IMG/VR virus record: IMGVR_UViG_3300036971_000130
Direction: 5' to 3' (one strand)
Length of the DNA: 64,000 nucleotides
Source of the DNA: a virus
Lineage: Duplodnaviria; Caudoviricetes
Positions within the stretch are counted from its first letter, which is position 1; every line of letters begins with the position of its first letter. The notes beneath the pieces are model-generated. The model saw nothing but the letters and a program-made list of their open reading frames with translations, did no database searches and was not told where the DNA came from. The translations under genes and the position numbers were made by a program. Shown here in pieces: positions 1 through 64,000 of the stretch.

Positions 1-207
1 TCGAGGGACGACTACAAGGCTTCCAGGAAGTCCCCCGACCGTCAGGTGACCGGCGTCTCGAAGTTCTCCGAAGACGAGTACCACCTTCACTTCCGGGGGA
101 ACACGTACTACGACTTCCATCAGACCCGGAGGTTCTACGGCCACATCGTGATCGAGCCGTCGAAGTCGGAGATGAAGTGGTACGAGAATCTCAGCGATTC
201 CCGCTGA
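1..207 (+). CDS. hypothetical protein, 3' end only
   Basis: Open frame from base 1 to TGA 205-207 with typical codon usage. Confidence 0.6.
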   Translation, partial: SRDDYKASRKSPDRQVTGVSKFSEDEYHLHFRGNTYYDFHQTRRFYGHIVIEPSKSEMKWYENLSDSR

Positions 208-223
208 ATGGTAGGATTGGCGG

Positions 224-616
224 ATGAAGAAGACCGTCGCTCCCATCATCGCCGTGATCGTTGCTCTGCTCATCACATCCTGCATGCCGAAGGAGACCAG
301 CGACTTCAGCAACCAGATGGCGAACAAGGCCGCTCAGAGGTTCGTCTCCGAGAGGAAGTGGAGCAGCGGCACCGTCACCTGCAAGCAGATGCTTGTGGGC
401 ACCGGCCCCGGCCATGTCTCACGCCAGGACGAGCGCATCTCGGACTACAAGTGCGTCTTCAGCCCACCCGTCGGCAAGCGACGTGAGTTTGGCGTGAAGA
501 CGACCCTGCGGTACGAAGATGGTCGATGGACGAGGTCGTACGCCCAGGTCGACTACCAGGGCAGCTACCGCCTGTTCAGCTTCTCCATGAAGGCCGGGCG
601 ACCTGTCCTGATCTGA
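224..616 (+). CDS. putative lipoprotein
   Basis: MKK + hydrophobic stretch + ITSC lipobox; TAGGAT box 6 nt upstream. Confidence 0.7.
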   Translation: MKKTVAPIIAVIVALLITSCMPKETSDFSNQMANKAAQRFVSERKWSSGTVTCKQMLVGTGPGHVSRQDERISDYKCVFSPPVGKRREFGVKTTLRYEDGRWTRSYAQVDYQGSYRLFSFSMKAGRPVLI

Positions 617-625
617 GCACCACCC

Positions 626-1039
626 ATGATGGTCCAATACGCCATCAGGGAGTTGCAGATGCCGGAACAACGAACGGGATGGTCCGTTCAGGAGCTTGAC
701 GAGTTCGAGGATGAGCCGATCATCTTTGGGTTCTTCGACGATGAGGACGACGCCGCAAGAGCGGTCGACTACATGAACGGGATCTCTGACGAGTTCGGCG
801 GAGTCCCCGCTGAAGCTGTCCCGGTCGACGAGTTCACGCATGACCCGGAGCGACCGATCCCGGTGCACCTGGTGGCGATCAGCGGCCGGGTGGTCGTAGG
901 GAGCCACGCCACGATCGGAGTCGATGACACGCCTCAGATGATCGACCTCGGCAGGGTCGTGATCTACACCGGGGATCGTGAGTTCGTCGAGACGATCACG
1001 AAGGTCTCGACCTGGATCACCGAAATCCCCGAACTCTAG
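626..1039 (+). CDS. hypothetical acidic protein (start uncertain)
   Basis: ORF, codon usage. Confidence 0.6.
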   Translation: MMVQYAIRELQMPEQRTGWSVQELDEFEDEPIIFGFFDDEDDAARAVDYMNGISDEFGGVPAEAVPVDEFTHDPERPIPVHLVAISGRVVVGSHATIGVDDTPQMIDLGRVVIYTGDREFVETITKVSTWITEIPEL

Positions 1040-1330
1040 GGGGTTTGTCGGTGTTCAGTGTTCAGTAATGAACGAACACTCACACCTTCATGTCGAAGCA
1101 GGACCCGGACGGGTAGGCGTTGGCCCGCCGGACCACGTTCCCGTTCGACAAAACACGGTAGGCGCACTCGTGCTTCGAGCCTGAGGTGTAGGCGATCGCT
1201 GACATCGACTCGTAGCCTCCGCCAGCACCCCGGCCAGTGGTGAGGTACGCCCCCACCGTGGTCGTCTGCTTCTTCTTGCCGATCTCCCAGGTGCAGGACC
1301 AGAACTGCGTCCGCAACCCATGATGGGGCC

Positions 1331-1681
1331 ATGGAGTCGAAGACGGCCGAGATCAACCTCTACCGCATCCGTGCGGCGATGGAGTCACTTCGTGACGCCC
1401 TGAAGTCCACCGGAGGCGACATCGGTCGTGCGCCGGAGTTCTTCATGGACGGCTCGATCATCGACCAGATCACCGACGCTCTCACGTCGACGCCGGTGGA
1501 CCGCTTCGACTACGCCGTCATCGTCGATGTGATCGACCGTCATCGTGCCTACGTCGACCTCTACTTCCAGGTCCGGCACTGGGAGCCGCTCGGCAACGAG
1601 ATGGACTGGGTCGTGCCGTGGGAAGACCTCGACAACATGATCGACCACGAGAGGGGCATCCTGTGGCACAACATGCGTTGA
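1331..1681 (+). CDS. hypothetical protein
   Basis: Leaderless start 6 nt after CATGAT (1319-1324). Confidence 0.7.
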   Translation: MESKTAEINLYRIRAAMESLRDALKSTGGDIGRAPEFFMDGSIIDQITDALTSTPVDRFDYAVIVDVIDRHRAYVDLYFQVRHWEPLGNEMDWVVPWEDLDNMIDHERGILWHNMR

Positions 1682-2160
1682 CCGACGGCCTCGTGCCCGC
1701 AGAGCTACTCGACCGAACTGCTCTCCCGTTCCTCGACCGGCGTTCCCGTCGTCGCTTCGACGGTGACGTGGAGAGGTGGTACGACCGCAAGGGGAACCTC
1801 CACCGTGCGGGAGCGCCCTCGTCGCTACATCCGCAGGGTCAGATCGAGTTCCACCACTACGGCGTCCGACGTGGAGCCATCTGGGGCGAAGCGTCCGCCT
1901 GGTACGACCAGCGGGGACTCCGCCACCGTGACGATGGGCTCCCGGCTCTCACCGACTTCGACGGCAACCGGTTCTGGATCGACCACGGTCGACTGCACAA
2001 CCCGGACGGACCGTCGATCATCCGAGTCGACGGCACCTGCGAGTGGCACATGTTCGGCCTCCGCCACCGCCAGGACGGCGGTCCGACGATCATCGAGCCG
2101 AACGGGATCGAGCACTACCACCACCTCGGGATCAGCATGAAGGTCGTGATGCCAGGATGA
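1678..2160 (+). CDS. LHRxDGPA-type repeat protein (MORN-like beta repeats)
   Basis: Repeats GNLHRAGAP, GLRHRDDGLPA, GRLHNPDGPS, GLRHRQDGGP; TTG start overlaps upstream stop. Confidence 0.7.
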   Translation: MTDGLVPAELLDRTALPFLDRRSRRRFDGDVERWYDRKGNLHRAGAPSSLHPQGQIEFHHYGVRRGAIWGEASAWYDQRGLRHRDDGLPALTDFDGNRFWIDHGRLHNPDGPSIIRVDGTCEWHMFGLRHRQDGGPTIIEPNGIEHYHHLGISMKVVMPG

Positions 2161-2333
2161 AGAAGTACGTGGTCCGGACTCCCGGCAGAAGCGACATCGC
2201 TCAGTTCATCGCTCCGACGACCAGGATCGTCCCGTGTCCCGGACGGGACCTCGTGATCCACGGCTACCTGTTCGAGCGAGAGGACGGAAAAGCGGTCTTC
2301 GTCTTCCCCCACAACGTGGTGGCGGTCGCATGA
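2157..2333 (+). CDS. hypothetical protein
   Basis: ATGA coupling at both ends. Confidence 0.55.
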   Translation: MKKYVVRTPGRSDIAQFIAPTTRIVPCPGRDLVIHGYLFEREDGKAVFVFPHNVVAVA

Positions 2334-2737
2334 ACGACGTGTTCTACGACCAGGTGATGCGCTCGATCGCCAACCTCTCCCTCGCCTCGATGCGGGTTCT
2401 CCGGATCGTGTCCGGAAGTCACCTGGCGACCCCACAGGGCGATCTCCGGGCGGCGCTCGAAGCCGTCGAGACCGAACTGGACACGATCGTCGAGTTCTGC
2501 GGGATCAGGGGATCGGAGTCCGACGAGTTCTACGCCATGTTCCACGAGGACAACCTCGTGATCGTCGTCGGTGTCCTCGTCGAGACGATGCTTCTGGTCC
2601 ACCAGTGCGATCTCGTCCCTCAGTGCGAGAAGCACTCCACGTACCGCCACGACAAGCAACGACTCGGCGTCGAGATCAAGCTCGTCCGGAGCGTCATCGC
2701 CTCCTACCGACGGTTCTACCGCCTGAGCAGCCCATGA
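2330..2737 (+). CDS. hypothetical protein
   Basis: ATGA coupling, codon usage. Confidence 0.65.
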   Translation: MNDVFYDQVMRSIANLSLASMRVLRIVSGSHLATPQGDLRAALEAVETELDTIVEFCGIRGSESDEFYAMFHEDNLVIVVGVLVETMLLVHQCDLVPQCEKHSTYRHDKQRLGVEIKLVRSVIASYRRFYRLSSP

Positions 2738-3207
2738 TCTACGTCGGGATCATCACCATCACCACCTTCGTCATCGTCGGCGTGCTCGTGCGCCAGTCGG
2801 TTCTCCGGTGGCGTCGGCCGGAGAACCACCAGGTCTCCCTGACCATCCATCGCCCAGAGCCTCCGGTCTGGTATGACCCTCTCGACATCTCGATCCCCGG
2901 AGCCGACGACCTCAACCTCGACATCGTCGGAGCCAGGATCGAGGGGTGGTCCTGTGACGGCAACGTCTTCAGCTTCCGGCTGATCCACGGCGACGGCTGG
3001 TACACGTCCTACGATGGGGACGACACCAACTACGTTCACCTCGGGTCCGTCGACATCCGTGCTGGTGTCCCCACCGGGTACTGTCAGCACGCAGCGGAGA
3101 CCCTCAACGACTTCTCCGACGGTCGTCCCCTCCAACTCGTCAGGTCGCACAACGGCCTTCTCACCCTCACCGACGAAGCGTTCCACAACGTCTGCTTCGC
3201 AGCCTGA
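2734..3207 (+). CDS. membrane-anchored hypothetical protein
   Basis: N-terminal TM helix; ATGA coupling. Confidence 0.65.
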   Translation: MIYVGIITITTFVIVGVLVRQSVLRWRRPENHQVSLTIHRPEPPVWYDPLDISIPGADDLNLDIVGARIEGWSCDGNVFSFRLIHGDGWYTSYDGDDTNYVHLGSVDIRAGVPTGYCQHAAETLNDFSDGRPLQLVRSHNGLLTLTDEAFHNVCFAA

Positions 3208-3218
3208 AAGGACACATC

Positions 3219-3757
3219 ATGGGCGTATCGCCATCAGTCACCATCGGTGTCGGGATCGACTTCGGGTCGTCCGATTTCGGTTTCGGTACCTGGATTCCGA
3301 GCAACCTCCGAGAAGCCATCATCGAACACAACGACGTTGAAGCTGTCGTTGCCATGTGCCTCGACAATGGCGACGTGCCAAGCATCGACGACCAGATCGG
3401 TTGGAGTGAGCGCCGGGCCATCTTCGACGAGTTCGGTGTGACCTTCCGGGTGTACGGAACAGACGGCTACATGGGCGACGTTCTCATGGTCACCGACACC
3501 ATGTCCACATCCTATGACTACGAGCCGATGGGGTTGGACCCGAAGCCCACCGAAGACACCGAGGGGTGCAGGTCTGCGGCATCGGTGCTCTCGGGTCGAC
3601 CGTCCACATCGAATGCGACTTCCTGCTGCTCGACGAGGACGGGAAGAAGATCGGCAACACCAGGGTCAAGAGGTTCTACGACATGGTCGACATCGAAGCT
3701 CCGACGGAGATCGTCGAGAAGGTCGACCAGATGAACGACACGAGGGTCGAAGCGTGA
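3219..3757 (+). pseudogene. hypothetical gene with frame change near 3565 (indel or fusion)
   Basis: Coding bias switches frame at the G-run gaggggtg. Confidence 0.5.
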
Positions 3758-4173
3758 GCACCGCCTACGATCTGAACGCTGCGTCGTCCGAAGCGATCGG
3801 GCTCGTCCGGTCGATGAGGGAGGGCCAGACCGACATGCAGATCGCCTTGGAGTTGTCCGACCTGATCGCATCGTTCCCCGAGGCTCTCACCGAGTCCATC
3901 GGGAGCGGCGAGTTCGAACCCCAGTCCTCTCCGTTCGAGAAGGCGATCCTGAACCTGACCATCACGATCGGCGGGTTGCTCGAACTCGAACTCGGAGGGG
4001 TCACACCAGCCCCGGTCGACCTCGATGCCATCGAATCGTGGGGCTCCTACCTCCTGTCGCTCATCGAGCCGTACCAGGACGCAGACGATCTCTCGGTGAT
4101 CCCCGAGGACGAGATGGTCGTCATCCGACACATCACGCTGAAGCTCATCCGGCTCGGCCTTGCATTCCTCTGA
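3754..4173 (+). CDS. hypothetical protein
   Basis: GTGA coupling, codon usage. Confidence 0.65.
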   Translation: MSTAYDLNAASSEAIGLVRSMREGQTDMQIALELSDLIASFPEALTESIGSGEFEPQSSPFEKAILNLTITIGGLLELELGGVTPAPVDLDAIESWGSYLLSLIEPYQDADDLSVIPEDEMVVIRHITLKLIRLGLAFL

Positions 4174-4180
4174 AGGAACC

Positions 4181-4876
4181 ATGAGAACCAGAATCGTCAT
4201 CATCATCGCTCTGCTGCCGCTCGCCCTCGGCCTCGTCTTCGTCTACAAGGCGACCACCGAAGGCAAGAAGTCGGCCGACTTCGTCAAGATCCAACAGGTC
4301 GAGAAGGTCGTGTTCACCAGTCACGAAGACGGCAAGGCCACCTTCGAGACCTCCGGTGGAGCGAAGTGCTCGGCCGACTACGAGATCAACAGGAAGGTCG
4401 TCTTCTCGAACGAGGTCTGTGACCGGGACGCTTCGATCAAGCTCGGGTCCTACAACGCCGTGTTCAAGGTGAACGGGAATCTCCAAGCGATCTCCATTGC
4501 CGTGTTGTTCCTCGGCGCAGCCGTGACAGCGTTGTCGGCTCGGCTGCTGATCGAGGACAGGAACCAGATGTGCGAGTTCTACATGGTGTCGGTGCTCGTT
4601 CCTGGTTTCCTTCTGTTCTGCTTCCTCGTCTTCCCGAGCATTGTGGCAGGCCACAGCAGACCTCAGGAGATGACTCGCTACGAGATCAACTACTCCGAGT
4701 TCAAGATCAGGAACGACGCTGAAGTCGTCGGATTCGAGAACGGCATCCTCACCGCCCGCCGTGGGGATGAGACCTGTCGGGTCTGGGTTGACCCGTATGT
4801 GCGGAGTGACCTGGCCGCTGTGAACGGAACGGACTGCTCGTTCCCGATCAACCCGACGGTCGTGGTCGTCCGCTGA
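4181..4876 (+). CDS. membrane protein
   Basis: RBS aagga; three hydrophobic segments. Confidence 0.7.
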   Translation: MRTRIVIIIALLPLALGLVFVYKATTEGKKSADFVKIQQVEKVVFTSHEDGKATFETSGGAKCSADYEINRKVVFSNEVCDRDASIKLGSYNAVFKVNGNLQAISIAVLFLGAAVTALSARLLIEDRNQMCEFYMVSVLVPGFLLFCFLVFPSIVAGHSRPQEMTRYEINYSEFKIRNDAEVVGFENGILTARRGDETCRVWVDPYVRSDLAAVNGTDCSFPINPTVVVVR

Positions 4877-4880
4877 CGGT

Positions 4881-4909
4881 TGGACAGCCGTCGAGAGGCC
4901 ACTCATGTT
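4881..4909 (+). promoter_or_regulatory. sigma70-type promoter for a leaderless gene (representative of many in the window)
   Basis: TGGACA-N17-CATGTT, ATG 6 nt downstream. Confidence 0.75.
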
Positions 4910-4915
4910 GATGGC

Positions 4916-5311
4916 ATGACCAACACCAAGAACGCCGGAACCGAGACCACCAAGAGCGGGTGCATCACCTCGATCATCAACCTCGGAGTCCGCTTCGTCG
5001 TGGCCGTCGCTCTCGCCACCTACTTCGGCCAGTCCCTCGACAGCAACGTGAAGCCGGTGACCCTCGTCGTCACCATCGTCCTCACCTGGTTCTCCACGAT
5101 CGTCTTCGGCGGCTTCCGCCCCAAGACCTTCCGAGGCAAGGCCATCCTCATCGTCACCCGACCGGTCGGTGCCACGCTGATCGCAGCGGTCATCCTCTGG
5201 TTCATCGGCAAGGAACTCGACCTCGGAGCGATGGTCGCCATCGCCGCCGCCATGACGATCTCCACCGTCCCGCTCCGCCGGAAGCCGAAGGTCGCCGCAC
5301 AGCCGTTCTGA
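4916..5311 (+). CDS. 4-TM membrane protein
   Basis: Four hydrophobic helices; leaderless start. Confidence 0.7.
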   Translation: MTNTKNAGTETTKSGCITSIINLGVRFVVAVALATYFGQSLDSNVKPVTLVVTIVLTWFSTIVFGGFRPKTFRGKAILIVTRPVGATLIAAVILWFIGKELDLGAMVAIAAAMTISTVPLRRKPKVAAQPF

Positions 5312-5323
5312 TCGCCCTCAACC

Positions 5324-5361
5324 GAGATGCCCGGACCACCGGTCCGGGCATCTCACGTTTT
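5324..5361 (+). terminator. intrinsic terminator
   Basis: 14-bp perfect hairpin gagatgcccggacc/ggtccgggcatctc followed by short T tract. Confidence 0.7.
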
Positions 5362-5466
5362 GCCGTGCTACAGTGGCGACCATGACCCTCCTGATGGTTC
5401 TCCCCGGATGCTGTTGACGTAGATCGAACCACCGTTCGATCCGACAACCGACCCCAGGAGACCGTC

Positions 5467-6102
5467 ATGCTGACCATCGAGGTCCGCCCCGGCGAGGGAG
5501 GCGAAGACGCAGAGGCGTTCGCTTCCGAACTCGTCACAACCATCACGTCCATCGTCCGCCGTCTCGGCGGTGACAGCACCACCGAGACTGATGCCGCACG
5601 CACCACCACCATCTCCGTTCGAGATGAACTCGAACTCGACTGGCTCGCAGGTGTCCACCGCATCCAGCGCATCCCGAAGAACGACCGCCGAGGCCGACGC
5701 CACACGTCGACCGCCACCGTGAACGTCCTCGGGGAAGTCCACGTTGCCGAAGTCGACCTGACCTCGGTGCGCTACGAGATGTTTTCCGGTTCGGGACCAG
5801 GAGGCCAGCACCGGAACAAGTCCCAGAACTGCGTGCGAGCCATCCACCCGTCCGGTGTCACCGCAACATCGACCGAGCACCGCTCCCAGTTCCAGAACCA
5901 GAAGGCAGCGACCGCAGAACTCGTCAGACGGCTACAGGAGCAGTCAGAGTCCGATGCCGCTGACGCCGTGAACAGTCAGCGCAACATCGCTGCTGGACGA
6001 GAAGCGAAGACCTGGACATGGAACACCCAGAGGTCTGAGGTGGTCGCCCATCACCTCGGACGAAAGTGGCCGCTCGGGCGGTTCTCGAAGGGTCAGGTCT
6101 GA
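5467..6102 (+). CDS. class I peptide chain release factor-like protein lacking domain 1
   Basis: GVHRIQR..GRRHTS, GSGPGGQHRNK (GGQ), RSQFQN motifs. Confidence 0.88.
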   Translation: MLTIEVRPGEGGEDAEAFASELVTTITSIVRRLGGDSTTETDAARTTTISVRDELELDWLAGVHRIQRIPKNDRRGRRHTSTATVNVLGEVHVAEVDLTSVRYEMFSGSGPGGQHRNKSQNCVRAIHPSGVTATSTEHRSQFQNQKAATAELVRRLQEQSESDAADAVNSQRNIAAGREAKTWTWNTQRSEVVAHHLGRKWPLGRFSKGQV

Positions 6103-6126
6103 TCCACCCCGACCCATGATGGATGC

Positions 6127-7215
6127 ATGGTCCATCCAAGCAACAGCATCGTCGTGCGTCCAGGTGACGTGGCCCTCTACATCGTCGAGCACTCCGACGA
6201 GAGGACCGTCATCACCCAGAGCTACCGTGACGGTCGGTTGCATCAGTTCTCGCCGGACGAGGTGACTCCGGTCCCCGAACTCCACTGCGACGGCTACTAC
6301 ATCTACCACCGTTACGACGGCATCCACCAGGGCCACCGGGAGATGACCTACCCGCCGCTCGGGAACGAGCACTACGTCCCTGAGACGAACTCCTGGGAGC
6401 CAGGTGAAGGATCTCCGGGAGATGTCCACCGTTGCCCTGCTGAGATCAAGAAGCGGATGGGCTACAGCCGGGCGAGGTACCACACGATCGACGGTCACCC
6501 CTTCCTCGGGATCGACGGAGACGTAGCGGTCGTCGACGGCGACGACGCCGAGTACCCGATCCACGACGACGGGACCATCGACGTTGACCTCTGGGCGTTC
6601 CCTGCCCGCAGGAACGAGAAGCCTGCCGCTCTCCCCGTCGGGAAGCGTGTCATCGTCGGAGACCTCATCGGTGAGGTGGCTCACTCCTACGGAACCGTGA
6701 ACGCTGTGGTGACCGAGAGCGGGATGATCCTCGCCTACCCGACTTCGATGTCGGTGATCCACGAGGACGCCGACGGCATGTCGCAGGTCCGAGCCGAAGA
6801 AGCTCTCCCGGACGACGAGCAGGAAGCGATCAGCGCCATCACGGCAGCCATGAACACCTCGTCGCTGTTCGGCCATCGAGGCACCCAGCCGGGTACCTCC
6901 ATCTCCCACCCGATCCGCCGGATCGAGGATCTGCTCTCCTACCATCCGGCGCAGGTCAGCATCAGGCGGCTCGTGCAGGAGTCCGTCCTCGACGACACCA
7001 TCGTCAAATGGACCGTGGAAGGCCGCAAGGTCTTCGTCGAGGATGTGGAGGGGACACCGGTCGAGATCGGCGGTATCCTTCCGACCCGGCGAGACGACGA
7101 CTCCATCGTCATCTCCTGGGACGGCGAGTTCGTGAACGCTGGGGCGTGGTTCCGGGCGTACCCTGGCCCGACAGAGACCGAGAACACCATCATCAAGGAG
7201 TGGTTGAACCAATGA
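6127..7215 (+). CDS. hypothetical protein
   Basis: 362 aa ORF, leaderless start after CATGAT. Confidence 0.75.
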   Translation: MVHPSNSIVVRPGDVALYIVEHSDERTVITQSYRDGRLHQFSPDEVTPVPELHCDGYYIYHRYDGIHQGHREMTYPPLGNEHYVPETNSWEPGEGSPGDVHRCPAEIKKRMGYSRARYHTIDGHPFLGIDGDVAVVDGDDAEYPIHDDGTIDVDLWAFPARRNEKPAALPVGKRVIVGDLIGEVAHSYGTVNAVVTESGMILAYPTSMSVIHEDADGMSQVRAEEALPDDEQEAISAITAAMNTSSLFGHRGTQPGTSISHPIRRIEDLLSYHPAQVSIRRLVQESVLDDTIVKWTVEGRKVFVEDVEGTPVEIGGILPTRRDDDSIVISWDGEFVNAGAWFRAYPGPTETENTIIKEWLNQ

Positions 7216-8081
7216 CCTACAGGAACAACGATGCCGTCATCTACGAAGACGGGATCGCTTACGTCGTCGACACCGAAGACGACAACGACAACGTCATCAT
7301 CAGCACCGGCCGGGAGACGCTTGTCGCCGTCGACGCAACGAAGCTCTGCTTGGCCGACTCGGTGAGCGTCGTCGACGGAGGCTTCCGAGCCAACTACGTC
7401 CCCGGATGGCATCACGATCGACGGAGAGAAGGTGTTCATGGTCACCGACCGCTTCGCTGCCACCGGCTCCGGCAGTCACCCGATCGACATACACGGGACC
7501 GTCTGGGCGGACCTGCTGACACCTCTGTCTGTGAGCCCGGAGGTCAAGACGCCCTCTGTCGGCACCAGGGTGCTCCACAACGGCGAGGTCGCTGTCGTGG
7601 TGTCGCAAGGTCAGCACCACTTCGAGGCAGAGACCTCCAACGGGGTCCGTTTCCTCGGTGAGTCCAGGCGAGCCAAGATCGTCTACGGAGATCGGGTGAT
7701 CCCGTCTTGTACTGGGTCGATCCCGCAGCCTTCGGCGCTGCCGACGAGTACGTGAAGCTGGTCGAGACCGGCAGCGTCATGGTCGGAGATCACCTCATCA
7801 TGGGGGTCGGGGAACTCGTCGGGTTCGATCCTACGGAGATCACCGTCGTCCGCCGGGACGCCCCAGTCGACCCCATCGTCATCGTTCGAGCATTCGCCAG
7901 AGGCCGCAAGGTGACCCTCCGAGGCCGAGACATCACCGGCGTCTCCCCGGAAGGCAACGGAGTATTCAGCCTCATGGGCGAGATGTCCAGGATCGAGACC
8001 GGCATCGACTTCGTCGTCGACATCGAGAACGACCCCCACGACGTTCGTCTGGTCCAGTCGTGGCTCGATGTCAACCGTTGA
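7212..8081 (+). pseudogene. hypothetical gene broken by two single-base indels (probably consensus errors)
   Basis: Coding frame shifts in C-runs at ~7401 and ~7702; net frame restored. Confidence 0.55.
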
Positions 8082-8117
8082 GCTACCCTGGGTCAATCCA
8101 ACCCTGAAAGGGTCGAC

Positions 8118-8408
8118 TTGACCTCCACCGACGCCGACATCCTCAGTTCCTACGGGACGATCATCCTGGTGCTCGCTCACAGCGACACCCACGAAGATCA
8201 ACGTGACGAGATCGTTGCGCTCACGAATCGGTTGTTCGACCATGCGGCGGCGCTACAGAACGGCTCCGACGACACGTCGACAACCGTAGCCCTCCACCGG
8301 CAAGCTCTCCCGTTCGTTCAGGCCGAGCTTGCCTTCCAGGGTCTCACGAAGTCCGAGATCGCCATGAACGTTGACCGTTGGACTTCGCAACTGAGAGCCA
8401 CTCGCTGA
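8118..8408 (+). CDS. hypothetical protein
   Basis: ORF with RBS-like aaggg. Confidence 0.5.
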   Translation: MTSTDADILSSYGTIILVLAHSDTHEDQRDEIVALTNRLFDHAAALQNGSDDTSTTVALHRQALPFVQAELAFQGLTKSEIAMNVDRWTSQLRATR

Positions 8409-8817
8409 GGTCGATCGGAGTGAGATCCTTGTTCTCAGAGTGGAATTTCGCCGCCATCAACGGCAGGTCCATCAACGAGAACAGCGGAGTCCTTCTCACC
8501 GGGTAGATGGTCGCCATCTTCATCAGAAGATCGCTGGTGCACAGCCTGTTCGAGAACCGGATGGCGTGCATCAACCTCGCCGTGAGATGGTCGTCCAAGG
8601 AGCCCGCTTCGTAGCCGGTTGCCTCAGGCTTCCGGGCCATCCACCACGAGATCCCGTAGCCCGTGTTCCCGGTGTCGAGAGCGTGACGCCAGTCGGCCAT
8701 GAAGATCGTGGCGTCAGTCCTCCGCCTACGTTCGATAGAGTCGTCCCTGAGATGACGAGACGAGTCGATCTCCGTCCGCTGGTACACGAAGTCGAACGCT
8801 TCGAGGTACAGGAGCAT
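8344..8817 (-). CDS. hypothetical protein
   Basis: Coupled to upstream minus-strand gene. Confidence 0.6.
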   Translation of the reverse strand: MLLYLEAFDFVYQRTEIDSSRHLRDDSIERRRRTDATIFMADWRHALDTGNTGYGISWWMARKPEATGYEAGSLDDHLTARLMHAIRFSNRLCTSDLLMKMATIYPVRRTPLFSLMDLPLMAAKFHSENKDLTPIDLSEWLSVAKSNGQRSWRSRTS

Positions 8818-9119
8818 CAGAACGCTTTCACGCTCAGGTACAGCGGTGTTTCCTTGTGCTCGGGGTCGACGACCACACGGGCGACCAGGGACGTGTCGCC
8901 GCTCGTGAACTCGACGACACGGGAGCAGCGTCCGTTCGTGAACTCGACACCTCCGGCGTCGACACCGGGAATCGACTCGGGCGTCTCGTTCCCCGTCACG
9001 GAGATCAGGTACGGGAAGGCGTCGAAACCGAGCAAACCACCGACCATGATGTCGGTCGACTGACCGTGGACACGGCCGTCGGTGGATTCGTGAACGGTTG
9101 CAACGAGAAGGAGTTCCAT
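8817..9119 (-). CDS. hypothetical protein
   Basis: Leaderless start 6 nt after minus-strand CATGAT (9126-9131). Confidence 0.65.
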   Translation of the reverse strand: MELLLVATVHESTDGRVHGQSTDIMVGGLLGFDAFPYLISVTGNETPESIPGVDAGGVEFTNGRCSRVVEFTSGDTSLVARVVVDPEHKETPLYLSVKAF

Positions 9120-9169
9120 GGCACCATCATGGGTCGGATCACCCAACCGCCGCAACCCATGATGAGACC

Positions 9170-9460
9170 ATGAAGATCACGAAGCGACAAGCCGAAGCCA
9201 TCTGGGACATCCTCATCACCGACGGAGGTGTCAACGGCAACGCCACGTACATCGAGTTGGACAAGAGCTTCTTCGTCGGCTACGTGACCGGCGACAACAA
9301 CTTCGAGTACCGGTTCCAGGGCAAGTTCGGCTTCGGCGGCAAGCTCCACGCTGGCGGTCCGCACCGTCCCCCGATCGTCACCCAGTACGCCGAGAACGAG
9401 ACCGAGCAGTCGAAGGCGGAGATCGACGCCATCAACGAGAAGATCGCAGCCCTGTTCTGA
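9170..9460 (+). CDS. hypothetical phage-type protein (EYRFQGKFGFGGK motif)
   Basis: Leaderless start, divergent from previous gene. Confidence 0.7.
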   Translation: MKITKRQAEAIWDILITDGGVNGNATYIELDKSFFVGYVTGDNNFEYRFQGKFGFGGKLHAGGPHRPPIVTQYAENETEQSKAEIDAINEKIAALF

Positions 9461-10404
9461 TGAACGCCGCCGAAGTCCGAGAGCGGCTCGAACGACGGTG
9501 GCCGAACAACGGACACCTGATCGTGCACGAAGCGCCGATGAACGCAGACCGGTCAGGCCAGCGCATCGACATGCTCGTGCTTGGTCTCTGGGCCTCCCGT
9601 GGCTACGAGATCGAGGCGGTCGAGATCAAGGTCTCCGTCGGAGACTGGCGTCGAGAGCAGAAGAACCCCGGCAAGGCCGACTTCTGGGTGCGTCACACCG
9701 ACCGCTTCTGGATCGCAGCACCCTCCGAGGTCGCCAAGAAGATCCAGCACGAGATCCCGCCAGCCTGGGGCCTCATCTCGGTCGGTGAGAGTCAGAACCG
9801 GGTCCTCATCGAAGCTCCACGTCGCACCGACCGTGAGCCGCTACCGTGGGCAGCCACCGTCGGCGTCCTCCGGTCCGCTGCTGACGCCGGAACCAACGCC
9901 CTCGCCCGAGCCCACCGAGATGGAGTCACCGAAGGCAAGAAGTCGGTGACGGTCACCACGGCGACCGACGCTGAGGTGACACGTCTGAGGAAGATCGAGC
10001 GGGAACACAAGAACCTGCTCCAAGCGATGTCCGAGTACGCAGCCGCTTCCGGGGTCGACCTGACGAAGCGCCCGTATCAGGCGCAGGATCTCGGGTTCGT
10101 CGTGGGTCTCGTCAACCGGTTCGACACCAACCCTCGACGGGTGATGCACGGCGTCAACAACAACATCGAGCAGCTTCGGCGGAGCCTCGAAGCGTTCGAG
10201 AGCTTCCTGAAGATCATCGAAGGCGAGACCGACTTCGACGGCTCGATCACGATGTGGCCGTGCGAGAACTACCTCGACGCCGCCCAGCCGTACCCGTACG
10301 ACGACCCGGCGCTCCGCAACGGGATGTGCGACAACTGCGGTTGGCCGATGGTCAGCCACCGAGCGGGGACGTTCCCCTCGATGTCCAAGAAAGGAAACCA
10401 GTGA
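9460..10404 (+). CDS. MmcB-like PD-(D/E)XK nuclease with coiled-coil C-terminus
   Basis: RIDML...EIKVSVGDW.RE...K...DRFWIAAP...EIPPAWGLI. Confidence 0.7.
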   Translation: MNAAEVRERLERRWPNNGHLIVHEAPMNADRSGQRIDMLVLGLWASRGYEIEAVEIKVSVGDWRREQKNPGKADFWVRHTDRFWIAAPSEVAKKIQHEIPPAWGLISVGESQNRVLIEAPRRTDREPLPWAATVGVLRSAADAGTNALARAHRDGVTEGKKSVTVTTATDAEVTRLRKIEREHKNLLQAMSEYAAASGVDLTKRPYQAQDLGFVVGLVNRFDTNPRRVMHGVNNNIEQLRRSLEAFESFLKIIEGETDFDGSITMWPCENYLDAAQPYPYDDPALRNGMCDNCGWPMVSHRAGTFPSMSKKGNQ

Positions 10405-11051
10405 GCATCAAGGTCTACGACGGTCACCGTCTGAAGCTGACGACCCCGACGACGCTCGTCGAGTTCTTCGTCGCTGTTCGAGATTCCGTCTCCGCTGAGT
10501 TCGAAGACCAACGAGATCGTCTGCTGGCCGAAGTCGCCATCGAGGCTCTCGACGACAGAAACCGGATGCAGCATCAGGCGTGTGTCAAGTGGTCGGGCAG
10601 GACACCCCTGGACCTCGCTGAGAGGGTCATCCAGTCAGCGCACCAGTCTGCACGTCGTTCGATCTACGACCTGAACTTCAGCCTCGTGATCCTCCCGGAT
10701 GCGTCCGACAGGGACCATGTCCTCGTCAGGTACCTCTACGACTTCGGTCGCTACGATCAGGTCGTCACCGACCTCGTCGAGCGGATCGACGGTCTCGAAC
10801 CGTTCCCCTACTGGAACAACACGGACCGGCCAGACGAACTCACCGAGGCCGAGTGGGAAGCTCGCAGGATCTCCTGGTCGAGTTTCGGAAACCAGTCGAT
10901 GAATGCGACGACACTCGGATGGTCAGCAGTCGGGTCGGACCTCGACCTGGCTTTCGATGGGTCGAGGTGGTCGCAGACCCGCCAGGAACGCTGGACCGAG
11001 ATTCTCGGCCCCGACAACTGGTACGCCGTCAACACCCGGTACGTCGACTGA
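10401..11051 (+). CDS. hypothetical protein
   Basis: GTG with aagga RBS; YWNNTDRPDE...W..R motif. Confidence 0.7.
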   Translation: MSIKVYDGHRLKLTTPTTLVEFFVAVRDSVSAEFEDQRDRLLAEVAIEALDDRNRMQHQACVKWSGRTPLDLAERVIQSAHQSARRSIYDLNFSLVILPDASDRDHVLVRYLYDFGRYDQVVTDLVERIDGLEPFPYWNNTDRPDELTEAEWEARRISWSSFGNQSMNATTLGWSAVGSDLDLAFDGSRWSQTRQERWTEILGPDNWYAVNTRYVD

Positions 11052-11052
11052 T

Positions 11053-11265
11053 CTACCAGTACCAGAACTGAATCCAGACGGAGTGCTGCGAGAACCAGCG
11101 ATGGTTCGGGATCTCGTCGTAGTCCTCGTGGCTCAGAGCTTCCCTGACCCGTTGACGGTACGGACGTTCGTACTTCAGGCTCGAACGGTACATCCGCTCC
11201 AACTCGTCGTACCAATGAGGATCAGATCGGTACGCTCGGGGAGCGTCCTTCCAGGTGCGGGCCAT
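11053..11265 (-). CDS. small basic protein, MxRTxKD family
   Basis: MARTWKDAP...HEDYDEIP; paralogue array. Confidence 0.7.
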   Translation of the reverse strand: MARTWKDAPRAYRSDPHWYDELERMYRSSLKYERPYRQRVREALSHEDYDEIPNHRWFSQHSVWIQFWYW

Positions 11266-11618
11266 CAGTAGCACTCCCAGTCAGCACCACGACGGTAGGC
11301 ACGACGGTAGTGGGGCATCGCGTCGTAGTCCTCGTGAGCGATCGCATCACGCACAGCGGCACGGAGACGGGGCTCACACGCCTTCAGGGTCCGAAGGAAG
11401 ATGGCGTGGATCTCGACCTGGCGCTGATCCCAGATGTCCTCGATGGGATCGTAGTCCTCGTTGTAGATGCCGGGGATGTTGACGTGTCGGCCGTTCTCGA
11501 AACGACCGCCGGGCTTCCGGGTCCAGTAGGACTCACGGGAACGCCAATCAGACGGCACACAGCCGTTCTTGCGATGAGCCTTCACGGCTCGGGGTGCATC
11601 CTTGAAGGTGCGGGACAT
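11265..11618 (-). CDS. small basic protein, MxRTxKD family
   Basis: MSRTFKDAP...HEDYDAMP. Confidence 0.72.
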   Translation of the reverse strand: MSRTFKDAPRAVKAHRKNGCVPSDWRSRESYWTRKPGGRFENGRHVNIPGIYNEDYDPIEDIWDQRQVEIHAIFLRTLKACEPRLRAAVRDAIAHEDYDAMPHYRRAYRRGADWECY

Positions 11619-11697
11619 GTTGGTTCCTTGGGGTAGCGAATCAGGTACCTAACATGTCGAGCCTTCCGTTGAGCATGTGATCATCATGGGTGGTCGG

Positions 11698-11952
11698 TCA
11701 CCAGCAGCACGGACACGTCGGCCCGTTCGTCCAGGCCAGCTTCAGATCCTTCGGGATCATGTCGTAGTCGCCGGAGCGGATCAGTCGCCGTTCGAGATGA
11801 CGGCGTTGGCGAATGTGGGTTCCGAAGCGTGGCTTGATCCGGTTGGTCCTCCACAGGTATGGAGCGTTGCTCTGCCAGTCGGACGGGAGCGGTAGCCCCG
11901 CCTGCTCGTACGCCCTCATCTTCAGAGGCCGGTCCTTGTGGGTGCGACTCAT
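11698..11952 (-). CDS. small basic protein, MxRTxKD family
   Basis: MSRTHKDRP...SGDYDMIP. Confidence 0.72.
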   Translation of the reverse strand: MSRTHKDRPLKMRAYEQAGLPLPSDWQSNAPYLWRTNRIKPRFGTHIRQRRHLERRLIRSGDYDMIPKDLKLAWTNGPTCPCCW

Positions 11953-11955
11953 CAT

Positions 11956-12306
11956 CTACCTCGGCGGTTTGCTCATCTTGCAGTGGTCGTTCGAGGAACC
12001 ACCGTCCCTCGTCAGAGCGAACTTCCTCTCATCCGGGATCAGATCATACTCCTGCCGGACGATCAAGTCACGCTCGGAAGGTCGGAAGGTCGAAGCGTAG
12101 AGCTTCGCTGCACCTCGGCGGTGGAACCCGTGGCTGTACGGGCCGTGCTTGCACGCTGGGTCGTAGTTCGGGCTCATCACCCGTCTGAACGGCCCATCAC
12201 CGACGAAGGAGATGATCTCACGTTCACGCCAGTCAGCCGGGGGTCGACGGCCGAGGTAGTCGTACTCCTGCAACGGGGCTGGACGGTCCTTGTAGGTGCG
12301 GGACAT
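11956..12306 (-). CDS. small basic protein, MxRTxKD family
   Basis: MSRTYKDRP...QEYDLIP; RBS gagagg. Confidence 0.72.
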   Translation of the reverse strand: MSRTYKDRPAPLQEYDYLGRRPPADWREREIISFVGDGPFRRVMSPNYDPACKHGPYSHGFHRRGAAKLYASTFRPSERDLIVRQEYDLIPDERKFALTRDGGSSNDHCKMSKPPR

Positions 12307-12356
12307 CGTGACCTCTCGGGTGGCGAACAGGACATCTTCACACACCTGTCAAGGGG

Positions 12357-12545
12357 TCAGCGCAGGCGCTCTCCGTAGTCCCAGAGGGCGGCGGTGTGGC
12401 AGTGCTTCCGGTCGTCCGGGATGTCGTCGTAGTCGCCGGTTGCGATCGCCTCACGCTCTAGGGTGCGGAGCTTGCCGTTGTACTTCTTCTTCTTCCGGCG
12501 TCCACGATCAGCCTTGATCGGGTCTGGGTTGTGTCGACGCCCCAT
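12357..12545 (-). CDS. small basic protein related to MxRTxKD family (C-terminal motif only)
   Basis: REAIATGDYDDIP. Confidence 0.62.
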   Translation of the reverse strand: MGRRHNPDPIKADRGRRKKKKYNGKLRTLEREAIATGDYDDIPDDRKHCHTAALWDYGERLR

Positions 12546-12736
12546 CAGAAGGAACCTCGGCAAGCGTTCTTGCTGGCAACGGCCTTGCCGTTCTTCTGGG
12601 TCCAGACCCGGCGACCGCCGTTGCGCCAACCGATGACGGAGCCACCGGCGGCGAAGTGCGTATCACGCTCACGCCCGGAGACGGCAGCCAGCATCTTCTT
12701 CTGGGCCTGCGCCTTCTTCTTGGACTGCTTGTTCAT
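12545..12736 (-). CDS. small basic protein (SKNACRG C-terminus)
   Basis: Leaderless start after CATAGT. Confidence 0.65.
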   Translation of the reverse strand: MNKQSKKKAQAQKKMLAAVSGRERDTHFAAGGSVIGWRNGGRRVWTQKNGKAVASKNACRGSF

Positions 12737-12767
12737 GCCTCCACTATGGGTGGCTCAGGCCGTCCTG

Positions 12768-13169
12768 TCAAAGAGGTGCGTAGCAGGTGGCTCCGAAGAC
12801 ACCGCCAGACCTGATGCGCTGAAGGCACATCTCCACAGCGTCAGGCCAGGTGACCCCACCATCGAGAGTCCTCCGGGCGATCTCGTCATCCATGCGTGAG
12901 ACACACCAGTGGAACTCCCGGTCATGGAAGACGACGGTCGCAACCAAGGTCGGCAGGATCTCCGTCGGCATCCTCGTCGGCAGAGTCGACACCCGAAGGC
13001 CGATCTCGTCCAGTCGACAGGCGAGGATCATCGAGAGGACCATCTCGGTCTTCTTCGGGTCGCAGATGAAGGTCTGGGACGACACCTCACGTCGAGGGGC
13101 GGAGTGGACCGACACGCCACCGAAGGCAACAGCGAGCTTCAGGTAGTCGTGCGGGTCGATCTCAGCCAT
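12768..13169 (-). CDS. hypothetical protein
   Basis: Leaderless start after CATGAT. Confidence 0.6.
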   Translation of the reverse strand: MAEIDPHDYLKLAVAFGGVSVHSAPRREVSSQTFICDPKKTEMVLSMILACRLDEIGLRVSTLPTRMPTEILPTLVATVVFHDREFHWCVSRMDDEIARRTLDGGVTWPDAVEMCLQRIRSGGVFGATCYAPL

Positions 13170-13197
13170 GCCTGCCATCATGCCACACAGGTCAAGG

Positions 13198-13419
13198 TCA
13201 GAACGGCCAGCAGCAGCGGTAGCGGCAGGTCTCCGGCGTGTGCTTCCAGGCGAGCTTCTTCTCGTCGACGACGACCCTCTCGAAGTCACCGACGGCGATG
13301 GCCGTGCGATCCGAGGTGCGACGACGGCGGACGTTGTTCTTCGTCGAGTGCCGAGCCTTCGCCCAGCGGGCGTTCGACGAACGCCGGGAAGTCGGAGAGT
13401 CCTTCTTGGTCCTGCTCAT
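13198..13419 (-). CDS. small basic protein, MxRTxKD family
   Basis: MSRTKKDSP...AIAVGDFE...KLAW...CCW; leaderless. Confidence 0.7.
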   Translation of the reverse strand: MSRTKKDSPTSRRSSNARWAKARHSTKNNVRRRRTSDRTAIAVGDFERVVVDEKKLAWKHTPETCRYRCCWPF

Positions 13420-13503
13420 GGGTCCATCATGGGTTGTCCACCTACGAAGTCGTCAACCGGGGTTGCTTGGACACCGCTCGTCGTGGTACCCATGATATGC
13501 ACT

Positions 13504-14067
13504 ATGACATACACCATCGCAGGCACCAATCTCAGCATCGTCGCTGAGGAAGCGGCCGAGATCACGAGGGTCCACCCTCGTGCCGAGGTCGCCATCCAGT
13601 TCGCCACCATGTCCCATGGGGCGCAGACCTACGGGACCGGAGACAGCCGAGTCCCGTACATGGTCCACACGATCGGGGTCGCACACCTCGTCCTCCGCTG
13701 CGGAGGGACCGAAGCCGAGGTCATCGCAGCGATCCTGCATGATGTCGTCGAGGACACGCCGGTCAAGCTCGTCGCCATCCGTCGGATCTTCGGCCACGAG
13801 GCCGCAGGTCTCGTCTGGGAGGTCACGAAGGAGGAAGGTGTCGACCACCTGACCAAGATCGGTGATGCCGCTCTCGTGAAGCTCTGCGACTCCGTCTACA
13901 ACATCAGCCGGATCGGGGGTCTGAAGCCCGCCCGCAAGGAGCGGCTCGTCGTCAAGTACACCCGGAACTTCCAGGTGTTGCTCACTCGTCCTCGGCTCGT
14001 TGGTCTGGCGCTGCCCGGCGACGTACAGGAAGTCGTCAGCCGGGACAGCGCCGACTTCCTGGCCTAA
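13504..14067 (+). CDS. RelA/SpoT-type HD hydrolase (small alarmone hydrolase/Mesh1-like)
   Basis: H..Q, PYMVH, AAILHDVVEDT, VKLCD..YN motifs. Confidence 0.82.
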   Translation: MTYTIAGTNLSIVAEEAAEITRVHPRAEVAIQFATMSHGAQTYGTGDSRVPYMVHTIGVAHLVLRCGGTEAEVIAAILHDVVEDTPVKLVAIRRIFGHEAAGLVWEVTKEEGVDHLTKIGDAALVKLCDSVYNISRIGGLKPARKERLVVKYTRNFQVLLTRPRLVGLALPGDVQEVVSRDSADFLA

Positions 14068-14390
14068 CCCACGAGGTGCTGGTCCGGCAGGTGGAGGTGC
14101 ATCTTCATGTGCGTCATCCACCCGCCGATCAGCGACCAAGCGTCGAGGAACGGCGCTTCGGCTTCCTCGTAGCTGATCTCCCTGTTCAGGAAGGAGATGT
14201 AGGCGGAGAGGCCACGTCGGATGCGTCCGATGATGTGGTCCCACTCGGCCGGGTCGAGGTTCTCCGGACACGGATGCTCCTGGCCCACGACGAGACCGAG
14301 AAGCGTCACGACGACATCCTCGAAGCACGGTGGTAGCGGCTCCGGGCGGAGCCGGTCGAAGGCGGACATGGCGAGGGACTTGATCGGCAT
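14064..14390 (-). CDS. hypothetical protein
   Basis: RBS aagga; convergent overlap with HD gene. Confidence 0.55.
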   Translation of the reverse strand: MPIKSLAMSAFDRLRPEPLPPCFEDVVVTLLGLVVGQEHPCPENLDPAEWDHIIGRIRRGLSAYISFLNREISYEEAEAPFLDAWSLIGGWMTHMKMHLHLPDQHLVG

Positions 14391-14477
14391 GATCAGATCA
14401 TCCTTCGGTAGTTGGGGTCAGTAGTCGCATTCGCATTCGTCGTAGCTCTCGGAGCAACGATCGCACGTATTGCAGGT

Positions 14478-15002
14478 TCAGTCATCCCCGTCGGCACCGC
14501 AGGTGTGGCAGACTTCTTCTTCGGGCTCGACTTCGGGGTCCGTGTCGATACGGATGTGCCCGAGCACGATGTACCCGCCATCACGCATGCACCTGATGTC
14601 CTCGTCGAAGGTCACGAAATCATGCCCTTCGATCGGTCCTTCGACCGGGACCAGGCCGATCATCCCGGAGTCCACCGGGTACTCGTTGCCGTCGTCGCCG
14701 TAGTAGCGACCGTCGCCGTGGACCGTGTGGACGCCGACAGCGTGCCCGTCGCCGTGCGGTGCGACGATCAGGTTTTCGTCCTTGGTCGACTCACAGAAGT
14801 CGCTCCACTCACCGTCCTCGATCACGTAGCAGGGGTCACCGATGACGTAGGTGCCCGCCGGGAGCGTCACAACCCCCTCGTCGTCGATGATGCCGTATCG
14901 GGACGGGACAGGCAGATCGACCACTCCGTCTCGGTAGCTGTTGGGTGCGAACCGAGTGGAGTTGCTGGTTCCGAGGTCACGCTCACGCATCTGGTTGCTC
15001 AT
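14478..15002 (-). CDS. hypothetical phage-type protein (GTYxIGDPCY family)
   Basis: LPAGTYVIGDPCY, GDG.Y, VDSG.IG; paralogue at 27186. Confidence 0.7.
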   Translation of the reverse strand: MSNQMRERDLGTSNSTRFAPNSYRDGVVDLPVPSRYGIIDDEGVVTLPAGTYVIGDPCYVIEDGEWSDFCESTKDENLIVAPHGDGHAVGVHTVHGDGRYYGDDGNEYPVDSGMIGLVPVEGPIEGHDFVTFDEDIRCMRDGGYIVLGHIRIDTDPEVEPEEEVCHTCGADGDD

Positions 15003-15011
15003 GGCCTCATC

Positions 15012-15236
15012 CTAGCCGACGATGCCGAACTGGAATCCCAGAGCGGCGAGACCGGCGATGACCGCCACACCGAGCACCAGCGGTCCGATCACGATGTCGA
15101 GCACCTTCCCGAGCACCGTGGTGCCGACGATGGCGATGAGCAAGATGATGCCGAAGGTCGCCGGGTCGATCGGCCAGGTCTGCTCGATGTGCTGGTAGAA
15201 CTCACCGATGGAGGGCAGGTCGATCTTCTCACTCAT
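15012..15236 (-). CDS. small 2-TM membrane protein
   Basis: Leaderless start after TACAAT. Confidence 0.6.
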   Translation of the reverse strand: MSEKIDLPSIGEFYQHIEQTWPIDPATFGIILLIAIVGTTVLGKVLDIVIGPLVLGVAVIAGLAALGFQFGIVG

Positions 15237-15290
15237 CTGGTGATTGTACCGCACCTGCGGCTCCGTCGACCAAAGGTGCGGTACAGACCA

Positions 15291-16544
15291 TCACGAGAAC
15301 ACGGCCAGGTAGGTCAGCTTGATCCGGTCGAGGTTCCACTGGATCATCTCGTTGTTCATCACACCGCAGGTCCCGCCCTTGACGTTGATCGAGTCGTACT
15401 TCGCTCGCTCCCTTTCCGAGTGGGCGAGCATCCGATCCCGAGGCCGCATCTCCCGTCCCATCGCCACATCGGCAACGAACATCGAGACCTCGTTGGAGCC
15501 TCGGCCACCGCCGCCCCAGTACCCGTCGGAGTAGTTGAGCGACTTCGTCGACTGGTCCGAGAAGTACACCCCGTCACCGAACATGCGTCCAGCGATGTGG
15601 ATACCGTCGCTGTTCGTCGGGACGATGAGGCCACGGTGCATCAGCGAGATCAGGTTGCCGGTTCCCGTTCCATGCCAGAGGCGCTTGACGTTGCCGACTC
15701 GGTCCGATTCGACCTTGATCCGAGCGGCCAGCGCAGCGTCAGCTTCGGTGATCTCGTAGAGGGCAACGAGCTTCCGCCCGGAACTGGTGTGGATCGAGTT
15801 CACTGTCGAGGTGAACATCTCCTGGATCGACCGGAACTCCGGAGACGACGGGTCGACAGTCGTCAGCGAGTAGCGGAAGATCCGCTTCTTCGGCTCATCG
15901 TCGTTCGCTGCTGCTGCGGCGGCGATCGCAACAGCGCCGTCGAGAGCGTCCAGGAACTCGACCTGCTTCGCCAGGAAGGTCTGCTCGACGAAGTTCTTCT
16001 CCCACCCTCGGGTCCTCCCGATGTCCTGCGGGACGATGGTCATGTAGCGGCCGATGTCGGCGTTCGTCGGGGCCTTCGCCTTGCTGATCTTGTCCAGCAG
16101 CGCCCTCGCTTCGAGGATGGAAGCGGCACCGACAGGACCGAGTGCGGTCTCCACCGAGCCGCTCTTGGCGACGGTGATCTTGCCGCCGGAAGCGTCCTCG
16201 ATCATGTGTCGGTTGGCGTCACACCAAGAGTTGATCCGACGGATCAGATCGGCGTTCTGGGTCGTCGGAAGTTGCGTCACGGCGTAGTCCGAGAGGACAG
16301 AGTTCGAGGTGATCTTGGAGCCGGAGGAACCGTCTCCGGTCGAATCGAAGACCTGGTACCCCTTCTTCTTCTTCGAGGCGATCGCACGCTCGTAACCGGA
16401 GCGTCCGGTGCCCTCCGAAGACGACTGTCCGTTGGCTCCGACACGCCCCCATCGCTTCTTCACGATGTTGCCGTCGAGGGTCACTTCGTAGAACTTGTTG
16501 TTGTTGGAGTTCGGGTCCGAGAGGACCAGCATGGTGGTTTCCAT
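15291..16544 (-). CDS. WGR-domain poly(ADP-ribose) polymerase-like protein
   Basis: NNNKFY...WGRVG; LWHGT, GRMFGDGVYFSD..TKSLNYS, NNE (H-Y-E triad). Confidence 0.9.
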   Translation of the reverse strand: METTMLVLSDPNSNNNKFYEVTLDGNIVKKRWGRVGANGQSSSEGTGRSGYERAIASKKKKGYQVFDSTGDGSSGSKITSNSVLSDYAVTQLPTTQNADLIRRINSWCDANRHMIEDASGGKITVAKSGSVETALGPVGAASILEARALLDKISKAKAPTNADIGRYMTIVPQDIGRTRGWEKNFVEQTFLAKQVEFLDALDGAVAIAAAAAANDDEPKKRIFRYSLTTVDPSSPEFRSIQEMFTSTVNSIHTSSGRKLVALYEITEADAALAARIKVESDRVGNVKRLWHGTGTGNLISLMHRGLIVPTNSDGIHIAGRMFGDGVYFSDQSTKSLNYSDGYWGGGGRGSNEVSMFVADVAMGREMRPRDRMLAHSERERAKYDSINVKGGTCGVMNNEMIQWNLDRIKLTYLAVFS

Positions 16545-16663
16545 ACCCACCATTATGGGTGTGACCACTGACAGTTTCGGGCGGTCACCCAAAGCCGTCA
16601 GTGGTCACTTTCTGAACGTCGTTCAGGTTTCAGTTGGGACTTTCCGAACGGTGATTCGGAAAG

Positions 16664-17005
16664 TCAGCGGCGGATGCGAAGGCTCGGATCGTTGACCCCG
16701 ATCGCACGCACGACGTTGAACCGGTTCCGCTTCTGACGGAGCACGGCGGAGGTGAAGTCGAGGTCGTCGCCGGGGCGAACTCGGACGGTCATCTTGCCGC
16801 CGAGAGGACCCGACTCGGTGGTGATCTGACCACCCTTCAGGGTGATCTTGTAGACCCGCTTGAAGTCCCCGCCTCGGCGGTTGTCGGGGCCGTGCATCGT
16901 GATGGTTTTGGTGGTGCTGATGGGCATGTAGAGAACATGGGTGCGGTTTTCGCCGTGTCCAACCAGGACCAAAAACATGCGTTTACCTGGGGATATGCCT
17001 TTCAT
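16664..17005 (-). CDS. possible WGR-like small protein (start uncertain)
   Basis: KRVYKITL...SGPLG...RQKRNRF weakly resembles WGR fold. Confidence 0.4.
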   Translation of the reverse strand: MKGISPGKRMFLVLVGHGENRTHVLYMPISTTKTITMHGPDNRRGGDFKRVYKITLKGGQITTESGPLGGKMTVRVRPGDDLDFTSAVLRQKRNRFNVVRAIGVNDPSLRIRR

Positions 17006-17640
17006 GTCATTTCATGTCATTTCTTGCACAGAGGTTTCGGACGTCCCTGGAGATTTTGTTTTTGCCGTTGATCCTGGCCCCTCTCAGTCAGTTTCGTGAA
17101 CTTTCAGTCCTTCTCCTGCCACGACGTGACCTTCTGATCTCGTGACGTTTCATGTCATTTCATTGCCAGAGGTTTCGGATGTCCTGGGAAAACGTCGAAG
17201 TAGCCTTGATCTCGGCCCCGCTCAGTACATCTCGTGTCATTTCATGCTTTGGCCCGATGGGGACGTTCGGCAATATGGGTGGGACACAACCGCCTTCAGC
17301 CTGTGGATAACTGCCTTCAGCCTGTGGATAAGTCCGTTTTGGGGCCTCAGATGGGGCTCGAAACGCCCTGTTGGAGCCCGGTTTTCTGGGTTCTGGCCGG
17401 AGACGGCCGAAAACCGAGGCCAAGCCGCTGACCTGCGAAAACACTAGAGACATAGAAAGGTAGAAGGAGGGGGTAGTAGTAGTAGATGACTGTTGTTTCC
17501 ATACATATGTCTAATAATTACCCCCCCCCTCTCTCTCTGTATACCCCTACCGTTTTCAACTCAGACTGGTTCCCGACGACCGGACTCTCCGACTTCCGAG
17601 ACAGCACGGTTCCGTAACTGCCGCCAATAGTTATCCACAG
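17000..17640. other. candidate replication origin: DnaA boxes, direct repeats, AT-rich tract
   Basis: TTATCCACA boxes at 17302-17310, 17323-17331 (minus) and 17631-17639 (plus); TTTCATGTCATTTC repeats; ~80-bp imperfect repeat 17010/17148; low-GC tract 17440-17560. Confidence 0.55.
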
Positions 17641-17663
17641 GCAGAAGAAGGAGCCACGCCAAC

Positions 17664-18152
17664 ATGAAGACCCGGACTAGGATCGTCGCACTCGCCATGG
17701 CACTCTCGGCACTCGTCGGAGTCACCGCAACCGGCTGCGACGAAGACACCTCGAACGGCAGCGGAGTTCCGACAACGGTCGCTGCTTCGACCGCCAAGGA
17801 ACAGACTCGCAAGCTCGTGAACGACGAGCGACGAGACCACGGACTGCGTGCTCTCCCAGCCCGAGCGGACGCCGAACGCAAGGCGCAGAGTTGGGCGAAC
17901 GAACTCGCTCGACGAGGCACGATGTCTCACTCGAACGTGACCTCCGGTATCACCGACTTCTGCTACGTCGCAGAGAACGTCGGCTATGCGGTCGACCCGG
18001 ATTCGCTGCACGACTTCTGGATGAACTCTGCACCGCACAAGGCGAACATCCTCGACCGCCGATGGACCCACATGGGTGTTGGAACTGCGACCGGAACCGT
18101 GCAAGGCTGGAAGGTGAACTTCACCGTCACGGTGTTCGTCCAGGACTGCTGA
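17664..18152 (+). CDS. CAP/SCP domain lipoprotein
   Basis: Lipobox ATGC; VN.ER...GL, HS, AENVG, WMNSAPHKANIL. Confidence 0.88.
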   Translation: MKTRTRIVALAMALSALVGVTATGCDEDTSNGSGVPTTVAASTAKEQTRKLVNDERRDHGLRALPARADAERKAQSWANELARRGTMSHSNVTSGITDFCYVAENVGYAVDPDSLHDFWMNSAPHKANILDRRWTHMGVGTATGTVQGWKVNFTVTVFVQDC

Positions 18153-18218
18153 CGGCACCACCCATGATGGTGTAGACATCCGCCTCGACCGAGGCAACCA
18201 TCGACCCAGGAGTCACCC

Positions 18219-18842
18219 ATGAAGTTCCGCAAGCTGTCCGCTCTCGCTCTCGTCGCAACACTCGCCGTCACCGGCTGCTCCAAGGACGTGAAGTCCGACG
18301 ACTCGAAGCCGAAGTCGACGACCACGACCACCGTCGCCAAGGCGACCGCCAAGGGCAAGGTCTGGGACTTCGACGCATCGAAGGTGCTCGTCACGGCTTC
18401 CGAGGTGAAGTCCGAAAACCCGGAGACCGTGAACCCCGACGACGGGCTGCTCCGGGCCTGCGGTCTTCGCATCGACCAGAAGGCGCTGGACGCCACCGAC
18501 AAGGCGGGTGTCCAGTTCCACGACGGTGACCGGGCCTTCGTGCAGACCGTCGTGAAGTTCAAGACCACCGACGCCGCCGCCGAGTTCTACAAGAACGCTG
18601 CGGAACTCTCCGCTCGGTGCGCTTCGATCCTCAGCACGAACTCCGGCGTGGGCGACGAGTCGATGATGGCCGTCAGCCAGGCGTGGATCGCCAACGCCAC
18701 CGGCGACCAGGAGGTCGTGATCGCACGCAAGGGCAACGCCGTGTTCATCACCGCCCAGCGTCCGACCTCGGACCAGAACAACGTGGACTCCCTCTCGGCC
18801 ATCTCCGCCACCCAGCTTGCGATGCAGCGGGTCGAGGGATGA
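18219..18842 (+). CDS. putative lipoprotein
   Basis: VTGC lipobox, Thr-rich linker. Confidence 0.75.
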   Translation: MKFRKLSALALVATLAVTGCSKDVKSDDSKPKSTTTTTVAKATAKGKVWDFDASKVLVTASEVKSENPETVNPDDGLLRACGLRIDQKALDATDKAGVQFHDGDRAFVQTVVKFKTTDAAAEFYKNAAELSARCASILSTNSGVGDESMMAVSQAWIANATGDQEVVIARKGNAVFITAQRPTSDQNNVDSLSAISATQLAMQRVEG

Positions 18843-19018
18843 CGGCCCCGCTGCTGCACGGCGATGACGGGGTTCTCCTGTCCGCCGTGCAGCGGGGGAC
18901 GATCGTCACCGTCGAAGGGCGCTGGCGTGAATCCGCTCGCCGTCTCGCTGATGCGGGGCTCGTCGAGTGGGACGGGACATCGAACCCTCCGAAGGTTCCA
19001 GGTGACTTCGCTCGCTGA
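18839..19018 (+). CDS. hypothetical protein
   Basis: ATGA coupling. Confidence 0.45.
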   Translation: MTAPLLHGDDGVLLSAVQRGTIVTVEGRWRESARRLADAGLVEWDGTSNPPKVPGDFAR

Positions 19019-19487
19019 GGTCACCGGACCGAAGCTGCTCGTGACCGGTTCGAGGGCCTTCGCCGGTGAGCACCGTCAGGGGCGTGATCTGCTGCTCACC
19101 CGAGACGGCGTCGTCGCTGACGAGTTGCTCTCGATGATCTTCGACGGGCATCCCCAGATGACCCTGGTCCACGATGGCTGTCCGAAGGGCGCTGATGCGT
19201 GGGCGAAGGACTGGGCGTACGAGACCGGCAACGAACAGGTCGCTGTCCCTGCGAAGTGGCAGCGGCCTGACGGTTCCACCGATCGTGGTGCCGGGTTCAA
19301 GCGGAACGCCGAGATGGTGTCGAGCTTGCAGCCCGGCGACTTCGTGGTTGCGATGTGGGACTGGACCTCGAACGGCACGAACCACTGCGTGGGCGAAGCG
19401 GTGAAGCGAGACCAGAAGCTCGTCGCTGCCGGAGGTCCGGACAACGCTCTGCGGATCTTGTACATCCGGGGTGTGCCCCACCCATGA
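19002..19487 (+). CDS. SLOG/YspA-like (DUF2493-type) nucleotide-binding protein
   Basis: LLVTGSR, GCPKGAD, AGFKRNAEMV, SNGT.H. Confidence 0.8.
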   Translation: MTSLAEVTGPKLLVTGSRAFAGEHRQGRDLLLTRDGVVADELLSMIFDGHPQMTLVHDGCPKGADAWAKDWAYETGNEQVAVPAKWQRPDGSTDRGAGFKRNAEMVSSLQPGDFVVAMWDWTSNGTNHCVGEAVKRDQKLVAAGGPDNALRILYIRGVPHP

Positions 19488-19494
19488 TCTCGTC

Positions 19495-20013
19495 ATGCGC
19501 CGGAACCTGATCTACCTCGACATCGACGGTGTCCTGAACCCGGACGGCCAGAAGATCCTCCGCCACTGGCCGGACGCCCGGAAGTTCGACTCTCGGGTCG
19601 CAGCAACCGGGCCTGATCGAATCCTGCATCCGGCGTCGAAGATCAAGAGCTTCCGGCTGTGGCGCTCCCCGGCGCTGGTGGGTGCGCTGCTCGGCCTCGA
19701 CGCCGAGATCGTGTGGGCGACGACCTGGACGGAGTACCTCGACACGGTGATCGCCCCGAACTACGGCTTCCCGCTCGGCCTCGACCGGGTGGACTTCCAC
19801 GGTCCGACTCCGGCGGTCGGGTCCGGGAAGCTCCCGCTGGTCTCCGAGCATCTCGGTGCAGCGGGTGACGTTCGGGCGGTCTGGATCGACGACCTGCTGT
19901 CGAAGGACGAGTCCGAGTGGGCTGACGCCAACGGCGTCCTGGCGATCGCTACCACACCCTCGATCGGTCTCATCCAGGCTCACATCGAGTCGATCCGGGA
20001 ATGGCTCTCGTAG
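19495..20013 (+). CDS. HAD-domain phosphatase (Swiss-army-knife RNA-repair type)
   Basis: YLDIDGVLN, IVWATTW, K, WIDD. Confidence 0.8.
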   Translation: MRRNLIYLDIDGVLNPDGQKILRHWPDARKFDSRVAATGPDRILHPASKIKSFRLWRSPALVGALLGLDAEIVWATTWTEYLDTVIAPNYGFPLGLDRVDFHGPTPAVGSGKLPLVSEHLGAAGDVRAVWIDDLLSKDESEWADANGVLAIATTPSIGLIQAHIESIREWLS

Positions 20014-20121
20014 GTTTCGGCCCAGAACAGCCTGATTCTGCCCGATTTTGCCGTTTCCGGGCCTCTGAGCGCCCCGGATGGTCTCTGGGTCATCCGCTAC
20101 CCTCAGAGGCTTAGAGCGGCT

Positions 20122-20141
20122 CTATGCACGATCGTGCATAG
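20122..20141. promoter_or_regulatory. perfect 20-bp palindrome, candidate operator
   Basis: CTATGCACGATCGTGCATAG upstream of TACAAT box (20161). Confidence 0.45.
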
Positions 20142-20185
20142 TTATGCTTGACAGGAGGGCTACAATCGGGCGTCAACCAGGAGGT

Positions 20186-20540
20186 CGTAGATGTCGATGG
20201 TTGCCGTAACACAAGCCGTACAGGAGACGGGGACGACCAAGAGCGGTCGATTCTCGACGAGTTGGTGGATGCTCGAAACCGAGTGCCGCCACATCGTTCG
20301 ACGGCCCGTGAAGTTCATCCCCGGAGCGTCCGGCGGACGACGAGGGTGGGCACTGCTGCATCACCCGCCTGCCTCCGATGACAGCCTGCCACCTCCAACG
20401 AAGGTGAAGTGCCCCATGTGCAACGGGGACGGTTGACCGACAATCGTCTGCAAGCCGAACACCACCGACGCCTCGGACTGAAGTTGGACATGGGCGAACA
20501 CACCACCCATGATGAGTACATGGAACTTCTCAGCACCACC
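20186..20540 (+). repeat. 355-bp direct repeat, copy 1
   Basis: Matches 21221-21575 with one difference seen (20512 A / 21547 T). Confidence 0.95.
20191..20436 (+). CDS. small Cys/His (Zn-ribbon-like) protein, copy 1
   Basis: RBS aggagg; ECRH...CPMC. Confidence 0.65.
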   Translation: MSMVAVTQAVQETGTTKSGRFSTSWWMLETECRHIVRRPVKFIPGASGGRRGWALLHHPPASDDSLPPPTKVKCPMCNGDG

Positions 20541-20552
20541 CATGATGGCCCC

Positions 20553-21104
20553 ATGATCCACACCGCTGTCCTCTCCGGGGTCGACAAGGCAACGCACACG
20601 CCAGTCGAGCACTTCGTCGTCTGGCTGAACGCCCGAGCGACCTGTCCCGGCTGCGACCAGTCCGACCGACCTGTGGTCCGAGACATCCCGGTGATGGTCG
20701 ACGACCGAGGCGACATCCAGGCAGTCAGCCAGCAGCACGGATGTGGTTCTTGGTGGGGGCCGGACTGGGACTCGATCAAGCTCGGGTCCGATGATGACGA
20801 CGACCGCAAGGCCGTCATCACCCACGCTCTCGTGAGGCAGGCGGAAGAAAACCGATCGGCGGATCGCCAGGTGGTCAAGGAATCCCTCGAAAGCGACATC
20901 AGGTGGGTCCTGTCGCTCGTCAACGACACGCACGATCCCGACATCGAAGACCTTGACGATCTCCGTTTGGAGATGTCCACGGGCAACGAGGCCAACCCCG
21001 GCGTGTACTTCGACGACGACAAGATCGTCGCCTGGACCTACGACCCGTGGTCCGAGGATATGACGGAGCCGGAACTCATCACGGTCACCGAGACAGTCCG
21101 ATGA
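20553..21104 (+). CDS. hypothetical protein with CxxC
   Basis: Leaderless start after CATGAT 20541-20546. Confidence 0.65.
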   Translation: MIHTAVLSGVDKATHTPVEHFVVWLNARATCPGCDQSDRPVVRDIPVMVDDRGDIQAVSQQHGCGSWWGPDWDSIKLGSDDDDDRKAVITHALVRQAEENRSADRQVVKESLESDIRWVLSLVNDTHDPDIEDLDDLRLEMSTGNEANPGVYFDDDKIVAWTYDPWSEDMTEPELITVTETVR

Positions 21105-21244
21105 GGAAGGTCATCCACGTCCACCAGCACAAGATCAAGAGGGGCGAACCGGCGATCATCGTCCGGACCTACAAGGGGTCCAGGCACTACACGAGGGTCG
21201 AGATCAACGGGCCGTCGGTGCGTAGATGTCGATGGTTGCCGTAA
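21101..21244 (+). pseudogene. 3'-truncated small phage-type gene (IHVHQH...VRTYK...VEINGPS)
   Basis: ATGA coupling; runs out of frame into repeat copy 2 at 21221. Confidence 0.55.
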
Positions 21245-21575
21245 CACAAGCCGTACAGGAGACGGGGACGACCAAGAGCGGTCGATTCTCGACGAGTTGG
21301 TGGATGCTCGAAACCGAGTGCCGCCACATCGTTCGACGGCCCGTGAAGTTCATCCCCGGAGCGTCCGGCGGACGACGAGGGTGGGCACTGCTGCATCACC
21401 CGCCTGCCTCCGATGACAGCCTGCCACCTCCAACGAAGGTGAAGTGCCCCATGTGCAACGGGGACGGTTGACCGACAATCGTCTGCAAGCCGAACACCAC
21501 CGACGCCTCGGACTGAAGTTGGACATGGGCGAACACACCACCCATGTTGAGTACATGGAACTTCTCAGCACCACC
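21221..21575 (+). repeat. 355-bp direct repeat, copy 2
   Basis: See copy 1. Confidence 0.95.
21226..21471 (+). CDS. small Cys/His protein, copy 2 (RBS lost)
   Basis: Identical translation to 20191-20436. Confidence 0.55.
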   Translation: MSMVAVTQAVQETGTTKSGRFSTSWWMLETECRHIVRRPVKFIPGASGGRRGWALLHHPPASDDSLPPPTKVKCPMCNGDG

Positions 21576-21896
21576 AACGCCAAGACCGGGAACTTCGTCC
21601 GCCAACTCCTGGTGACCGACACCGTGATCTACGAGATCGTCGCCGTCTCCCCGAGCGGCAAGACCGTGACCCTCCGGACCACCAAGCAGGCCGTCGAGAA
21701 CGGCAAGCCGGTCGTCCGGTCCGAGACCAACCCGAACGGATCGCCGTACCCGATGTCCTACATCATGCAGGAGGCCGACCCGCTCGGACGGGTCTTCACC
21801 AGCCGGGTGAACAGCCTCGGTCAGTTCGGCCCCTTCCAGGGCAAGCCGCTCTACAACATCGAGGTCCCCGAGCGTCGGGTCGACATGTCCTTCTGA
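21555..21896 (+). CDS. hypothetical protein
   Basis: TGGACA-N17-CATGTT, leaderless. Confidence 0.7.
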   Translation: MELLSTTNAKTGNFVRQLLVTDTVIYEIVAVSPSGKTVTLRTTKQAVENGKPVVRSETNPNGSPYPMSYIMQEADPLGRVFTSRVNSLGQFGPFQGKPLYNIEVPERRVDMSF

Positions 21897-22144
21897 GCCT
21901 CCGCCTGAGCCGGAAGGCTCCCGAGGCCCTTCGAGACTTTGACCCGGTTCCCCGCCATGAGGGTGAACCGGGTCAGAGTTTTTGTCGTGAACCCCTCTCC
22001 TTCACAGACCTCGGCGGAAGCGCCGACAGCGCCGTGCTTGATGATCGCCTTCTTGGCTTCGGACTTCGCCAGCGTCAGCGCATCGAAGGTCTCCGACGCT
22101 GCGACGGTAAGTCCCTTGTCGACGATGATGAACCGGTAGGACAT
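21851..22144 (-). CDS. hypothetical protein
   Basis: Leaderless start after TAGCCT. Confidence 0.55.
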   Translation of the reverse strand: MSYRFIIVDKGLTVAASETFDALTLAKSEAKKAIIKHGAVGASAEVCEGEGFTTKTLTRFTLMAGNRVKVSKGLGSLPAQAEAQKDMSTRRSGTSML

Positions 22145-22220
22145 CCGGCGAGGCTATCCAAAGGCGTCCGTTTCGTCTAGGTTGGTCCGATCCACCCTGA
22201 ACCAAGAGTAGGGTTCCGCC

Positions 22221-22979
22221 ATGCCACCACGGAAGCGTGCGGCCTCGAAGACGGCCAAGAAGACCCCAGCGAAGAAGGCTCCCCCGAAGCCGAAGCTCGA
22301 CCTGAACTCGGTCGTGCCCAAGGGCGTCCGGACCGATGAGCAGAAGGCGTACTGGTCGACGAGAACCAAGTCGGGCACCTCGGGGATCGTGGAAGTCCAC
22401 ACCGGCGACGTGACTCAGGCGATCGTGGACTTCATCCTGGCGTCCCCGTCGATCGTCGGAGCCGTGGCGTGGCTGACCTCGGGGCCGATGCTCGAAGCGA
22501 TGTCGCTCGTCGGGGATGTGACCATCCTCGTGCAGAAGGAAGCGGACCTTCAGGGCAAGACCGCCCAGTCGAGAGCCCAGTTGGCGAAGTACCGTGCGAT
22601 CGGCAACGGAGTCCTGAAGAACGCTCTCCCGGAGCCGATCAGCCAAGCCCGATGCGGGCCTCGCCTCGGCCCCGTCCGTTCCGTCGGTGCCATCCACGGC
22701 CGGTCGTCGAGGCACACACCTCGGATGCACAACAAGTTCTTGGTCCGAGGTCACTACCGTGGTCGCACCTGGGTTCCTGAAGCTGTCCTCACCGGTTCAT
22801 CGAACGGCTCGATCAACGCCGGGTACTCGTTGGAGAACATCCTGATCGTCCATGACCCGGATGTCGCCGCCTTCTACCTCGACTACTTCGCTCGGATGGC
22901 AGCGATCTCCGAACCGATGAACTCGGTGCATCGCACCGTGCAGCCAGAGTGGGTTCAGCAGCCCCCGGCGAAGAAGTGA
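22221..22979 (+). CDS. phospholipase D-like (HKD) nuclease
   Basis: AVAWLT, MHNKFLV, LTGSSN, SLEN. Confidence 0.82.
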   Translation: MPPRKRAASKTAKKTPAKKAPPKPKLDLNSVVPKGVRTDEQKAYWSTRTKSGTSGIVEVHTGDVTQAIVDFILASPSIVGAVAWLTSGPMLEAMSLVGDVTILVQKEADLQGKTAQSRAQLAKYRAIGNGVLKNALPEPISQARCGPRLGPVRSVGAIHGRSSRHTPRMHNKFLVRGHYRGRTWVPEAVLTGSSNGSINAGYSLENILIVHDPDVAAFYLDYFARMAAISEPMNSVHRTVQPEWVQQPPAKK

Positions 22980-23173
22980 TGGGGCTCAACCTAGGTACGC
23001 TCTGGCCTGGGTCCGTGCTGTCGTTCCTGATCGGGTACGGGCTCTTTCGTTGGCGGCTCCGCAAGAAGGACCCGGTCGGAGCAGCCAGATGTCTGGTTGT
23101 CGGTTTCGGGGTCTCCGCTCTCCTGTTCATGGCCCCGATCGCTCACGCACGGCTGGATTGCTACTCGTGCTGA
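22979..23173 (+). CDS. small membrane protein
   Basis: Two hydrophobic segments, coupled start. Confidence 0.5.
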   Translation: MGLNLGTLWPGSVLSFLIGYGLFRWRLRKKDPVGAARCLVVGFGVSALLFMAPIAHARLDCYSC

Positions 23174-23392
23174 CCCCGACCCATGATGACGGCATGAACA
23201 GACTCGCCTACCTCATCGGTACCGCTGTCGCCGCCGTCGTGGTCGGAACAGCGAACCGGCTGCTGGGTCTCCGTGGAGGTTCCCGATGACATCGGCCATC
23301 CTGATCCTTCTGGTGCTCGCCGCTCTCGCTGCGCTCACGATCATCGTCGTCTACGGTGACGCTGGGTCGGTCCGCTCCTACGTCAAGGACGC

Positions 23393-23770
23393 TTGGTTGC
23401 GGGTCAACGTCAAGATGTCGTCAAGGATCGACTCGGCCCTGGAACGGGAGGAAGACCGTTGATCTACACGTCCAAGTTCTTCGATCGACCGGGGCTCGAA
23501 CCTGTCGAGTACCGGATCATCTCAGACGAGGAAGCGATGCCCGAGCTTCTTCGTCGGGCGCAGGCGTCCGCAGCCAATGACGACGCCGACGGCGTGGTCC
23601 TGAACCGGGTGCTCGCTGTCGGTCCCTTCCGGCTGATGTCCCGCAAGGAGGTCTCGGCTCCCACGAGTCGCTGGCCGCAACTCGTGGCCGAGAACTTCGG
23701 TCCGACCACCACGATCGGACTCAACTTCCGTTCGACGCTCCACACGACCACAGCCTGGAAGGCAACATGA
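23393..23770 (+). CDS. hypothetical protein (start uncertain)
   Basis: ORF coupled to next gene. Confidence 0.45.
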   Translation: MVAGQRQDVVKDRLGPGTGGRPLIYTSKFFDRPGLEPVEYRIISDEEAMPELLRRAQASAANDDADGVVLNRVLAVGPFRLMSRKEVSAPTSRWPQLVAENFGPTTTIGLNFRSTLHTTTAWKAT

Positions 23771-24108
23771 AGTTCGTTCTGAACATCCCCGGATGGGACC
23801 CGACCGAGACCAATGTCGAGGTCATCAACCCGCCTGCCGACCTCGACGAGAACGAAGACCTCCTGGTCGAGATCACGGAGTCGATGGTCAGAAGCCTTCC
23901 TTGGAAGCCCGCTCCCGGCGAAGCGTGGAGCGTCTTCCTTCGGAACCGATCGGTCTTCGGGGTGAAGATCGGACTGTCCACTCAGCGTGGCTCCTGGCTT
24001 TTGAGGGTTCGCTTCCCGAAGGTCAGCTTCCGACTGCGTGCGAACGGGCTGTTCGTCAGCTTTCGTCACGGGACCGACTACCGTGCTGCGGTCCTCATCT
24101 GGCGCTGA
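23767..24108 (+). CDS. hypothetical protein
   Basis: ATGA coupling. Confidence 0.55.
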   Translation: MKFVLNIPGWDPTETNVEVINPPADLDENEDLLVEITESMVRSLPWKPAPGEAWSVFLRNRSVFGVKIGLSTQRGSWLLRVRFPKVSFRLRANGLFVSFRHGTDYRAAVLIWR

Positions 24109-24132
24109 CCGACGCCACCCATGATGTTCAAC

Positions 24133-25095
24133 ATGGAACCAGTCATCTACAGCGGCAACCTCTACTACCGAGACGGCATTCCGACCCCGACAGGGGAGTC
24201 GTTCATCACCGACGACGGATTCGAGTTCCTTCGGGTCCCTCACCGGGTTCTCCGGACGGCCGTCGTCGAGAATGGTGAGGCGCTCGTCAAGTCGGCGGGA
24301 ACTAGCGTCCCCGTCAGGGATCTGAAGCCCGGCATGTACGTCAACGGCGAGCGGGTCAAGATGATCGGCGTCGGGAAAGACAAGCAATTCACGGCATGGA
24401 CCGACGATGGCACGCCGATCCCCCTGCTCGACACGGTGTTCGTCGACGGCTGTGTCCCTGTCTCCCCTCCCAAGTCGTTCATCCCCCGTTCCGTCGACAG
24501 AGGCGACCTCTACGTGGTCAACGGCAAGGTCCACACCGTCATCAGCACGAGCGTCGGCGGCGGCATGGTCCTCACAGCGAGAGGCCAGAGCACCAAGTAC
24601 ATCCGCATCCCCAATGATGCCGAGAAGCTCGACCGGAACCTCGTCGACAACTGGATCGACAACACGCCGATCCCACTCGACCCGGCTGCCCTCTCCCGCA
24701 TGCTGGTTCAGGGGCGAGTCGAGTTCTTCGAGGTGGACCCCGCCGGGCGAGAGGAACTGACCATCGACGGGGATGTTCGCTCTGGGACATGGCGCACTGT
24801 GACCGGTGTGCGGTTCAACTACGACCTTCGGTACTACCGGATCGTCGACCGTGACACGTTCGACTTCGCAACGATGATGGACGCCATCAAGAACGGGCGT
24901 GTCAGCATCAGGGGGTTCAACGTGGACTTCATCGAGTTCGATCCTGACCTCAGTCGGCCGTGGACCTTCGGCGGAGGTTCACAGAAGCACCTGGCATCGC
25001 TCACGGATAGCCAGGTCGCAGCCGCCGAAGTCTTCGATGTCAAGGTCAACCCGCACAACGCCGAGCAGATGAACTACGTTCTCTGCATCGACTGA
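24133..25095 (+). CDS. hypothetical protein
   Basis: Long ORF, leaderless start. Confidence 0.75.
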   Translation: MEPVIYSGNLYYRDGIPTPTGESFITDDGFEFLRVPHRVLRTAVVENGEALVKSAGTSVPVRDLKPGMYVNGERVKMIGVGKDKQFTAWTDDGTPIPLLDTVFVDGCVPVSPPKSFIPRSVDRGDLYVVNGKVHTVISTSVGGGMVLTARGQSTKYIRIPNDAEKLDRNLVDNWIDNTPIPLDPAALSRMLVQGRVEFFEVDPAGREELTIDGDVRSGTWRTVTGVRFNYDLRYYRIVDRDTFDFATMMDAIKNGRVSIRGFNVDFIEFDPDLSRPWTFGGGSQKHLASLTDSQVAAAEVFDVKVNPHNAEQMNYVLCID

Positions 25096-25878
25096 GTGGA
25101 GTTGCCGATGACCGGCTCGAAGAAGGTTCGGTTCGCTGAACTCGAAGCACGAGGGTGGACCCGTGAGATCGCTGGTCTCTACGGGCTACGGCCCCGTTCG
25201 CACTGGTGGGAGATCGACGAAGCTCTCCGCATCGAGAAGTCAGGCCGCTGGCAACGTGATCGTGATGCGGTAGCCCGAGGTGAGACGATCGTCTTCACGA
25301 AGGCGATGCTCATTCCCCGAGGGTGGACCGACGGGTCGATCAAGACCTTCCTCGGTGAGCCCGATCATGTCGTCGACCTCCCGAAGAAGCGCAAGGCGTT
25401 CTACTGGCGTTCCGGTCGTGTCCTGCATGCCGAGGCAAGCCCGGAGTGGCAGGAGAAGGCCCAGAAGGTGCTCTCGGAGCGTCCGAAACGTTCCGCTGCG
25501 GTCCAGCAGGTGATGGACACGAAGATCGCTGCGGTGAAAGCCGCTTCGGAGGAACAGGTCGAGAGCCTGTGGATCAGGGTCCCGGCAGGGTCCACGATCA
25601 GCGGCCTCACCGAGAAGGCGATCAGGTCCCAGGTCGACTGGCTCCGAGAGAAGAAGGGCATCGACTACAACGTCTCGAAGATGACCGATGCCGACCGAGC
25701 GAAGTGGCTCCGGAACTACGTCAGGCACGAGTTGACGAACTACGACACGCTGCTCCGAGGTCTATCTGCCCGGTTCCGTGGTCAGCCTGGTGTCGTCGCC
25801 ATGTACGAGGAAGTGGTCCGGCCTCACGTCGACCGGATGGTCGAAGACGCTCTGGCTGAGTTGCCCGACCACCCATGA
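25096..25878 (+). CDS. hypothetical protein (RGWT repeats, NYVRHELTNYD)
   Basis: Long ORF with strong codon bias. Confidence 0.72.
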   Translation: MELPMTGSKKVRFAELEARGWTREIAGLYGLRPRSHWWEIDEALRIEKSGRWQRDRDAVARGETIVFTKAMLIPRGWTDGSIKTFLGEPDHVVDLPKKRKAFYWRSGRVLHAEASPEWQEKAQKVLSERPKRSAAVQQVMDTKIAAVKAASEEQVESLWIRVPAGSTISGLTEKAIRSQVDWLREKKGIDYNVSKMTDADRAKWLRNYVRHELTNYDTLLRGLSARFRGQPGVVAMYEEVVRPHVDRMVEDALAELPDHP

Positions 25879-25928
25879 TGTGATCGGCCGATCAAGTCGA
25901 TGGTCTGACCACATCACGGGAGACACCC

Positions 25929-26390
25929 ATGAAGAACCTTCGCAACATCGCCTTGCTGCTCGTCACTTTCACTGCGTTCGCCGTCCAAGGTGGCACAGCG
26001 TCGGCATCGCCATCCAACGACCTCGCCGTCGACAAGTTCGCCTACGAGAACGAGGACGACCTGACCTTCAAGGCCGTGTGGGTCGTCGAGAACAACGGGG
26101 CTTCGTCGTCGGCTTCACAGCCTCTCGTCGACATCGTTCAGGACGGCTACAAGGTCATCCGGGCTTCCAACGGCGGTGTGTACGACCAGAAGAAGAACAC
26201 CGTCGAGTGGGACCTGCCTGCCATCCAGCCCGGAGAGCAGATCAAGCTCACGGCGGTCATCGGCCGTTCCACGGCGACCACCGATGAAGCGGTGGCTTCC
26301 GAGACCGACAACACGCTGAAGTACGTCGCTGCGGCCTTCGGTCTCGCCCTGCTGACCGGCCTGATCTACCGTCGGTCCTTCACCAGTTGA
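25929..26390 (+). CDS. secreted Ig-like protein with C-terminal membrane anchor
   Basis: Signal peptide, V.N.G...W.L..I.PGE, C-terminal TM + RR. Confidence 0.68.
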   Translation: MKNLRNIALLLVTFTAFAVQGGTASASPSNDLAVDKFAYENEDDLTFKAVWVVENNGASSSASQPLVDIVQDGYKVIRASNGGVYDQKKNTVEWDLPAIQPGEQIKLTAVIGRSTATTDEAVASETDNTLKYVAAAFGLALLTGLIYRRSFTS

Positions 26391-26437
26391 TGGCGTGACG
26401 TTGGACGCCACAGCAACCGCCAACCCATGATGGTGGC

Positions 26438-26821
26438 ATGACCAAGACCTTCACCAAGCGTGTCCGCTCGTTCGCAGACACCCTCACCGAAACGATCGGA
26501 CGCATCCAGTTCGTCGAGCAGGATGCCGACGCCACTGGCCCGATGATCGTCGAGTTCAACTCGTACATCCACGACGAGATGGCCGGAGGAAGGATCAAGT
26601 CGCTGACCATCAGCGACACCGAGACCCCCGGCTCCATCAAGGGGTCGCCCTGGAAGGCGAAGCGGGTCCGTAACATCTGGTTCGTGACCTTCACCTTCCG
26701 GGTCGAGGAAAGCGACTACGACATCACAGCGGTCGACGTGACGATCGAGTCGAAGACGACCCCCTCCCTCGAAGATGTCATGTACCTCTCGTGGACGACC
26801 GACCGACTGGACAACCGATGA
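26438..26821 (+). CDS. hypothetical protein, tandem paralogue 1
   Basis: Shares SYIH, LTISDTETPGS, MYLSW with next gene. Confidence 0.75.
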   Translation: MTKTFTKRVRSFADTLTETIGRIQFVEQDADATGPMIVEFNSYIHDEMAGGRIKSLTISDTETPGSIKGSPWKAKRVRNIWFVTFTFRVEESDYDITAVDVTIESKTTPSLEDVMYLSWTTDRLDNR

Positions 26822-27189
26822 GCAAGACCTTTACCACGAACATCGAATCGACCGTCTACACCTTCGACGACGAGGTCGGCCCCGTCCAGTTCCTCATCCA
26901 AGGGCCGGACGATCACGAGTCCATGATGGTCGATTGCGACTCGTACATCCACGGGGATGTAGTCGATGGGGACTCGATCAAGACGTTGACCATCAGCGAC
27001 ACCGAGACCCCCGGTTCCATGAGGGGCAAGCCCCGGAAGGCCAACGAGATCGGTGGACGGTGGTACGTCACCTACGTCTTCCAGGTCGACGGAGCGGACT
27101 TCGCCCTGACCTATGTCGGTGTGCAAGTCCCCGTCGACGGGACCCCCGATCTCAACGAGGGCATGTACCTCTCGTGGAGGACCGCATGA
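26818..27189 (+). CDS. hypothetical protein, tandem paralogue 2
   Basis: See previous. Confidence 0.75.
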   Translation: MSKTFTTNIESTVYTFDDEVGPVQFLIQGPDDHESMMVDCDSYIHGDVVDGDSIKTLTISDTETPGSMRGKPRKANEIGGRWYVTYVFQVDGADFALTYVGVQVPVDGTPDLNEGMYLSWRTA

Positions 27190-27593
27190 GTTACCAGGTC
27201 GATCTGCCAGCCGGTACCTACTACGTGGGTGACCCTGTCCACACGATCCCCGAGGATCGCTTCGATCGGTGGTTCCGGGACGCTCAACTGCACTCCGAGG
27301 TCGCATTCTCGGCGCACCGAGCGTTCGGCCAGGACTACGGCCAGGACACGTTCATGGAAGCGAAGATCGACGGGAAGCTCGCTGTCGGCGCTGAGACGAA
27401 CAGCCGGAAGCGGACCTACGTCGGCAGCAACGGCTTCTTCTTCTACATCGAGACCGGCCTACTCGGGGTCGTCCCCGTCGAGGTCGGAGTCCCCTCCGGT
27501 CTCAGTCAGGTCGTGACCTTCGAGGACGATTTCTCCTGTTCGAACGACTACGAGATCATCACGATCGGTGACATCAAGATCAGCACGATGTAG
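27186..27593 (+). CDS. hypothetical protein (GTYYVGDP family)
   Basis: Paralogue of 14478-15002. Confidence 0.7.
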   Translation: MSYQVDLPAGTYYVGDPVHTIPEDRFDRWFRDAQLHSEVAFSAHRAFGQDYGQDTFMEAKIDGKLAVGAETNSRKRTYVGSNGFFFYIETGLLGVVPVEVGVPSGLSQVVTFEDDFSCSNDYEIITIGDIKISTM

Positions 27594-27602
27594 CATGCCT
27601 CG

Positions 27603-28121
27603 ATGGTGACCGACCCGTGCTTCGCAAGGTTCTCTCCGCACTCGGATCTGCACCTCGGGGTCAGAGGCCACGACAGCCAGCGACGTGATCGACTGGTCGA
27701 CGCCGTTGCTTCGGAGGCTGCTGATGGTGGGTGGCCGGTCATCGAGGTCAACACCAGGACCACTTCGAGGTGCGAGTCTGCGCTCGGTCAGATCGAAGCG
27801 GAGATCCACCATCGCCTCATGTCGAAGCTGACTCCGTCACCGTTCCTGGTGGTGGTCTCATCGGTCACCGACCTCCTGGATCGCACGAGCCCGGCGGTGT
27901 TGGGCCAGATCGTCCGGCACGGCCACAAGGCTGGGTTCCATGTCCTGGCTGGCTTCGACGGCACGTTCAGCACCGGTGCGTCGATCATCTCGGAGGCGAT
28001 CCCGACCTGGATGCATCTCGATCCTGTACGCCACATCGAGTCGAACGAGAACCTCCGCTCGAACGAGATGGTCCTGGCTCGCACATCGAGGTTCGATGTG
28101 GTCGAAGTGTCCGTTCCTTGA
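27603..28121 (+). CDS. degenerate FtsK-like P-loop domain
   Basis: EIHHR...FLVVV...IVRHGHKAGFHV; Walker A/B eroded. Confidence 0.5.
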   Translation: MVTDPCFARFSPHSDLHLGVRGHDSQRRDRLVDAVASEAADGGWPVIEVNTRTTSRCESALGQIEAEIHHRLMSKLTPSPFLVVVSSVTDLLDRTSPAVLGQIVRHGHKAGFHVLAGFDGTFSTGASIISEAIPTWMHLDPVRHIESNENLRSNEMVLARTSRFDVVEVSVP

Positions 28122-28174
28122 CAGGCCGATGAACAGGCTGTAGACAGTCGCATCCCCATTCAAGGAGTTTCTGA

Positions 28175-28645
28175 ATGACTGACGCCACGTTCGCCGGGTG
28201 GAATGGCCTGATCGTTGCCGGAGACGACGAGCACACGATGGGTGCCGTCCATGCCGTACTCGAAGGCGAGTACGACCTCGTTCCGTTCCCGTCCAGCCGT
28301 GTCCCGAACCTCGAAGCCCTCAACGGTGAGTTCAGCCGCCGTCACGAGAAGGCCGTTGCTCGGGGAGGGAACCAGTTCAGTTCTCCCCTCGGCCGTCATC
28401 TCGTGCTGGTCGTCGACGAGAGGACCGACAAGAAGACCGACGACGAGGCCCAGGCCGTGATGACCAAGATCGCCCGTGAAGGGCGTTCGTACTGCGTCTC
28501 CTTCGTCCATCTCACTGGTGAGGAACTGCCGGTGAACCACGACCCGATGGTTGCGAAGCTCTCCGTCGGAGAGCCCACGGAGAGCCATCACACCGGCTCG
28601 TACGAGTTCGGTTCAGCGACGATCCCGCTGTCCCTCCCACTCTGA
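28175..28645 (+). CDS. degenerate FtsK-like P-loop domain
   Basis: EFSRR...LVLVVDE...KIAREGRS; no Walker A. Confidence 0.5.
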   Translation: MTDATFAGWNGLIVAGDDEHTMGAVHAVLEGEYDLVPFPSSRVPNLEALNGEFSRRHEKAVARGGNQFSSPLGRHLVLVVDERTDKKTDDEAQAVMTKIAREGRSYCVSFVHLTGEELPVNHDPMVAKLSVGEPTESHHTGSYEFGSATIPLSLPL

Positions 28646-28760
28646 TCACTCGACAGCGGTTTCATCCGCTAGTCTGAGATCGAGGACCGCCCTGGCCTCG
28701 GCTTTCCGTCGGCCGAAGGAGGGGCGGTCCTCCCCTTTCAAGACGGAACAGAGGAACGCC

Positions 28761-29234
28761 ATGCAAGACATCAAGCCCAAGGACATCTCCTACCTGCGGA
28801 TGTGCCTGTCGATCGCCAACGAGTTCTCTACCTGCGGGAAGCGCCAGTACGCAGCGATCATCGTCGACCACCGTGGCACGGTCATCGCCACCGGCTACAA
28901 CGGCACGCCGTCGGGGTTCGAGCACTGCAAGGACGGCGGCTGCCCGAGGTTCTTGGAGAACACCCCGTCGGGGACGAGCTACGGGAACTGCCTCTCGGTT
29001 CACGCTGAGGTCAACGCCATCATCCGTTCGACTCCGGCGACCCGTGAACGGTCGACCCTCTACGTGAACGGCCTGCCGTGCTGGGACTGTGCGAAGGTCA
29101 TCATCGGTTCCGGCATCCCTCGGGTTGTCTGCCTCGGTGGACGTGACACCCTCGACGAGAAGTTGGTGATCGACCTGTTCGGCAGATCCGAGGTTTGGTT
29201 CCACGAGGTTCCGCCATCCATGTTGGAGGCATGA
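28761..29234 (+). CDS. dCMP deaminase
   Basis: STC.KR, TGYNG, HAEVNA, PCWDC. Confidence 0.9.
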   Translation: MQDIKPKDISYLRMCLSIANEFSTCGKRQYAAIIVDHRGTVIATGYNGTPSGFEHCKDGGCPRFLENTPSGTSYGNCLSVHAEVNAIIRSTPATRERSTLYVNGLPCWDCAKVIIGSGIPRVVCLGGRDTLDEKLVIDLFGRSEVWFHEVPPSMLEA

Positions 29235-30097
29235 ACTTCTCCAACGAAGATGCTCCGGCCCTCTACTCGATGATGGTCGGAGACGGCTATTCCACCTTCT
29301 GGTACCTGGGGCGGTACAAGGGTCGTCTGATCCTCGGCTCCGGTGATCGGGTGCTCTGCATCTCCGAGCACAAGACCCGGCCGATGGCCGAGGTCGACGG
29401 CCGAGCCGTGGCTTACCGGTCCATGCCCGGCTTCCCGCTTCCGGGCAGCACCATCGACGGCTCCGAGGTTGTCGAGTGGCACACCGGGTTCTGTGTCACC
29501 GAGGACGGCGAGATCCACAAGAACATGGGGCTCCGCTACGACCTCTGGACCGATCTTCCGGCCGTGCCGACGGACTCGTCCACGAACCTGGCCCCCGGCG
29601 ATCTCTACTTCGACGAGAACGACGTGCTCATGGAGGTCATCGCTCTGACGAACCGTTCGATGAACGTCAAGCGGCACCCCTCCGACGGATGGACGATCGT
29701 TCCCCAGTCGGTCCGGGAGAAGGTCTCGGTCGATGACGCCATCGGGGTGCCCGGCCAGAGCGCTATGATTCGCAAGTCCATCATCATCGAAGCTGACTAC
29801 AACGAGCGTCGGTGGTTCTACATCCAGGGGCGTCTCTCGGAGTTCTCGTACGGGTCGTGGGTTCGGAACCGTCCTTCGTCGGGAACGAGGAACACCTACC
29901 GCCTGACCGAGCCGACCAAGGACATGACCCCGGAGATCCTCGCATCGGTCTACCCGTTCCTCGGCTTCGGTGGCGAGAAGGTCAACGGCATGGTCTTCCG
30001 TGACGGCGTGATCTCGTTCCGGGGCAACGACGACGAGGTGCTCTGGTCGGGTACCTTCCACGACCTGACTCGTGCCGACGGGTTCAGCGTCCGATGA
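29231..30097 (+). CDS. hypothetical protein
   Basis: Leaderless/coupled start, long ORF. Confidence 0.72.
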   Translation: MNFSNEDAPALYSMMVGDGYSTFWYLGRYKGRLILGSGDRVLCISEHKTRPMAEVDGRAVAYRSMPGFPLPGSTIDGSEVVEWHTGFCVTEDGEIHKNMGLRYDLWTDLPAVPTDSSTNLAPGDLYFDENDVLMEVIALTNRSMNVKRHPSDGWTIVPQSVREKVSVDDAIGVPGQSAMIRKSIIIEADYNERRWFYIQGRLSEFSYGSWVRNRPSSGTRNTYRLTEPTKDMTPEILASVYPFLGFGGEKVNGMVFRDGVISFRGNDDEVLWSGTFHDLTRADGFSVR

Positions 30098-30507
30098 GAC
30101 GTTGGCTACTGGTTCTGAGCCTGGTCGCTCTGGTGTCCTGCTCAGCCAACGACTCGACCAACCAACCGGACGAGACCACGACGACGGAAGCCCGGCCAAC
30201 CCAGGCCGAGACTCGGACGAGGGTCGACCTGGGCGAAAACTTCCCGATGGTCGCATCCGAGTGCGACGGCGACAACCGGGTGTACCTCGCTGCGAGCGGC
30301 GACAACATCGACATGTCGGTGATAGAGACCCACTACTCGTGCTGGGAAGCTCCCGAGAGCAGCGACCCGATGATCCTTCGGTTCGGAGAGTCGATGCCCA
30401 AGGTCATCGCTCGCTGCGACAACGGCAACAGGGTGTATGTGGCTGTTGGCGAGGATCAGAAGGCGAAGATGGTGGTCGTCAAGAACAACTACCGGTGCCA
30501 AGACTGA
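30094..30507 (+). CDS. putative lipoprotein with two CDxxNRVY repeats
   Basis: LVSC lipobox. Confidence 0.7.
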   Translation: MRRWLLVLSLVALVSCSANDSTNQPDETTTTEARPTQAETRTRVDLGENFPMVASECDGDNRVYLAASGDNIDMSVIETHYSCWEAPESSDPMILRFGESMPKVIARCDNGNRVYVAVGEDQKAKMVVVKNNYRCQD

Positions 30508-30569
30508 GCCACCCATGATGGGGGTGACACCGGCGACCGCTGGTGCATGACCCAACAAGGTGAGTTCAC

Positions 30570-30866
30570 ATGAAGACCCGCATCGCCCTCGCTCTCGTCA
30601 GCCTCCTGTTCGTCACGTCCTGTGCCGGGATGGACAAGGCCACGGAGCAGTACAAGGACGCTCCGAGGGGCAAGGCCGACAACTCGGCTGCGGACACGAT
30701 CAACTTCCCCGACGGCTTCTCCAACGTCGCCGTGAAGTGTGATGGCCCGAACCGGGTGTACGTTGCCTTCAAGGGCAACGACAACCGTGCAGCGATCGCT
30801 GTCGTCGGCAACGACGATCGTTGCCCGTGGGGTGAAGGCGTCACCACCACGACCACCGGGAACTGA
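30570..30866 (+). CDS. putative lipoprotein with one CDxxNRVY repeat
   Basis: VTSC lipobox; paralogous to previous. Confidence 0.7.
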   Translation: MKTRIALALVSLLFVTSCAGMDKATEQYKDAPRGKADNSAADTINFPDGFSNVAVKCDGPNRVYVAFKGNDNRAAIAVVGNDDRCPWGEGVTTTTTGN

Positions 30867-30972
30867 CGGTCTCGGGTCTTCGTGGCAGGGTGCTTGCGTC
30901 CTGATCGAAGATCATCTAATGTGTCGCACATCCCCCACCCCTACGTGACAGCCGCAAGGTGGTCCGTAGTTG

Positions 30973-31006
30973 AGAAGGCCCGGTCCCTCCCCCGACCGGG
31001 CCTTCT
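30973..31006 (+). terminator. hairpin terminator upstream of cas operon
   Basis: agaaggcccggtc/gaccgggccttct. Confidence 0.55.
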
Positions 31007-31218
31007 GCATTCCCAACCCATGATGGCGTTGGACCATGGATCTAGAACCCGCCTGATCGACATGGCTGCGTGATGGTGCTACGGTCCCATCTCCACGACA
31101 GGACGGAACCGACGATGGACCTGATGGATTACTTCATGGCTGCTCAGAACTCATCTGATGATGAGGGGTTCACGATCGTCGAAGGAGACGACGAGGGGTC
31201 GTCTGAGGGCACGCCCGA

Positions 31219-33288
31219 GTGAAAGCCCACTCTCCCAACCAGTTCGGTGAGTGGCATGACCTCACCGAACACCTCGAAGCGGTAGCGGTGTCAGCCGCAG
31301 CCTTCGGTGCTCCGTTCGGCCTCGGTGATGTGGCGTTCTGGGCTGGTCTCTGGCATGACGTGGGGAAGACCTCATGCGTCTTCCAGCAGTACCTCAGGGA
31401 CACGGTCACCCACGGCGATGCGAAAGCCCGTCTCATGCATCCGAAGCGGGGACACAAGGATCTCGGCACCTCGATGGCGTTCCGCAACTCGAAGATGTTC
31501 GAGGAAGGCGGAGATGTCTCGGTTGCGCTCTCGATCGAAGCTCACCACGGTGGCCTACCTGACTGGCCGGACTTCCATGGCCGCAAAGGTGCCAAGCTCA
31601 TCGAGATGTCGAAGGACGAGGCCCTGTTCGAGACGGTGAAGTCGGTCTTGTCGAAGCCGTCACCGACTTCCACGGTCCCGTTCCCGAAGCTTCAGTCGAG
31701 GATGGACTTCGAGATGATGGTCAGGTTCCTGACCTCGTGTCTCGTGGACGCCGACTACCTGGACACGTCCAGGCACTTCACGCCTCATCTCGCTGCCATG
31801 TCGAGCTACAAGGGCGACATCTCCCAGACGATCGGGCGCATTCGGCAGTTCGATGACCCGACGAGGCCGGTGGACATCCAGCGTGCGCTCTGGCGGGAAC
31901 GGGCGATCGGATCTGCCCGCCACTCCGCCAAGGGGATCTTCCGTCTGACTGGGCCGACTGGGATCGGCAAGACCGAAGGTGGCTTCGCTGCGGTTCTCGC
32001 TCACGCCGAGTCCCACAAGATGGACCGAGTCATCATCACGGTGCCGTACATGGCGATCACCGAGCAGACCGCTGACACGTTGCGCTCGATCTACGGCGAC
32101 GAGAACATCCTCGAACACCACTCGGGGGTGAGCGAGGCGAACGACACGCTACGTCGACGACTCACGTCCGAGCGTTGGGATGCCCCGGTCGTGGTGACCA
32201 CCACCGTGCAGTTGTTCGAGTCCCTGTTCTCCTGCGAGATCCCGAAGATCCGGAAGCTTCACCATCTCGCCAACAGCGTGATCGTGGTCGACGAACCCCA
32301 GACGATGCCGCCGCACCTGCTTCGCCAGATCCTCGATTCGCTGCGCTGGTTGGTCGAGCACGCCGGGTCCACTGTCGTCTTCCAGACAGCGACGCAGCCT
32401 TCGTTCGGCCTGCTCGATCCGGCGTTCGAGAACGTCCCGGAGTGGGGCACGAACGACATCCCGTCAACGATGCGCCGAGTCGAGTGGAACTTCCAGGACT
32501 GGTGGGATGACGACAAGATCGTCCGTGAGGTCGAGAAGCACGACCAGGTGCTCTGTATCGTGAACCAGGTTGTTGCCGCTCAACGGCTGGCGAAGTCGGT
32601 TCCTGGGGCCATGTGCCTGACGACCTCGAACCATCAACAGGACCGCCGGAAGACGATCGCTGAGATCAACCGTCGTCTCGCTGCCGGGGAGCCGTGCACG
32701 GTGTTCTCGACGCAGCTTGTCGAGGCTGGTGTCGACTTCGACTTCCCGGTCCTGTTCCGTTCGATGGCTCCGCTCACGTCGTTGACGCAGGCCGCTGGTC
32801 GCTGCAACCGTCACGGCAAGATCGAGCGTGGAACGGTGACGGTCTTCGAGCACATCGGGTGTCACGGTCCGTCTTCTCTGGTCGGAGCCACGGAACTGAC
32901 CAGGCAGATGATCAAGGCGGACAAGGACTTCGATCCGTTGGACACGAAGATCATCGACTTGTGGTACAGCCGCCTCTGGTCCTACGTGAACGCCGACGAA
33001 CATCCGATCGACAGGTCACGGAAGGCGCTGACGTACCGGGTGACCGACGATCTGTTCCGGATGATCGACGAGACCGTTCAGGTGGTCATCGACACTCCGG
33101 AGAGTCGGTCCGCCATGGACAGTGGTGACCACCGCAAGGTAGCTTCACTGACGGTGGCGATCCCACCGAAGATCGCTGCACAAGCAGCAAACCTCGGCCT
33201 TCTCATCGAAGAAGGCGACCATACGATCTGGGGTGGGAAGTACGACCCCGTGATCGGTCTGGTGAGACCTGAGACGGAAGACACATGA
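31219..33288 (+). CDS. cas3: CRISPR-associated nuclease/helicase Cas3 (type I-C)
   Basis: HD domain (EHL, HDVGK, HHGG, LVDADYLDT) + SF2 helicase (PTGIGKT, DEPQ, TQLVEAGVD, QAAGRCNR). Confidence 0.95.
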   Translation: MKAHSPNQFGEWHDLTEHLEAVAVSAAAFGAPFGLGDVAFWAGLWHDVGKTSCVFQQYLRDTVTHGDAKARLMHPKRGHKDLGTSMAFRNSKMFEEGGDVSVALSIEAHHGGLPDWPDFHGRKGAKLIEMSKDEALFETVKSVLSKPSPTSTVPFPKLQSRMDFEMMVRFLTSCLVDADYLDTSRHFTPHLAAMSSYKGDISQTIGRIRQFDDPTRPVDIQRALWRERAIGSARHSAKGIFRLTGPTGIGKTEGGFAAVLAHAESHKMDRVIITVPYMAITEQTADTLRSIYGDENILEHHSGVSEANDTLRRRLTSERWDAPVVVTTTVQLFESLFSCEIPKIRKLHHLANSVIVVDEPQTMPPHLLRQILDSLRWLVEHAGSTVVFQTATQPSFGLLDPAFENVPEWGTNDIPSTMRRVEWNFQDWWDDDKIVREVEKHDQVLCIVNQVVAAQRLAKSVPGAMCLTTSNHQQDRRKTIAEINRRLAAGEPCTVFSTQLVEAGVDFDFPVLFRSMAPLTSLTQAAGRCNRHGKIERGTVTVFEHIGCHGPSSLVGATELTRQMIKADKDFDPLDTKIIDLWYSRLWSYVNADEHPIDRSRKALTYRVTDDLFRMIDETVQVVIDTPESRSAMDSGDHRKVASLTVAIPPKIAAQAANLGLLIEEGDHTIWGGKYDPVIGLVRPETEDT

Positions 33289-33905
33289 CCATTGACGTTC
33301 GCATGAGTTCTGAGTACGCATGCTTCTCACGACCGGAGTTCCCGGCGGAGAAGACCTCGTATCCGATCATCACCCCTCCCGCTGCTGTCGGAGCGATCTC
33401 GGCGGTCTTCTGGAAGCCCGAGTTCATGTGGAAGGTCCGTTCCGTGAAGCTTCTGGCCGAGCCGGAATGGATGACCTACCGGATCAACGGCGTGAAGGAG
33501 AAGCTCCCGGTCGGGCGCATCACCGACACCTTCGGGCAGATCGACGCCATCGCCAGTCAGACCCAGATCGGCCATCTCGTACTGGTGAAGCCAGCGTACG
33601 AGGTGACCTTCGACATCACCCTGAAGCCGTGGGCGACGAAGTCGAAGTTGGCGTACTTCGATCAGGCGCAACGACGACTCGATCGAGGGGCCTTCTTCAA
33701 GCCTCCGTACCTCGGGATGCGTGAGCACATGGCGGAGGTCGAACCTGGCACCGGTGAGGCCCCGGTCGCCTTCACCTTGCCGGTTGGTCCGATGGTCCAC
33801 TCGTACGAGTTCGACGCTGACGGGAACGTCTCGAAGACCCGCTTCTTCGATGCTAAGATCATCAACGGCGTGATGGATGTTCCGGATCGTGGTACCGCCC
33901 AGTGA
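33285..33905 (+). CDS. cas5: type I-C Cas5 (Cas5d)
   Basis: ACFSRPE...SY.IITP.AA.G...AVFWKP; PYLG.RE. Confidence 0.93.
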   Translation: MTIDVRMSSEYACFSRPEFPAEKTSYPIITPPAAVGAISAVFWKPEFMWKVRSVKLLAEPEWMTYRINGVKEKLPVGRITDTFGQIDAIASQTQIGHLVLVKPAYEVTFDITLKPWATKSKLAYFDQAQRRLDRGAFFKPPYLGMREHMAEVEPGTGEAPVAFTLPVGPMVHSYEFDADGNVSKTRFFDAKIINGVMDVPDRGTAQ

Positions 33906-35527
33906 CGATCTACCGTGACCTCGTGGCGTGGACCCACACCGACGAAGGCAGAGAAGTCGCAGGTGAGACCCAGATCGGGTTCAAGCTGAAGACCCTCTCC
34001 GGGATCATCCACATCGAGTCCGCTCCTGATGGGGCGATCAAGGGCACTCCGACGATGACCTTCATCGACCCCGATGAGAAGGTCAGGGCGCTGATGCCTC
34101 ACGTCAAGAGGTCCGTGAACGTGGAGCCCGCTCTCGGTGACGACACCGTCGACTACCTGTTCGGTGGCTTCGTGCCGATGCCGAACGACTCTGAGGCGAA
34201 GATCAGCCGAGGGGCGGAACGGGCCGAGAAGCTTCACGAAGCTGCCGTAGCCCTCGCCCGCCGGTGGTCCGACGAGACCGACTCACCGATCGCCCGTACC
34301 GTCGTCGACTTCATGGAGGGCGACTGGGGGTTCGATCTCACGAACACCAAGAGCCGCTCGAACCCGTACCGACTGGTCGTGAACGGCGAAGTCGTGACCG
34401 AGACGGCCGAGTTCCGGACCTGGTGGTCCGACTACATGAGCCGGGATCTCGACACCGGGATCTGCTGGGCGTGTGACCGTGAAGCGAAGCTCGTGAGGCT
34501 GCTCACCCAGGTGACGATCCCTGGTGCCAGCACGACCGGCACGACCCTGTCGACGATCGACAAGACCTACGCCGAATCCTGGGGTCGCAAGGCCGCAGCC
34601 GACATCTGCGTCGACTGCGACAGCAGGATCAGCAAGGCGATCACCGGTCTGGCCCGAAGCAGAGACCACCAGCGCATCGTCGGTGGTCGAGTCATCCTCT
34701 GGTGGTCGATGAACCACGTCACCGAGTCGTTGATCCCGAACCTGATCTCCGGCGACCTCAGCTTCGGTGATCTCGTGAAGATGGCTGAGAACGGCCTCGG
34801 CGGGAACACGGACTTGGACGCACTACATGTCCTGGTCCTGAAGCCGAACGCTGGTCGCACCTCGATCTACGGGTATCAGACGATCACGTTCGAGCAGATG
34901 GTCGACAGGTTCGCTGAATGGTCTGAGATCGCCACTGTCGACGAGGTCAACTACCCGCTGTGGAAGATCGCCAAAGCGATCCCGACCAACGGCACGTCAG
35001 ATCCTCTCCCTGGCCGGTTCGAGGCCGAGATGTTGACGTGGATCATGTCCATGTCGAAGGGGTTCGAGATCAACCCTGCCGTCATCCGGCGCATCCAGAA
35101 CTTCGACCCGAAGCCTCTGACGGGACCGGAGATCATCCTCCTGAACGCCTACCTGAAGGACACCATGAACGAGCAAGCCGAGAAGTGGGGCGAGATGTTC
35201 TTCCTCTACGCCCAAGCTTCCTTCCGGGCGAACGGATCTGACCGCACGATCCTGAGCCGGTATCGCATGGCGATGAGGAACCCTCGTCGAGCGATGGTGG
35301 TGCTCGAACCTGGGTTCCAGCGGAATCTTCAGACGGCTCTCAGCCGAGGACGACCGTCCACGTTCCTCGCCAAGCGGATGGCGGAACTGTCGATCGACCT
35401 AGGTGAACTCCCATCGAACGCCGATGAGCGTTTCCAGTCAGCGTTCGTCCTCGGATTCCACTCCGCCAAGCACGCCCACTTCCAGTACATCCAGCAGAAG
35501 GACTCCACTGATGACCTCCCCGAATGA
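33902..35527 (+). CDS. cas8c: type I-C large subunit Cas8c/Csd1
   Basis: Position between cas5 and cas7; L.D..DY, CxxC pairs, ESWG, L.PNAGR, C-terminal F.LGF. Confidence 0.85.
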   Translation: MTIYRDLVAWTHTDEGREVAGETQIGFKLKTLSGIIHIESAPDGAIKGTPTMTFIDPDEKVRALMPHVKRSVNVEPALGDDTVDYLFGGFVPMPNDSEAKISRGAERAEKLHEAAVALARRWSDETDSPIARTVVDFMEGDWGFDLTNTKSRSNPYRLVVNGEVVTETAEFRTWWSDYMSRDLDTGICWACDREAKLVRLLTQVTIPGASTTGTTLSTIDKTYAESWGRKAAADICVDCDSRISKAITGLARSRDHQRIVGGRVILWWSMNHVTESLIPNLISGDLSFGDLVKMAENGLGGNTDLDALHVLVLKPNAGRTSIYGYQTITFEQMVDRFAEWSEIATVDEVNYPLWKIAKAIPTNGTSDPLPGRFEAEMLTWIMSMSKGFEINPAVIRRIQNFDPKPLTGPEIILLNAYLKDTMNEQAEKWGEMFFLYAQASFRANGSDRTILSRYRMAMRNPRRAMVVLEPGFQRNLQTALSRGRPSTFLAKRMAELSIDLGELPSNADERFQSAFVLGFHSAKHAHFQYIQQKDSTDDLPE

Positions 35528-36362
35528 CCCGACTGTCCGCCACGACTTCACCTTGCTGGTGGAGGCCGTCGACGCCAACCCGAACGGTGACCCGGATCTC
35601 GACAACGAGCCCCGCCGTGATCCGACGACCGGCCACGGGCTCATCACCGACGTGTCCGTGAAGCGTCGCCTCCGTGACTTCGTCCTCGTCGCCAAGGACG
35701 GTGACGACAGGTTCGACATCCAGGTGAAGCGAGGGCAGGCCCTCAACACGATCTCCGAGGAAGCTCGGGCAGCGATCCCGGAGAAGGCCGAGGACCGGGC
35801 CGAGAAGATCGTCGAGTGGCTTCAGAACCGCTACTTCGACATCCGGATGTTCGGCGCTGTCCTCGGAACCGGCAACGCCAAGCCGAGGCTCCCGAGCCTC
35901 ACCGGCCCTGTCCAGATCGGCATGGGGCGCTCCGTCGACCCGATCGAGACCTACGACATCTGCATCACCCGTCTGGTCGTCACCGACGAGAAGGACAAGG
36001 AGAAGGAGCAGACGATGGGCCGCAAGTGGGTGACCCCGTACGGTCTCTACGTCGTCCACGGCACCTACTCCGGCATCCTCGGTGCGAAGTCGGGTGTCAC
36101 CGAAGAAGACCTCGACTGCATGTGGCAGGGTCTCTCCGGTCCCATGTTCGACCTGGCAGCGTCGACCTCGAAGTTCGGTGTCTCGACTCGTGGCCTCATC
36201 GTCCACTCGCACGAGACCCCGATGGGCAACGCTTCCCGTGCCGCTGTCCAGGCGACCACGAAGATCACCCCGAACCACGATGGCGCTCCCCGATCCTTCG
36301 AGGACTACACCATCACCTTCGAAGACATGCCGTCGAAGGTGACCCGGACGATTCTCGTCTGA
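35511..36362 (+). CDS. cas7: type I-C Cas7/Csd2
   Basis: NPNGDPD.DNEPR, TDVS.KR..RD, FDIRMFGAV, GPVQ, TMGRK. Confidence 0.95.
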   Translation: MTSPNDPTVRHDFTLLVEAVDANPNGDPDLDNEPRRDPTTGHGLITDVSVKRRLRDFVLVAKDGDDRFDIQVKRGQALNTISEEARAAIPEKAEDRAEKIVEWLQNRYFDIRMFGAVLGTGNAKPRLPSLTGPVQIGMGRSVDPIETYDICITRLVVTDEKDKEKEQTMGRKWVTPYGLYVVHGTYSGILGAKSGVTEEDLDCMWQGLSGPMFDLAASTSKFGVSTRGLIVHSHETPMGNASRAAVQATTKITPNHDGAPRSFEDYTITFEDMPSKVTRTILV

Positions 36363-36514
36363 GTTGCGAGAGGTCCGATGACGACCCGACCGTTCACCGC
36401 ACCACCCCAGATCACAGACCTGCTGGTGAGGCAGATGATCAGTGAATCAGGGACCTCTCGCAACAACGGTCGTTCCCGCAGGTCAGAGATGACCGAAACC
36501 AGGAACGGTCGAAA
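36363..36514 (+). promoter_or_regulatory. CRISPR leader-like region
   Basis: 14-bp inverted repeat 36363-36376/36451-36464 and GCAGGTCAG motif between cas7 and first repeat. Confidence 0.55.
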
Positions 36515-36774
36515 CGCCGTCTACGGACGGCGAGGATTTCAACGGACGGCGAGGATCGGAACATCATCACGTCGATGCGACCGAGTCGCATTGCGCCGTC
36601 ACCAGACGGCGAGAATCGCAACAAGCCATCTGCCTCCGCAAGAGGTCCCGTCCCTACCGGGGCGGGAGAATTGGAACTACCCTGCCGAATCCACGTCGTC
36701 ACCAGGCGACGAGAATCGAAACATGGACCATGTCAACCCACTGTCCGCCGTCTCCGGGCGGCGAGGATCGCAAC
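36515..36774 (+). CRISPR. degenerate type I-C mini-array: 5 hairpin repeats + 1 half repeat, short spacers
   Basis: Units of 7-8 bp hairpin + 11-nt AG(G/A)AT(C/T)NNAAC tail at 36515, 36594, 36647, 36694, 36746; half repeat 36544-36562. Confidence 0.8.
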
Positions 36775-36962
36775 ACCGACGGCAGGGACCACGAGAAGGA
36801 GACGATCGGCAGCCGGGACATCCCCGGTTACCGCCCAGTCAAGGTGGCCGACGACGAGGACGAGGACGAGGTGCTGGACGCCATCGGCCCCATCAGCATC
36901 CACGACCTGATCAACCAGTTCTTCGGCTGACGCCCGGTCAGATCCTCGATCTGACGTTTCGC

Positions 36963-36998
36963 ACGACGACCCCGGACGCTATGTTCGGGGTCGTCGTC
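36963..36998 (+). terminator. hairpin closing the CRISPR transcript
   Basis: acgacgaccccggac/gttcggggtcgtcgt. Confidence 0.55.
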
Positions 36999-37112
36999 GT
37001 TCACCACCCATGATGGGTGTGCACCATTCGCATCAACCAAGAGAGCCCGAAATCCAGACATAGCGCCCAGGCGGGGACATACCACCCATGATGGGTGGAG
37101 GAAAGCATCACC

Positions 37113-37916
37113 ATGAGCATCACCAAAGAGCGAGTCCCCATCAACCAAACACCCGTCGGACCACCGGAGTACCTCTCCCACTCGTCGCTGTCCGCCTACG
37201 ACTTCTGCCCCGAATCCTGGTGGCTCTCGAAGGTGGCGCACGTCGAATCGGAGGTCAGGGGCTCCGACATGGTCGGTCAGGCGATCCACCGTGTCTCGGA
37301 GACCGCCGGAACCGAAGAAGACGCAGAGAAGGTCATCGAGGACATCCTCGCCAGCACCGACGACGATGCAGTCGTCAGCGACTTCGAGGATGTCCTCCGG
37401 TCGGTGATGAACTGGGACATGACGAACCCGTTGGACAAGAGGGCCGAGACCGAGGTCCCGATCCACGGAACGATCGCCGGGTACCGGCTGCGAGGTGAGA
37501 TCGACTCCATCGTCGATGATCCGGACGGATGCCGTGTTATCGAGGATCTGAAGACCACGAAGCGTCTTCCCACGCCGGTCTCGAAGCTCGGGTACGGGGA
37601 CAACGAGTCCGATCCGATCTACGCCGCTCGGGTGACTCGCCAGGTGATGATCTACGCCCTGATGGCCCGATCGAACGGGCAGCGGATCGACAAGGTGAGG
37701 ATGCTGTACCCTCGGTACCAGCACGTCATCGAGGTGGACCTCAGGACGGAACGTGGGAAGAACCTCCTGATCGAAGCGGAACGCTTCGTCAAGGACAACG
37801 CTGACCGCATCAAGCGTTCGTGCCTCGAAGGTCGTGTGGTCGCAACCCCGACTCCTAGGAAGTGCGACTCGTGCAACGTGCGCCAGCACTGCACTGCCTC
37901 GATGGCATCGACCTAA
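37113..37916 (+). CDS. PD-(D/E)XK exonuclease, RecB/Cas4-like, with Fe-S Cys motif
   Basis: LSHSS...CP, G..IH, GEID, DLKT, Q..IY, CxxC....C. Confidence 0.85.
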   Translation: MSITKERVPINQTPVGPPEYLSHSSLSAYDFCPESWWLSKVAHVESEVRGSDMVGQAIHRVSETAGTEEDAEKVIEDILASTDDDAVVSDFEDVLRSVMNWDMTNPLDKRAETEVPIHGTIAGYRLRGEIDSIVDDPDGCRVIEDLKTTKRLPTPVSKLGYGDNESDPIYAARVTRQVMIYALMARSNGQRIDKVRMLYPRYQHVIEVDLRTERGKNLLIEAERFVKDNADRIKRSCLEGRVVATPTPRKCDSCNVRQHCTASMAST

Positions 37917-38236
37917 CCCAGAAGGAACGCCCATGAAGATCCCCGAAGCAACGCCTCGCTCGGTTCTGTGCGGGTCGGTCGGTGAACGAAAGCGCATCGC
38001 CATGCTGACGCTCTTGGCTGCGAACCCGAACGCTGTGGTCCTGAACCCAAGACCATGGACCTGACCCGGTAGCTCGGGTATGGTGGGCGGTCCGACTACC
38101 ACACCAAGGAATTCCATGTCTCCATCGACCGGTTACGCCGTCGGCATGTCTGGCCTCGCAAACTGACGGCGGTCCTCTACCGTCCAGTTGACCGGTGTGG
38201 CTATACTCGATTCACTCCCGACGGAAGGCATTCGAG

Positions 38237-38431
38237 ATGGCTGACAAGGAACAGAAGCAGCAGGAGGTCCAAGACTTCCTGGAAGGCAACGGTCGCTACA
38301 TCGTCACCGGGTTCGCCATCCTGATCGCCTTGGGTCTCGCCTGGACGGTCATCGACACAGGGATCGTCCTGTTCGTCGTGCTCGTGGCGATCGGAGCGAT
38401 GGCCTGGTACGTGTGGGGGACCAAGGAATGA
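38237..38431 (+). CDS. small 2-TM membrane protein
   Basis: Hydrophobic, coupled to NERD gene. Confidence 0.6.
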   Translation: MADKEQKQQEVQDFLEGNGRYIVTGFAILIALGLAWTVIDTGIVLFVVLVAIGAMAWYVWGTKE

Positions 38432-38982
38432 CGATGAACGTGCTCGGCAAGGTCGCCGGGTCCCTCAACGACAAGTCCGCTCGGAAGTGGGCGAAGAACG
38501 ACAAGGTCATCGAGGCTGGTGCCCGAGGCGAAGCCCGTACTGCCGATGCGCTCCTGAACGGGCGTGACGGAACCATCATGCACGACATGAGGATTCCTGG
38601 TGAGCGAGCCAACATCGACCACATCGTCGTGTCCGGCAACAAGGTCTGGCTCATCGACTCGAAGTGGTGGAAGGGCGGTCGGTACATGACCGTCTTCGGG
38701 AAGACCTACCGTGGCTTCACCCGTGTCCCCCACACCGAGAAGGACACGATGGCTCGGGCCTACGAGAAGGTCGAACGCCACCTGCACGAGAAGGGGGTCG
38801 ACTTCGACTTGCAGACGCCGATCATCGTCGTCTGGTCGCATGAGCCTCTGAAGCTCGGTCTCGCCAAGATCCCCGGTGCTCGCCTCATCGCAGGCGGCAG
38901 CTTCCGTGGTCAGGCCAGGAAGCTGTTCAAGGCCGACGCCAACAACGAGATCATCGACGCCCTGAGGGAACTCGTGATCTGA
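38428..38982 (+). CDS. NERD nuclease-related domain protein
   Basis: GARGE, HD, NIDHIVV, IDSK.W.G. Confidence 0.82.
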   Translation: MTMNVLGKVAGSLNDKSARKWAKNDKVIEAGARGEARTADALLNGRDGTIMHDMRIPGERANIDHIVVSGNKVWLIDSKWWKGGRYMTVFGKTYRGFTRVPHTEKDTMARAYEKVERHLHEKGVDFDLQTPIIVVWSHEPLKLGLAKIPGARLIAGGSFRGQARKLFKADANNEIIDALRELVI

Positions 38983-41900
38983 TGGCACAGCCATTTCAGC
39001 AACCGTCACATGCACCTCTGATCATCGGCGTCTCCGCTCTGATCGGGTGCGGCTTCGCCTACCTCGGGTTCCCAGCCTTCGCCATCATCTGGCTGGGGTT
39101 CGTGGTCGCCGCCTACTTGGAACCACCGGTGATCCTCACCGGGAAGAAAGACCAGTACGGCTCTCCGACCCCACTCCACGATGGAGAGTCGAAGCGGCTC
39201 AGATCGTTTGCGTTCTGGCGTGAACTTCGCACGTCCCTTATTGTGCCGAATGCATCTTGGCTCCCAGGATGGCCGATCCTGGGTTCGTTCATCGGGGCTG
39301 TTGTAGCGGCACTCATCGGCTGGTCCTTGCCGGTGATGTTCGTTCAGCTTCAGCCGGTGAACGCTGTGTGCGGCTTCATCGTCATCTCGGCGGTCATGTC
39401 CGCTCGACGCAAGACGATGGCCGACGGCGACGTGTACGGAGGCGCTCGCCTCAACACCCTCGATGACTACCTGAAGGAGAATCGGCCGATCGCCGTGATC
39501 TCCGTGCTGCTGGGGATCGTCGTTGCAGTCCTCGTTGCAACGAAGGTGCCGCAGTGGCAGGAGACCTCCGCCAAGCAGGTGTTGACGGATCAGAAGACCG
39601 GTGAGGTTGTTCCTCACTCGGCTACGACCATGCCTCCGCCGCAGACGACCGAGGCGGGATCGCCACCGACGATCGAGTACGTGATCCCGACGGTCGACAT
39701 CACTCCGGACCCGAAAGCGACGGCAACGAAGAACCCTGACCTCATCGTCTCCGGTCTCGTCGATTACGGCACTCGATCCATCATCCCACTGACCATCGCA
39801 GGTTTCTTCATCGGGTTCTTCGCTCTGACCGCCCGGCCGTGGTCGAAGCGTTCGATCGAGCACTGGAAGGAGGTTGTCGCTGCCCGAGCGGAGTGGCAGC
39901 CTCGTTGGCGTGCCGCCGGGCTGAAGGACGACACCTTCCCGTGGCTGGTCGAACGTGAGCGGGTCGGCCAGTTCCAGGTGGACACGTTCATCGCTGATCC
40001 ATCGCTGGCCGCTCAGACGATCATCGACACGAAGGCGAACGCCATCAGGCCGACGATCGGCGCTGGCATGAACATGGTGGCCTTGTCGACCCCCGATGCT
40101 CGCAACGGTGAGCCGGTTCCCGGCACCGTGCATCTCCGTCGGTTCCAGATCGTCGTGTGGGACGGTGACCTCACGGACTTCTCGGACCCGGACGCCGACA
40201 TGGACGAGTTGACGCTCTCCGCCCGGATCGGGTTCGCTGAAGCGTGTGATGCTTCGGGGATGCTTCGCTCGGAGATCGTCGAGATCACCCCGATGCACGA
40301 CCTGTCCCCGGTCCCCTCGGACGAGGACGAAGACGACGAAGGCGATGACCTTCCGGCGATTCCCGACATCACCCCGCAGAAGAACTACGGTGCCGTCTGG
40401 GCTGTCCAAACCACGATGGGTGGCGCAACCCGGACGTTCCGGGAGAACTCCCGTGGGGCGATCGCAGGTCGCTTCGGAGTCGACTGCATCATCGACGACC
40501 GTCGCCCCGACCTGAACGGCGTCCTGTTCCTCGGGACCCTGCTCGAAGACGGCGTCACCGGACGTGACGTGCCCGAGCGGTTCACGATGCCGTCGCCTGA
40601 CCGTGAGCCCAACTGGCCGTCCATGTTCCGTCACATCGACATGGAGGACCACTACCGGACGACCTGGCAGCAGTTCCTCCCGCAGCCCGAGATGTACCCC
40701 ACCCCGCACTGGGACTTGGAGATGGACCGGGAGATCATCACGAAGAAGGGCAAGTCTGTCGTGCACGGCCTGGCCTTCGTCTGTCGCCAGGGTGTCCCGC
40801 CGAACACCTTCACGAACGCCAAGACGGAGAAGAACCTCGCCACCACCTGGGAGGCTCCGCTCATGGTCAACATGAACTCCTTCCGGCACAACATCGGCAC
40901 CGGCCAGTCAGCCAAGCGCCAGGACATCGTCAGCCACGCTCAGGCTATCTTCCTGTCCTGGTCGACCGATCACATCCCGTCCTCGATCGTCAACCTCCCG
41001 TTGCAGGTCCAGGGGAACTCTCCGGGCAGCACGTCGGTGAAGTACAGCGCCTCGGTGCCTTCGGAGCCGATCATCTGGGTGATCCAGCACTACGTGAACA
41101 AGGCGTTCGACCAGGTGAAGAAGCCTCGTCCGGACGTGATGACGGCGAAGTGCCTGACCCGCAAGGACTCGCCGGAAGCTCTCTGGGAGATCGAACTGAA
41201 GGTCGTCGGTGGCGAGACCATCGAGACCCTCCGTTCCGCCACTGAGCGTCTCCGAGTAGCTTTCCAGGTGCCGTGGTGCCTGGTGACCACCTGGGAGAGC
41301 GGTGTCACGATCTTCGTCGGAGGCGACCCGTTCAACCCGAAGACGAACCTGGTGAACCCTGACCGTGACGCTGCCCGCCTGAAGGGCTACTCGTGGGAGC
41401 AGGCGTTCATCTCCTGTGGCATCTCCGGCTCCGACGGTGTCATGCCGAAGTTGCAGGACTACAAGCTCCTACCGTCGAACAACGACATCGAGGTACTGAA
41501 GTTCTCGCTGCCGCCCGGCATTTCCCCGACGACGTTCAAGGAGAAGAAGGACAAGCTCTCCACAGCGAAGGGGTACACCTACATCGAGATCGTAGACTCG
41601 GCTGACCCGAAGGTTCTCGAAATGATGGTCTGCGCCGAAGATCCGACTCCGACGGCTGTGATGATCGGCCCCGCTGAACTCGACATCATCGAGAACTCGT
41701 CCGGCGTCCCGTTCGCCACGAACATCCTCGGTGAGGTCGTCGCCTACGACCCGAAGGAATCGCCTCACCTGCTCCTGGCTGGTTCCTCAGGAGGTGGAAA
41801 AAGCGTCTTGGCTCAGGTGTTGCTCTACGGCGCTCTGAAGCGTGGCTGGGACATCTACGTGATGGACCCGATGAAGGGCGCTGCCGACTTCAGCTTCACG

Positions 41901-43103
41901 AAGGACTACGCCCTCGGGTTCTGCACCACGTACTTCGAGGCAGCGGGCACGCTCATGCACATCTACGAGAACGTGGTTCGTGCTCGTGTGGCCTTGAACG
42001 GCCAGTACGGCGCTTCGTCGTTCATGGATCTGCCGGAGGAAGTCCGCCCGAACCGAGTGCTCATCTTCATCGACGAGTTCACGTCGCTCCTTCAGATGGA
42101 TGCAGTCCCGAAGGGCGATGACCCGGACACGATCCAGGAAGCCGAGATCATGTCCGAGCGCAACGAGGCTCGTCGGGCCATCTCGTCGATGGTCGGCAAG
42201 ATCGTTCGTGAAGCTCGATCCGCTGGTGTCACCATCGCCATCGGTGCTCAGGCGATGAAGTCCGACTTCCTGAAGACGCTCCCTGGTGGTGCTGGCATGA
42301 AGGACTCGATGGCTCGTATCCTCATGGGTAACGCAAGCCACGGCGAACGTGCGTCGGCGCTCCGGATGGGCCACAAGGCTCAGGCGATGCCGACAGCGAT
42401 CATCCCGAAGGGCCGAGGCTGGTGGGAGTCTTCCACGGCTGGTTCAGCTTCGGTCATCCAGGTGTGGTTCGCCACGCAGAGCACGTACGCTGCCGCTCTC
42501 GAAGGCATGCCTCTCGCTGACCCGGATCGGATCATCGACCAGGAGCAGTTCTCCGAGCCGGTCGTCCACTCGTTCATGCAAGAGGCCGAGGAAGGCACCT
42601 CGTTCACTGATGGCGTCTTCGTCGAGGACGATGACGAGGTCATCGAACTCGGTTCGTTCCAGGGGTTCACGATCCCTGACGCCCCGGATGACGAGCGTGT
42701 CGCTCCGTTCGTGATCGAGACCGTCGACGACGATGACGAAGGGTTCTCGTCCTTCGATGACCTCCCAGAGATCGTCGTCGACGAACCTGTCCGTCCGGCG
42801 GTGGTGACGGTCGGGTTCGCCGGTGAGGCTGGTGACGTGCAGATCCAGTCGATCGACGAGTTCCTGGCGTGGCTGGACACGGCTGTCGGTTCTGACGTGG
42901 TCGTGAACGTCGCCTCGGACCAGGCGGATGAACTGGTTGGCACGGTGGAGGCGATCTTCGGCCCTGGCATGGTCAGCTTCGTCGTGACCGAACCGGAACC
43001 AGAGCCCGAACCAGAACCGGTACGTCGAGTCTCGCCGTCCAGAATGACGTGGGGAGCCGAGATCGGCAACGGTGGGTTCGATGATGACGACTTCCTGTCC
43101 TGA
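38982..43103 (+). CDS. FtsK/SpoIIIE-family membrane DNA translocase ATPase
   Basis: N-terminal TMs; PHLLLAGSSGGGKS, IFIDEF, REARSAGV...Q. Confidence 0.88.
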   Translation: MAQPFQQPSHAPLIIGVSALIGCGFAYLGFPAFAIIWLGFVVAAYLEPPVILTGKKDQYGSPTPLHDGESKRLRSFAFWRELRTSLIVPNASWLPGWPILGSFIGAVVAALIGWSLPVMFVQLQPVNAVCGFIVISAVMSARRKTMADGDVYGGARLNTLDDYLKENRPIAVISVLLGIVVAVLVATKVPQWQETSAKQVLTDQKTGEVVPHSATTMPPPQTTEAGSPPTIEYVIPTVDITPDPKATATKNPDLIVSGLVDYGTRSIIPLTIAGFFIGFFALTARPWSKRSIEHWKEVVAARAEWQPRWRAAGLKDDTFPWLVERERVGQFQVDTFIADPSLAAQTIIDTKANAIRPTIGAGMNMVALSTPDARNGEPVPGTVHLRRFQIVVWDGDLTDFSDPDADMDELTLSARIGFAEACDASGMLRSEIVEITPMHDLSPVPSDEDEDDEGDDLPAIPDITPQKNYGAVWAVQTTMGGATRTFRENSRGAIAGRFGVDCIIDDRRPDLNGVLFLGTLLEDGVTGRDVPERFTMPSPDREPNWPSMFRHIDMEDHYRTTWQQFLPQPEMYPTPHWDLEMDREIITKKGKSVVHGLAFVCRQGVPPNTFTNAKTEKNLATTWEAPLMVNMNSFRHNIGTGQSAKRQDIVSHAQAIFLSWSTDHIPSSIVNLPLQVQGNSPGSTSVKYSASVPSEPIIWVIQHYVNKAFDQVKKPRPDVMTAKCLTRKDSPEALWEIELKVVGGETIETLRSATERLRVAFQVPWCLVTTWESGVTIFVGGDPFNPKTNLVNPDRDAARLKGYSWEQAFISCGISGSDGVMPKLQDYKLLPSNNDIEVLKFSLPPGISPTTFKEKKDKLSTAKGYTYIEIVDSADPKVLEMMVCAEDPTPTAVMIGPAELDIIENSSGVPFATNILGEVVAYDPKESPHLLLAGSSGGGKSVLAQVLLYGALKRGWDIYVMDPMKGAADFSFTKDYALGFCTTYFEAAGTLMHIYENVVRARVALNGQYGASSFMDLPEEVRPNRVLIFIDEFTSLLQMDAVPKGDDPDTIQEAEIMSERNEARRAISSMVGKIVREARSAGVTIAIGAQAMKSDFLKTLPGGAGMKDSMARILMGNASHGERASALRMGHKAQAMPTAIIPKGRGWWESSTAGSASVIQVWFATQSTYAAALEGMPLADPDRIIDQEQFSEPVVHSFMQEAEEGTSFTDGVFVEDDDEVIELGSFQGFTIPDAPDDERVAPFVIETVDDDDEGFSSFDDLPEIVVDEPVRPAVVTVGFAGEAGDVQIQSIDEFLAWLDTAVGSDVVVNVASDQADELVGTVEAIFGPGMVSFVVTEPEPEPEPEPVRRVSPSRMTWGAEIGNGGFDDDDFLS

Positions 43104-43136
43104 CACATCCCTCGGTGAGCCTGCAATAGTTCAGAC

Positions 43137-43640
43137 ATGACGCAGACCTTCAACCCGAACGAACACCCACGGAACGCAGTCGGCAGGTTCACCGAGGCCT
43201 ACTTCGAGAAGGCGTCCGTCGATCTCGGCGCAACGCTGAATCCGATATTCGTCCCATTTGATCCGGAGCAGATCAACCGTGCTCAGACCCGGATCGCCGG
43301 GGCCGAGGACGCAAAGCTGAATCGGTTCGTGGCTCGCCGTGCCCGAGGCACGATGAGCGTTCGGAAGATGGAAGACCTGCTCGATCAGCGAGTGTCGATG
43401 CTCGTGCTTCAGGATGATGGCTCCGTCGAAGCGTGGGAGGGGACGCTCGTCAAGGGCGTTGGCTCGCTCTGGGGCTTCAAGAAGAAGCGTGAGCGGAACT
43501 TCGGTGGCCCCCGTTCGGTCCATATCGAGGGTGATGTCGACCGGGTATTCGCTATCGAGTCCGGCTACGGAAGCTCCGAGGCGATGACCCGGAAGTTCCA
43601 CCAGGATTCGGCCAAGTGGGACGAAGCAGGAGTTGGGTGA
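43137..43640 (+). CDS. hypothetical protein with N-terminal HPR..GRF motif
   Basis: FNPNEHPRNAVGRF. Confidence 0.7.
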   Translation: MTQTFNPNEHPRNAVGRFTEAYFEKASVDLGATLNPIFVPFDPEQINRAQTRIAGAEDAKLNRFVARRARGTMSVRKMEDLLDQRVSMLVLQDDGSVEAWEGTLVKGVGSLWGFKKKRERNFGGPRSVHIEGDVDRVFAIESGYGSSEAMTRKFHQDSAKWDEAGVG

Positions 43641-43641
43641 A

Positions 43642-44238
43642 ATGGCAGACCAGACTGGCAAGACCAGGGATCAGCCCCGTGACTCGGGAAGGTTCGGGAA
43701 CAAGGATCGTGGCAGCGGACCGAACCTGACCCTCGACAGCCCCTCGCCTGGGTACGACACCGGTGGAATCAAGGTGGTACCGGACATCCCGGTCATCCTG
43801 AAGTTCGAGGAAGCCAAGTGGCAGACGCCGCACATCCGCCCAGTCGACTACCGGAACATCGACTCGTACTCGGGCTACGACGAGGACGACGCCGAGTGGG
43901 TCGGTGAGGTCATCGTGATGAACCACCCCCAGTACGGGCCTGTGGCCTTCCTCGCCAAGAGGCAGCGTCTCGGGTCTGTGTCCGGGACCGTCGTCTCCCC
44001 GGACGGCTACGTCAAGGGTGACGTGTTCTCGAAGGACCTGATCGACGAGCGTGGCGCTGCCGTCGATGGCTACCGCATCGGCAACATCGACAGCGATTCG
44101 ATCGCTGAACTCCGGAGCCAGATCGACAAGGACAGCGGCGGGTACGACCCGGACGACCCGTACACGCCTCCGCAGTCCCCAGCGGCAACCCAGAAGTTCT
44201 GGGGCATGGTCATGGAAGGGTGCGATCAGCAGGCATGA
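43642..44238 (+). CDS. hypothetical protein with N-terminal QPR..GRF motif
   Basis: DQPRDSGRF. Confidence 0.7.
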   Translation: MADQTGKTRDQPRDSGRFGNKDRGSGPNLTLDSPSPGYDTGGIKVVPDIPVILKFEEAKWQTPHIRPVDYRNIDSYSGYDEDDAEWVGEVIVMNHPQYGPVAFLAKRQRLGSVSGTVVSPDGYVKGDVFSKDLIDERGAAVDGYRIGNIDSDSIAELRSQIDKDSGGYDPDDPYTPPQSPAATQKFWGMVMEGCDQQA

Positions 44239-44525
44239 ACGTCGACCTCGAAGACGCCATCTCCGACCACTCCTACCTTGGTGAAGACCATGTGGAGACC
44301 CTCCGGAACGAGGGCGGTGCGGTGTTCATCAACCAGGACGATGTCATCGAGTGTCGTTGGCGTGATGAGGACACCGGGGTCGTCTTCTCGGTGTGGTTCG
44401 AGTCGGGGCACTTCGAGACGTACTGGTGGTCGAAGGACGACGGCGTCTACGACGAGGTCGAGTCCGACTACGACTGCGACTTCGTCACCGTGATCCTCGA
44501 ACTGAGGTCTGACGGCGCAGGCTGA
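44235..44525 (+). CDS. acidic hypothetical protein, tandem paralogue 1
   Basis: ETYW.S...GV.DE shared with next gene. Confidence 0.68.
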   Translation: MNVDLEDAISDHSYLGEDHVETLRNEGGAVFINQDDVIECRWRDEDTGVVFSVWFESGHFETYWWSKDDGVYDEVESDYDCDFVTVILELRSDGAG

Positions 44526-44538
44526 CTATGCTGCGTGT

Positions 44539-44832
44539 ATGGAACCCACCGTCGAAGACATCGTCGCATCTCATCCCCATGTCACGGCCGAGGACATCGC
44601 CATGTTCAAGGCTGCTGGTGCTGGCGTGTTCGTCGGTGAGGACGGGCGCTCGATCAACCTTCGATGGTCGAGGCTGAAGCCTCGGCTGGTGTTCGATGCC
44701 CTGCTTCCAACAGAGGGGATCGAGACCTACTGGTTCTCCGAGGAACACGGTGTCCACGATGAGCGTGAAGTCGGCTACGATGGCTCCGTGATCGAGTCTG
44801 TCCTGCGGATCAAGGCTGATCGCAAGGTCTGA
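44539..44832 (+). CDS. hypothetical protein, tandem paralogue 2
   Basis: Leaderless start after TATGCT. Confidence 0.68.
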   Translation: MEPTVEDIVASHPHVTAEDIAMFKAAGAGVFVGEDGRSINLRWSRLKPRLVFDALLPTEGIETYWFSEEHGVHDEREVGYDGSVIESVLRIKADRKV

Positions 44833-44886
44833 CCGGCAGCGTTTCCCCAGGTCAGAGACCTATTTCTCAGAAAACGGAGAAATGGT

Positions 44887-44971
44887 TGGACAGGGAGGGC
44901 TCCACCACCCATACTGTTCACCGTCAGCCAGCAACCGCCGGTTTGACATCACCTCGGTGACCGACTAGTGT
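44887..44971 (+). promoter_or_regulatory. tandem promoters of the tRNA operon
   Basis: TGGACA-N17-CATACT (44887-44915) and TTGACA-N17-TAGTGT (44943-44971). Confidence 0.72.
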
Positions 44972-45005
44972 CACCGCCAACACCCACCAGAGAGACCCGC
45001 CTCAA

Positions 45006-45128
45006 ATGTTCACCATCTTCGCCGCCGAGACCATGGAAGGATCGCCCATCACGGGCATCACCTCCCATGTCTGTGCGTCGAAGCCGGTGAGCCGAGACTG
45101 GAATCAGCCGGAAAGGGTGGCGAAGTAG
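45006..45128 (+). CDS. putative attenuator leader peptide (40 aa)
   Basis: MFTIFAAETMEGSPITGITSHVCASKPVSRDWNQPERVAK*; last codons overlap antiterminator strand. Confidence 0.65.
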   Translation: MFTIFAAETMEGSPITGITSHVCASKPVSRDWNQPERVAK

Positions 45129-45158
45129 CAGAATCCGACCACAAGTCGATCTGATACC

Positions 45159-45194
45159 GAAGCCACTCCTTCCGGGGAGTGGCTTTCTGGTTTT
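45159..45194 (+). terminator. attenuator terminator hairpin
   Basis: aagccactcct-tccg-gggagtggctt + tctggtttt; 5' arm can alternatively pair with 45108-45121. Confidence 0.75.
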
Positions 45195-45464
45195 GGAAAC
45201 ACACTGAAACAGATCGAACGGAACGAACGCCCGCTGGGAGCCAGAAATCTCAGCAACTCTCGAACTTGGAATCCCGAGCCGTGTGGAAGCGGCGGAGGTA
45301 GCTAGAGGGCATATGTACAGGACCAAGGGAAGCCAGGTTGGACCCGCTAGGAAGCCTCCCCAATGAGTCCGGGACTGTGCAGTAGAGACGCCACAAGGCA
45401 GGGGGTCAGGATGCCAGTCCTGACCCGTCTGCCAACCGGTCACCGGTTCGCCGGTGACCGTCCT

Positions 45465-45535
45465 GGGGGTATGTTCCAATGGTAGGATGACGGTCTCCAA
45501 AACCGACAGTCCGGGTTCGATTCCTGGTACCCCTG
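45465..45535 (+). tRNA. tRNA-Trp(CCA)
   Basis: Cloverleaf, loop ctCCAaa. Confidence 0.88.
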
Positions 45536-45712
45536 CAAAGGCGTGAGAATACGGGTGTCGAGGCCCGTCCGACTTCCCCAAGCTGTCGGTCATCTAAGGA
45601 AGATACACGTCACTATTCCTCTCTCGGTTGGCCGTCAACCTGATCGAGTAACGTGGAAGTCGTCGTAGGCGACAAGGCTCGTTCCGTGCCGAACGGAGCA
45701 GTTGACAGCCAT

Positions 45713-45786
<74 letters not shown>

Positions 45787-45788
45787 CT

Positions 45789-45865
45789 GGCGGGGTAGAG
45801 CAGTTTGGTAGCTCGACAGCCTCATAAGCTGTAGGTCACGGGATCGAAGCCCGTCCCCGCACCCA
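45789..45865 (+). tRNA. initiator-like tRNA-Met(CAT), atypical
   Basis: xGCGGGGTAGAGCAG fMet-type 5' end, 1:72 mismatch, ctCATaa, CCA. Confidence 0.8.
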
Positions 45866-46178
45866 TCTCGTCATCGCCGGATCGGCAAAATCCGGGTCTC
45901 GGAAAACCGGGGTATGCTGCCAGCCTCACAGGCTGGTTAGCTCTCGGCCAGTACGAGGCAGATGACACAACCACAGCAACTCACTGCGTCCTTGCCAGGT
46001 GAGGTGGGTCGCTGTGGAAGTTCTCTGTCAGCCGGGACGGCAATCCCGGTGCTTGGAAGGGGACCCTGGTCGGCGCTTCGGCGTATCAGAAGGGGTCCCT
46101 GGTCCTGGCACGATAGGCAACCGAGCGAAGGAGGCTCCGCACTTGCCGGTGCGGAGCCGATCTCCCTCGGAAGTTCTT

Positions 46179-46251
46179 GGGGTCGTAGCTCAGTTGGTAG
46201 AGCACCTGCCTTGCAAGCAGGATGTCAGGGGTTCGATTCCCCTCGGCTCCA
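46179..46251 (+). tRNA. tRNA-Ala(TGC)
   Basis: Cloverleaf, G3:U70. Confidence 0.92.
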
Positions 46252-46533
46252 CAGGGACCGTGATGGTCCAAACAGAACAACCCGTCATCTCTTGCGTAGG
46301 GGTAAGTTGGCACTTCCTCAAAGCCACCGCTATCGGGCGGCAATGCTGGGGTCGGACCCAGCCCGGCGGCTGAAACCGTCGGTCGGCTAAATCGGACGTG
46401 GGAGAAGTCGTTTCGTCAGGGAACGACTACTGTCGAGCGTGAACCCAGGGCGATGTCCTGGGAGGTGTAGGAACGGGAATGGCTGACCGGAGGGTCGTAG
46501 ATGCCAAGCTACGGCCACTGGAAGGCCCCTCAT

Positions 46534-46611
46534 GGTGTTCGTAGCTCAGTTGGCTAGAGCGCAGCGTTGTGGTCGCTGAGGTCGCGGGTTCGAACCCCGT
46601 CGTTCACCCCA
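46534..46611 (+). tRNA. tRNA-His(GTG)
   Basis: G-1, ttGTGgt, CCA. Confidence 0.9.
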
Positions 46612-46748
46612 ATCGTCAGGTCGGAAGACCTTGGACGTAGAACATCCTGCATCGAAAGTGATCGAGCAGGTTGCTTCCTGACCGCCGACAGGGAAGCGTA
46701 ATGCCGTGGACAAGGGAGCTAGCCCCAACTCCACAAAGTCGGCTCCAT

Positions 46749-46821
46749 GCCCGGATAGCTCAGTTGGCAGAGCGTCCGTCTGAAAAGCGGAAGGTCACCG
46801 GATCGACTCCGGTTCCGGGCA
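46749..46821 (+). tRNA. tRNA-Phe(GAA)
   Basis: Cloverleaf, ctGAAaa. Confidence 0.88.
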
Positions 46822-46954
46822 CGCAAACCGGCCGCAAGCCGGTGGAGGTCGGAGGCATCCGACACAACGGGTTCGCTGACACCCCGTAGTCACGGTCGAC
46901 CGTGAAGAACTGGTCGGCGGGTAGGTATACCCGTCGATACGGAGTCAGTGCCAT

Positions 46955-47030
46955 GCGGTTGTAGCTCAGTCTGGTTAGAGCGTCTCGTTGCCAAAGAAGG
47001 TCGAGGGTTCGAATCCCTCCTGCCGCTCCA
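46955..47030 (+). tRNA. tRNA-Gly(GCC), anticodon stem appears 2 nt short
   Basis: GCG start, ttGCCaa, TCCA end. Confidence 0.72.
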
Positions 47031-47223
47031 TGACCCCCGCAAGGGAGCAGCGTCGGGTTGATCTCCGACAGGTGAAGGACCGTCGTAGTCCTTCGTGAGA
47101 CGGTGTCGAAACCGTCGACCATCCGTGAACGTGACGGGAAGGTGAAGTGGCCGTCTTGCACCGGTCCGGCTTCCGTAAGGGGGTCGAGATGAAGTGAAGC
47201 ATCGTCACCGATACGACACACAT

Positions 47224-47296
47224 GGGGGTGTAGCTCAGTTGGTAGAGCGCCTGGCTCTTAACCAGGATGTCGTGGGTTCGATCCCCTCCGCCCCTA
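47224..47296 (+). tRNA. tRNA-Lys(CTT)
   Basis: Cloverleaf, ctCTTaa. Confidence 0.9.
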
Positions 47297-47333
47297 CCGC
47301 TCTTGTGGACAGAGCCGAAACGTCCACCTTCCT

Positions 47334-47406
47334 TCCCAGGTAGCTCAACTGGTAGAGCATCCGGCTGTTAACCGGAGGGTTGCAGGTTCGAACCCTGCCC
47401 TGGGAG
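47334..47406 (+). tRNA. tRNA-Asn(GTT)
   Basis: Cloverleaf, ctGTTaa. Confidence 0.92.
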
Positions 47407-47557
47407 CTTGCAGTGATCTCCTTCACGACGGTGTTCCGCCATCGAAGTGAAGTCCGGTGAGCGACGACGTGAGAAACCGTTGCGATCCAACAAGGAACGT
47501 AGGTTCCTGGTATGCGGAGACAGGATGTCTCGATCCGGCCAGATCGAACGACCTGTA

Positions 47558-47635
47558 GTGTCTGTAGCTCAGTTCGGTCAGAGCGCCTGTCGTCGAGACA
47601 GGAGGTCGCTGGTTCGATTCCAGTCAGGTCCACCA
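47558..47635 (+). tRNA. tRNA-Arg(TCG)-like, irregular acceptor stem and G33
   Basis: Canonical D and T arms, loop cgTCGag. Confidence 0.6.
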
Positions 47636-47636
47636 T

Positions 47637-47710
47637 GCCGGTATAGCTCAGTTGGCTAGAGCGTCCCGCTCATAACGGGGAGGCCACTGGTTCGAGTCCA
47701 GTTACCGGTA
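47637..47710 (+). tRNA. tRNA-Met(CAT), elongator type
   Basis: Cloverleaf, ctCATaa. Confidence 0.85.
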
Positions 47711-47741
47711 CTGGTCCGCCGCAGACCTACTGCGACAACAA

Positions 47742-47818
47742 CGGGACGTGGCTCAGCTTGGTAGAGCGGGCGCTTCGGGGGCGTCAGGTCGTGGGTTCAA
47801 ATCCCGCCGTCCCGACCA
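47742..47818 (+). tRNA. tRNA-Pro(CGG)
   Basis: Cloverleaf, CCA. Confidence 0.9.
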
Positions 47819-47866
47819 AAGGTCAGTCGCAGACCTTGTGCCCATTCGGGCCAACTGCGACAACAA

Positions 47867-47941
47867 CGGGACGTAGCTCAGTTTGGCTAGAGCGGGCGCT
47901 TTGGGAGCGTCAGGCCGTCGGTTCGAGTCCGGCCGTCCCGA
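47867..47941 (+). tRNA. tRNA-Pro(TGG)
   Basis: Cloverleaf; flank duplicated with previous tRNA. Confidence 0.9.
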
Positions 47942-47977
47942 CAAGGTCAGCACGAACCTCGATCGTGCAAGGAACAA

Positions 47978-48051
47978 CCCTGGTTAGCTCAGAGGTAGAG
48001 CGCCGCCATGTCAGGCGGAGGTCAGTGTATCGAAAGCACTACTGGGGGCCA
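47978..48051 (+). tRNA. atypical tRNA, Asp(GTC)-like with 6-nt anticodon loop
   Basis: D arm canonical, loop atgtca, T loop ATCGAAA, GCCA end. Confidence 0.55.
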
Positions 48052-48052
48052 T

Positions 48053-48127
48053 GCACGTATAGCTCAGCGGCAGAGCGGCTCCCTTACAAGGAGTTGGTCG
48101 GGGGTTCGAGTCCCTCTGCGTGTACCA
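48053..48127 (+). tRNA. tRNA-Val(TAC)
   Basis: Cloverleaf, CCA. Confidence 0.9.
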
Positions 48128-48226
48128 AAGTCAGCGGACAGGCTTCGGTATCCGCCATCCCCGGTGATGTCAAAATCCGGCGCTTCGTGGGAAGCGACAG
48201 CGTCCAGAAGGTCGCACCCACACTGA

Positions 48227-48300
48227 CCGGATGTAGCTCAATTGGAGAGAGTGCCTGACTACGAATCAGGAGGTTGGGGGTTCGAGTCCCTCCGTCCGGG
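48227..48300 (+). tRNA. tRNA-Arg(ACG)
   Basis: Cloverleaf, ctACGaa. Confidence 0.88.
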
Positions 48301-48467
48301 CTAGGGGGACCAGCGGGTCGCTACCGTTGGGCGCTCCTGAACCGACATGAATCGACGACTAGCTACCGTCAGCAACTCACCCCGCATGAAGGTGAGCTTC
48401 GGTGTGAGACCCGATGTCGGTACCATCTCCCGTCGAATGACGGCCCCGAGAGTGGCACTCTCAACAC

Positions 48468-48543
48468 GCCGCTTTAGCTCAGTTGGTAGAGCGCACCCAT
48501 GGTAAGGGTGAGGTGACCGGTTCGATCCCGGTAGGCGGCTCCA
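48468..48543 (+). tRNA. tRNA-Thr(GGT)
   Basis: Cloverleaf, CCA. Confidence 0.9.
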
Positions 48544-48544
48544 T

Positions 48545-48617
48545 TTCGGGATAGTTCAGTTGGTAGAACGCCTGGCTCTGAACCAGGAGGTCGGAGGTTC
48601 GAACCCTTCTCCCGAAG
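48545..48617 (+). tRNA. tRNA-Gln(CTG)
   Basis: Cloverleaf, ctCTGaa. Confidence 0.9.
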
Positions 48618-48674
48618 CAACGCTCGGCTTGTCCGGGCAGAACACCACCTTCTTGCTCGACGGGAAGGTCTCCA

Positions 48675-48751
48675 CGGGACATGGCGCAGCTTGGTAGCGC
48701 ACCGCTCTGGGGGAGCGGGGGTCGTCGGTTCAAATCCGGCTGTCCCGACCA
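48675..48751 (+). tRNA. tRNA-Pro(GGG)
   Basis: Cloverleaf, CCA. Confidence 0.9.
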
Positions 48752-48843
48752 AGAGGTCTGAAGGGCGATCGTGGGCACCCGTCAACGGTCGATACCACCA
48801 CCTCTGATCCAGCCGAAGGCCGAAGATAGGTTGGGTCGACCAT

Positions 48844-48919
48844 CACAGCGTAGCCAAGGTGGTCAAGGCAACCGTCTGCAAAACGGGAGATAGGGGTTCA
48901 ACTCCCCTCGCTGTGTCCA
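48844..48919 (+). tRNA. tRNA-Cys(GCA)
   Basis: ctGCAaa, U73, CCA. Confidence 0.88.
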
Positions 48920-48972
48920 AGGATGTCGAAGTTGGGCATCGTCTGCAATGCCACCCATGATGGGTGTATCAA

Positions 48973-49051
48973 GTCCTCGTAGCTCAGTCTGGTCCAGAGC
49001 GCCGCCCTGTCAAGGCGGAGGTCGCCGGTTCAAATCCGGTCGGGGACGCCA
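48973..49051 (+). tRNA. tRNA-Asp(GTC)
   Basis: Cloverleaf, GCCA. Confidence 0.92.
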
Positions 49052-49097
49052 TCCACATCTGGTGGTCGCTTGACGAGAGCGTATCTCGTCCCAACAT

Positions 49098-49173
49098 GCC
49101 CCGTTGGTCTAGTCAGGTTCAGGACGTTGGACTCTCAATCCAAAGGTCACGGGTTCAAATCCCGTACGGGGTA
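49098..49173 (+). tRNA. tRNA-Glu(CTC)
   Basis: Cloverleaf, ctCTCaa. Confidence 0.88.
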
Positions 49174-49207
49174 CTCAACGCCCGGCGAGAGCGCATCTTG
49201 CCAACAG

Positions 49208-49280
49208 GCCCCGGTCGTCTAGCGGCCTAGGACGCTGGCCTTTCAAGCCGGTAGCACGGGTTCGAATCCCGTTCGGGGTG
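49208..49280 (+). tRNA. tRNA-Glu(TTC)
   Basis: Cloverleaf, ctTTCaa. Confidence 0.88.
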
Positions 49281-49289
49281 CTACGAGAA

Positions 49290-49362
49290 GTTCTGGTGAA
49301 GCAACTGGTGTTGCGGCCTCTCCGAGAGAGGTGCAGGCGGGTTCGATTCCCGTCACCTCGAA
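49290..49362 (+). tRNA. tRNA-like element, identity unclear
   Basis: Canonical T arm, non-canonical D arm and anticodon loop. Confidence 0.4.
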
Positions 49363-49512
49363 CATCGTCAAGGCACGGCACGAGCCATTCCGATCGGATG
49401 GGGAGGGTCGTCGAGTAGGGCGTGAAGGCGATGGTCCACGACTGACCGCAGACCGTACATCTGCAACCTCCACGCACCCTCCTGCTCCGTTCCAGGCAGC
49501 CATGGAACCCTT

Positions 49513-49589
49513 GCGGATGTAGCTCAGTTGGTTAGAGCGTCTGGTTCCCAACCAGAAGGTCGAGGATTCGAGTTCCTCCATCCGCTCCA
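49513..49589 (+). tRNA. tRNA-Gly(CCC)
   Basis: Cloverleaf, TCCA. Confidence 0.9.
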
Positions 49590-49591
49590 AT

Positions 49592-49682
49592 GGAAGGTAG
49601 GTCAGATATTGGTTTGCTGCGCCAGCCTCGAAAACTGGTTGGGTGAAAGTCCATGAGGGTTCGATTCCCTTGCCTTCCGCCA
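49592..49682 (+). tRNA. tRNA-Ser(CGA)
   Basis: Long variable arm, GCCA. Confidence 0.85.
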
Positions 49683-49696
49683 TCTCAAACACCCTT

Positions 49697-49787
49697 GGAG
49701 GGTAGGCAACTGTTGGTTCGTTGCAACGGTCTGGAAAGCCGTGGGGTCTTCGGGCTCCCAAGGGTTCGATTCCCTTACCCTCCGCCA
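49697..49787 (+). tRNA. tRNA-Ser(GGA)
   Basis: Long variable arm, GCCA. Confidence 0.85.
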
Positions 49788-49795
49788 GACTTCTT

Positions 49796-49886
49796 GGAGA
49801 GTAGGCGTACTACTGGTTTGTCGCGCTCGGTTGCTACCCGAGTTGGGTGAAAGTCCATGAGGGTTCGATTCCCTTGCTCTCCGCCA
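49796..49886 (+). tRNA. tRNA-Ser(GCT)
   Basis: Long variable arm, GCCA. Confidence 0.85.
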
Positions 49887-49896
49887 TCGCACCCTT

Positions 49897-49986
49897 GGAG
49901 GGTAGGCAGATATTGGCGAGTTGCTGCGGCAGTCTTGAAAACTGTTTGGGTGAAAGCCCATGAGGGTTCGATTCCCTTGCCCTCCG
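49897..49986 (+). tRNA. tRNA-Ser(TGA)
   Basis: Long variable arm, ctTGAaa. Confidence 0.85.
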
Positions 49987-50011
49987 CTCGCTTGGTGACT
50001 AGGTTGAGGCC

Positions 50012-50323
50012 ATGAAGTTCCTCGCCATCATCGTCGCATCTCTGGCTCTCGTTTCCTGCTCGTCAGGGACCGAGGCTGCGAAGCCGGACATCTGCACGAC
50101 CTCGTTGCGCTCCGGTGAGGCTATGTCCGCATCGGCCATCAAGGACTGCGGCTCCGACAGGATCATGGCCGACAAGATCGTCGTGTCTGAGTCCTGCGGT
50201 TCCGTGACCTGGTTCACCGTGCAGGACGACTCCGATGTCTTCCTGTTCCGTCAGGGTGTCCCAGCCATCCAACTTCCGGCAGGAACCGAGTTCTCGTTCC
50301 CAGACAAGACACCGGACTGCTGA
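50012..50323 (+). CDS. putative lipoprotein within tRNA array
   Basis: LVSC lipobox; TAGGTT box 6 nt upstream. Confidence 0.7.
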   Translation: MKFLAIIVASLALVSCSSGTEAAKPDICTTSLRSGEAMSASAIKDCGSDRIMADKIVVSESCGSVTWFTVQDDSDVFLFRQGVPAIQLPAGTEFSFPDKTPDC

Positions 50324-50426
50324 ACAACCACCAACCGATCGAGAAAGGATCGCCCGATGCTGAACGCCAAATCGCCCTCACGGGCGACCTCCTGCGTCTG
50401 ACGCAGATCGTCCGTACTCCCGTCTC

Positions 50427-50502
50427 GGGGGTCTAGCTCCAATGGTAGAGCAGCGGACTTTTAATCCGACGGTTGAGGGTTCGACCCCCTCGGCCCCCAC
50501 CA
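50427..50502 (+). tRNA. tRNA-Lys(TTT)
   Basis: Cloverleaf, CCA. Confidence 0.88.
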
Positions 50503-50503
50503 T

Positions 50504-50580
50504 GCCTGCATAGCTCAGTTGGACAGAGCGTCTGGTTCCGGACCAGAAGGTCGGAGGTTCGAGTCCTCCTGTGGGCACCA
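50504..50580 (+). tRNA. tRNA-Arg(CCG)
   Basis: Cloverleaf, CCA. Confidence 0.92.
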
Positions 50581-51287
50581 GCCCGAAGACGGGAGGCAAG
50601 GGAGGCGGGTCTCCGTTCGAGCAGACCACAACCACCGGCAAGAAGCCGGTCCCGACGACCGCTGCCGAGCAGACCACGACTTCCGAGGCCACCACGACCA
50701 CCGAAGCCGCCTCCTACGACGAGAACTCGCCTTCCGCCGACCTCGATCGTGTGCTCACGAAGAACGATGTCGTCGCTGCGATCTCGCTCGTCGGTGACGA
50801 GGGCACGGATGTCAGCGAGTACCAGAAGATCGACTCCGACTTCGCTTCGCTGTTCGACATCTGCCCCGGCACCTCGGACGTGATCCCGAACGGGACGCTC
50901 GTCGGCAAGGAGTGGAAGAAGCCCTCCGGCGATGTCCTCCTGATCGTCGCTGGGATCGACTCGGACACGCTCGTCGATGACGACCAGAACGAGATCCTCG
51001 TCGACAAGTTCAACAACTGCAAGATCGACGGCGACGATGACGAAGGCAACAGCGTCTACGTGAGCGCCTTCGCCAACAAGTCCTACCAGGACAACTCGTT
51101 CTCGTGGGACATCTCCGCTCGTTCCTACCTGGTCGACGGCACCACCAAGAAGTTCGCCACGGACGGCTACTCGTTCCGCTACGGGAACGTCTCGGTCCTC
51201 GTCATGCGAGCCTCCATCGAGGATCGCTACGACCAGGATGTCACGGACATGGCACGGGAACTTCGTGCCGAGTTGGTGATGTCCTGA
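50581..51287 (+). pseudogene. 5'-truncated secreted/lipoprotein gene abutting tRNA-Arg CCA
   Basis: Strong coding bias, Thr-rich linker, no signal peptide or start outside the tRNA. Confidence 0.6.
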
Positions 51288-51340
51288 CCCACCACCCATG
51301 ATGTAGGTGTCCCGGTTTCGGCCGGGACCCGCATCATCCT

Positions 51341-51411
51341 GCGGGCGTAGCTCAATGGTAGAGCATCTGGCTTCCAACCAGAGTATGAGGGTTCGATTCC
51401 CTTCGCCCGCT
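51341..51411 (+). tRNA. tRNA-Gly(TCC)
   Basis: Cloverleaf, ctTCCaa. Confidence 0.92.
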
Positions 51412-51565
51412 CTCGGAACTGGCCGTGCGGCCCTTAACCAACGGCCGGTTCCTACTTTCGCCACATCGGTACGCCGATGGTCGTCGACCCTGAAGCCGAC
51501 GGGGGTCGTGAAGCGAGATACCCACCCACCCTGGTACCAAGGGAGGGATGGCACGTCGGCTCCAT

Positions 51566-51641
51566 GCCTGGTTAGCTCAGTTGGTAGAGCATCCCCCTCG
51601 TAAGGGGAAGGCCGTCGGTTCGATCCCGACACCAGGCTCCA
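51566..51641 (+). tRNA. tRNA-Thr(CGT)
   Basis: Cloverleaf, CCA. Confidence 0.92.
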
Positions 51642-52002
<361 letters not shown>

Positions 52003-52044
52003 CGACCTAGGACACAGGTCATCTCACCACCCATGATGGGTGAC

Positions 52045-52260
52045 ATGCAGACGACCTACGCATCACCCTTCCACCTTCGTGCCGGAGACAAGGTTCTCGA
52101 AACCGATGGTTCGGTTCTCGAAGTCATCAATGTCGGCCAGGTCTTCGATGTGATCACCTGCGGTCTGCACGCTAAGATCGAGCTTCGTGACCAGAACGGT
52201 GAGACCATCACGGAGAACGTGCCGGGCAACGCCAAGGTGAAGAAGGTCATTCCGGAGTAG
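52045..52260 (+). CDS. small SH3/KOW-like protein; stop codon lies inside tRNA-Gln
   Basis: Leaderless start; LRAGDKV...LEV. Confidence 0.6.
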   Translation: MQTTYASPFHLRAGDKVLETDGSVLEVINVGQVFDVITCGLHAKIELRDQNGETITENVPGNAKVKKVIPE

Positions 52261-52323
52261 TTCAACTGGCAGAACGACGGGTTTTGGACCCGTTTGTTGC
52301 GGGTTCGAATCCTGCCTCCGGAT
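52251..52323 (+). tRNA. tRNA-Gln(TTG)
   Basis: Cloverleaf, ttTTGga. Confidence 0.88.
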
Positions 52324-52364
52324 CTAGGTTGGACATCGTCCAGCCCACCACCCATAATGGGTTC

Positions 52365-52958
52365 GTAAGATAGAGCGATCCGATCAGCTTCTTGCGGGAA
52401 GCTGTTAGGACGGCGGACCAGGCCGCAACCTGGTTGGGTGCCCAGCAATGGGGTCCGCCGCCGGTCAGCTTGATCCCCTTCGGGGTAGGGTTGGCGAGCA
52501 CGAACGGAGATACCTTCGACGATTCGTTCGTAGTACCAGTCGAGGGTCGGAGCGGTAAGCTCCGGCAGTCGGGTGTCATGGGCACGTAACGCCTTCGGCA
52601 CCCGACCGGAACACCCAAGTCGTCGCAGCGACTCAAAACAGTGCTTAGGCTGCGAGCGTTCGCTGAACAGCGAGGTGCACTGACCGATCGGATTGCAGTC
52701 CGAGAGGCGGTAGAACAGAGAGACTGCAATCTCTCCGTGATGCCGGTTCACCTGCGTGGTGAGCGAAGGGGTCCAGTCCGAATCCAAGGTCTGGGTCTAG
52801 TGACTTATCGGAGCAGTCCAAGTACATGGGCTGTGTGTGAAATCCCCCAGGGCGACCCCTGGGGGACGAAGCGAGATGGCTACATCACGAACCTAGACGG
52901 CAGTCGAAGTTCGAGGTGGGAGCCACAAACCGGGGGAGGACCCATGTCCTCCCCCGGT
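52365..52958 (+). ncRNA. large structured ncRNA, probably ROOL-like
   Basis: Own promoter TGGACA-N17-CATAAT (52330-52358); many hairpins; long-range stem 52376-52385/52686-52695; terminal hairpin; motifs CTGAACAG, CTAGTGACT, GTGAAATC..GACGAAGCGA recalled from ROOL. Confidence 0.55.
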
Positions 52959-52967
52959 ACATTTCAG

Positions 52968-53041
52968 GCCGAAATAGCTCAGTTGGCTAGAGCGGCCGTC
53001 TTGTAATCGGCAGGCCATGGGTTCGATTCCCATTTTCGGCT
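52968..53041 (+). tRNA. tRNA-Thr(TGT)
   Basis: Cloverleaf, ctTGTaa. Confidence 0.9.
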
Positions 53042-53259
53042 CAAACCGGTCCTACAGCGGAACTCTGTAGGGGTGTCAGGTGAAACCCAGCCGGGAAGAT
53101 GGTCCGAGAGGGCCGGACTTGCTGGTGGAACCACCTGGCTAGAATCGGAAGGTCGTCCCGATGGCTCCACGGAGCACAGGGCCATAGCACCGACACTCCC
53201 CGGATATGCTGGCGGGGAAGCCACCAACAGGACAGTCAACCCCTGGTGGTGGCACATAA

Positions 53260-53336
53260 CGACCCGTGGCTCAGCCCGGTAGAGCAGCACCATGACGCGG
53301 TGAAGGTCGGAGGTTCGAATCCTCTCGGGTCGACCA
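53260..53336 (+). tRNA. tRNA-Val(GAC)
   Basis: Cloverleaf, loop atGACgc, ACCA. Confidence 0.78.
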
Positions 53337-53421
53337 ACTCCCCCTTCCAAGGGGAGTGAAGACGTGGCGTCTCTACTAGCTTGCCCTACATCACCAAGTG
53401 GTGTAGGGTGAGCAAGAACTC

Positions 53422-53566
53422 TCTGCGAGCCAAAGGTTCCCTGTTACCTACACTGCGAATGTACCCCAATCGGGGGACCATCAATCGCCCGCAGAACACT
53501 CTCAGATCAAGCCAAGATCGTCTGATTACCCTTCTGTCACCTCAGACCATCGCCATCGCCTGATCC
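53422..53566 (+). ncRNA. two tandem Y-RNA-like hairpins upstream of Ro60
   Basis: Both have outer stem-AGCCAA, inner stem-TTACC, 3' ACCATC..ATCGCC; units 53422-53495 and 53505-53565. Confidence 0.55.
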
Positions 53567-53635
53567 GAACCCAACTGAACACCGCCAGGACACGCCAGAT
53601 CGGCGGTCCGAGCCACGATCCCAAAGGGACACACC

Positions 53636-55228
53636 ATGACGTACAAGAACCTCGCCACCCGCCCGCACCTCACTTCGACGCCGCAGACGAAGCAGTCCGA
53701 TCCTCGTCAGGTGAAGAACGCCGCCGGTGGCTACGTGTTCACGATCTCAGACGAAGACCTCCTGCGCCGGTTCCTGATCCTCGGGACGACCGCCGGGACG
53801 TACTACGTGAACGGCACGAAGCACACAGCCGACACGTTCGAGAAACTGCGAGGTGTTTTGGACCGCCTGGGTGCCCGGTTCGTGGACATCGTCGTCGAGG
53901 TCTCCGATGGAGGTCTCGCTCCGAAGAACGACGAAGCGATCCTCATGTTGGCTCTCGCCACCTCGGCGGAGGACCCGGTCGTGAGGAAGTACGCTCTCGA
54001 TGCGCTGCCGAAGGTGGTCCGCATCGGAACGCACATGTTCCAGTTCTCGACCTTCGTGCAGCAGTTCCGTGGCAACGGCCCGGCGCTGATGAAGGCCATG
54101 CGTCGTTGGTACACCGATCGTTCGCCGGAGTCCTTGGCGTACCAGTTGGTGAAGTACCAGCGTCGGAACGGCGTGAGCACGAAGACGGTCCTCGGGGTCG
54201 TCCGACCGAAGCCGAAGAACCCGGAACAGGGAGTCGCCTTCGAATGGGCTGTCGGGAAGCGTGGTGACCAGAAGACCGGTCTCCGTGCGATCGACGGCTA
54301 CATCGCCGCTCACACCGAGGGTGCGGACATCCCTGCTCTCGTCCGTGAGTTCGGACTGACCCACGAGATGCTGCCGTCGCAGTCACTCAGCGATCCCGCT
54401 GTGTGGGTCGCCCTGGTCGAGAAGATGGGCCTCACCGCTCTGATCCGGAACCTGGGTCGTCTCACGAAGCTCGGCGTCCTCGACGACCGTGCGATCCGTG
54501 CTGACGTGATCTCCCGCATCACCGACCACGAGAGCATCCGTGCTGCTCGTGTCCACCCGATCGCCTTCCTGTTCGCTCTCACGGCGTACAAGTCCGGTGC
54601 AGGGCGTTCCGGCACGGAGTGGACCCCGATCCCGTCGATCATCGACGCTCTGGACAAGGGCTTCGTCGAGGCGTTCGTGAACGTGGAGTCCACCGGGAAG
54701 CGTCGTCTCATCGCTCTGGACGTGTCCGGCTCGATGGGGATTGAGTTCATCGCCAACTCGAAGCTCTCCGCTCGGGATGCTTCGGCGGCTCTGACGAAGA
54801 TCGCTCTCACCGTCGACGACTGCGATGTCATCGCTTTCACCAGCGGTGATCGCCGAACCCACCGGGACGCTGTCGCTCCGTTGACGATCTCCGCCAACCA
54901 GCGGCTCGACGACATCATCGACGACATCTCGGACCTCCCGTTCGGTCACACGAACTGTGCTCTGCCGTTCGAGTGGGCTTTGGAGAACGACCGTGTCTAC
55001 GACTCGGTCGAGGTCTACACGGACTGCGAGACGTGGGGTGGGAACCAGCACGTCCACGAGGCGCTGGCGAAGTACCGTCGCAAGACGGGCGTCAACACCA
55101 AGCTGATCGTGGTCGGGATGACCGCCACCGATGCGTCGATCGCTGACCCGAACGACCCCGATTCGTTGGATGTCGTCGGGTTCGATGCGTCGGCTCCGGC
55201 TGCCATCTCCCGCTTCATCTCGGCATGA
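53636..55228 (+). CDS. rsr: Ro60/TROVE RNA-binding protein with vWA domain
   Basis: QVKNAAGGYVF, LRRFLILGT, RIGTHMF, YQLVKYQ.R, ALIRNLGR, DVSGSM, TD.ET, GFD. Confidence 0.93.
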   Translation: MTYKNLATRPHLTSTPQTKQSDPRQVKNAAGGYVFTISDEDLLRRFLILGTTAGTYYVNGTKHTADTFEKLRGVLDRLGARFVDIVVEVSDGGLAPKNDEAILMLALATSAEDPVVRKYALDALPKVVRIGTHMFQFSTFVQQFRGNGPALMKAMRRWYTDRSPESLAYQLVKYQRRNGVSTKTVLGVVRPKPKNPEQGVAFEWAVGKRGDQKTGLRAIDGYIAAHTEGADIPALVREFGLTHEMLPSQSLSDPAVWVALVEKMGLTALIRNLGRLTKLGVLDDRAIRADVISRITDHESIRAARVHPIAFLFALTAYKSGAGRSGTEWTPIPSIIDALDKGFVEAFVNVESTGKRRLIALDVSGSMGIEFIANSKLSARDASAALTKIALTVDDCDVIAFTSGDRRTHRDAVAPLTISANQRLDDIIDDISDLPFGHTNCALPFEWALENDRVYDSVEVYTDCETWGGNQHVHEALAKYRRKTGVNTKLIVVGMTATDASIADPNDPDSLDVVGFDASAPAAISRFISA

Positions 55229-55308
55229 GCTACGGCCCGTATCCACCGTACCCTTAACAGTACGGCGGGTACGGGCCTTCTCACGTTCCGAAGCAACGTG
55301 ATCCGCTG

Positions 55309-55734
55309 TTGGCGTTCAAGGTGATCGCCGGTGTGTTCGGGGTGACCTGCCTGCTCGTTCTCGTCGGCTTGTTCGTGTACGGGTTCGCTGCGTCGATGAC
55401 GACTGGTTCTGACCGTGTCCTGGTCACGGCGAAGGGCGAGAGGTGCTTCGTCGACTACCGGTATCGGACGCCCCGTGACGACTGTGAGTACACGATCATC
55501 ACACGGAGTGGCGATGTCTTCATCGTGAACGGTCCGAAGTCGTCGTCTCCGGCTGGCCGGGCTGACTACGACGACTTCGTGGAGTGCTCGATCTACGAGA
55601 TCACCTACCGTGGGTTCGAGTCGAGCCGTGAGATCACGTCAGCCTCCCTCGTCGAGTCGGACAAGGCTTGGACGCCGACCTGCGCTGAGCCGGAGGTCAT
55701 CTCCCTGACGGCTCTCGCCACGGCGTTCGCCTGA
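55309..55734 (+). CDS. membrane-anchored hypothetical protein (start uncertain)
   Basis: N-terminal TM helix. Confidence 0.6.
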   Translation: MAFKVIAGVFGVTCLLVLVGLFVYGFAASMTTGSDRVLVTAKGERCFVDYRYRTPRDDCEYTIITRSGDVFIVNGPKSSSPAGRADYDDFVECSIYEITYRGFESSREITSASLVESDKAWTPTCAEPEVISLTALATAFA

Positions 55735-55759
55735 AACATGTGTGGTAGCATGTAGGGCC

Positions 55760-56428
55760 ATGAAGCGCCTTGCAGCAACCATCACCGTCGCCGCCGCAGT
55801 TCTCCTGTCGGCGTGCCAGACGGGCACCGCACCCCTCGACAACCCGACCGGGTCGAAGGCTTCTCTTGCTGCAACACCGAGCGAGAAGAAGGCTTCGGCC
55901 CGGTCGTTCATCGCTCAGACCAAGGTCGGAGCGACCTCGTCCGGCAACGACTACGTTCGATCGAAGTTCGGTCCGTCCTGGCCGTCGATCAACGGCTGCG
56001 ACATGAGGAACGGGACCCTCACCCGTGACCTCACCGATGTGACTTACAACGACTCGAAGAAGTGCATCGTCAACACCGGCGTCCTCAACGACCCGTACTC
56101 GGGCGAGAAGATCAACTTCCAGCGGGGAGCCTCCACCTCGTCGAAGGTCCAGATCGACCACGTCATCCCGCTCTCCTACGCATGGAAGATGGGCGCACGA
56201 GGATGGACCGACACCCAGCGTCGGAACTTCGCCAACGACCCGCTGAACCTGATGGCGGTCAAGGGCTCCGTGAACGGATCGAAGTCCGACAGCGGCCCTG
56301 CTGAGTGGATGCCTCCGAAGCCCTCGATCCACTGCTCCTATAGCGTCAGGTTCGCTCAGGTCGCCCAGAAGTACAACCTCCCGATCCAGACCGTGGACCG
56401 TGCGAAGATGGACGCTTCCTGCCGGTAG
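55760..56428 (+). CDS. secreted lipoprotein HNH nuclease (DUF1524-type)
   Basis: LSAC lipobox; DPYSG, QIDHVIPL, FAND.LNL, N..K.D. Confidence 0.85.
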   Translation: MKRLAATITVAAAVLLSACQTGTAPLDNPTGSKASLAATPSEKKASARSFIAQTKVGATSSGNDYVRSKFGPSWPSINGCDMRNGTLTRDLTDVTYNDSKKCIVNTGVLNDPYSGEKINFQRGASTSSKVQIDHVIPLSYAWKMGARGWTDTQRRNFANDPLNLMAVKGSVNGSKSDSGPAEWMPPKPSIHCSYSVRFAQVAQKYNLPIQTVDRAKMDASCR

Positions 56429-56473
56429 CTCCATCGGTTAGTCTCCAAACGTCGACGACGAATGGAGACTGCA

Positions 56474-57373
56474 ATGTACACCTACGACGAGTACGAGGAC
56501 GAGCAGTTCGAGCGAGTCCCGAAGCGCAAAGCGAAGAAGCGGACCGCCCGGCGGTACGACAACCGGAAGGTCGAACGCCGCCGGTGCCCTCAGTCCGGCA
56601 AGGCGAAGTACGCCACGGAGGCTGAGGCCAACAAGATCGCCGCCGTCTACGCCGTCGAGTCACCGAAGGGCGTCTACCTCTGCCCGCTCTGCTCGTCGTA
56701 CCACCTGTACTCCATCCGTCGAGAGGACAGCGACGACGGGTTCCGACGTGGAGATCCCTACCGCTCCGCCATCGCCGGATCGGAGTTCACCGAGCACATG
56801 GACGTGAGGGAAGAACTCGGCAAGACCGATGTCGAAGCTCTGGCGGACCGACTCGGCATTGACGTGGTTGTCGAGGATCGGGAGGACTCGGTTCTCCGTT
56901 TCGATGGGGAGAAGTTCACCATCGTCATCAACGAGCAGACCGGACGATCGAAGCGGGTGACGATCGCCTGCGGGATCTCTCTCACGGAGGTCTCGGCCCA
57001 GCACGAGCCGGAGACCTCGATCTACGAACGCTCAGGCATCTCCGTCCACGTTCGAGCGTTCGCACGAGGCATCCTCGCTGACCCGACGCTCTTGGAGACC
57101 CTCTACAACCACAACCCAGCGTCCAAGAGACTCCTGATGAACCGCTTCGACGTGACGGAACGGGTTGCTTCGACGATGCTCAACCAGTTCCCTGCCGAGC
57201 GGCAACCCATGATGGGGGCACGAGCACCAAGAGGTACACCATCGCCATCATCGAAGTCGACGACGGAGATATCGAGCGTCCAGATCCGTTCATGGCCCAG
57301 GCAGCCGCCTAGTACCTGGCCGGGAAGACCAAGGGAGGCCGGGTCTCCTTGGAGTTCTACGGCGGAACGATGA
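56474..57373 (+). CDS. small Zn-finger fused to degenerate ImmA/IrrE-like domain (3' end probably frameshift-extended)
   Basis: C..GK..Y...Y.CPLC..YHL; DVEALA..LGI.V...IVIN...R.TIA; no HEXXH. Confidence 0.5.
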   Translation: MYTYDEYEDEQFERVPKRKAKKRTARRYDNRKVERRRCPQSGKAKYATEAEANKIAAVYAVESPKGVYLCPLCSSYHLYSIRREDSDDGFRRGDPYRSAIAGSEFTEHMDVREELGKTDVEALADRLGIDVVVEDREDSVLRFDGEKFTIVINEQTGRSKRVTIACGISLTEVSAQHEPETSIYERSGISVHVRAFARGILADPTLLETLYNHNPASKRLLMNRFDVTERVASTMLNQFPAERQPMMGARAPRGTPSPSSKSTTEISSVQIRSWPRQPPSTWPGRPREAGSPWSSTAER

Positions 57374-57444
57374 CCAAGAAGGAAGCCGAGGAAGCTGTCG
57401 CCGGACTCCAACGCAACGGCTTCACCGTGGTGCCGACCCGCTGA
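57220..57444 (+). pseudogene. small gene with ACG at the leaderless start position and in-frame TAG
   Basis: CATGAT 57208-57213 + 6 nt + ACG; TAG 57310; coding bias continues to TGA 57442. Confidence 0.5.
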
Positions 57445-57490
57445 GTTTGACACGAACGTGTTCGCCACCCATGATAGGATCGAGCAACAC

Positions 57491-57567
57491 GCCTCTGTAG
57501 CTCAGTTGGATAGAGCGTCCGCCTTCTAAGCGGAGGGTCACGGGTTCGATTCCTGTCGGGGGCACCA
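57491..57567 (+). tRNA. tRNA-Arg(TCT)
   Basis: Cloverleaf, CCA; own promoter TTGACA-N17-CATGAT. Confidence 0.92.
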
Positions 57568-57574
57568 AAATCTA

Positions 57575-57646
57575 GCCCCTGTGGTGAAATGGATATCGCA
57601 TCCCTCTCCTAAAGGGAAGTTCCAGGTTCGATTCCTGGCAGGGGCG
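57575..57646 (+). tRNA. tRNA-Arg(CCT)
   Basis: Cloverleaf, ctCCTaa. Confidence 0.88.
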
Positions 57647-57685
57647 CTCTTGGACGTGTCGTTGTCGACCATCCATGATGGTGAC

Positions 57686-57958
57686 ATGGACATCACCACC
57701 AAGGACATGCTGAAGATCCGAGGCTTCCTGGCTGACTTCCACGGAGTCGAGGTCACCGAGGACGAAGCCAGGGAAGCCTACCGGGGAGCCTGGAACTCGC
57801 CGGAGGACTTCGCTCTCTCGACCGTCGACGTTCCCGCCGAGGTCTTCGCCTTCGTCGACTGGACGAAGATGGCGGAGGACATGGTCGAGTCGGGCGACTA
57901 CTTCCTCGCCTTCGACGAGGAAGCCCTGACTCACCACGCCTTCCTCGTGGCCGACTGA
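57686..57958 (+). CDS. ArdA-like acidic antirestriction protein (short)
   Basis: EAYRGAW.S.EDFA...FVDW.KMA.D. Confidence 0.62.
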   Translation: MDITTKDMLKIRGFLADFHGVEVTEDEAREAYRGAWNSPEDFALSTVDVPAEVFAFVDWTKMAEDMVESGDYFLAFDEEALTHHAFLVAD

Positions 57959-58044
57959 TGGTTGCGGGGCACGCCCGCCCCGACTACATTTCTGAGAAGG
58001 GAGACCCTGACGGGTCTCCCTTCTTCGTTCAACGAGAGGACACC

Positions 58045-58344
58045 ATGTACGACCGTGACCCGGATGCGCTCCATCGGATCAACGAAGCCCATCGACGCTT
58101 CGTCGTGACAGGGCAGGTGTCCGGCTGGACCCTGCTCGATCGTCCGTTCACTCACGCCGAGATGAACCAGGTGACGAACGACGACGGGACCTTCGATGTC
58201 GTGCGCCTGGTTCCCGACGACACACAGGAGGCGGACCTCATCGGTCTCGTGACGGACGAGACGGCCAGGTTCCTCGGTCACCGCCGGATCGACCGGTCCA
58301 GCGGGATGGACATGGCCGTCGTGAGCGGTGTGGTGGTCCGATGA
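58045..58344 (+). CDS. hypothetical protein (PxTxxE family)
   Basis: RBS gagga; RPFTHAEM. Confidence 0.6.
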   Translation: MYDRDPDALHRINEAHRRFVVTGQVSGWTLLDRPFTHAEMNQVTNDDGTFDVVRLVPDDTQEADLIGLVTDETARFLGHRRIDRSSGMDMAVVSGVVVR

Positions 58345-58724
58345 GCTTCTGGCGTCGCTTCTGGTCGATCGTGGACCCGGTCGGAGAACGAAACCGGGAG
58401 TTCGACAACATGATGAGCGGCACCGCCAAGCTCGGAGGGGCTCGGCCGGAGAGGGTCGACTACTCGTTGATCCTCGCACCGCTGTCGACTGAGGAACTCG
58501 CCTCCTGGAAGCTTCATCGCTCTGGTGTGATCCGAGCGTCGGTGATGGTCGTCGAGCCGTGGAAGTTCTCCGCAGATTCCGTCCCGTCCCTGATCGCTCT
58601 CGAACCGTGGAGAGTCGAGATTGTGGAGGTCAAGCCGTTCATTCAGGCCCCTGGGAACGAAGGCCAGTTGTTCCACGTCCACTTCCGGTTCCATCTCGAC
58701 CCACAACCCATGCTGGGGCCATGA
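58341..58724 (+). CDS. hypothetical protein
   Basis: ATGA coupling. Confidence 0.6.
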   Translation: MSFWRRFWSIVDPVGERNREFDNMMSGTAKLGGARPERVDYSLILAPLSTEELASWKLHRSGVIRASVMVVEPWKFSADSVPSLIALEPWRVEIVEVKPFIQAPGNEGQLFHVHFRFHLDPQPMLGP

Positions 58725-59167
58725 CCACCTCAGCATCCATCCTGAAGGCCGACGGCTCGATCGTCGAACTCGACTTCTACAGCCAGACTGACGCTGTCAC
58801 CGGTGATGTCGTCGTCTCCTGCCGAGGTCTCTACGCTCGGCTTCTCACCGAAGGAGATCCGGCGGAGACCGACTCCGTGCGACTCGCTGTCGATCTCGTG
58901 GACGATGTCCTGACGAACGGTGCCGAGGTCCCGATCATCGACTACTTCGACCAGGAGCACCTCACGGTGAACGACTGGCCGACGATCCGAGGTGACCTGC
59001 TCGACGGTTACCTCGGGACCTTCGCTGACACGGCGGAGGCTGCTCGATCCATCTGCCCACTCGACGGCGAGTTCATCGACTACGAGAAGGTGTGGGAGAG
59101 TGTGTCGTCCGAACACATCGTCGTCGATGCCGACGGACGAATCCATGTCTTCTGTTATCAGAGTTGA
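58721..59167 (+). CDS. acidic protein with ArdA-like C-terminus
   Basis: YLGTF.D..EAA...FIDYEK...HVF. Confidence 0.55.
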   Translation: MTTSASILKADGSIVELDFYSQTDAVTGDVVVSCRGLYARLLTEGDPAETDSVRLAVDLVDDVLTNGAEVPIIDYFDQEHLTVNDWPTIRGDLLDGYLGTFADTAEAARSICPLDGEFIDYEKVWESVSSEHIVVDADGRIHVFCYQS

Positions 59168-59182
59168 GGTAGACTTCCCGGC

Positions 59183-59583
59183 ACGAAGAAGATCGCTCTC
59201 GCCATCATTGCCGTGTGCATCGCCTTCGGTGCCGCTGCCTGCAAGCCGTGGCCGTACTCGAACACGGCCACGCCGAACCAGTTCCAGTTGGAGAAGCACG
59301 TCCTCGAAGATCGGTTTGCGAACCACTGGGTCGACACCAAGGGCAAGGTGACCCGCAAGGTCACGTCCCAGCAGTCGAACACCGGCGGCTACGAGAAGCG
59401 GTACAAGGGGTACTGCACGGACTCCCGTGGTGTCCGCACCTATACTTCCAGTCGGACTACAACCTCGGCAGCAAGAAGACGAACGAGCTTTGGTTCGGGA
59501 AGACCCCGAGCAAGATGCTGTTCTACTCCCTCTACGGCAACGCCAACACCAATAGCTGGCAGCGGACCTGGACGCTCGTCTGA
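59183..59583 (+). pseudogene. lipoprotein gene with ACG start and one frameshift (~59443)
   Basis: TAGACT + 7 nt + ACG-KKIALAIIAVCIAFGAAAC signal peptide. Confidence 0.55.
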
Positions 59584-59661
59584 CCTGGCTTTGACATCTC
59601 CCTGCTGACCATCCATGTTTATGGTCAGCAGGTGAAAGTCGCCTGAAGCAAGGAGACCGAG

Positions 59662-60351
59662 ATGTCGAAGTACGAGTGGGAGCGTGGCAGCATCAAGCTG
59701 TCCACCGTCGAGTGGACCAAGTTCCGCAAGGAGATGGAGCGGTACGCTCATCGTGCCTACGTGGAAGCGTTCGAGATGACCCAGAAGGTCTGGAAGGGCC
59801 TGAAGGCGTCCGACAAGGCCAAGGGCGATCTCAGGATCACCGACCACGTCAAGCGCCCCGTCTTCGGACGCTACAGTTCGGATGGCGAGGCGTTCTACGA
59901 CTGGGTCGTGGACCTCGCTGAGTTGATGTTCTGGCAGGCGAAGGTGAACGGCAAGTTGGCCCGCCCGCAGAAGACGAAAGTCGACTTCCCGACAAACAAG
60001 ACGACCTGCTTCATCCACGATGACGCATCCATCTCCTTCGATCGTACATCCAAGACCGTGACTTGGGACGTGGGCGAGAACAATCACGCCTGCGAGCGTG
60101 CTAGGGAGTCGGCTCTCGGCTCGAAGTTCTTCGGCCTGCTCAACAAGATCGTGTGGAGCCGTGGCACCGGTGGTGTCATCGTCGGCAACGACGAGTACAC
60201 CCGAGAAGCCGACTACGCCGGTGGCGGTGGCAACTACGTGGTCGCCGCCTACGGCCCGATCGGGGAGCGGTTGTACCCGCACCAGTTCGTGCCCTTCGTG
60301 GACACGTCCGGCAAGCAGCATGGCAAGCAGCATGGCACGCCGTGGCCGTGA
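59662..60351 (+). CDS. hypothetical protein
   Basis: TTGACA-N17-CATGTT promoter, RBS aaggag. Confidence 0.78.
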   Translation: MSKYEWERGSIKLSTVEWTKFRKEMERYAHRAYVEAFEMTQKVWKGLKASDKAKGDLRITDHVKRPVFGRYSSDGEAFYDWVVDLAELMFWQAKVNGKLARPQKTKVDFPTNKTTCFIHDDASISFDRTSKTVTWDVGENNHACERARESALGSKFFGLLNKIVWSRGTGGVIVGNDEYTREADYAGGGGNYVVAAYGPIGERLYPHQFVPFVDTSGKQHGKQHGTPWP

Positions 60352-60472
60352 CCGACCGCATGGCACGCCGTACAAGCGATACGGCTACGGGATGTCGTCC
60401 TTCACCTGGTGATCAGAAGGTCCTGGACTCCGGTCTGGGGCCTTCGCCATCGGTGGCTGGTATGATTGCGGC

Positions 60473-60919
60473 ATGAAGAAGATCGCTCTCCTGCTCGTCG
60501 CTGTCGTGTCCATCGGCGTCCTCGCCGGTTGTCGGCAGACCCGTATCCCCTACGACGACACGCTCGTCACCAAGTCCATGAACTCGATCGCTCAGAGCGT
60601 CGGAGCCGGGAAGTGGTCCTGCGACTTCAAGAGCGAGAAGACCATCGGTGAGGACGGGGCACAGGTCGACATCAACTACCAGTGCAAGTCCCCGAGCGTC
60701 GCTGGTGCGAACTCCGTGAAGGCCACGTTCTACGAGAAGACCCTGAGTGGGCTGACGAAGGACAACAAGAGCTTCTCCTACAACGGCCGGGCAGGGATCA
60801 TCGTGTCGAAGAAGGTCGGCAACAAGACCCGTCACTGGATCGGGGACTGCTTCTACAAGATGTCCCCGAAGGGCCAGACCTGGACGCAGGTCTACTGCAC
60901 CCCGCTGGTGGTGCAGTAG
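60473..60919 (+). CDS. putative lipoprotein
   Basis: LAGC lipobox; TATGAT 6 nt upstream. Confidence 0.78.
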   Translation: MKKIALLLVAVVSIGVLAGCRQTRIPYDDTLVTKSMNSIAQSVGAGKWSCDFKSEKTIGEDGAQVDINYQCKSPSVAGANSVKATFYEKTLSGLTKDNKSFSYNGRAGIIVSKKVGNKTRHWIGDCFYKMSPKGQTWTQVYCTPLVVQ

Positions 60920-60964
60920 ACCTACTGATTGGACAGACCGTGGCCGACCACCCATGATGGTGGC

Positions 60965-61564
60965 ATGGACCTCACCGGCTTCGTCAACGTCAACGACCTG
61001 ATCTCCGTCACCAAGTCCACCGGTGGATGCGGAGCCAAGCCTCACGGTCACATCTTCGACTCACGGATGAGCGATGCCGATTTGGCGGCTCACACGGACG
61101 AGGATGGCGTCCTGACCTTCGCCTGCATGGTACCGGTCGACGGAGATCCCATCGTCTTCGATGTCGCCAACGAGGTCCGTCGGATCAGCGGCAACTCGGG
61201 GACGTACACATCTCGGGTCGTCGGTCACTTCGGTTCGGAGTACCAGATCATCCTGGCTCAGTTCGGCGGGGTCGACTTCCGACCGGTCATCTTCGAGGAT
61301 GTCGTTCTGGCGCAGATGGGGTACGACCAGGGGATTCGGAGGGGCCTTGCTCTGACCCGGAAGCCGATGACGAAGAAGGAGATCGAGGAACGGACCGAGA
61401 ACGGCCGGACCGTCTTCTACTTCTCGTCCGACCCGGAGCCGCTCGGCACCCTGACGATGCTCTGCTGGGAACTCGTCAGGGGAGAGCCTATGCATCTCCA
61501 CGTCGTCCCTGTCGGAGTGCTCAACGAGCAGATCGTGTACCGGGCCTCCTGCGAGATCCGGTGA
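60965..61564 (+). CDS. hypothetical protein with two PxTxxE-family domains
   Basis: Leaderless; KPMTKKEI...PVGV..EQIVY. Confidence 0.68.
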   Translation: MDLTGFVNVNDLISVTKSTGGCGAKPHGHIFDSRMSDADLAAHTDEDGVLTFACMVPVDGDPIVFDVANEVRRISGNSGTYTSRVVGHFGSEYQIILAQFGGVDFRPVIFEDVVLAQMGYDQGIRRGLALTRKPMTKKEIEERTENGRTVFYFSSDPEPLGTLTMLCWELVRGEPMHLHVVPVGVLNEQIVYRASCEIR

Positions 61565-62358
61565 TCCGCACCTGCGAGTGCTGCGGCGACACCCACGAGG
61601 ATGTGGGTGAGTTCGACGGCATGATGCTCTGCTTCCTCTGTCAGCCGTGCGTCGAGTGCGGTGAGACCGGAGGCGACTGCGATCCGTACGGTGTGGGCGG
61701 GGGCGGCATCTGCTACCGAGGCAGCCCCAGGACCACCGTGGACCGAATCCTCGCCGCCGCCGGAGTCGACCGGATCATCGCCACCTTGGTGTCCGAGAGT
61801 GTCGTTCGGCGCATGGGGAGAAACAACCTCCCGTACCACAACATCTGGCACATCATCGACGTGCTGAACGAGGCGCTTCGTCTCTTGCCGTTCGAGCCGG
61901 AAGCGAACCAGATCGCTGTTCTGCTCGCCGCCGCCTACCATGACGTTGTCTATGACATCGACCTTCGGCACGGGGCCAACGAAGAAGCGAGCGCCGTTGT
62001 GGCTGTGGCCGAGTTGTCGGCGCTGAACAGCGGTCTGGTGGCCGAGGTCGGTCGGTTGATCCGGCTGACCGATGACCACAACATCGACCCTGCCGATCGT
62101 TCGGGTGCGGTCCTCGTCGATGCCGACCTCGGCATCCTTGCCGCCGATCCGACGGTCTACGCCGACTACACCGTGCGAGTGCGAGGCGACTACCGGAAGT
62201 TCAGCGACGAACAGTGGAAGGCCGGACGACCGGTGGTGCTCAGGAAGTTCCTCGACAACCTGGGCAGCTACTTCCTCGCTGGCCCCACCGAGGATCGACT
62301 GTTCCGTCGAGCTTCGGCCAGACGGAACATCGACTTCGAGTTGGTCAACTTCGACTGA
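61561..62358 (+). CDS. HD-superfamily phosphohydrolase with N-terminal Cys-rich region
   Basis: YHN..H, AAAYHDVVYD, NEEASA, DADLGIL. Confidence 0.85.
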   Translation: MIRTCECCGDTHEDVGEFDGMMLCFLCQPCVECGETGGDCDPYGVGGGGICYRGSPRTTVDRILAAAGVDRIIATLVSESVVRRMGRNNLPYHNIWHIIDVLNEALRLLPFEPEANQIAVLLAAAYHDVVYDIDLRHGANEEASAVVAVAELSALNSGLVAEVGRLIRLTDDHNIDPADRSGAVLVDADLGILAADPTVYADYTVRVRGDYRKFSDEQWKAGRPVVLRKFLDNLGSYFLAGPTEDRLFRRASARRNIDFELVNFD

Positions 62359-62376
62359 CCCACCCATGATGGTCGC

Positions 62377-62685
62377 ATGCAGATCCAAGACATCATCTCC
62401 GCCACCGAAGCCCACGAGAGCGGTCCTCGTCCTCGCAACGTCATGGTCCACACCCCGATGACCCGAGAAGAACTGGAAGCTCGGGTCACCAACCGTTCGG
62501 ACCAGACCGAGACCGAGGTCCAGTTCGTCATCCTCATCGACCCGTTCGACTACGACAGCGAGTCGATGTGGGACCACCTCAGCGACCTGGCTGGCACGAT
62601 CGTGAGCGCCTGGCATCTGACCCCGATCGGGGTCTACCAGGAGAACGTCGTCTACCTCGTCGACTGTGTCGTCGACCTGGACTGA
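62377..62685 (+). CDS. hypothetical protein (PxTxxE family)
   Basis: TPMTREEL...PIGV..ENVVY. Confidence 0.68.
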   Translation: MQIQDIISATEAHESGPRPRNVMVHTPMTREELEARVTNRSDQTETEVQFVILIDPFDYDSESMWDHLSDLAGTIVSAWHLTPIGVYQENVVYLVDCVVDLD

Positions 62686-62725
62686 AAACCTGGTTGACCT
62701 GGTCTTTCTCGGGTATCATCCCCGC

Positions 62726-63283
62726 ATGGAACAGACCACGACCGTCATCCCTCTGGGCGTCTTCGACCCGGACAAGAGGACCGTCATCTACCTCGATGTC
62801 GATGGCGTCCTCAACTCTTTCCAGTCGCCGGAGGTGCTGAAGAAGCACTGGCCGGACTTCGAGGTCGTCTCCAAGGAGTCGCCGGAGAGGTTCGTGTCGA
62901 TCTCGATGGTCCTGTCCCGTCGACTCGGGACAGCGATCCGGGCGTACGCCGAGACGATCGGAGCCGAGATCGTCTGGGCGACCTCGCACGGTTCCTACGT
63001 CGACATGTTCGATCAGGAGTCGGGTATGACCTCCCACATGCGCTCGATCGAGTGCTACGGCGAGGAAGTCGAACCCGGTCTGATCTGGAAGATGGGACCG
63101 GTGTCCGAGGACTTCGATGACCGGAACGTCATCTGGGTGGACGATGAACTCACCGAGGAAGACGCCGTCTACCTCACCCGTCAAGGTATCAGCGGCTTCC
63201 TGGTCATCCCTGACCCGTTCAACGGGATCACGAACGGTGACCTTGAAACGCTTGACGTGGTCACGGTCACGCCCCATGATTGA
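62726..63283 (+). CDS. HAD-domain phosphatase (paralogue of 19495)
   Basis: YLDVDGVLN, IVWATS, K, WVDD. Confidence 0.8.
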   Translation: MEQTTTVIPLGVFDPDKRTVIYLDVDGVLNSFQSPEVLKKHWPDFEVVSKESPERFVSISMVLSRRLGTAIRAYAETIGAEIVWATSHGSYVDMFDQESGMTSHMRSIECYGEEVEPGLIWKMGPVSEDFDDRNVIWVDDELTEEDAVYLTRQGISGFLVIPDPFNGITNGDLETLDVVTVTPHD

Positions 63284-63364
63284 GGTCTGGCGGAACACCT
63301 GACCTGTCGTGCATCAACCGACAGGTTGGACATCCCCTACCTCCCGACCCATGATCTGAGCACT

Positions 63365-63985
63365 ATGACCATGCAACGAGTCGAGGCGCTGAAGCTCCCC
63401 GACGATCCCGACACCATCATCGAGAACCTCCTGAAGAAGCTCGGCATCGCCATGCTCCCCCAGAAGGTGAACGCTCTCGAACTCCTGGACCTGCTCGGCG
63501 GTTCGGTCAAGCTGACCTCCGACCCAGCCCCGTACGACATCCACGTCTCAGCCCCCGGCAAGTTCGTCGCCCAGGTGGAGAAGAAGCGCACGGCCATGTG
63601 GGTGACCGCTCAGAACCGAGCGTGGATCGCTCGTGCCATCGTTCGGTACCTGCTCGGCTACGGCTGGGTCGGCGGCACCGGTGACCGGTACCTCCTGACC
63701 GTCGAGTCCGATGCAGCGGAGCGGCAGATCAACGCTCTCGTCGCCGCTCTCCTGATCCCGAACGACCTGTTTAAGATCGCCCACAAGAAGCTGAACCCGA
63801 AGGACGAGAAGGGCAACTACCTCGACGACCTCTGGGACCCCATCATCTTCGGCCCTGACGGCGAGTCCGATCGCTTCGACAAGCAGATCCGACGTGAGAG
63901 CAACGTGAAGGAGTTCGCCAAGATGTTCGATGTCCCGGCGAAGTACGTCGAGGCTCGCCTCTTGCTCAACGGGTTGCGCTTCTAG
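63365..63985 (+). CDS. degenerate ImmA/IrrE-like metallopeptidase-fold protein
   Basis: R..IA......L, ERQIN...AALLIP, A.MFDV.....RL; HEXXH absent. Confidence 0.55.
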   Translation: MTMQRVEALKLPDDPDTIIENLLKKLGIAMLPQKVNALELLDLLGGSVKLTSDPAPYDIHVSAPGKFVAQVEKKRTAMWVTAQNRAWIARAIVRYLLGYGWVGGTGDRYLLTVESDAAERQINALVAALLIPNDLFKIAHKKLNPKDEKGNYLDDLWDPIIFGPDGESDRFDKQIRRESNVKEFAKMFDVPAKYVEARLLLNGLRF

Positions 63986-64000
63986 TCGTCGACCTGGTAG

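Follow-up and report, generated by a model that had tools for sequence, protein, structure and literature searches.

What does a phage do with a complete type I-C effector whose accompanying array consists of five repeats that all differ in sequence, separated by short intervals? The question is raised by the window analysed here, a 64-kb stretch of phage DNA. An original prediction had placed a degenerate mini-array beside a type I-C Cascade with Cas3, and had taken its structure to be under selection while adaptation was frozen, with the intervals serving as fixed guides for transcriptional repression or as Cascade decoys. The explanation that we prefer, with a probability of about 0.45, is a functional guide array that lacks adaptation and supplies the type I-C Cascade and Cas3 encoded by the phage itself.

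Host element and population variation

The element is jumbo phage-like. The contig recorded for its Cas7 measures 233.5 kb, and the window contains 36 tRNA genes, phage-type families and a PARP-like protein. The same DNA was met solely in wastewater metagenomes, and the host of the phage is probably actinobacterial. No relatives of the phage were retrieved from phage and plasmid collections by megablast, by its Cas7 or by its 1373-aa protein.

Wherever it is covered, on three independent contigs and in four further runs, the array is identical to the letter, bar a 19-nt unit in the R1/R1b stretch described below. This unit is present in two copies in the window, on contig L001 and in run X4, and in three copies on contig L002 and in run X3. 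The first unit of the array is unstable, and its guide would shift by 19 nt between variants. No diverged relative was found for comparing guide conservation, the nearest Cas7 being 49% identical and located in canonical loci.

The cas operon and adaptation genes

The claim of a type I-C Cascade and Cas3 beside the array was borne out by Pfam, which identifies cas3, cas5d, cas8c and cas7 directly upstream:

31115-31222, + strand: small ORF of 35 aa, a gene call on Logan contig L001; its end overlaps the cas3 start codon
31219-33288, + strand: cas3, 689 aa (Pfam Cas3-like_C_2, DEAD and Cas3_HD), HD nuclease and SF2 helicase
33285-33905, + strand: cas5d, 206 aa (Pfam Cas_Cas5d, PF09704), the expected pre-crRNA endonuclease
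33902-35527, + strand: cas8c/csd1, 541 aa (Pfam Cas_Csd1, PF09709, E 1e-34)
35511-36362, + strand: cas7/csd2, 283 aa as called (Pfam Cas_Cas7, PF05107, E 7e-71), database protein P0001
37095-37916, + strand: PD-(D/E)XK nuclease (Pfam PDDEXK_1, E 2e-20; Cas_Cas4 marginal), with its own promoter-motif pair

Cas5d, Cas8c and Cas7 are encoded on consecutive ORFs without a Cas6, as expected for a type I-C effector, and Cas3 combines the HD nuclease and SF2 helicase of I-C Cas3 proteins. When Cas3 was aligned over its full length with three I-C relatives, the HD, Walker A, DExx and motif VI columns were invariant, and the histidines and aspartates of the HD domain are kept. Its best PDB relative is the I-C Cas3 of 8g9u (E 5e-74). 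Judged by these motifs, Cas3 is apparently active. Cas5d aligned well with the I-C 'pre-crRNA processing endonuclease' of 8g9s/8g9t (E 1e-23), and Cas8c had no sequence-level match in PDB.

Adaptation genes are missing from the window. Neither cas1 nor cas2 nor cas4 was detected in the 64-kb window, so that the locus is not a complete adaptive I-C system. Searching the whole window by tblastn with the Cas4, Cas1 and Cas2 of two relatives returned only noise (E above 0.02), and gene calls on an independent contig placed no cas4, cas1 or cas2 between cas7 and the following genes. The PD-(D/E)XK nuclease was considered as a candidate I-C Cas4 and rejected, BLASTP against a relative's Cas4 showing no similarity.

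Among 5.8 billion clusters, the closest Cas7 proteins are 44-49% identical. The contigs fetched for these relatives carry canonical loci with cas4-cas1-cas2, and the array of one of them is regular, with 37-nt repeats and a period of 71-74 nt. Compared with those loci, the Cas3, Cas5 and Cas8c of the phage are each shorter.

Organization of the array

Starting 152 nt past the cas7 stop codon on the + strand, five type I-C-style repeats can be read at 36515-36774 of the window. Five unlike hairpin repeats with 11-nt tails and intervals of 31, 24, 16 and 23 nt had been predicted, and the sequence reads as described:

36515-36543, + strand: repeat R1; stem 7 bp, loop 4 nt, tail 11 nt
36544-36562, + strand: half repeat R1b, 19 nt; 3' arm and tail, with the 5' arm missing
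36563-36593, + strand: interval S1, 31 nt; the final 21 nt form a 9-bp hairpin (-11 kcal/mol)
36594-36622, + strand: repeat R2; full hairpin and tail
36623-36646, + strand: guide-like interval S2, 24 nt
36647-36677, + strand: repeat R3; a different G/C stem of 8-9 bp, with the same end point before the tail
36678-36693, + strand: guide-like interval S3, 16 nt
36694-36722, + strand: repeat R4; bears the sole compensatory pair (C-G to U-A)
36723-36745, + strand: guide-like interval S4, 23 nt; contains the ORF66 ATG at 36730
36746-36774, + strand: repeat R5; the nearest to bacterial I-C repeats, lying within ORF66 codons 6-15

In each unit, a stem of 7 bp, or of 8-9 bp in the case of R3, encloses a loop of 4 nt and is followed by a single-stranded 11-nt tail. 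The tails begin with AG and end with AAC, and seven of their 11 positions are invariant over all five full repeats. The 11-nt 3' tail of I-C repeats reportedly becomes the 5' handle, as work by Nam and by Garside in 2012 is said to show. All five repeats thus have the hairpin of the 7-bp class and the 11-nt 3' tail of I-C arrays, and the degenerate repeats around short pseudo-spacers resemble those of CreA/CreR/Cracr loci. Near-identical repeats, a regular period and spacers of about 33-37 nt are all lacking.

The 31-nt interval has the predicted length, but only when counted from R1b: it follows a half repeat, and its last 21 nt are a hairpin. R1b itself is a member of the 19-nt tandem unit and has no stable fold when taken alone. 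Because the first unit is unstable in copy number and S1 is mostly hairpin, only the units with intervals of 24, 16 and 23 nt count as well-formed in our view. The 23-nt interval does contain TGTCAA, the complement of a TTGACA box that had been pointed out, but a single 6-mer is not promoter evidence.

It had also been anticipated that standard finders would probably miss this array. Tandem Repeats Finder gave no report on it, because the repeat periods are 79, 53, 47 and 52 nt, and the array can escape a periodicity-based CRISPR finder.

Folding, specificity and family of the repeats

Folded alone, each repeat adopts its hairpin at -10.4 to -18.1 kcal/mol, an energy equalled by only 0 to 9 of 200 shuffles. 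The tail motif, with two mismatches at most, occurs 19 times in the 64-kb window, and a stem of 7-8 bp stands in front of only four of these copies, namely R2-R5; the scan could not include R1, with three mismatches in its tail. A covariance model trained on R1, R2, R4 and R5 was run over both strands of the 64 kb. These four repeats scored 43-47 bits, R3 12.6 bits and R1b 12.5 bits, and nothing else exceeded 17 bits. The model thus detected no second array in the window. The best Rfam hits, on the + strand and below threshold, were CRISPR-DR29 and CRISPR-DR9.

The stems were said to be preserved through compensatory or G-U changes. Such covariation is weaker than was said. Of the seven stem pairs compared among R1, R2, R4 and R5, five are invariant, a sixth shows a one-sided change (U-A to U-G), and the seventh has both bases replaced in R4 (C-G to U-A). 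This level of covariation was equalled by 130 of 500 shuffles. The stem of R3 is wholly different and lies in another register, yet it stops exactly at the tail. What stands is that all five units keep hairpin and tail, and that the sequence between them is short and irregular. The claim of a structure under selection relies on the one compensatory pair and on R3 and is tentative at best, the sampled copies being identical.

The exact repeat pattern had no copy in 185,579 species genomes. In the same genomes, a looser pattern retrieved type I-C arrays of Amycolatopsis and Micromonospora, plus chance matches; in IMG/VR, the repeat pattern gave a single match, inside a gene, that we judged to be due to chance. 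The repeats of the Amycolatopsis and Micromonospora arrays share their final 12 nt with those of the phage, in agreement with the actinobacterial I-C tail originally proposed. R5 matches the Amycolatopsis repeat at 25 of 29 positions, the Amycolatopsis stem lying in another register. On these sequence matches, the array derives from type I-C, and its tail is that of an actinobacterial I-C repeat family.

Leader and probable transcription unit

The window contains a promoter-like motif 34 times, where 1.3 occurrences would be expected. Typically, TTGGAC comes first, followed after about 17 nt by the motif and, 4 nt further on, by an ATG. The elements relevant to the cas locus are as follows:

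31016-31026, + strand: copy of the promoter-like motif upstream of the cas operon
36363-36512, + strand: structured leader, with a 102-nt stem-loop and a second hairpin at about 36467-36512
36963-36997, + strand: terminator-like hairpin (inverted repeat) with 15-nt arms, which closes the unit

The 102-nt stem-loop of the leader is closed by a perfect 14-bp stem, an inverted repeat pairing 36363-36376 with 36451-36464. The minimum free energy (MFE) fold of 36363-36800 has a z of -4.7, the intergenic region being hairpin-rich throughout. No sigma-70-like promoter was found in the leader. Since the motif occurs at 31016, is absent from 31027-37005 and reappears only at 37006 and 37084, and since the hairpin lies at 36963-36997, we infer that the cas genes, leader, array and ORF66 form one transcription unit. 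Tail-like remnants are also present in the leader.

ORF66

The last unit of the array overlaps an open reading frame:

36730-36930, + strand: ORF66, an acidic orphan of 66 aa, a gene call on two independent contigs

ORF66 contains 16 D+E and 6 K+R residues. Its sole in-frame start is the ATG inside the 23-nt interval S4, and R5 forms its codons 6-15. After R5, 49 of 51 codons end in G or C, as in true genes of this phage, while the corresponding fraction in the leader and array is 0.57-0.63. No relatives were found among 1.84 billion representatives, no family was assigned, and the Atlas structure model has a pLDDT of 0.36 with no confident fold. ORF66 is a probable protein-coding gene overlapping the last array unit. 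If Cas5d cuts at R4 and R5, it would separate ORF66 from its start codon.

This overlap and the copy-number variation of the first unit go beyond the original prediction, as does the recognition that arrays of this kind have already been described (CreA/CreR, Cracr and huge-phage CRISPR).

Search for targets

Targets of the intervals were sought in the 64-kb window, the fetched related I-C loci, IMG/VR, JGI metagenome contigs, GenBank phages and PLSDB. TTC is the PAM of type I-C (PMC7049708). These collections yielded no protospacer for any of the guides, whether or not a TTC PAM was required.

Apart from themselves, S1-S4 had no matches in the window better than those reached by random window k-mers. 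Guide matches anchored at the 5' end occurred at the frequency seen with shuffles, none of them with a TTC PAM, and two lay near promoter motifs (P of about 0.09). Self-targeting within the window was accordingly rejected, its matches being at the level of random k-mers and shuffles. The TTC-anchored search for partial matches that the original prediction had proposed gave no TTC-flanked match in the window or in the fetched I-C loci, and no PAM-proximal partial match of at least 9 nt beside a TTC near a promoter was detected in either. With every sixth base left free, the guides had no match in IMG/VR (S1, S2 and S4) or in the JGI metagenome contigs (S1 and S4); the latter collection evidently does not include this phage, because its own array was not returned. 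Comparison of 36363-36800 with phages and plasmids by blastn gave noise (E of 0.4 or more).

Two individual candidates were rejected. S4 matches the HNH/GmrSD gene at 56153 at 18 of 23 positions, four of the five mismatches falling on third codon positions, as if it were a spacer taken from a homologue of that gene; 22% of random 23-mers equal this match. S2 is complementary to the leader at 36417-36437 (17 of 21 positions), which is ordinary among the 28 similar inverted repeats in 1.3 kb. Nor is this complementarity in register with the nearest TTC, and it is absent from the MFE fold.

Proposed function of the array

We infer processing, complex size and outcome at the target as follows. A single transcript would run from the motif at 31016 to the hairpin at 36963-36997 and carry the cas operon, leader, mini-array and ORF66. 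Cas5d would cleave it at the 3' base of the repeat hairpins, with cuts predicted after 36532, 36611, 36666, 36711 and 36763. The products would be three well-formed short crRNAs, in which a guide of 24, 16 or 23 nt lies between an 11-nt handle and a hairpin, together with one irregular first unit. Cascades nucleated on such guides would contain fewer Cas7 subunits than canonical ones, and they may bind PAM-flanked DNA beyond the window, in the host, in a rival phage or in the remaining phage genome. The unlike repeats would keep what the proteins require while lowering recombination between repeats, in a genome that could not rebuild its array.

What such complexes would do at a target depends on guide length. 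The statement that short guides support binding without Cas3 cleavage holds for type I-F1, in which a full-length R-loop is required for cleavage and a short-spacer Cascade with fewer Cas7 assembles (PMC7296934), but not for type I-E, in which spacers of over 20 nt still interfere and Cascades with fewer Cas7 also assemble (PMC5159557). Viral crRNA-like RNAs of type I-F likewise support assembly of a Cascade with fewer Cas7 (bioRxiv 10.1101/2024.10.29.618823). We found no type I-C data in the literature on short guides and Cas3 cleavage. Because Cas3 is retained, it would probably still be recruited on the 23-24-nt guides, and we tentatively favour, at somewhat less than even odds, Cas3-dependent attack for these and binding at most for the 16-nt guide; the latter and the hairpin-occluded first unit would probably bind only, or be inert.

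A working array is supported by the intact effector, which under selection would require guides, and no array other than this one was detected in the 64 kb. The constancy of its sequence across samples, apart from the 19-nt unit, points the same way. Weighing against it are the protospacers that were not found, the variable first unit without a proper hairpin before its handle, and the overlap of the last unit with a probable gene.

The proposal of repression guides or Cascade decoys received no support from the target searches, which returned nothing for the guides irrespective of a TTC PAM; the same holds for attack. A purely repressive system is also argued against because Cas3 keeps its HD and helicase motifs. 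The related possibility that the units, like CreA/CreR/Cracr RNAs, act by binding alone, as regulators or anti-CRISPRs, is unlikely on balance, though it accounts for several features. Their pseudo-spacers would direct an I-C Cascade, that of the phage or one hijacked from the host, to promoters without cleavage; alternatively, the RNAs would soak up host Cas proteins in the manner of Racr, with ORF66 as a partner anti-CRISPR. Guides of 16-24 nt fit the reported sizes (17-21 nt for viral I-F, 23-27 nt for bacterial and 21-24 nt for I-E Cracr), and the viral units, often stacked and with degenerate repeats, have targets in Actinomycetota and form nine arrays of type I-C among others (bioRxiv 10.1101/2024.10.29.618823). 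On a Bifidobacterium element, an Acr is transcribed together with a mimic of an I-C repeat (PMC10651486). Here, ORF66 directly follows and overlaps the array, and the repeats are like the host-type I-C repeats of actinobacteria. The PAM-proximal, TTC-flanked match of at least 9 nt near a promoter is nevertheless missing from the window and the fetched I-C loci. Moreover, the published cases use host Cas proteins, whereas this phage encodes an entire effector with an apparently active Cas3, and ORF66 as an Acr is a guess about a protein with no relatives and no confident fold.

Decay offers another explanation, and one that we hold to be quite unlikely: a canonical I-C locus would have been captured, would have lost cas4-cas1-cas2 and most of its array, and would now be eroding by slippage and deletion, with Cascade, if used at all, loaded from another phage array or from compatible host arrays. 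The irregular periods and shortened intervals agree with this, as do the half repeat, the 19-nt unit present in two or three copies across the population, the tail-like leader remnants, an interval that is itself a hairpin, the weak formal covariation and the lack of targets found. For huge phages with host-like repeats, a sharing of Cas proteins and arrays with the hosts has been proposed (PMC7162821). Had decay been random, however, some hairpin or tail among the five repeats should be broken; every one is intact and stable, and it is the intervals that shrank instead. The cas genes are intact as well, there is no second array in the 64 kb, and the 185,579 species genomes hold no exact copy of the repeat. 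A functional array is more likely than a relic, because the effector is intact, Cas3 is apparently active and the processing features are all kept.

That the hairpins are not CRISPR-derived but are, for example, terminators or protein-binding sites in an intergenic region rich in hairpins throughout is highly improbable, given that the 11-nt tail and stem are placed as in I-C repeats, that R5 agrees with a repeat from an Amycolatopsis array in 25 of 29 positions, and that the units directly follow I-C cas genes and have CRISPR-DR families as their best Rfam hits.

Returning to a working array, one elaboration of it assigns a role to ORF66. The locus would be a device for a genome without spacer acquisition, in which unlike repeats and a guide-sized Cascade with fewer Cas7 are combined with an S4-R5 unit acting as a switch for ORF66. 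Cas5d processing and ORF66 translation would be mutually exclusive, so that ORF66 would be made only when the Cas5d/Cascade of the phage is absent or blocked. We regard this combination as a long shot; under it, ORF66 would perhaps be an inhibitor of host I-C systems or a safeguard protein.

Relation to known systems

Effector-only loci with compact arrays are common in huge phages (PMC7162821) and include an I-C-like variant, and crRNA-like arrays with short pseudo-spacers have already been described too. What is unusual here is the combination: a full I-C Cascade and Cas3 on a jumbo phage, repeats that are all different, three guides 16-24 nt long and, at the end of the array, a unit overlapping a gene.

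The effector-only CRISPR systems of huge phages (Al-Shayeb et al. 2020; PMC7162821) resemble this locus in being carried by phages of more than 200 kb with many tRNAs, in the absence of Cas1, Cas2 and Cas4, in their very small arrays (a median of six repeats) and in the existence of an I-C-like variant with Cas5d as processor. In that variant, as presented there, another helicase replaces Cas3, whereas here the HD and helicase motifs of Cas3 are intact. The available text of that study does not describe unlike repeats or 16-24-nt spacers for these systems, and some of their spacers had targets, whereas none were found here.

Should the short guides be loaded, the locus would be a natural I-C system in which the guides are fixed, measure 16-24 nt and are flanked by repeats that all differ. 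It would then bear on the smallest Cascade that still acts, on R-loop length as a checkpoint for Cas3 in type I-C as in I-F1, and on the design of compact, recombination-stable multiplex arrays; phage crRNA-like RNAs would extend from borrowed host Cas proteins to an effector supplied by the phage. Arrays of this kind may be under-counted in large phages, being overlooked by periodicity-based CRISPR finders.

The mini-arrays borne by viruses (Medvedeva et al. 2019, as cited in 10.1101/2023.03.03.530964) are also small viral arrays without adaptation genes. In the account given by the citing work, they differ in having repeats identical to those of the host, normal spacers and matches to related viruses, none of which applies here.

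Viral Cracr RNAs (Liu et al., bioRxiv 10.1101/2024.10.29.618823) and CreA/CreR RNAs (bioRxiv 10.1101/2023.03.10.532045; Shmakov et al. 10.1101/2023.03.03.530964) share with this array the degenerate repeats with a preserved processing hairpin, pseudo-spacers of 17-27 nt, array-like stacking and smaller complexes with fewer Cas7-type subunits, and their predicted cases include type I-C and Actinomycetota. What defines them is a PAM-proximal match to the promoter of cas or creT, whereas none was detected for the present guides. The viral RNAs borrow the host Cas proteins, whereas this phage supplies the whole effector and Cas3, and two or three intervals are reported for Cracr arrays, as against four here.

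Racr RNAs, such as RacrIC1 beside AcrIC5 (Camara-Wilpert et al. 2023; PMC10651486), are single repeats located away from cas genes, whereas here five repeats and their intervals follow a full cas operon. Their likeness to this locus lies in the I-C repeat mimics on a mobile element and the co-transcribed gene for a small protein, and the R1/R1b stretch is likewise repeat-only sequence.

Repeat variation, the first repeat and the leader

In bacterial type I-C arrays of Amycolatopsis (L035, 7600-8000, and L027), the repeats differ from one another while keeping the hairpin and the GAGGATCGCAAC tail. Stem variation is therefore not peculiar to the phage array. The spacers of these Amycolatopsis arrays are of normal length, about 35 nt. 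At the first repeat of the phage array, a 19-nt tandem unit (window 36534-36562) corresponds to the 3' arm and tail of that repeat. Its copy number differs among wastewater samples, being either two or three, with the extra copy found in the independent contig L002 and in sequencing run X3, and it is the sole polymorphism across the 1.4 kb compared.

The gap between cas7 and the array (window 36363-36512) contains two strong RNA hairpins. The first spans 102 nt and has at its base a perfect 14-bp stem, beginning directly after the cas7 stop codon. Its 3' arm terminates in CTCGCAAC, which resembles the repeat tail. Possible roles of this hairpin are partial termination, RNA processing or stabilisation.

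The cas operon and its upstream ORF

Compared with the nearest bacterial I-C loci (contigs L004-L008), the phage has shorter versions of Cas3 (689 aa), Cas5d (206 aa) and Cas8c (541 aa), by 30-90 residues each, and a Cas7 of equal length. No PDB match to phage Cas8c was retrieved at the sequence level. One short ORF lies immediately 5' of cas3:

31115-31222, + strand, 35-codon ORF

Its stop codon overlaps the GTG start of cas3 (GTGA), an arrangement that may reflect translational coupling or a leader peptide of the cas operon.

A recurrent promoter-like motif

The 11-nt motif ACCCATGATGG occurs 34 times in the window, against 1.3 copies expected, nearly always on the + strand. TTGGAC is often found about 17 nt upstream of it and an ATG start codon 4 nt downstream. 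The motif resembles a phage-specific promoter driving genes that are leaderless or nearly so. Example sites and a palindromic variant are as follows:

26423, 31016, 37006, 37084, 57671, 60950 and 62362, ACCCATGATGG
37003-37019, 37081-37097, 48953 and 52029, palindromic variant of the motif

Accessory and tRNA genes

Other genes annotated in the window include:

15291-16604, - strand, protein with WGR and PARP catalytic domains
38413-43103, + strand, NERD-domain protein and, after it, a 1373-aa protein bearing an FtsK/SpoIIIE-like P-loop
53579-55228, + strand, Ro60/TROVE protein with a vWA domain, adjoining the tRNA cluster
55709-56428, + strand, GmrSD_C/HNH nuclease

Among GenBank phages, no relatives of the 1373-aa protein were found. 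The 36 tRNA genes of the window lie between 45465 and 57647 and together serve most amino acids; in one of the tRNA calls (47978-48051) the anticodon loop assignment is odd, comprising two bases.

Follow-up and report, generated by a model that had tools for sequence, protein, structure and literature searches.

The leader described here can best be compared with the attenuators of amino acid operons, such as trpL, hisL, leuL, thrL, pheL and the ilv leaders. These attenuators have a short promoter-proximal ORF that is followed by an intrinsic terminator, and an antiterminator that has one strand in common with the terminator and is covered when a ribosome stands at the end of the ORF. The same arrangement is present in front of the tRNA array of the mobile element analysed here, where the effect of masking was predicted in silico. 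However, there are clear differences. The genes behind the leader encode tRNAs of a mobile element, whereas those behind the known attenuators encode biosynthetic enzymes. Moreover, the ORF contains no run of codons for a single amino acid and is 40-121 codons long in the different loci instead of 14-30 codons, the antiterminator helix includes the stop codon, and the terminator is followed by a conserved structured RNA of 270 nt. T-box riboswitches also tie the control of a terminator and an antiterminator to the status of a tRNA, and also have a conserved G-rich antiterminator strand. Unlike these, the leader gives no Rfam match and has neither a Stem I nor a specifier nor a bulge for the tRNA 3' end, but an ORF instead.

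The tRNA arrays of phages and plasmids have been discussed as a means of codon compensation or as a substitute for host tRNAs that are cut by defence nucleases (PMC10264068, PMC11555353). Like the tRNA array units in the genomes, plasmids and phages of Mycobacterium (PMC5966550, PMC6515697, PMC4758250), the locus described here belongs to an actinobacterial mobile element and packs >30 tRNA genes densely together, but it also contains an RNase P RNA, a Pistol ribozyme and Ro60. To our knowledge, it is largely unknown how the expression of phage and plasmid tRNA arrays is controlled. Among the papers listed by full-text literature searches, none describes attenuation or leader peptides in connection with tRNA arrays or tRNA gene clusters.

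The Element and Its tRNA Array

The stretch of DNA analysed here, called the window in the following, comprises 64,000 nt and belongs to a metagenomic element with a G+C content of ~62%, of which the longest contig has 233.5 kb. In front of the leader, the window carries the type I-C CRISPR-Cas genes Cas3, Csd1/Cas8c and Cas7 (31219-36362) and encodes an FtsK/SpoIIIE-like protein of 1373 aa (38982-43103), the nearest relatives of which are actinobacterial. Two adjoining paralogous small proteins (44220-44525 and 44539-44832) share 29% identity (E 3e-17). Neither of them has a family match, and for the 97-aa protein, which is located immediately upstream of the leader, the search gave no relatives outside the element.

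In total, 36 tRNA genes were called in the window, spanning positions 45465-57647, and none of them is a tRNA for Leu or Tyr. The first tRNA of the array is a tRNA-Trp(CCA) (45465-45536, plus strand), which also takes the first position in the related loci L006, L007 and L015 that are introduced below. Inside the array, directly 3' of a tRNA-Thr, lies a complete class A RNase P RNA (51647-52001, 181 bits), and a Pistol self-cleaving ribozyme (52618-52680; Rfam 59.3 bits vs a gathering score of 34.5) is found downstream of an internal promoter. Ro60 is encoded at 53636-55228. One call of ARAGORN (47978-48051) is a tRNA whose anticodon was read as two bases ('gt') and left unassigned, for which there is no Rfam tRNA match at the gathering score.

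Promoters and Transcription Units

The element has a promoter consensus that recurs all over the window and is composed of a TTGGACA-like -35 element, 17 nt and then the 9-mer ACCCATNNT. This 9-mer occurs 44 times in the window, vs 4.6 copies expected, and many of the copies have the TTGGACA-like element 17 nt upstream. Of the 44 copies, 17 are followed by a start codon after exactly 6 nt, which is the arrangement expected of leaderless genes, and the consensus ACCCATGAT is often followed by an ATG after the same 6 nt. Examples of consensus copies are those at 1316, 20505, 26423 and 62362. With a promoter scan, an element-type promoter was found on the plus strand at 44887-44915, which consists of the -35 sequence TGGACA, 17 nt and the -10 sequence CATACT with ACC before it. 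No start codon follows this copy (44907-44915), and therefore a 5' leader of ~85 nt is expected before the ORF. By analogy to the leaderless genes of the element, the leader transcript should start near 44922.

The first-pass annotation of this DNA had assumed two promoters. Whereas the site at 44887-44915 fits the element consensus, the second one is present but weaker and can only be called promoter-like (44943-44971, plus strand). It has a perfect -35 sequence TTGACA (44943-44948), followed after 17 nt by TAGTGT (44966-44971), which fits TATAAT at three of six positions. The promoter scan does not report this site, and an inverted repeat (44956-44962 with 44970-44976) extends over it.

Within the array, five further copies of the consensus promoter have a -35-like element (48953, 51294, 52029, 52350 and 57467), and a sixth copy of ACCCATGAT at 57205 has no evident one. 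Because of these internal copies, the tRNA array most likely consists of several transcription units. According to these predictions, the RNase P RNA and Ro60 are transcribed from separate promoters and are independent of the leader, which speaks against the earlier proposal that the leader switches the whole tRNA/RNase P/Ro60 island. Later parts of the array have consensus copies directly in front of them, but no copy is present between the terminator described below and tRNA-Trp.

In the related loci, a promoter-like CCACCCA motif lies 95-100 nt before the ORF. The same motif is also found in L007 directly after tRNA-Trp (14205-14235), where it heads a leaderless ORF of 132 aa, so that the leader unit of this locus may hold tRNA-Trp alone. 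Furthermore, a 10-nt motif, CCCGCTAGGG, occurs ~14 times in L007 when both the motif and its reverse complement are counted.

Related Loci

The comparison is based on four distinct sequences, namely the window, L006, L007 and the lineage L014-L020. Five further loci (L001-L005) are identical copies from other samples and therefore provide no variation. L006 and L007 were reached through two homologs of the FtsK-like protein, which are 43% identical over the searched region and 37-38% over the full length, and the L014-L020 lineage was found with a profile of the small ORFs. The FtsK-like neighbours in the related lineages are only 35-43% identical to that of the window. The loci L008-L013 and L021 have FtsK homologs as well, but no tRNA array.

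Searches that started from other parts of the locus revealed no additional relatives. An exact search of viral contigs with the terminator sequence gave no matches, an alignment search of viral contigs with the FtsK-like protein found nothing, and a pattern for the spacer core, which matches all known copies, hit nothing in metagenome, genome or viral collections. With blastn against phages and plasmids the tRNAs were matched, but nothing else.

L006, L007 and L014-L020 have the same layout, consisting of a promoter motif, an ORF whose stop codon lies in a long hairpin, a terminator, a spacer of ~270 nt and tRNA-Trp. The stop codon of the ORF is TAG at the same aligned position, and the terminator is located 39-40 nt beyond it. 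Hence, the attenuator layout that had been proposed for the window recurs in three related lineages.

The Leader ORF

The leader ORF (45006-45128, plus strand) comprises 40 codons from ATG to TAG. In the window, its GC content at codon positions 1/2/3 is 0.46/0.51/0.80, like that of the real genes of the element, and its Shine-Dalgarno pairing is comparable to that of other genes. The positional homologs in L006, L007 and L014-L020 have 79, 121 and 114 codons, respectively. All four versions have a gene-like GC3 of 0.71-0.82, which is seen neither in the other frames nor in the ORF on the opposite strand. That opposite-strand ORF (214 aa, 44949-45593) was rejected as a gene since its GC distribution (0.63/0.58/0.57) is not gene-like and it overlaps the tRNA.

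Between L007 and L014 the ORF has diverged by ~20%, vs ~2% for the non-coding part of the leader from the ORF end to near the tRNA. All four indels between the two ORFs are multiples of three (18, 3, 3 and 3 nt), dN/dS is 0.51 at a dS of 0.44, and blocks of the peptide are conserved. Moreover, the contexts of the start and stop codons are conserved despite a threefold variation in length. From the in-frame indels, the gene-like GC3, the dN/dS value and the conserved start and stop contexts, the leader ORF looks translated. A stretch of ~22 nt is duplicated in tandem in the L006 version of the ORF (14195-14245), so that the peptide FDRMNSV is repeated.

No relatives of the ORF product were found outside of these loci. 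A phmmer search of 1.8 billion proteins with the 40-aa peptide retrieved the peptide itself and low-complexity matches only, and the four ORF versions gave no matches to Pfam and PHROGs.

These data also bear on a simpler explanation, namely that the ORF is an ordinary small gene for a fast-evolving, trans-acting small protein and that the terminator just ends its mRNA. The tRNAs would then owe their expression to a leaky terminator or to a spacer promoter that was not recognised, and the pairing of the ORF end would be incidental or would stabilise the 3' end of the mRNA. The dN/dS value, the peptide blocks conserved in L007 and L014 and the gene-like lengths of 79-121 codons are in line with such a gene. 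On the other hand, the protein would be down to 40 residues in the window, with only the start, the end and the RNA behind them being kept, and the lack of any family match and of any relatives beyond these loci is hardly expected for it. We regard this explanation as unlikely, but as one that has to be taken seriously.

Terminator and Antiterminator

The ORF is followed by an intrinsic terminator on the plus strand (45159-45194) with a stem of 12 bp and a loop of 4 nt. Its 5' arm covers 45159-45170, the loop 45171-45174 and the 3' arm 45175-45186, and a broken U tract extends to 45194. When the sequence after the stop codon (45129-45200) was folded without the ORF, a z-score of -4.45 was obtained. 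This terminator is the sole strong one predicted on the plus strand across 14.5 kb (44000-58500), and it is conserved in L006, L007 and L014.

The last seven codons of the ORF together with the stop codon and the next four bases (45108-45132, plus strand) form the 5' strand of a predicted antiterminator hairpin. In this hairpin, 45108-45113 and 45115-45121 pair with the 5' arm and the loop of the terminator, and 45125-45132 pair with 45150-45157. The hairpin is topped by an apical hairpin of 4 bp with a 5-nt loop (45136-45148, plus strand), an equivalent of which is present in L006, L007 and L014. Thus, the ORF, the terminator and the pairing of the ORF end with the terminator 5' arm, all of which had been noted from the letters of the DNA, were confirmed in the sequence and in the folds. 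In L006 and L007, the antiterminator helix is long and nearly perfect. Furthermore, a short hairpin between a C-run and a G-run within the last codons possibly acts as a weak 1:2 structure, which would give the 1:2/2:3/3:4 topology of trp and in this respect resemble the attenuators of amino acid operons.

The alternative pairing is part of the minimum-energy folds of 45060-45200 (z = -2.6) and 44960-45200 (z = -5.5). Before the 3' arm of the terminator is included, the 5' arm is predicted in each of the four loci to pair with the end of the ORF, and the stop codon thereby becomes part of a hairpin of as many as 22 bp. When the full sequence is folded, the two alternative states of the four loci, antiterminator and terminator, are 0-4 kcal/mol apart, and the terminator forms in silico in all four of them when a ribosome footprint at the stop codon is masked. 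Folding with the ORF end masked therefore gave what the first-pass annotation had predicted.

The statistics of the pairing itself are less clear. The best duplex of the terminator 5' arm with the 128 nt upstream is the one with 45108-45128 (-20.7 kcal/mol), and its energy is matched by 27 of 1000 dinucleotide shuffles (P = 0.027), whereas the P-values for the corresponding duplexes of the relatives are 0.001, 0.067 and 0.114. The duplexes are hence only modestly better than shuffled sequences. These weak statistics fit an ordinary small gene as well. The G-rich end of an ORF easily pairs with the pyrimidine-rich arm of a terminator.

Further evidence comes from the substitutions between L007 and L014. 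The 95-nt segment with hairpin and terminator has three of them, all of which are compatible with the hairpin. Two of them compensate each other and convert a C-G to a U-A pair, and the third changes a U.G to a C-G pair in the apical hairpin. By a rough estimate, the chance that two of three random substitutions fall on partner positions is ~2%. However, the compensatory pair belongs to a section of the hairpin whose formation does not preclude the terminator core. The strictly competing helix, which is formed by the G-run and the 5' arm, has a compensatory pair and a broken one in the window, and all other changes in it are one-sided. A covariance model of the antiterminator that was built from the relatives gives the site of the window only 8.6 bits (E 2.5 window-wide), which is rank 8 in the window, so that this site does not stand out significantly.

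The antiterminator has a GGGUGG core that is invariant in all four loci and that we take to resemble part of the T-box sequence. A T-box-like switch, in which uncharged tRNA would be sensed directly via this core, is nevertheless highly improbable. In the region 44800-45480 neither a T-box (RF00230) nor another Rfam family is matched at E-values up to 10, GGGUGG is fully paired and not located in a bulge, and the ORF is found where Stem I would be.

A Putative Ribosome-Mediated Attenuator

Taking the sequence comparison and the folds together, we assume tentatively that the first transcription unit of the tRNA array is headed by a ribosome-mediated transcription attenuator, an explanation that we consider the best one and only slightly short of probable. 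It is favoured by the conserved module, the frame-preserving indels of the ORF, its gene-like GC3 and the antiterminator and terminator folds in the four loci. Further points in its favour are the much lower divergence of the non-coding leader than of the ORF, the substitutions that agree with the hairpin, and the lack of a consensus promoter between the terminator and tRNA-Trp. Transcription would start at the element-type promoter near 44922, and the 40-codon ORF would be translated. Its last codons and the stop codon would serve as the 5' strand of the long hairpin, whose 3' strand includes the 5' arm of the terminator. If the ORF end is free of ribosomes when the polymerase arrives, due to slow decoding, poor initiation or a shortage of charged tRNA, the long hairpin would form first and sequester the 5' arm, and the polymerase would read through into the spacer, tRNA-Trp and the tRNAs behind it. 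In contrast, a ribosome at the stop codon would cover the 5' strand, so that the terminator hairpin could form and transcription would stop. We infer translation of the ORF, function of the terminator and the response of read-through to the position of the ribosome.

Several points stand against the attenuator. Besides the modest duplex statistics, the low covariance score of the window and the small number of four distinct sequences, the terminator forms a local hairpin that might displace the competing helix, since it is the more stable of the two. The dN/dS value of 0.5 and the conserved peptide blocks suggest that the product itself matters in L007 and L014. Finally, 79-121 codons are long for a leader peptide, and tandem regulatory codons are absent.

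If the attenuator exists as proposed, the element would measure translation performance and supply tRNAs on demand, and the textbook mechanism of attenuation would extend from amino acid operons to tRNA genes.

The Structured Spacer RNA

Between the terminator and the first tRNA lies a spacer (45195-45464, plus strand) that is a conserved structured RNA and whose last hairpin is located 4 nt upstream of the tRNA; tRNA-Trp thus starts 271 nt past the terminator. In the relatives, the spacer covers 14368-14632 of L006 and 13836-14104 of L007. It is ~270 nt long and is predicted to form nine helices with 62 pairs, with 89.8% of the cells being paired. Pairs that changed on both sides number 23, vs 8.3 +/- 2.2 in shuffled alignments (none of 500 reach 23) and 2-5 in slid controls, and the core hairpin is almost invariant. 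Since Ro60 is encoded nearby, a Y RNA or YrlA was considered as identity of the spacer and rejected, as the window has no Rfam match to them at the gathering threshold and 44800-45480 has none at E-values up to 10. Other Rfam families are not matched by the spacer in this region either, and the adjacent covarying RNA of 270 nt is a further uncharacterised conserved element.

The covariation indicates that the spacer is a transcribed RNA. As there is no consensus promoter for it, its transcripts probably must pass the terminator, which favours a regulatory terminator. For the same reason, the spacer does not go well with an ordinary small gene, because with no consensus promoter downstream of the terminator the spacer RNA must be transcribed from upstream.

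The conservation of the spacer also fits another type of leader, in which translation of the ORF would be irrelevant. The 22-bp hairpin could be a site for RNase III-type processing or for stability, or a protein or RNA that binds to the spacer or to the hairpin could override the terminator. The long helix of L006 and L007 with its nearly perfect pairing and the strongly conserved, structured neighbouring spacer with its almost invariant core hairpin agree with this, and the RNase P RNA and the Pistol ribozyme in the array point to an elaborate RNA processing. Nevertheless, we consider such a leader to be quite unlikely, as it leaves the frame-preserving indels, the gene-like GC3 and the stop codon that is always inside the helix unexplained, and no candidate for the factor was identified.

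Amino Acid Composition of the Leader Peptide and the tRNA Set

The first-pass annotation had also assumed that the leader peptide samples the codons for nearly the whole tRNA pool. Indeed, the peptide contains 18 types of amino acids, each used one to four times, with only Leu and Tyr being absent and no tandem or run of regulatory codons in the ORF. This set is exactly the one that is served by the tRNAs of the window, which has a chance probability of P ~3e-4, although the match was noticed post hoc. The counts and the match of the sets thus stand, but the diversity of the peptide is ordinary, since 18 types in 40 residues are reached with P = 0.16 in random draws and P = 0.11 in real 40-mers, and the absence of Leu from a 40-mer has a P of 0.07-0.08. 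Furthermore, no amino acid is missing from any of the homologous ORFs, which have 79, 114 and 121 codons, and in L006 only three tRNAs follow within the fetched sequence. Hence, the related arrays do not show that the amino acid content of the leader tracks the tRNA content.

As a special case of the attenuator, the peptide could nevertheless act as a codon roster that is matched to the tRNA set of the array, with the loss of any of them stalling the ribosome and switching on the whole tRNA/RNase P/Ro60 island. The exact match of the sets supports this, and so does the replacement of Leu in the ORF of the window at positions where Leu is conserved in the relatives. However, apart from the post hoc nature of the match and the composition of the relatives' ORFs, the arrangement of the array argues against it. 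The ORF includes codons for Glu, Ser and Asp, and the tRNAs that read these are located downstream of the next internal promoter, and the RNase P RNA and Ro60 have, as predicted above, their own promoters. A roster of this kind is distinctly unlikely, and the codon-sampling and whole-island parts of the original proposal are weakly supported. The link to a cleavage of host tRNAs, which that proposal also drew, is purely conjectural.

In a more general form, the element would gauge the overall decoding capacity with a translated 'test' ORF and raise its own tRNA supply when ribosomes lag, with the amino acid set of the ORF being tuned to the tRNAs of the array. To us this seems rather unlikely. 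If it applied, the leader would provide tRNA genes with a circuit for homeostasis or counter-defence, for which no description was found in the literature searched.

A second short ORF is located further downstream in the array, at a position where no plus-strand terminator is predicted. It comprises 14 codons (50358-50402), has the Shine-Dalgarno sequence GAAAGGA and lies just before tRNA-Lys(TTT) and tRNA-Arg(CCG). Its sole Lys and Arg codons are AAA and CGG.
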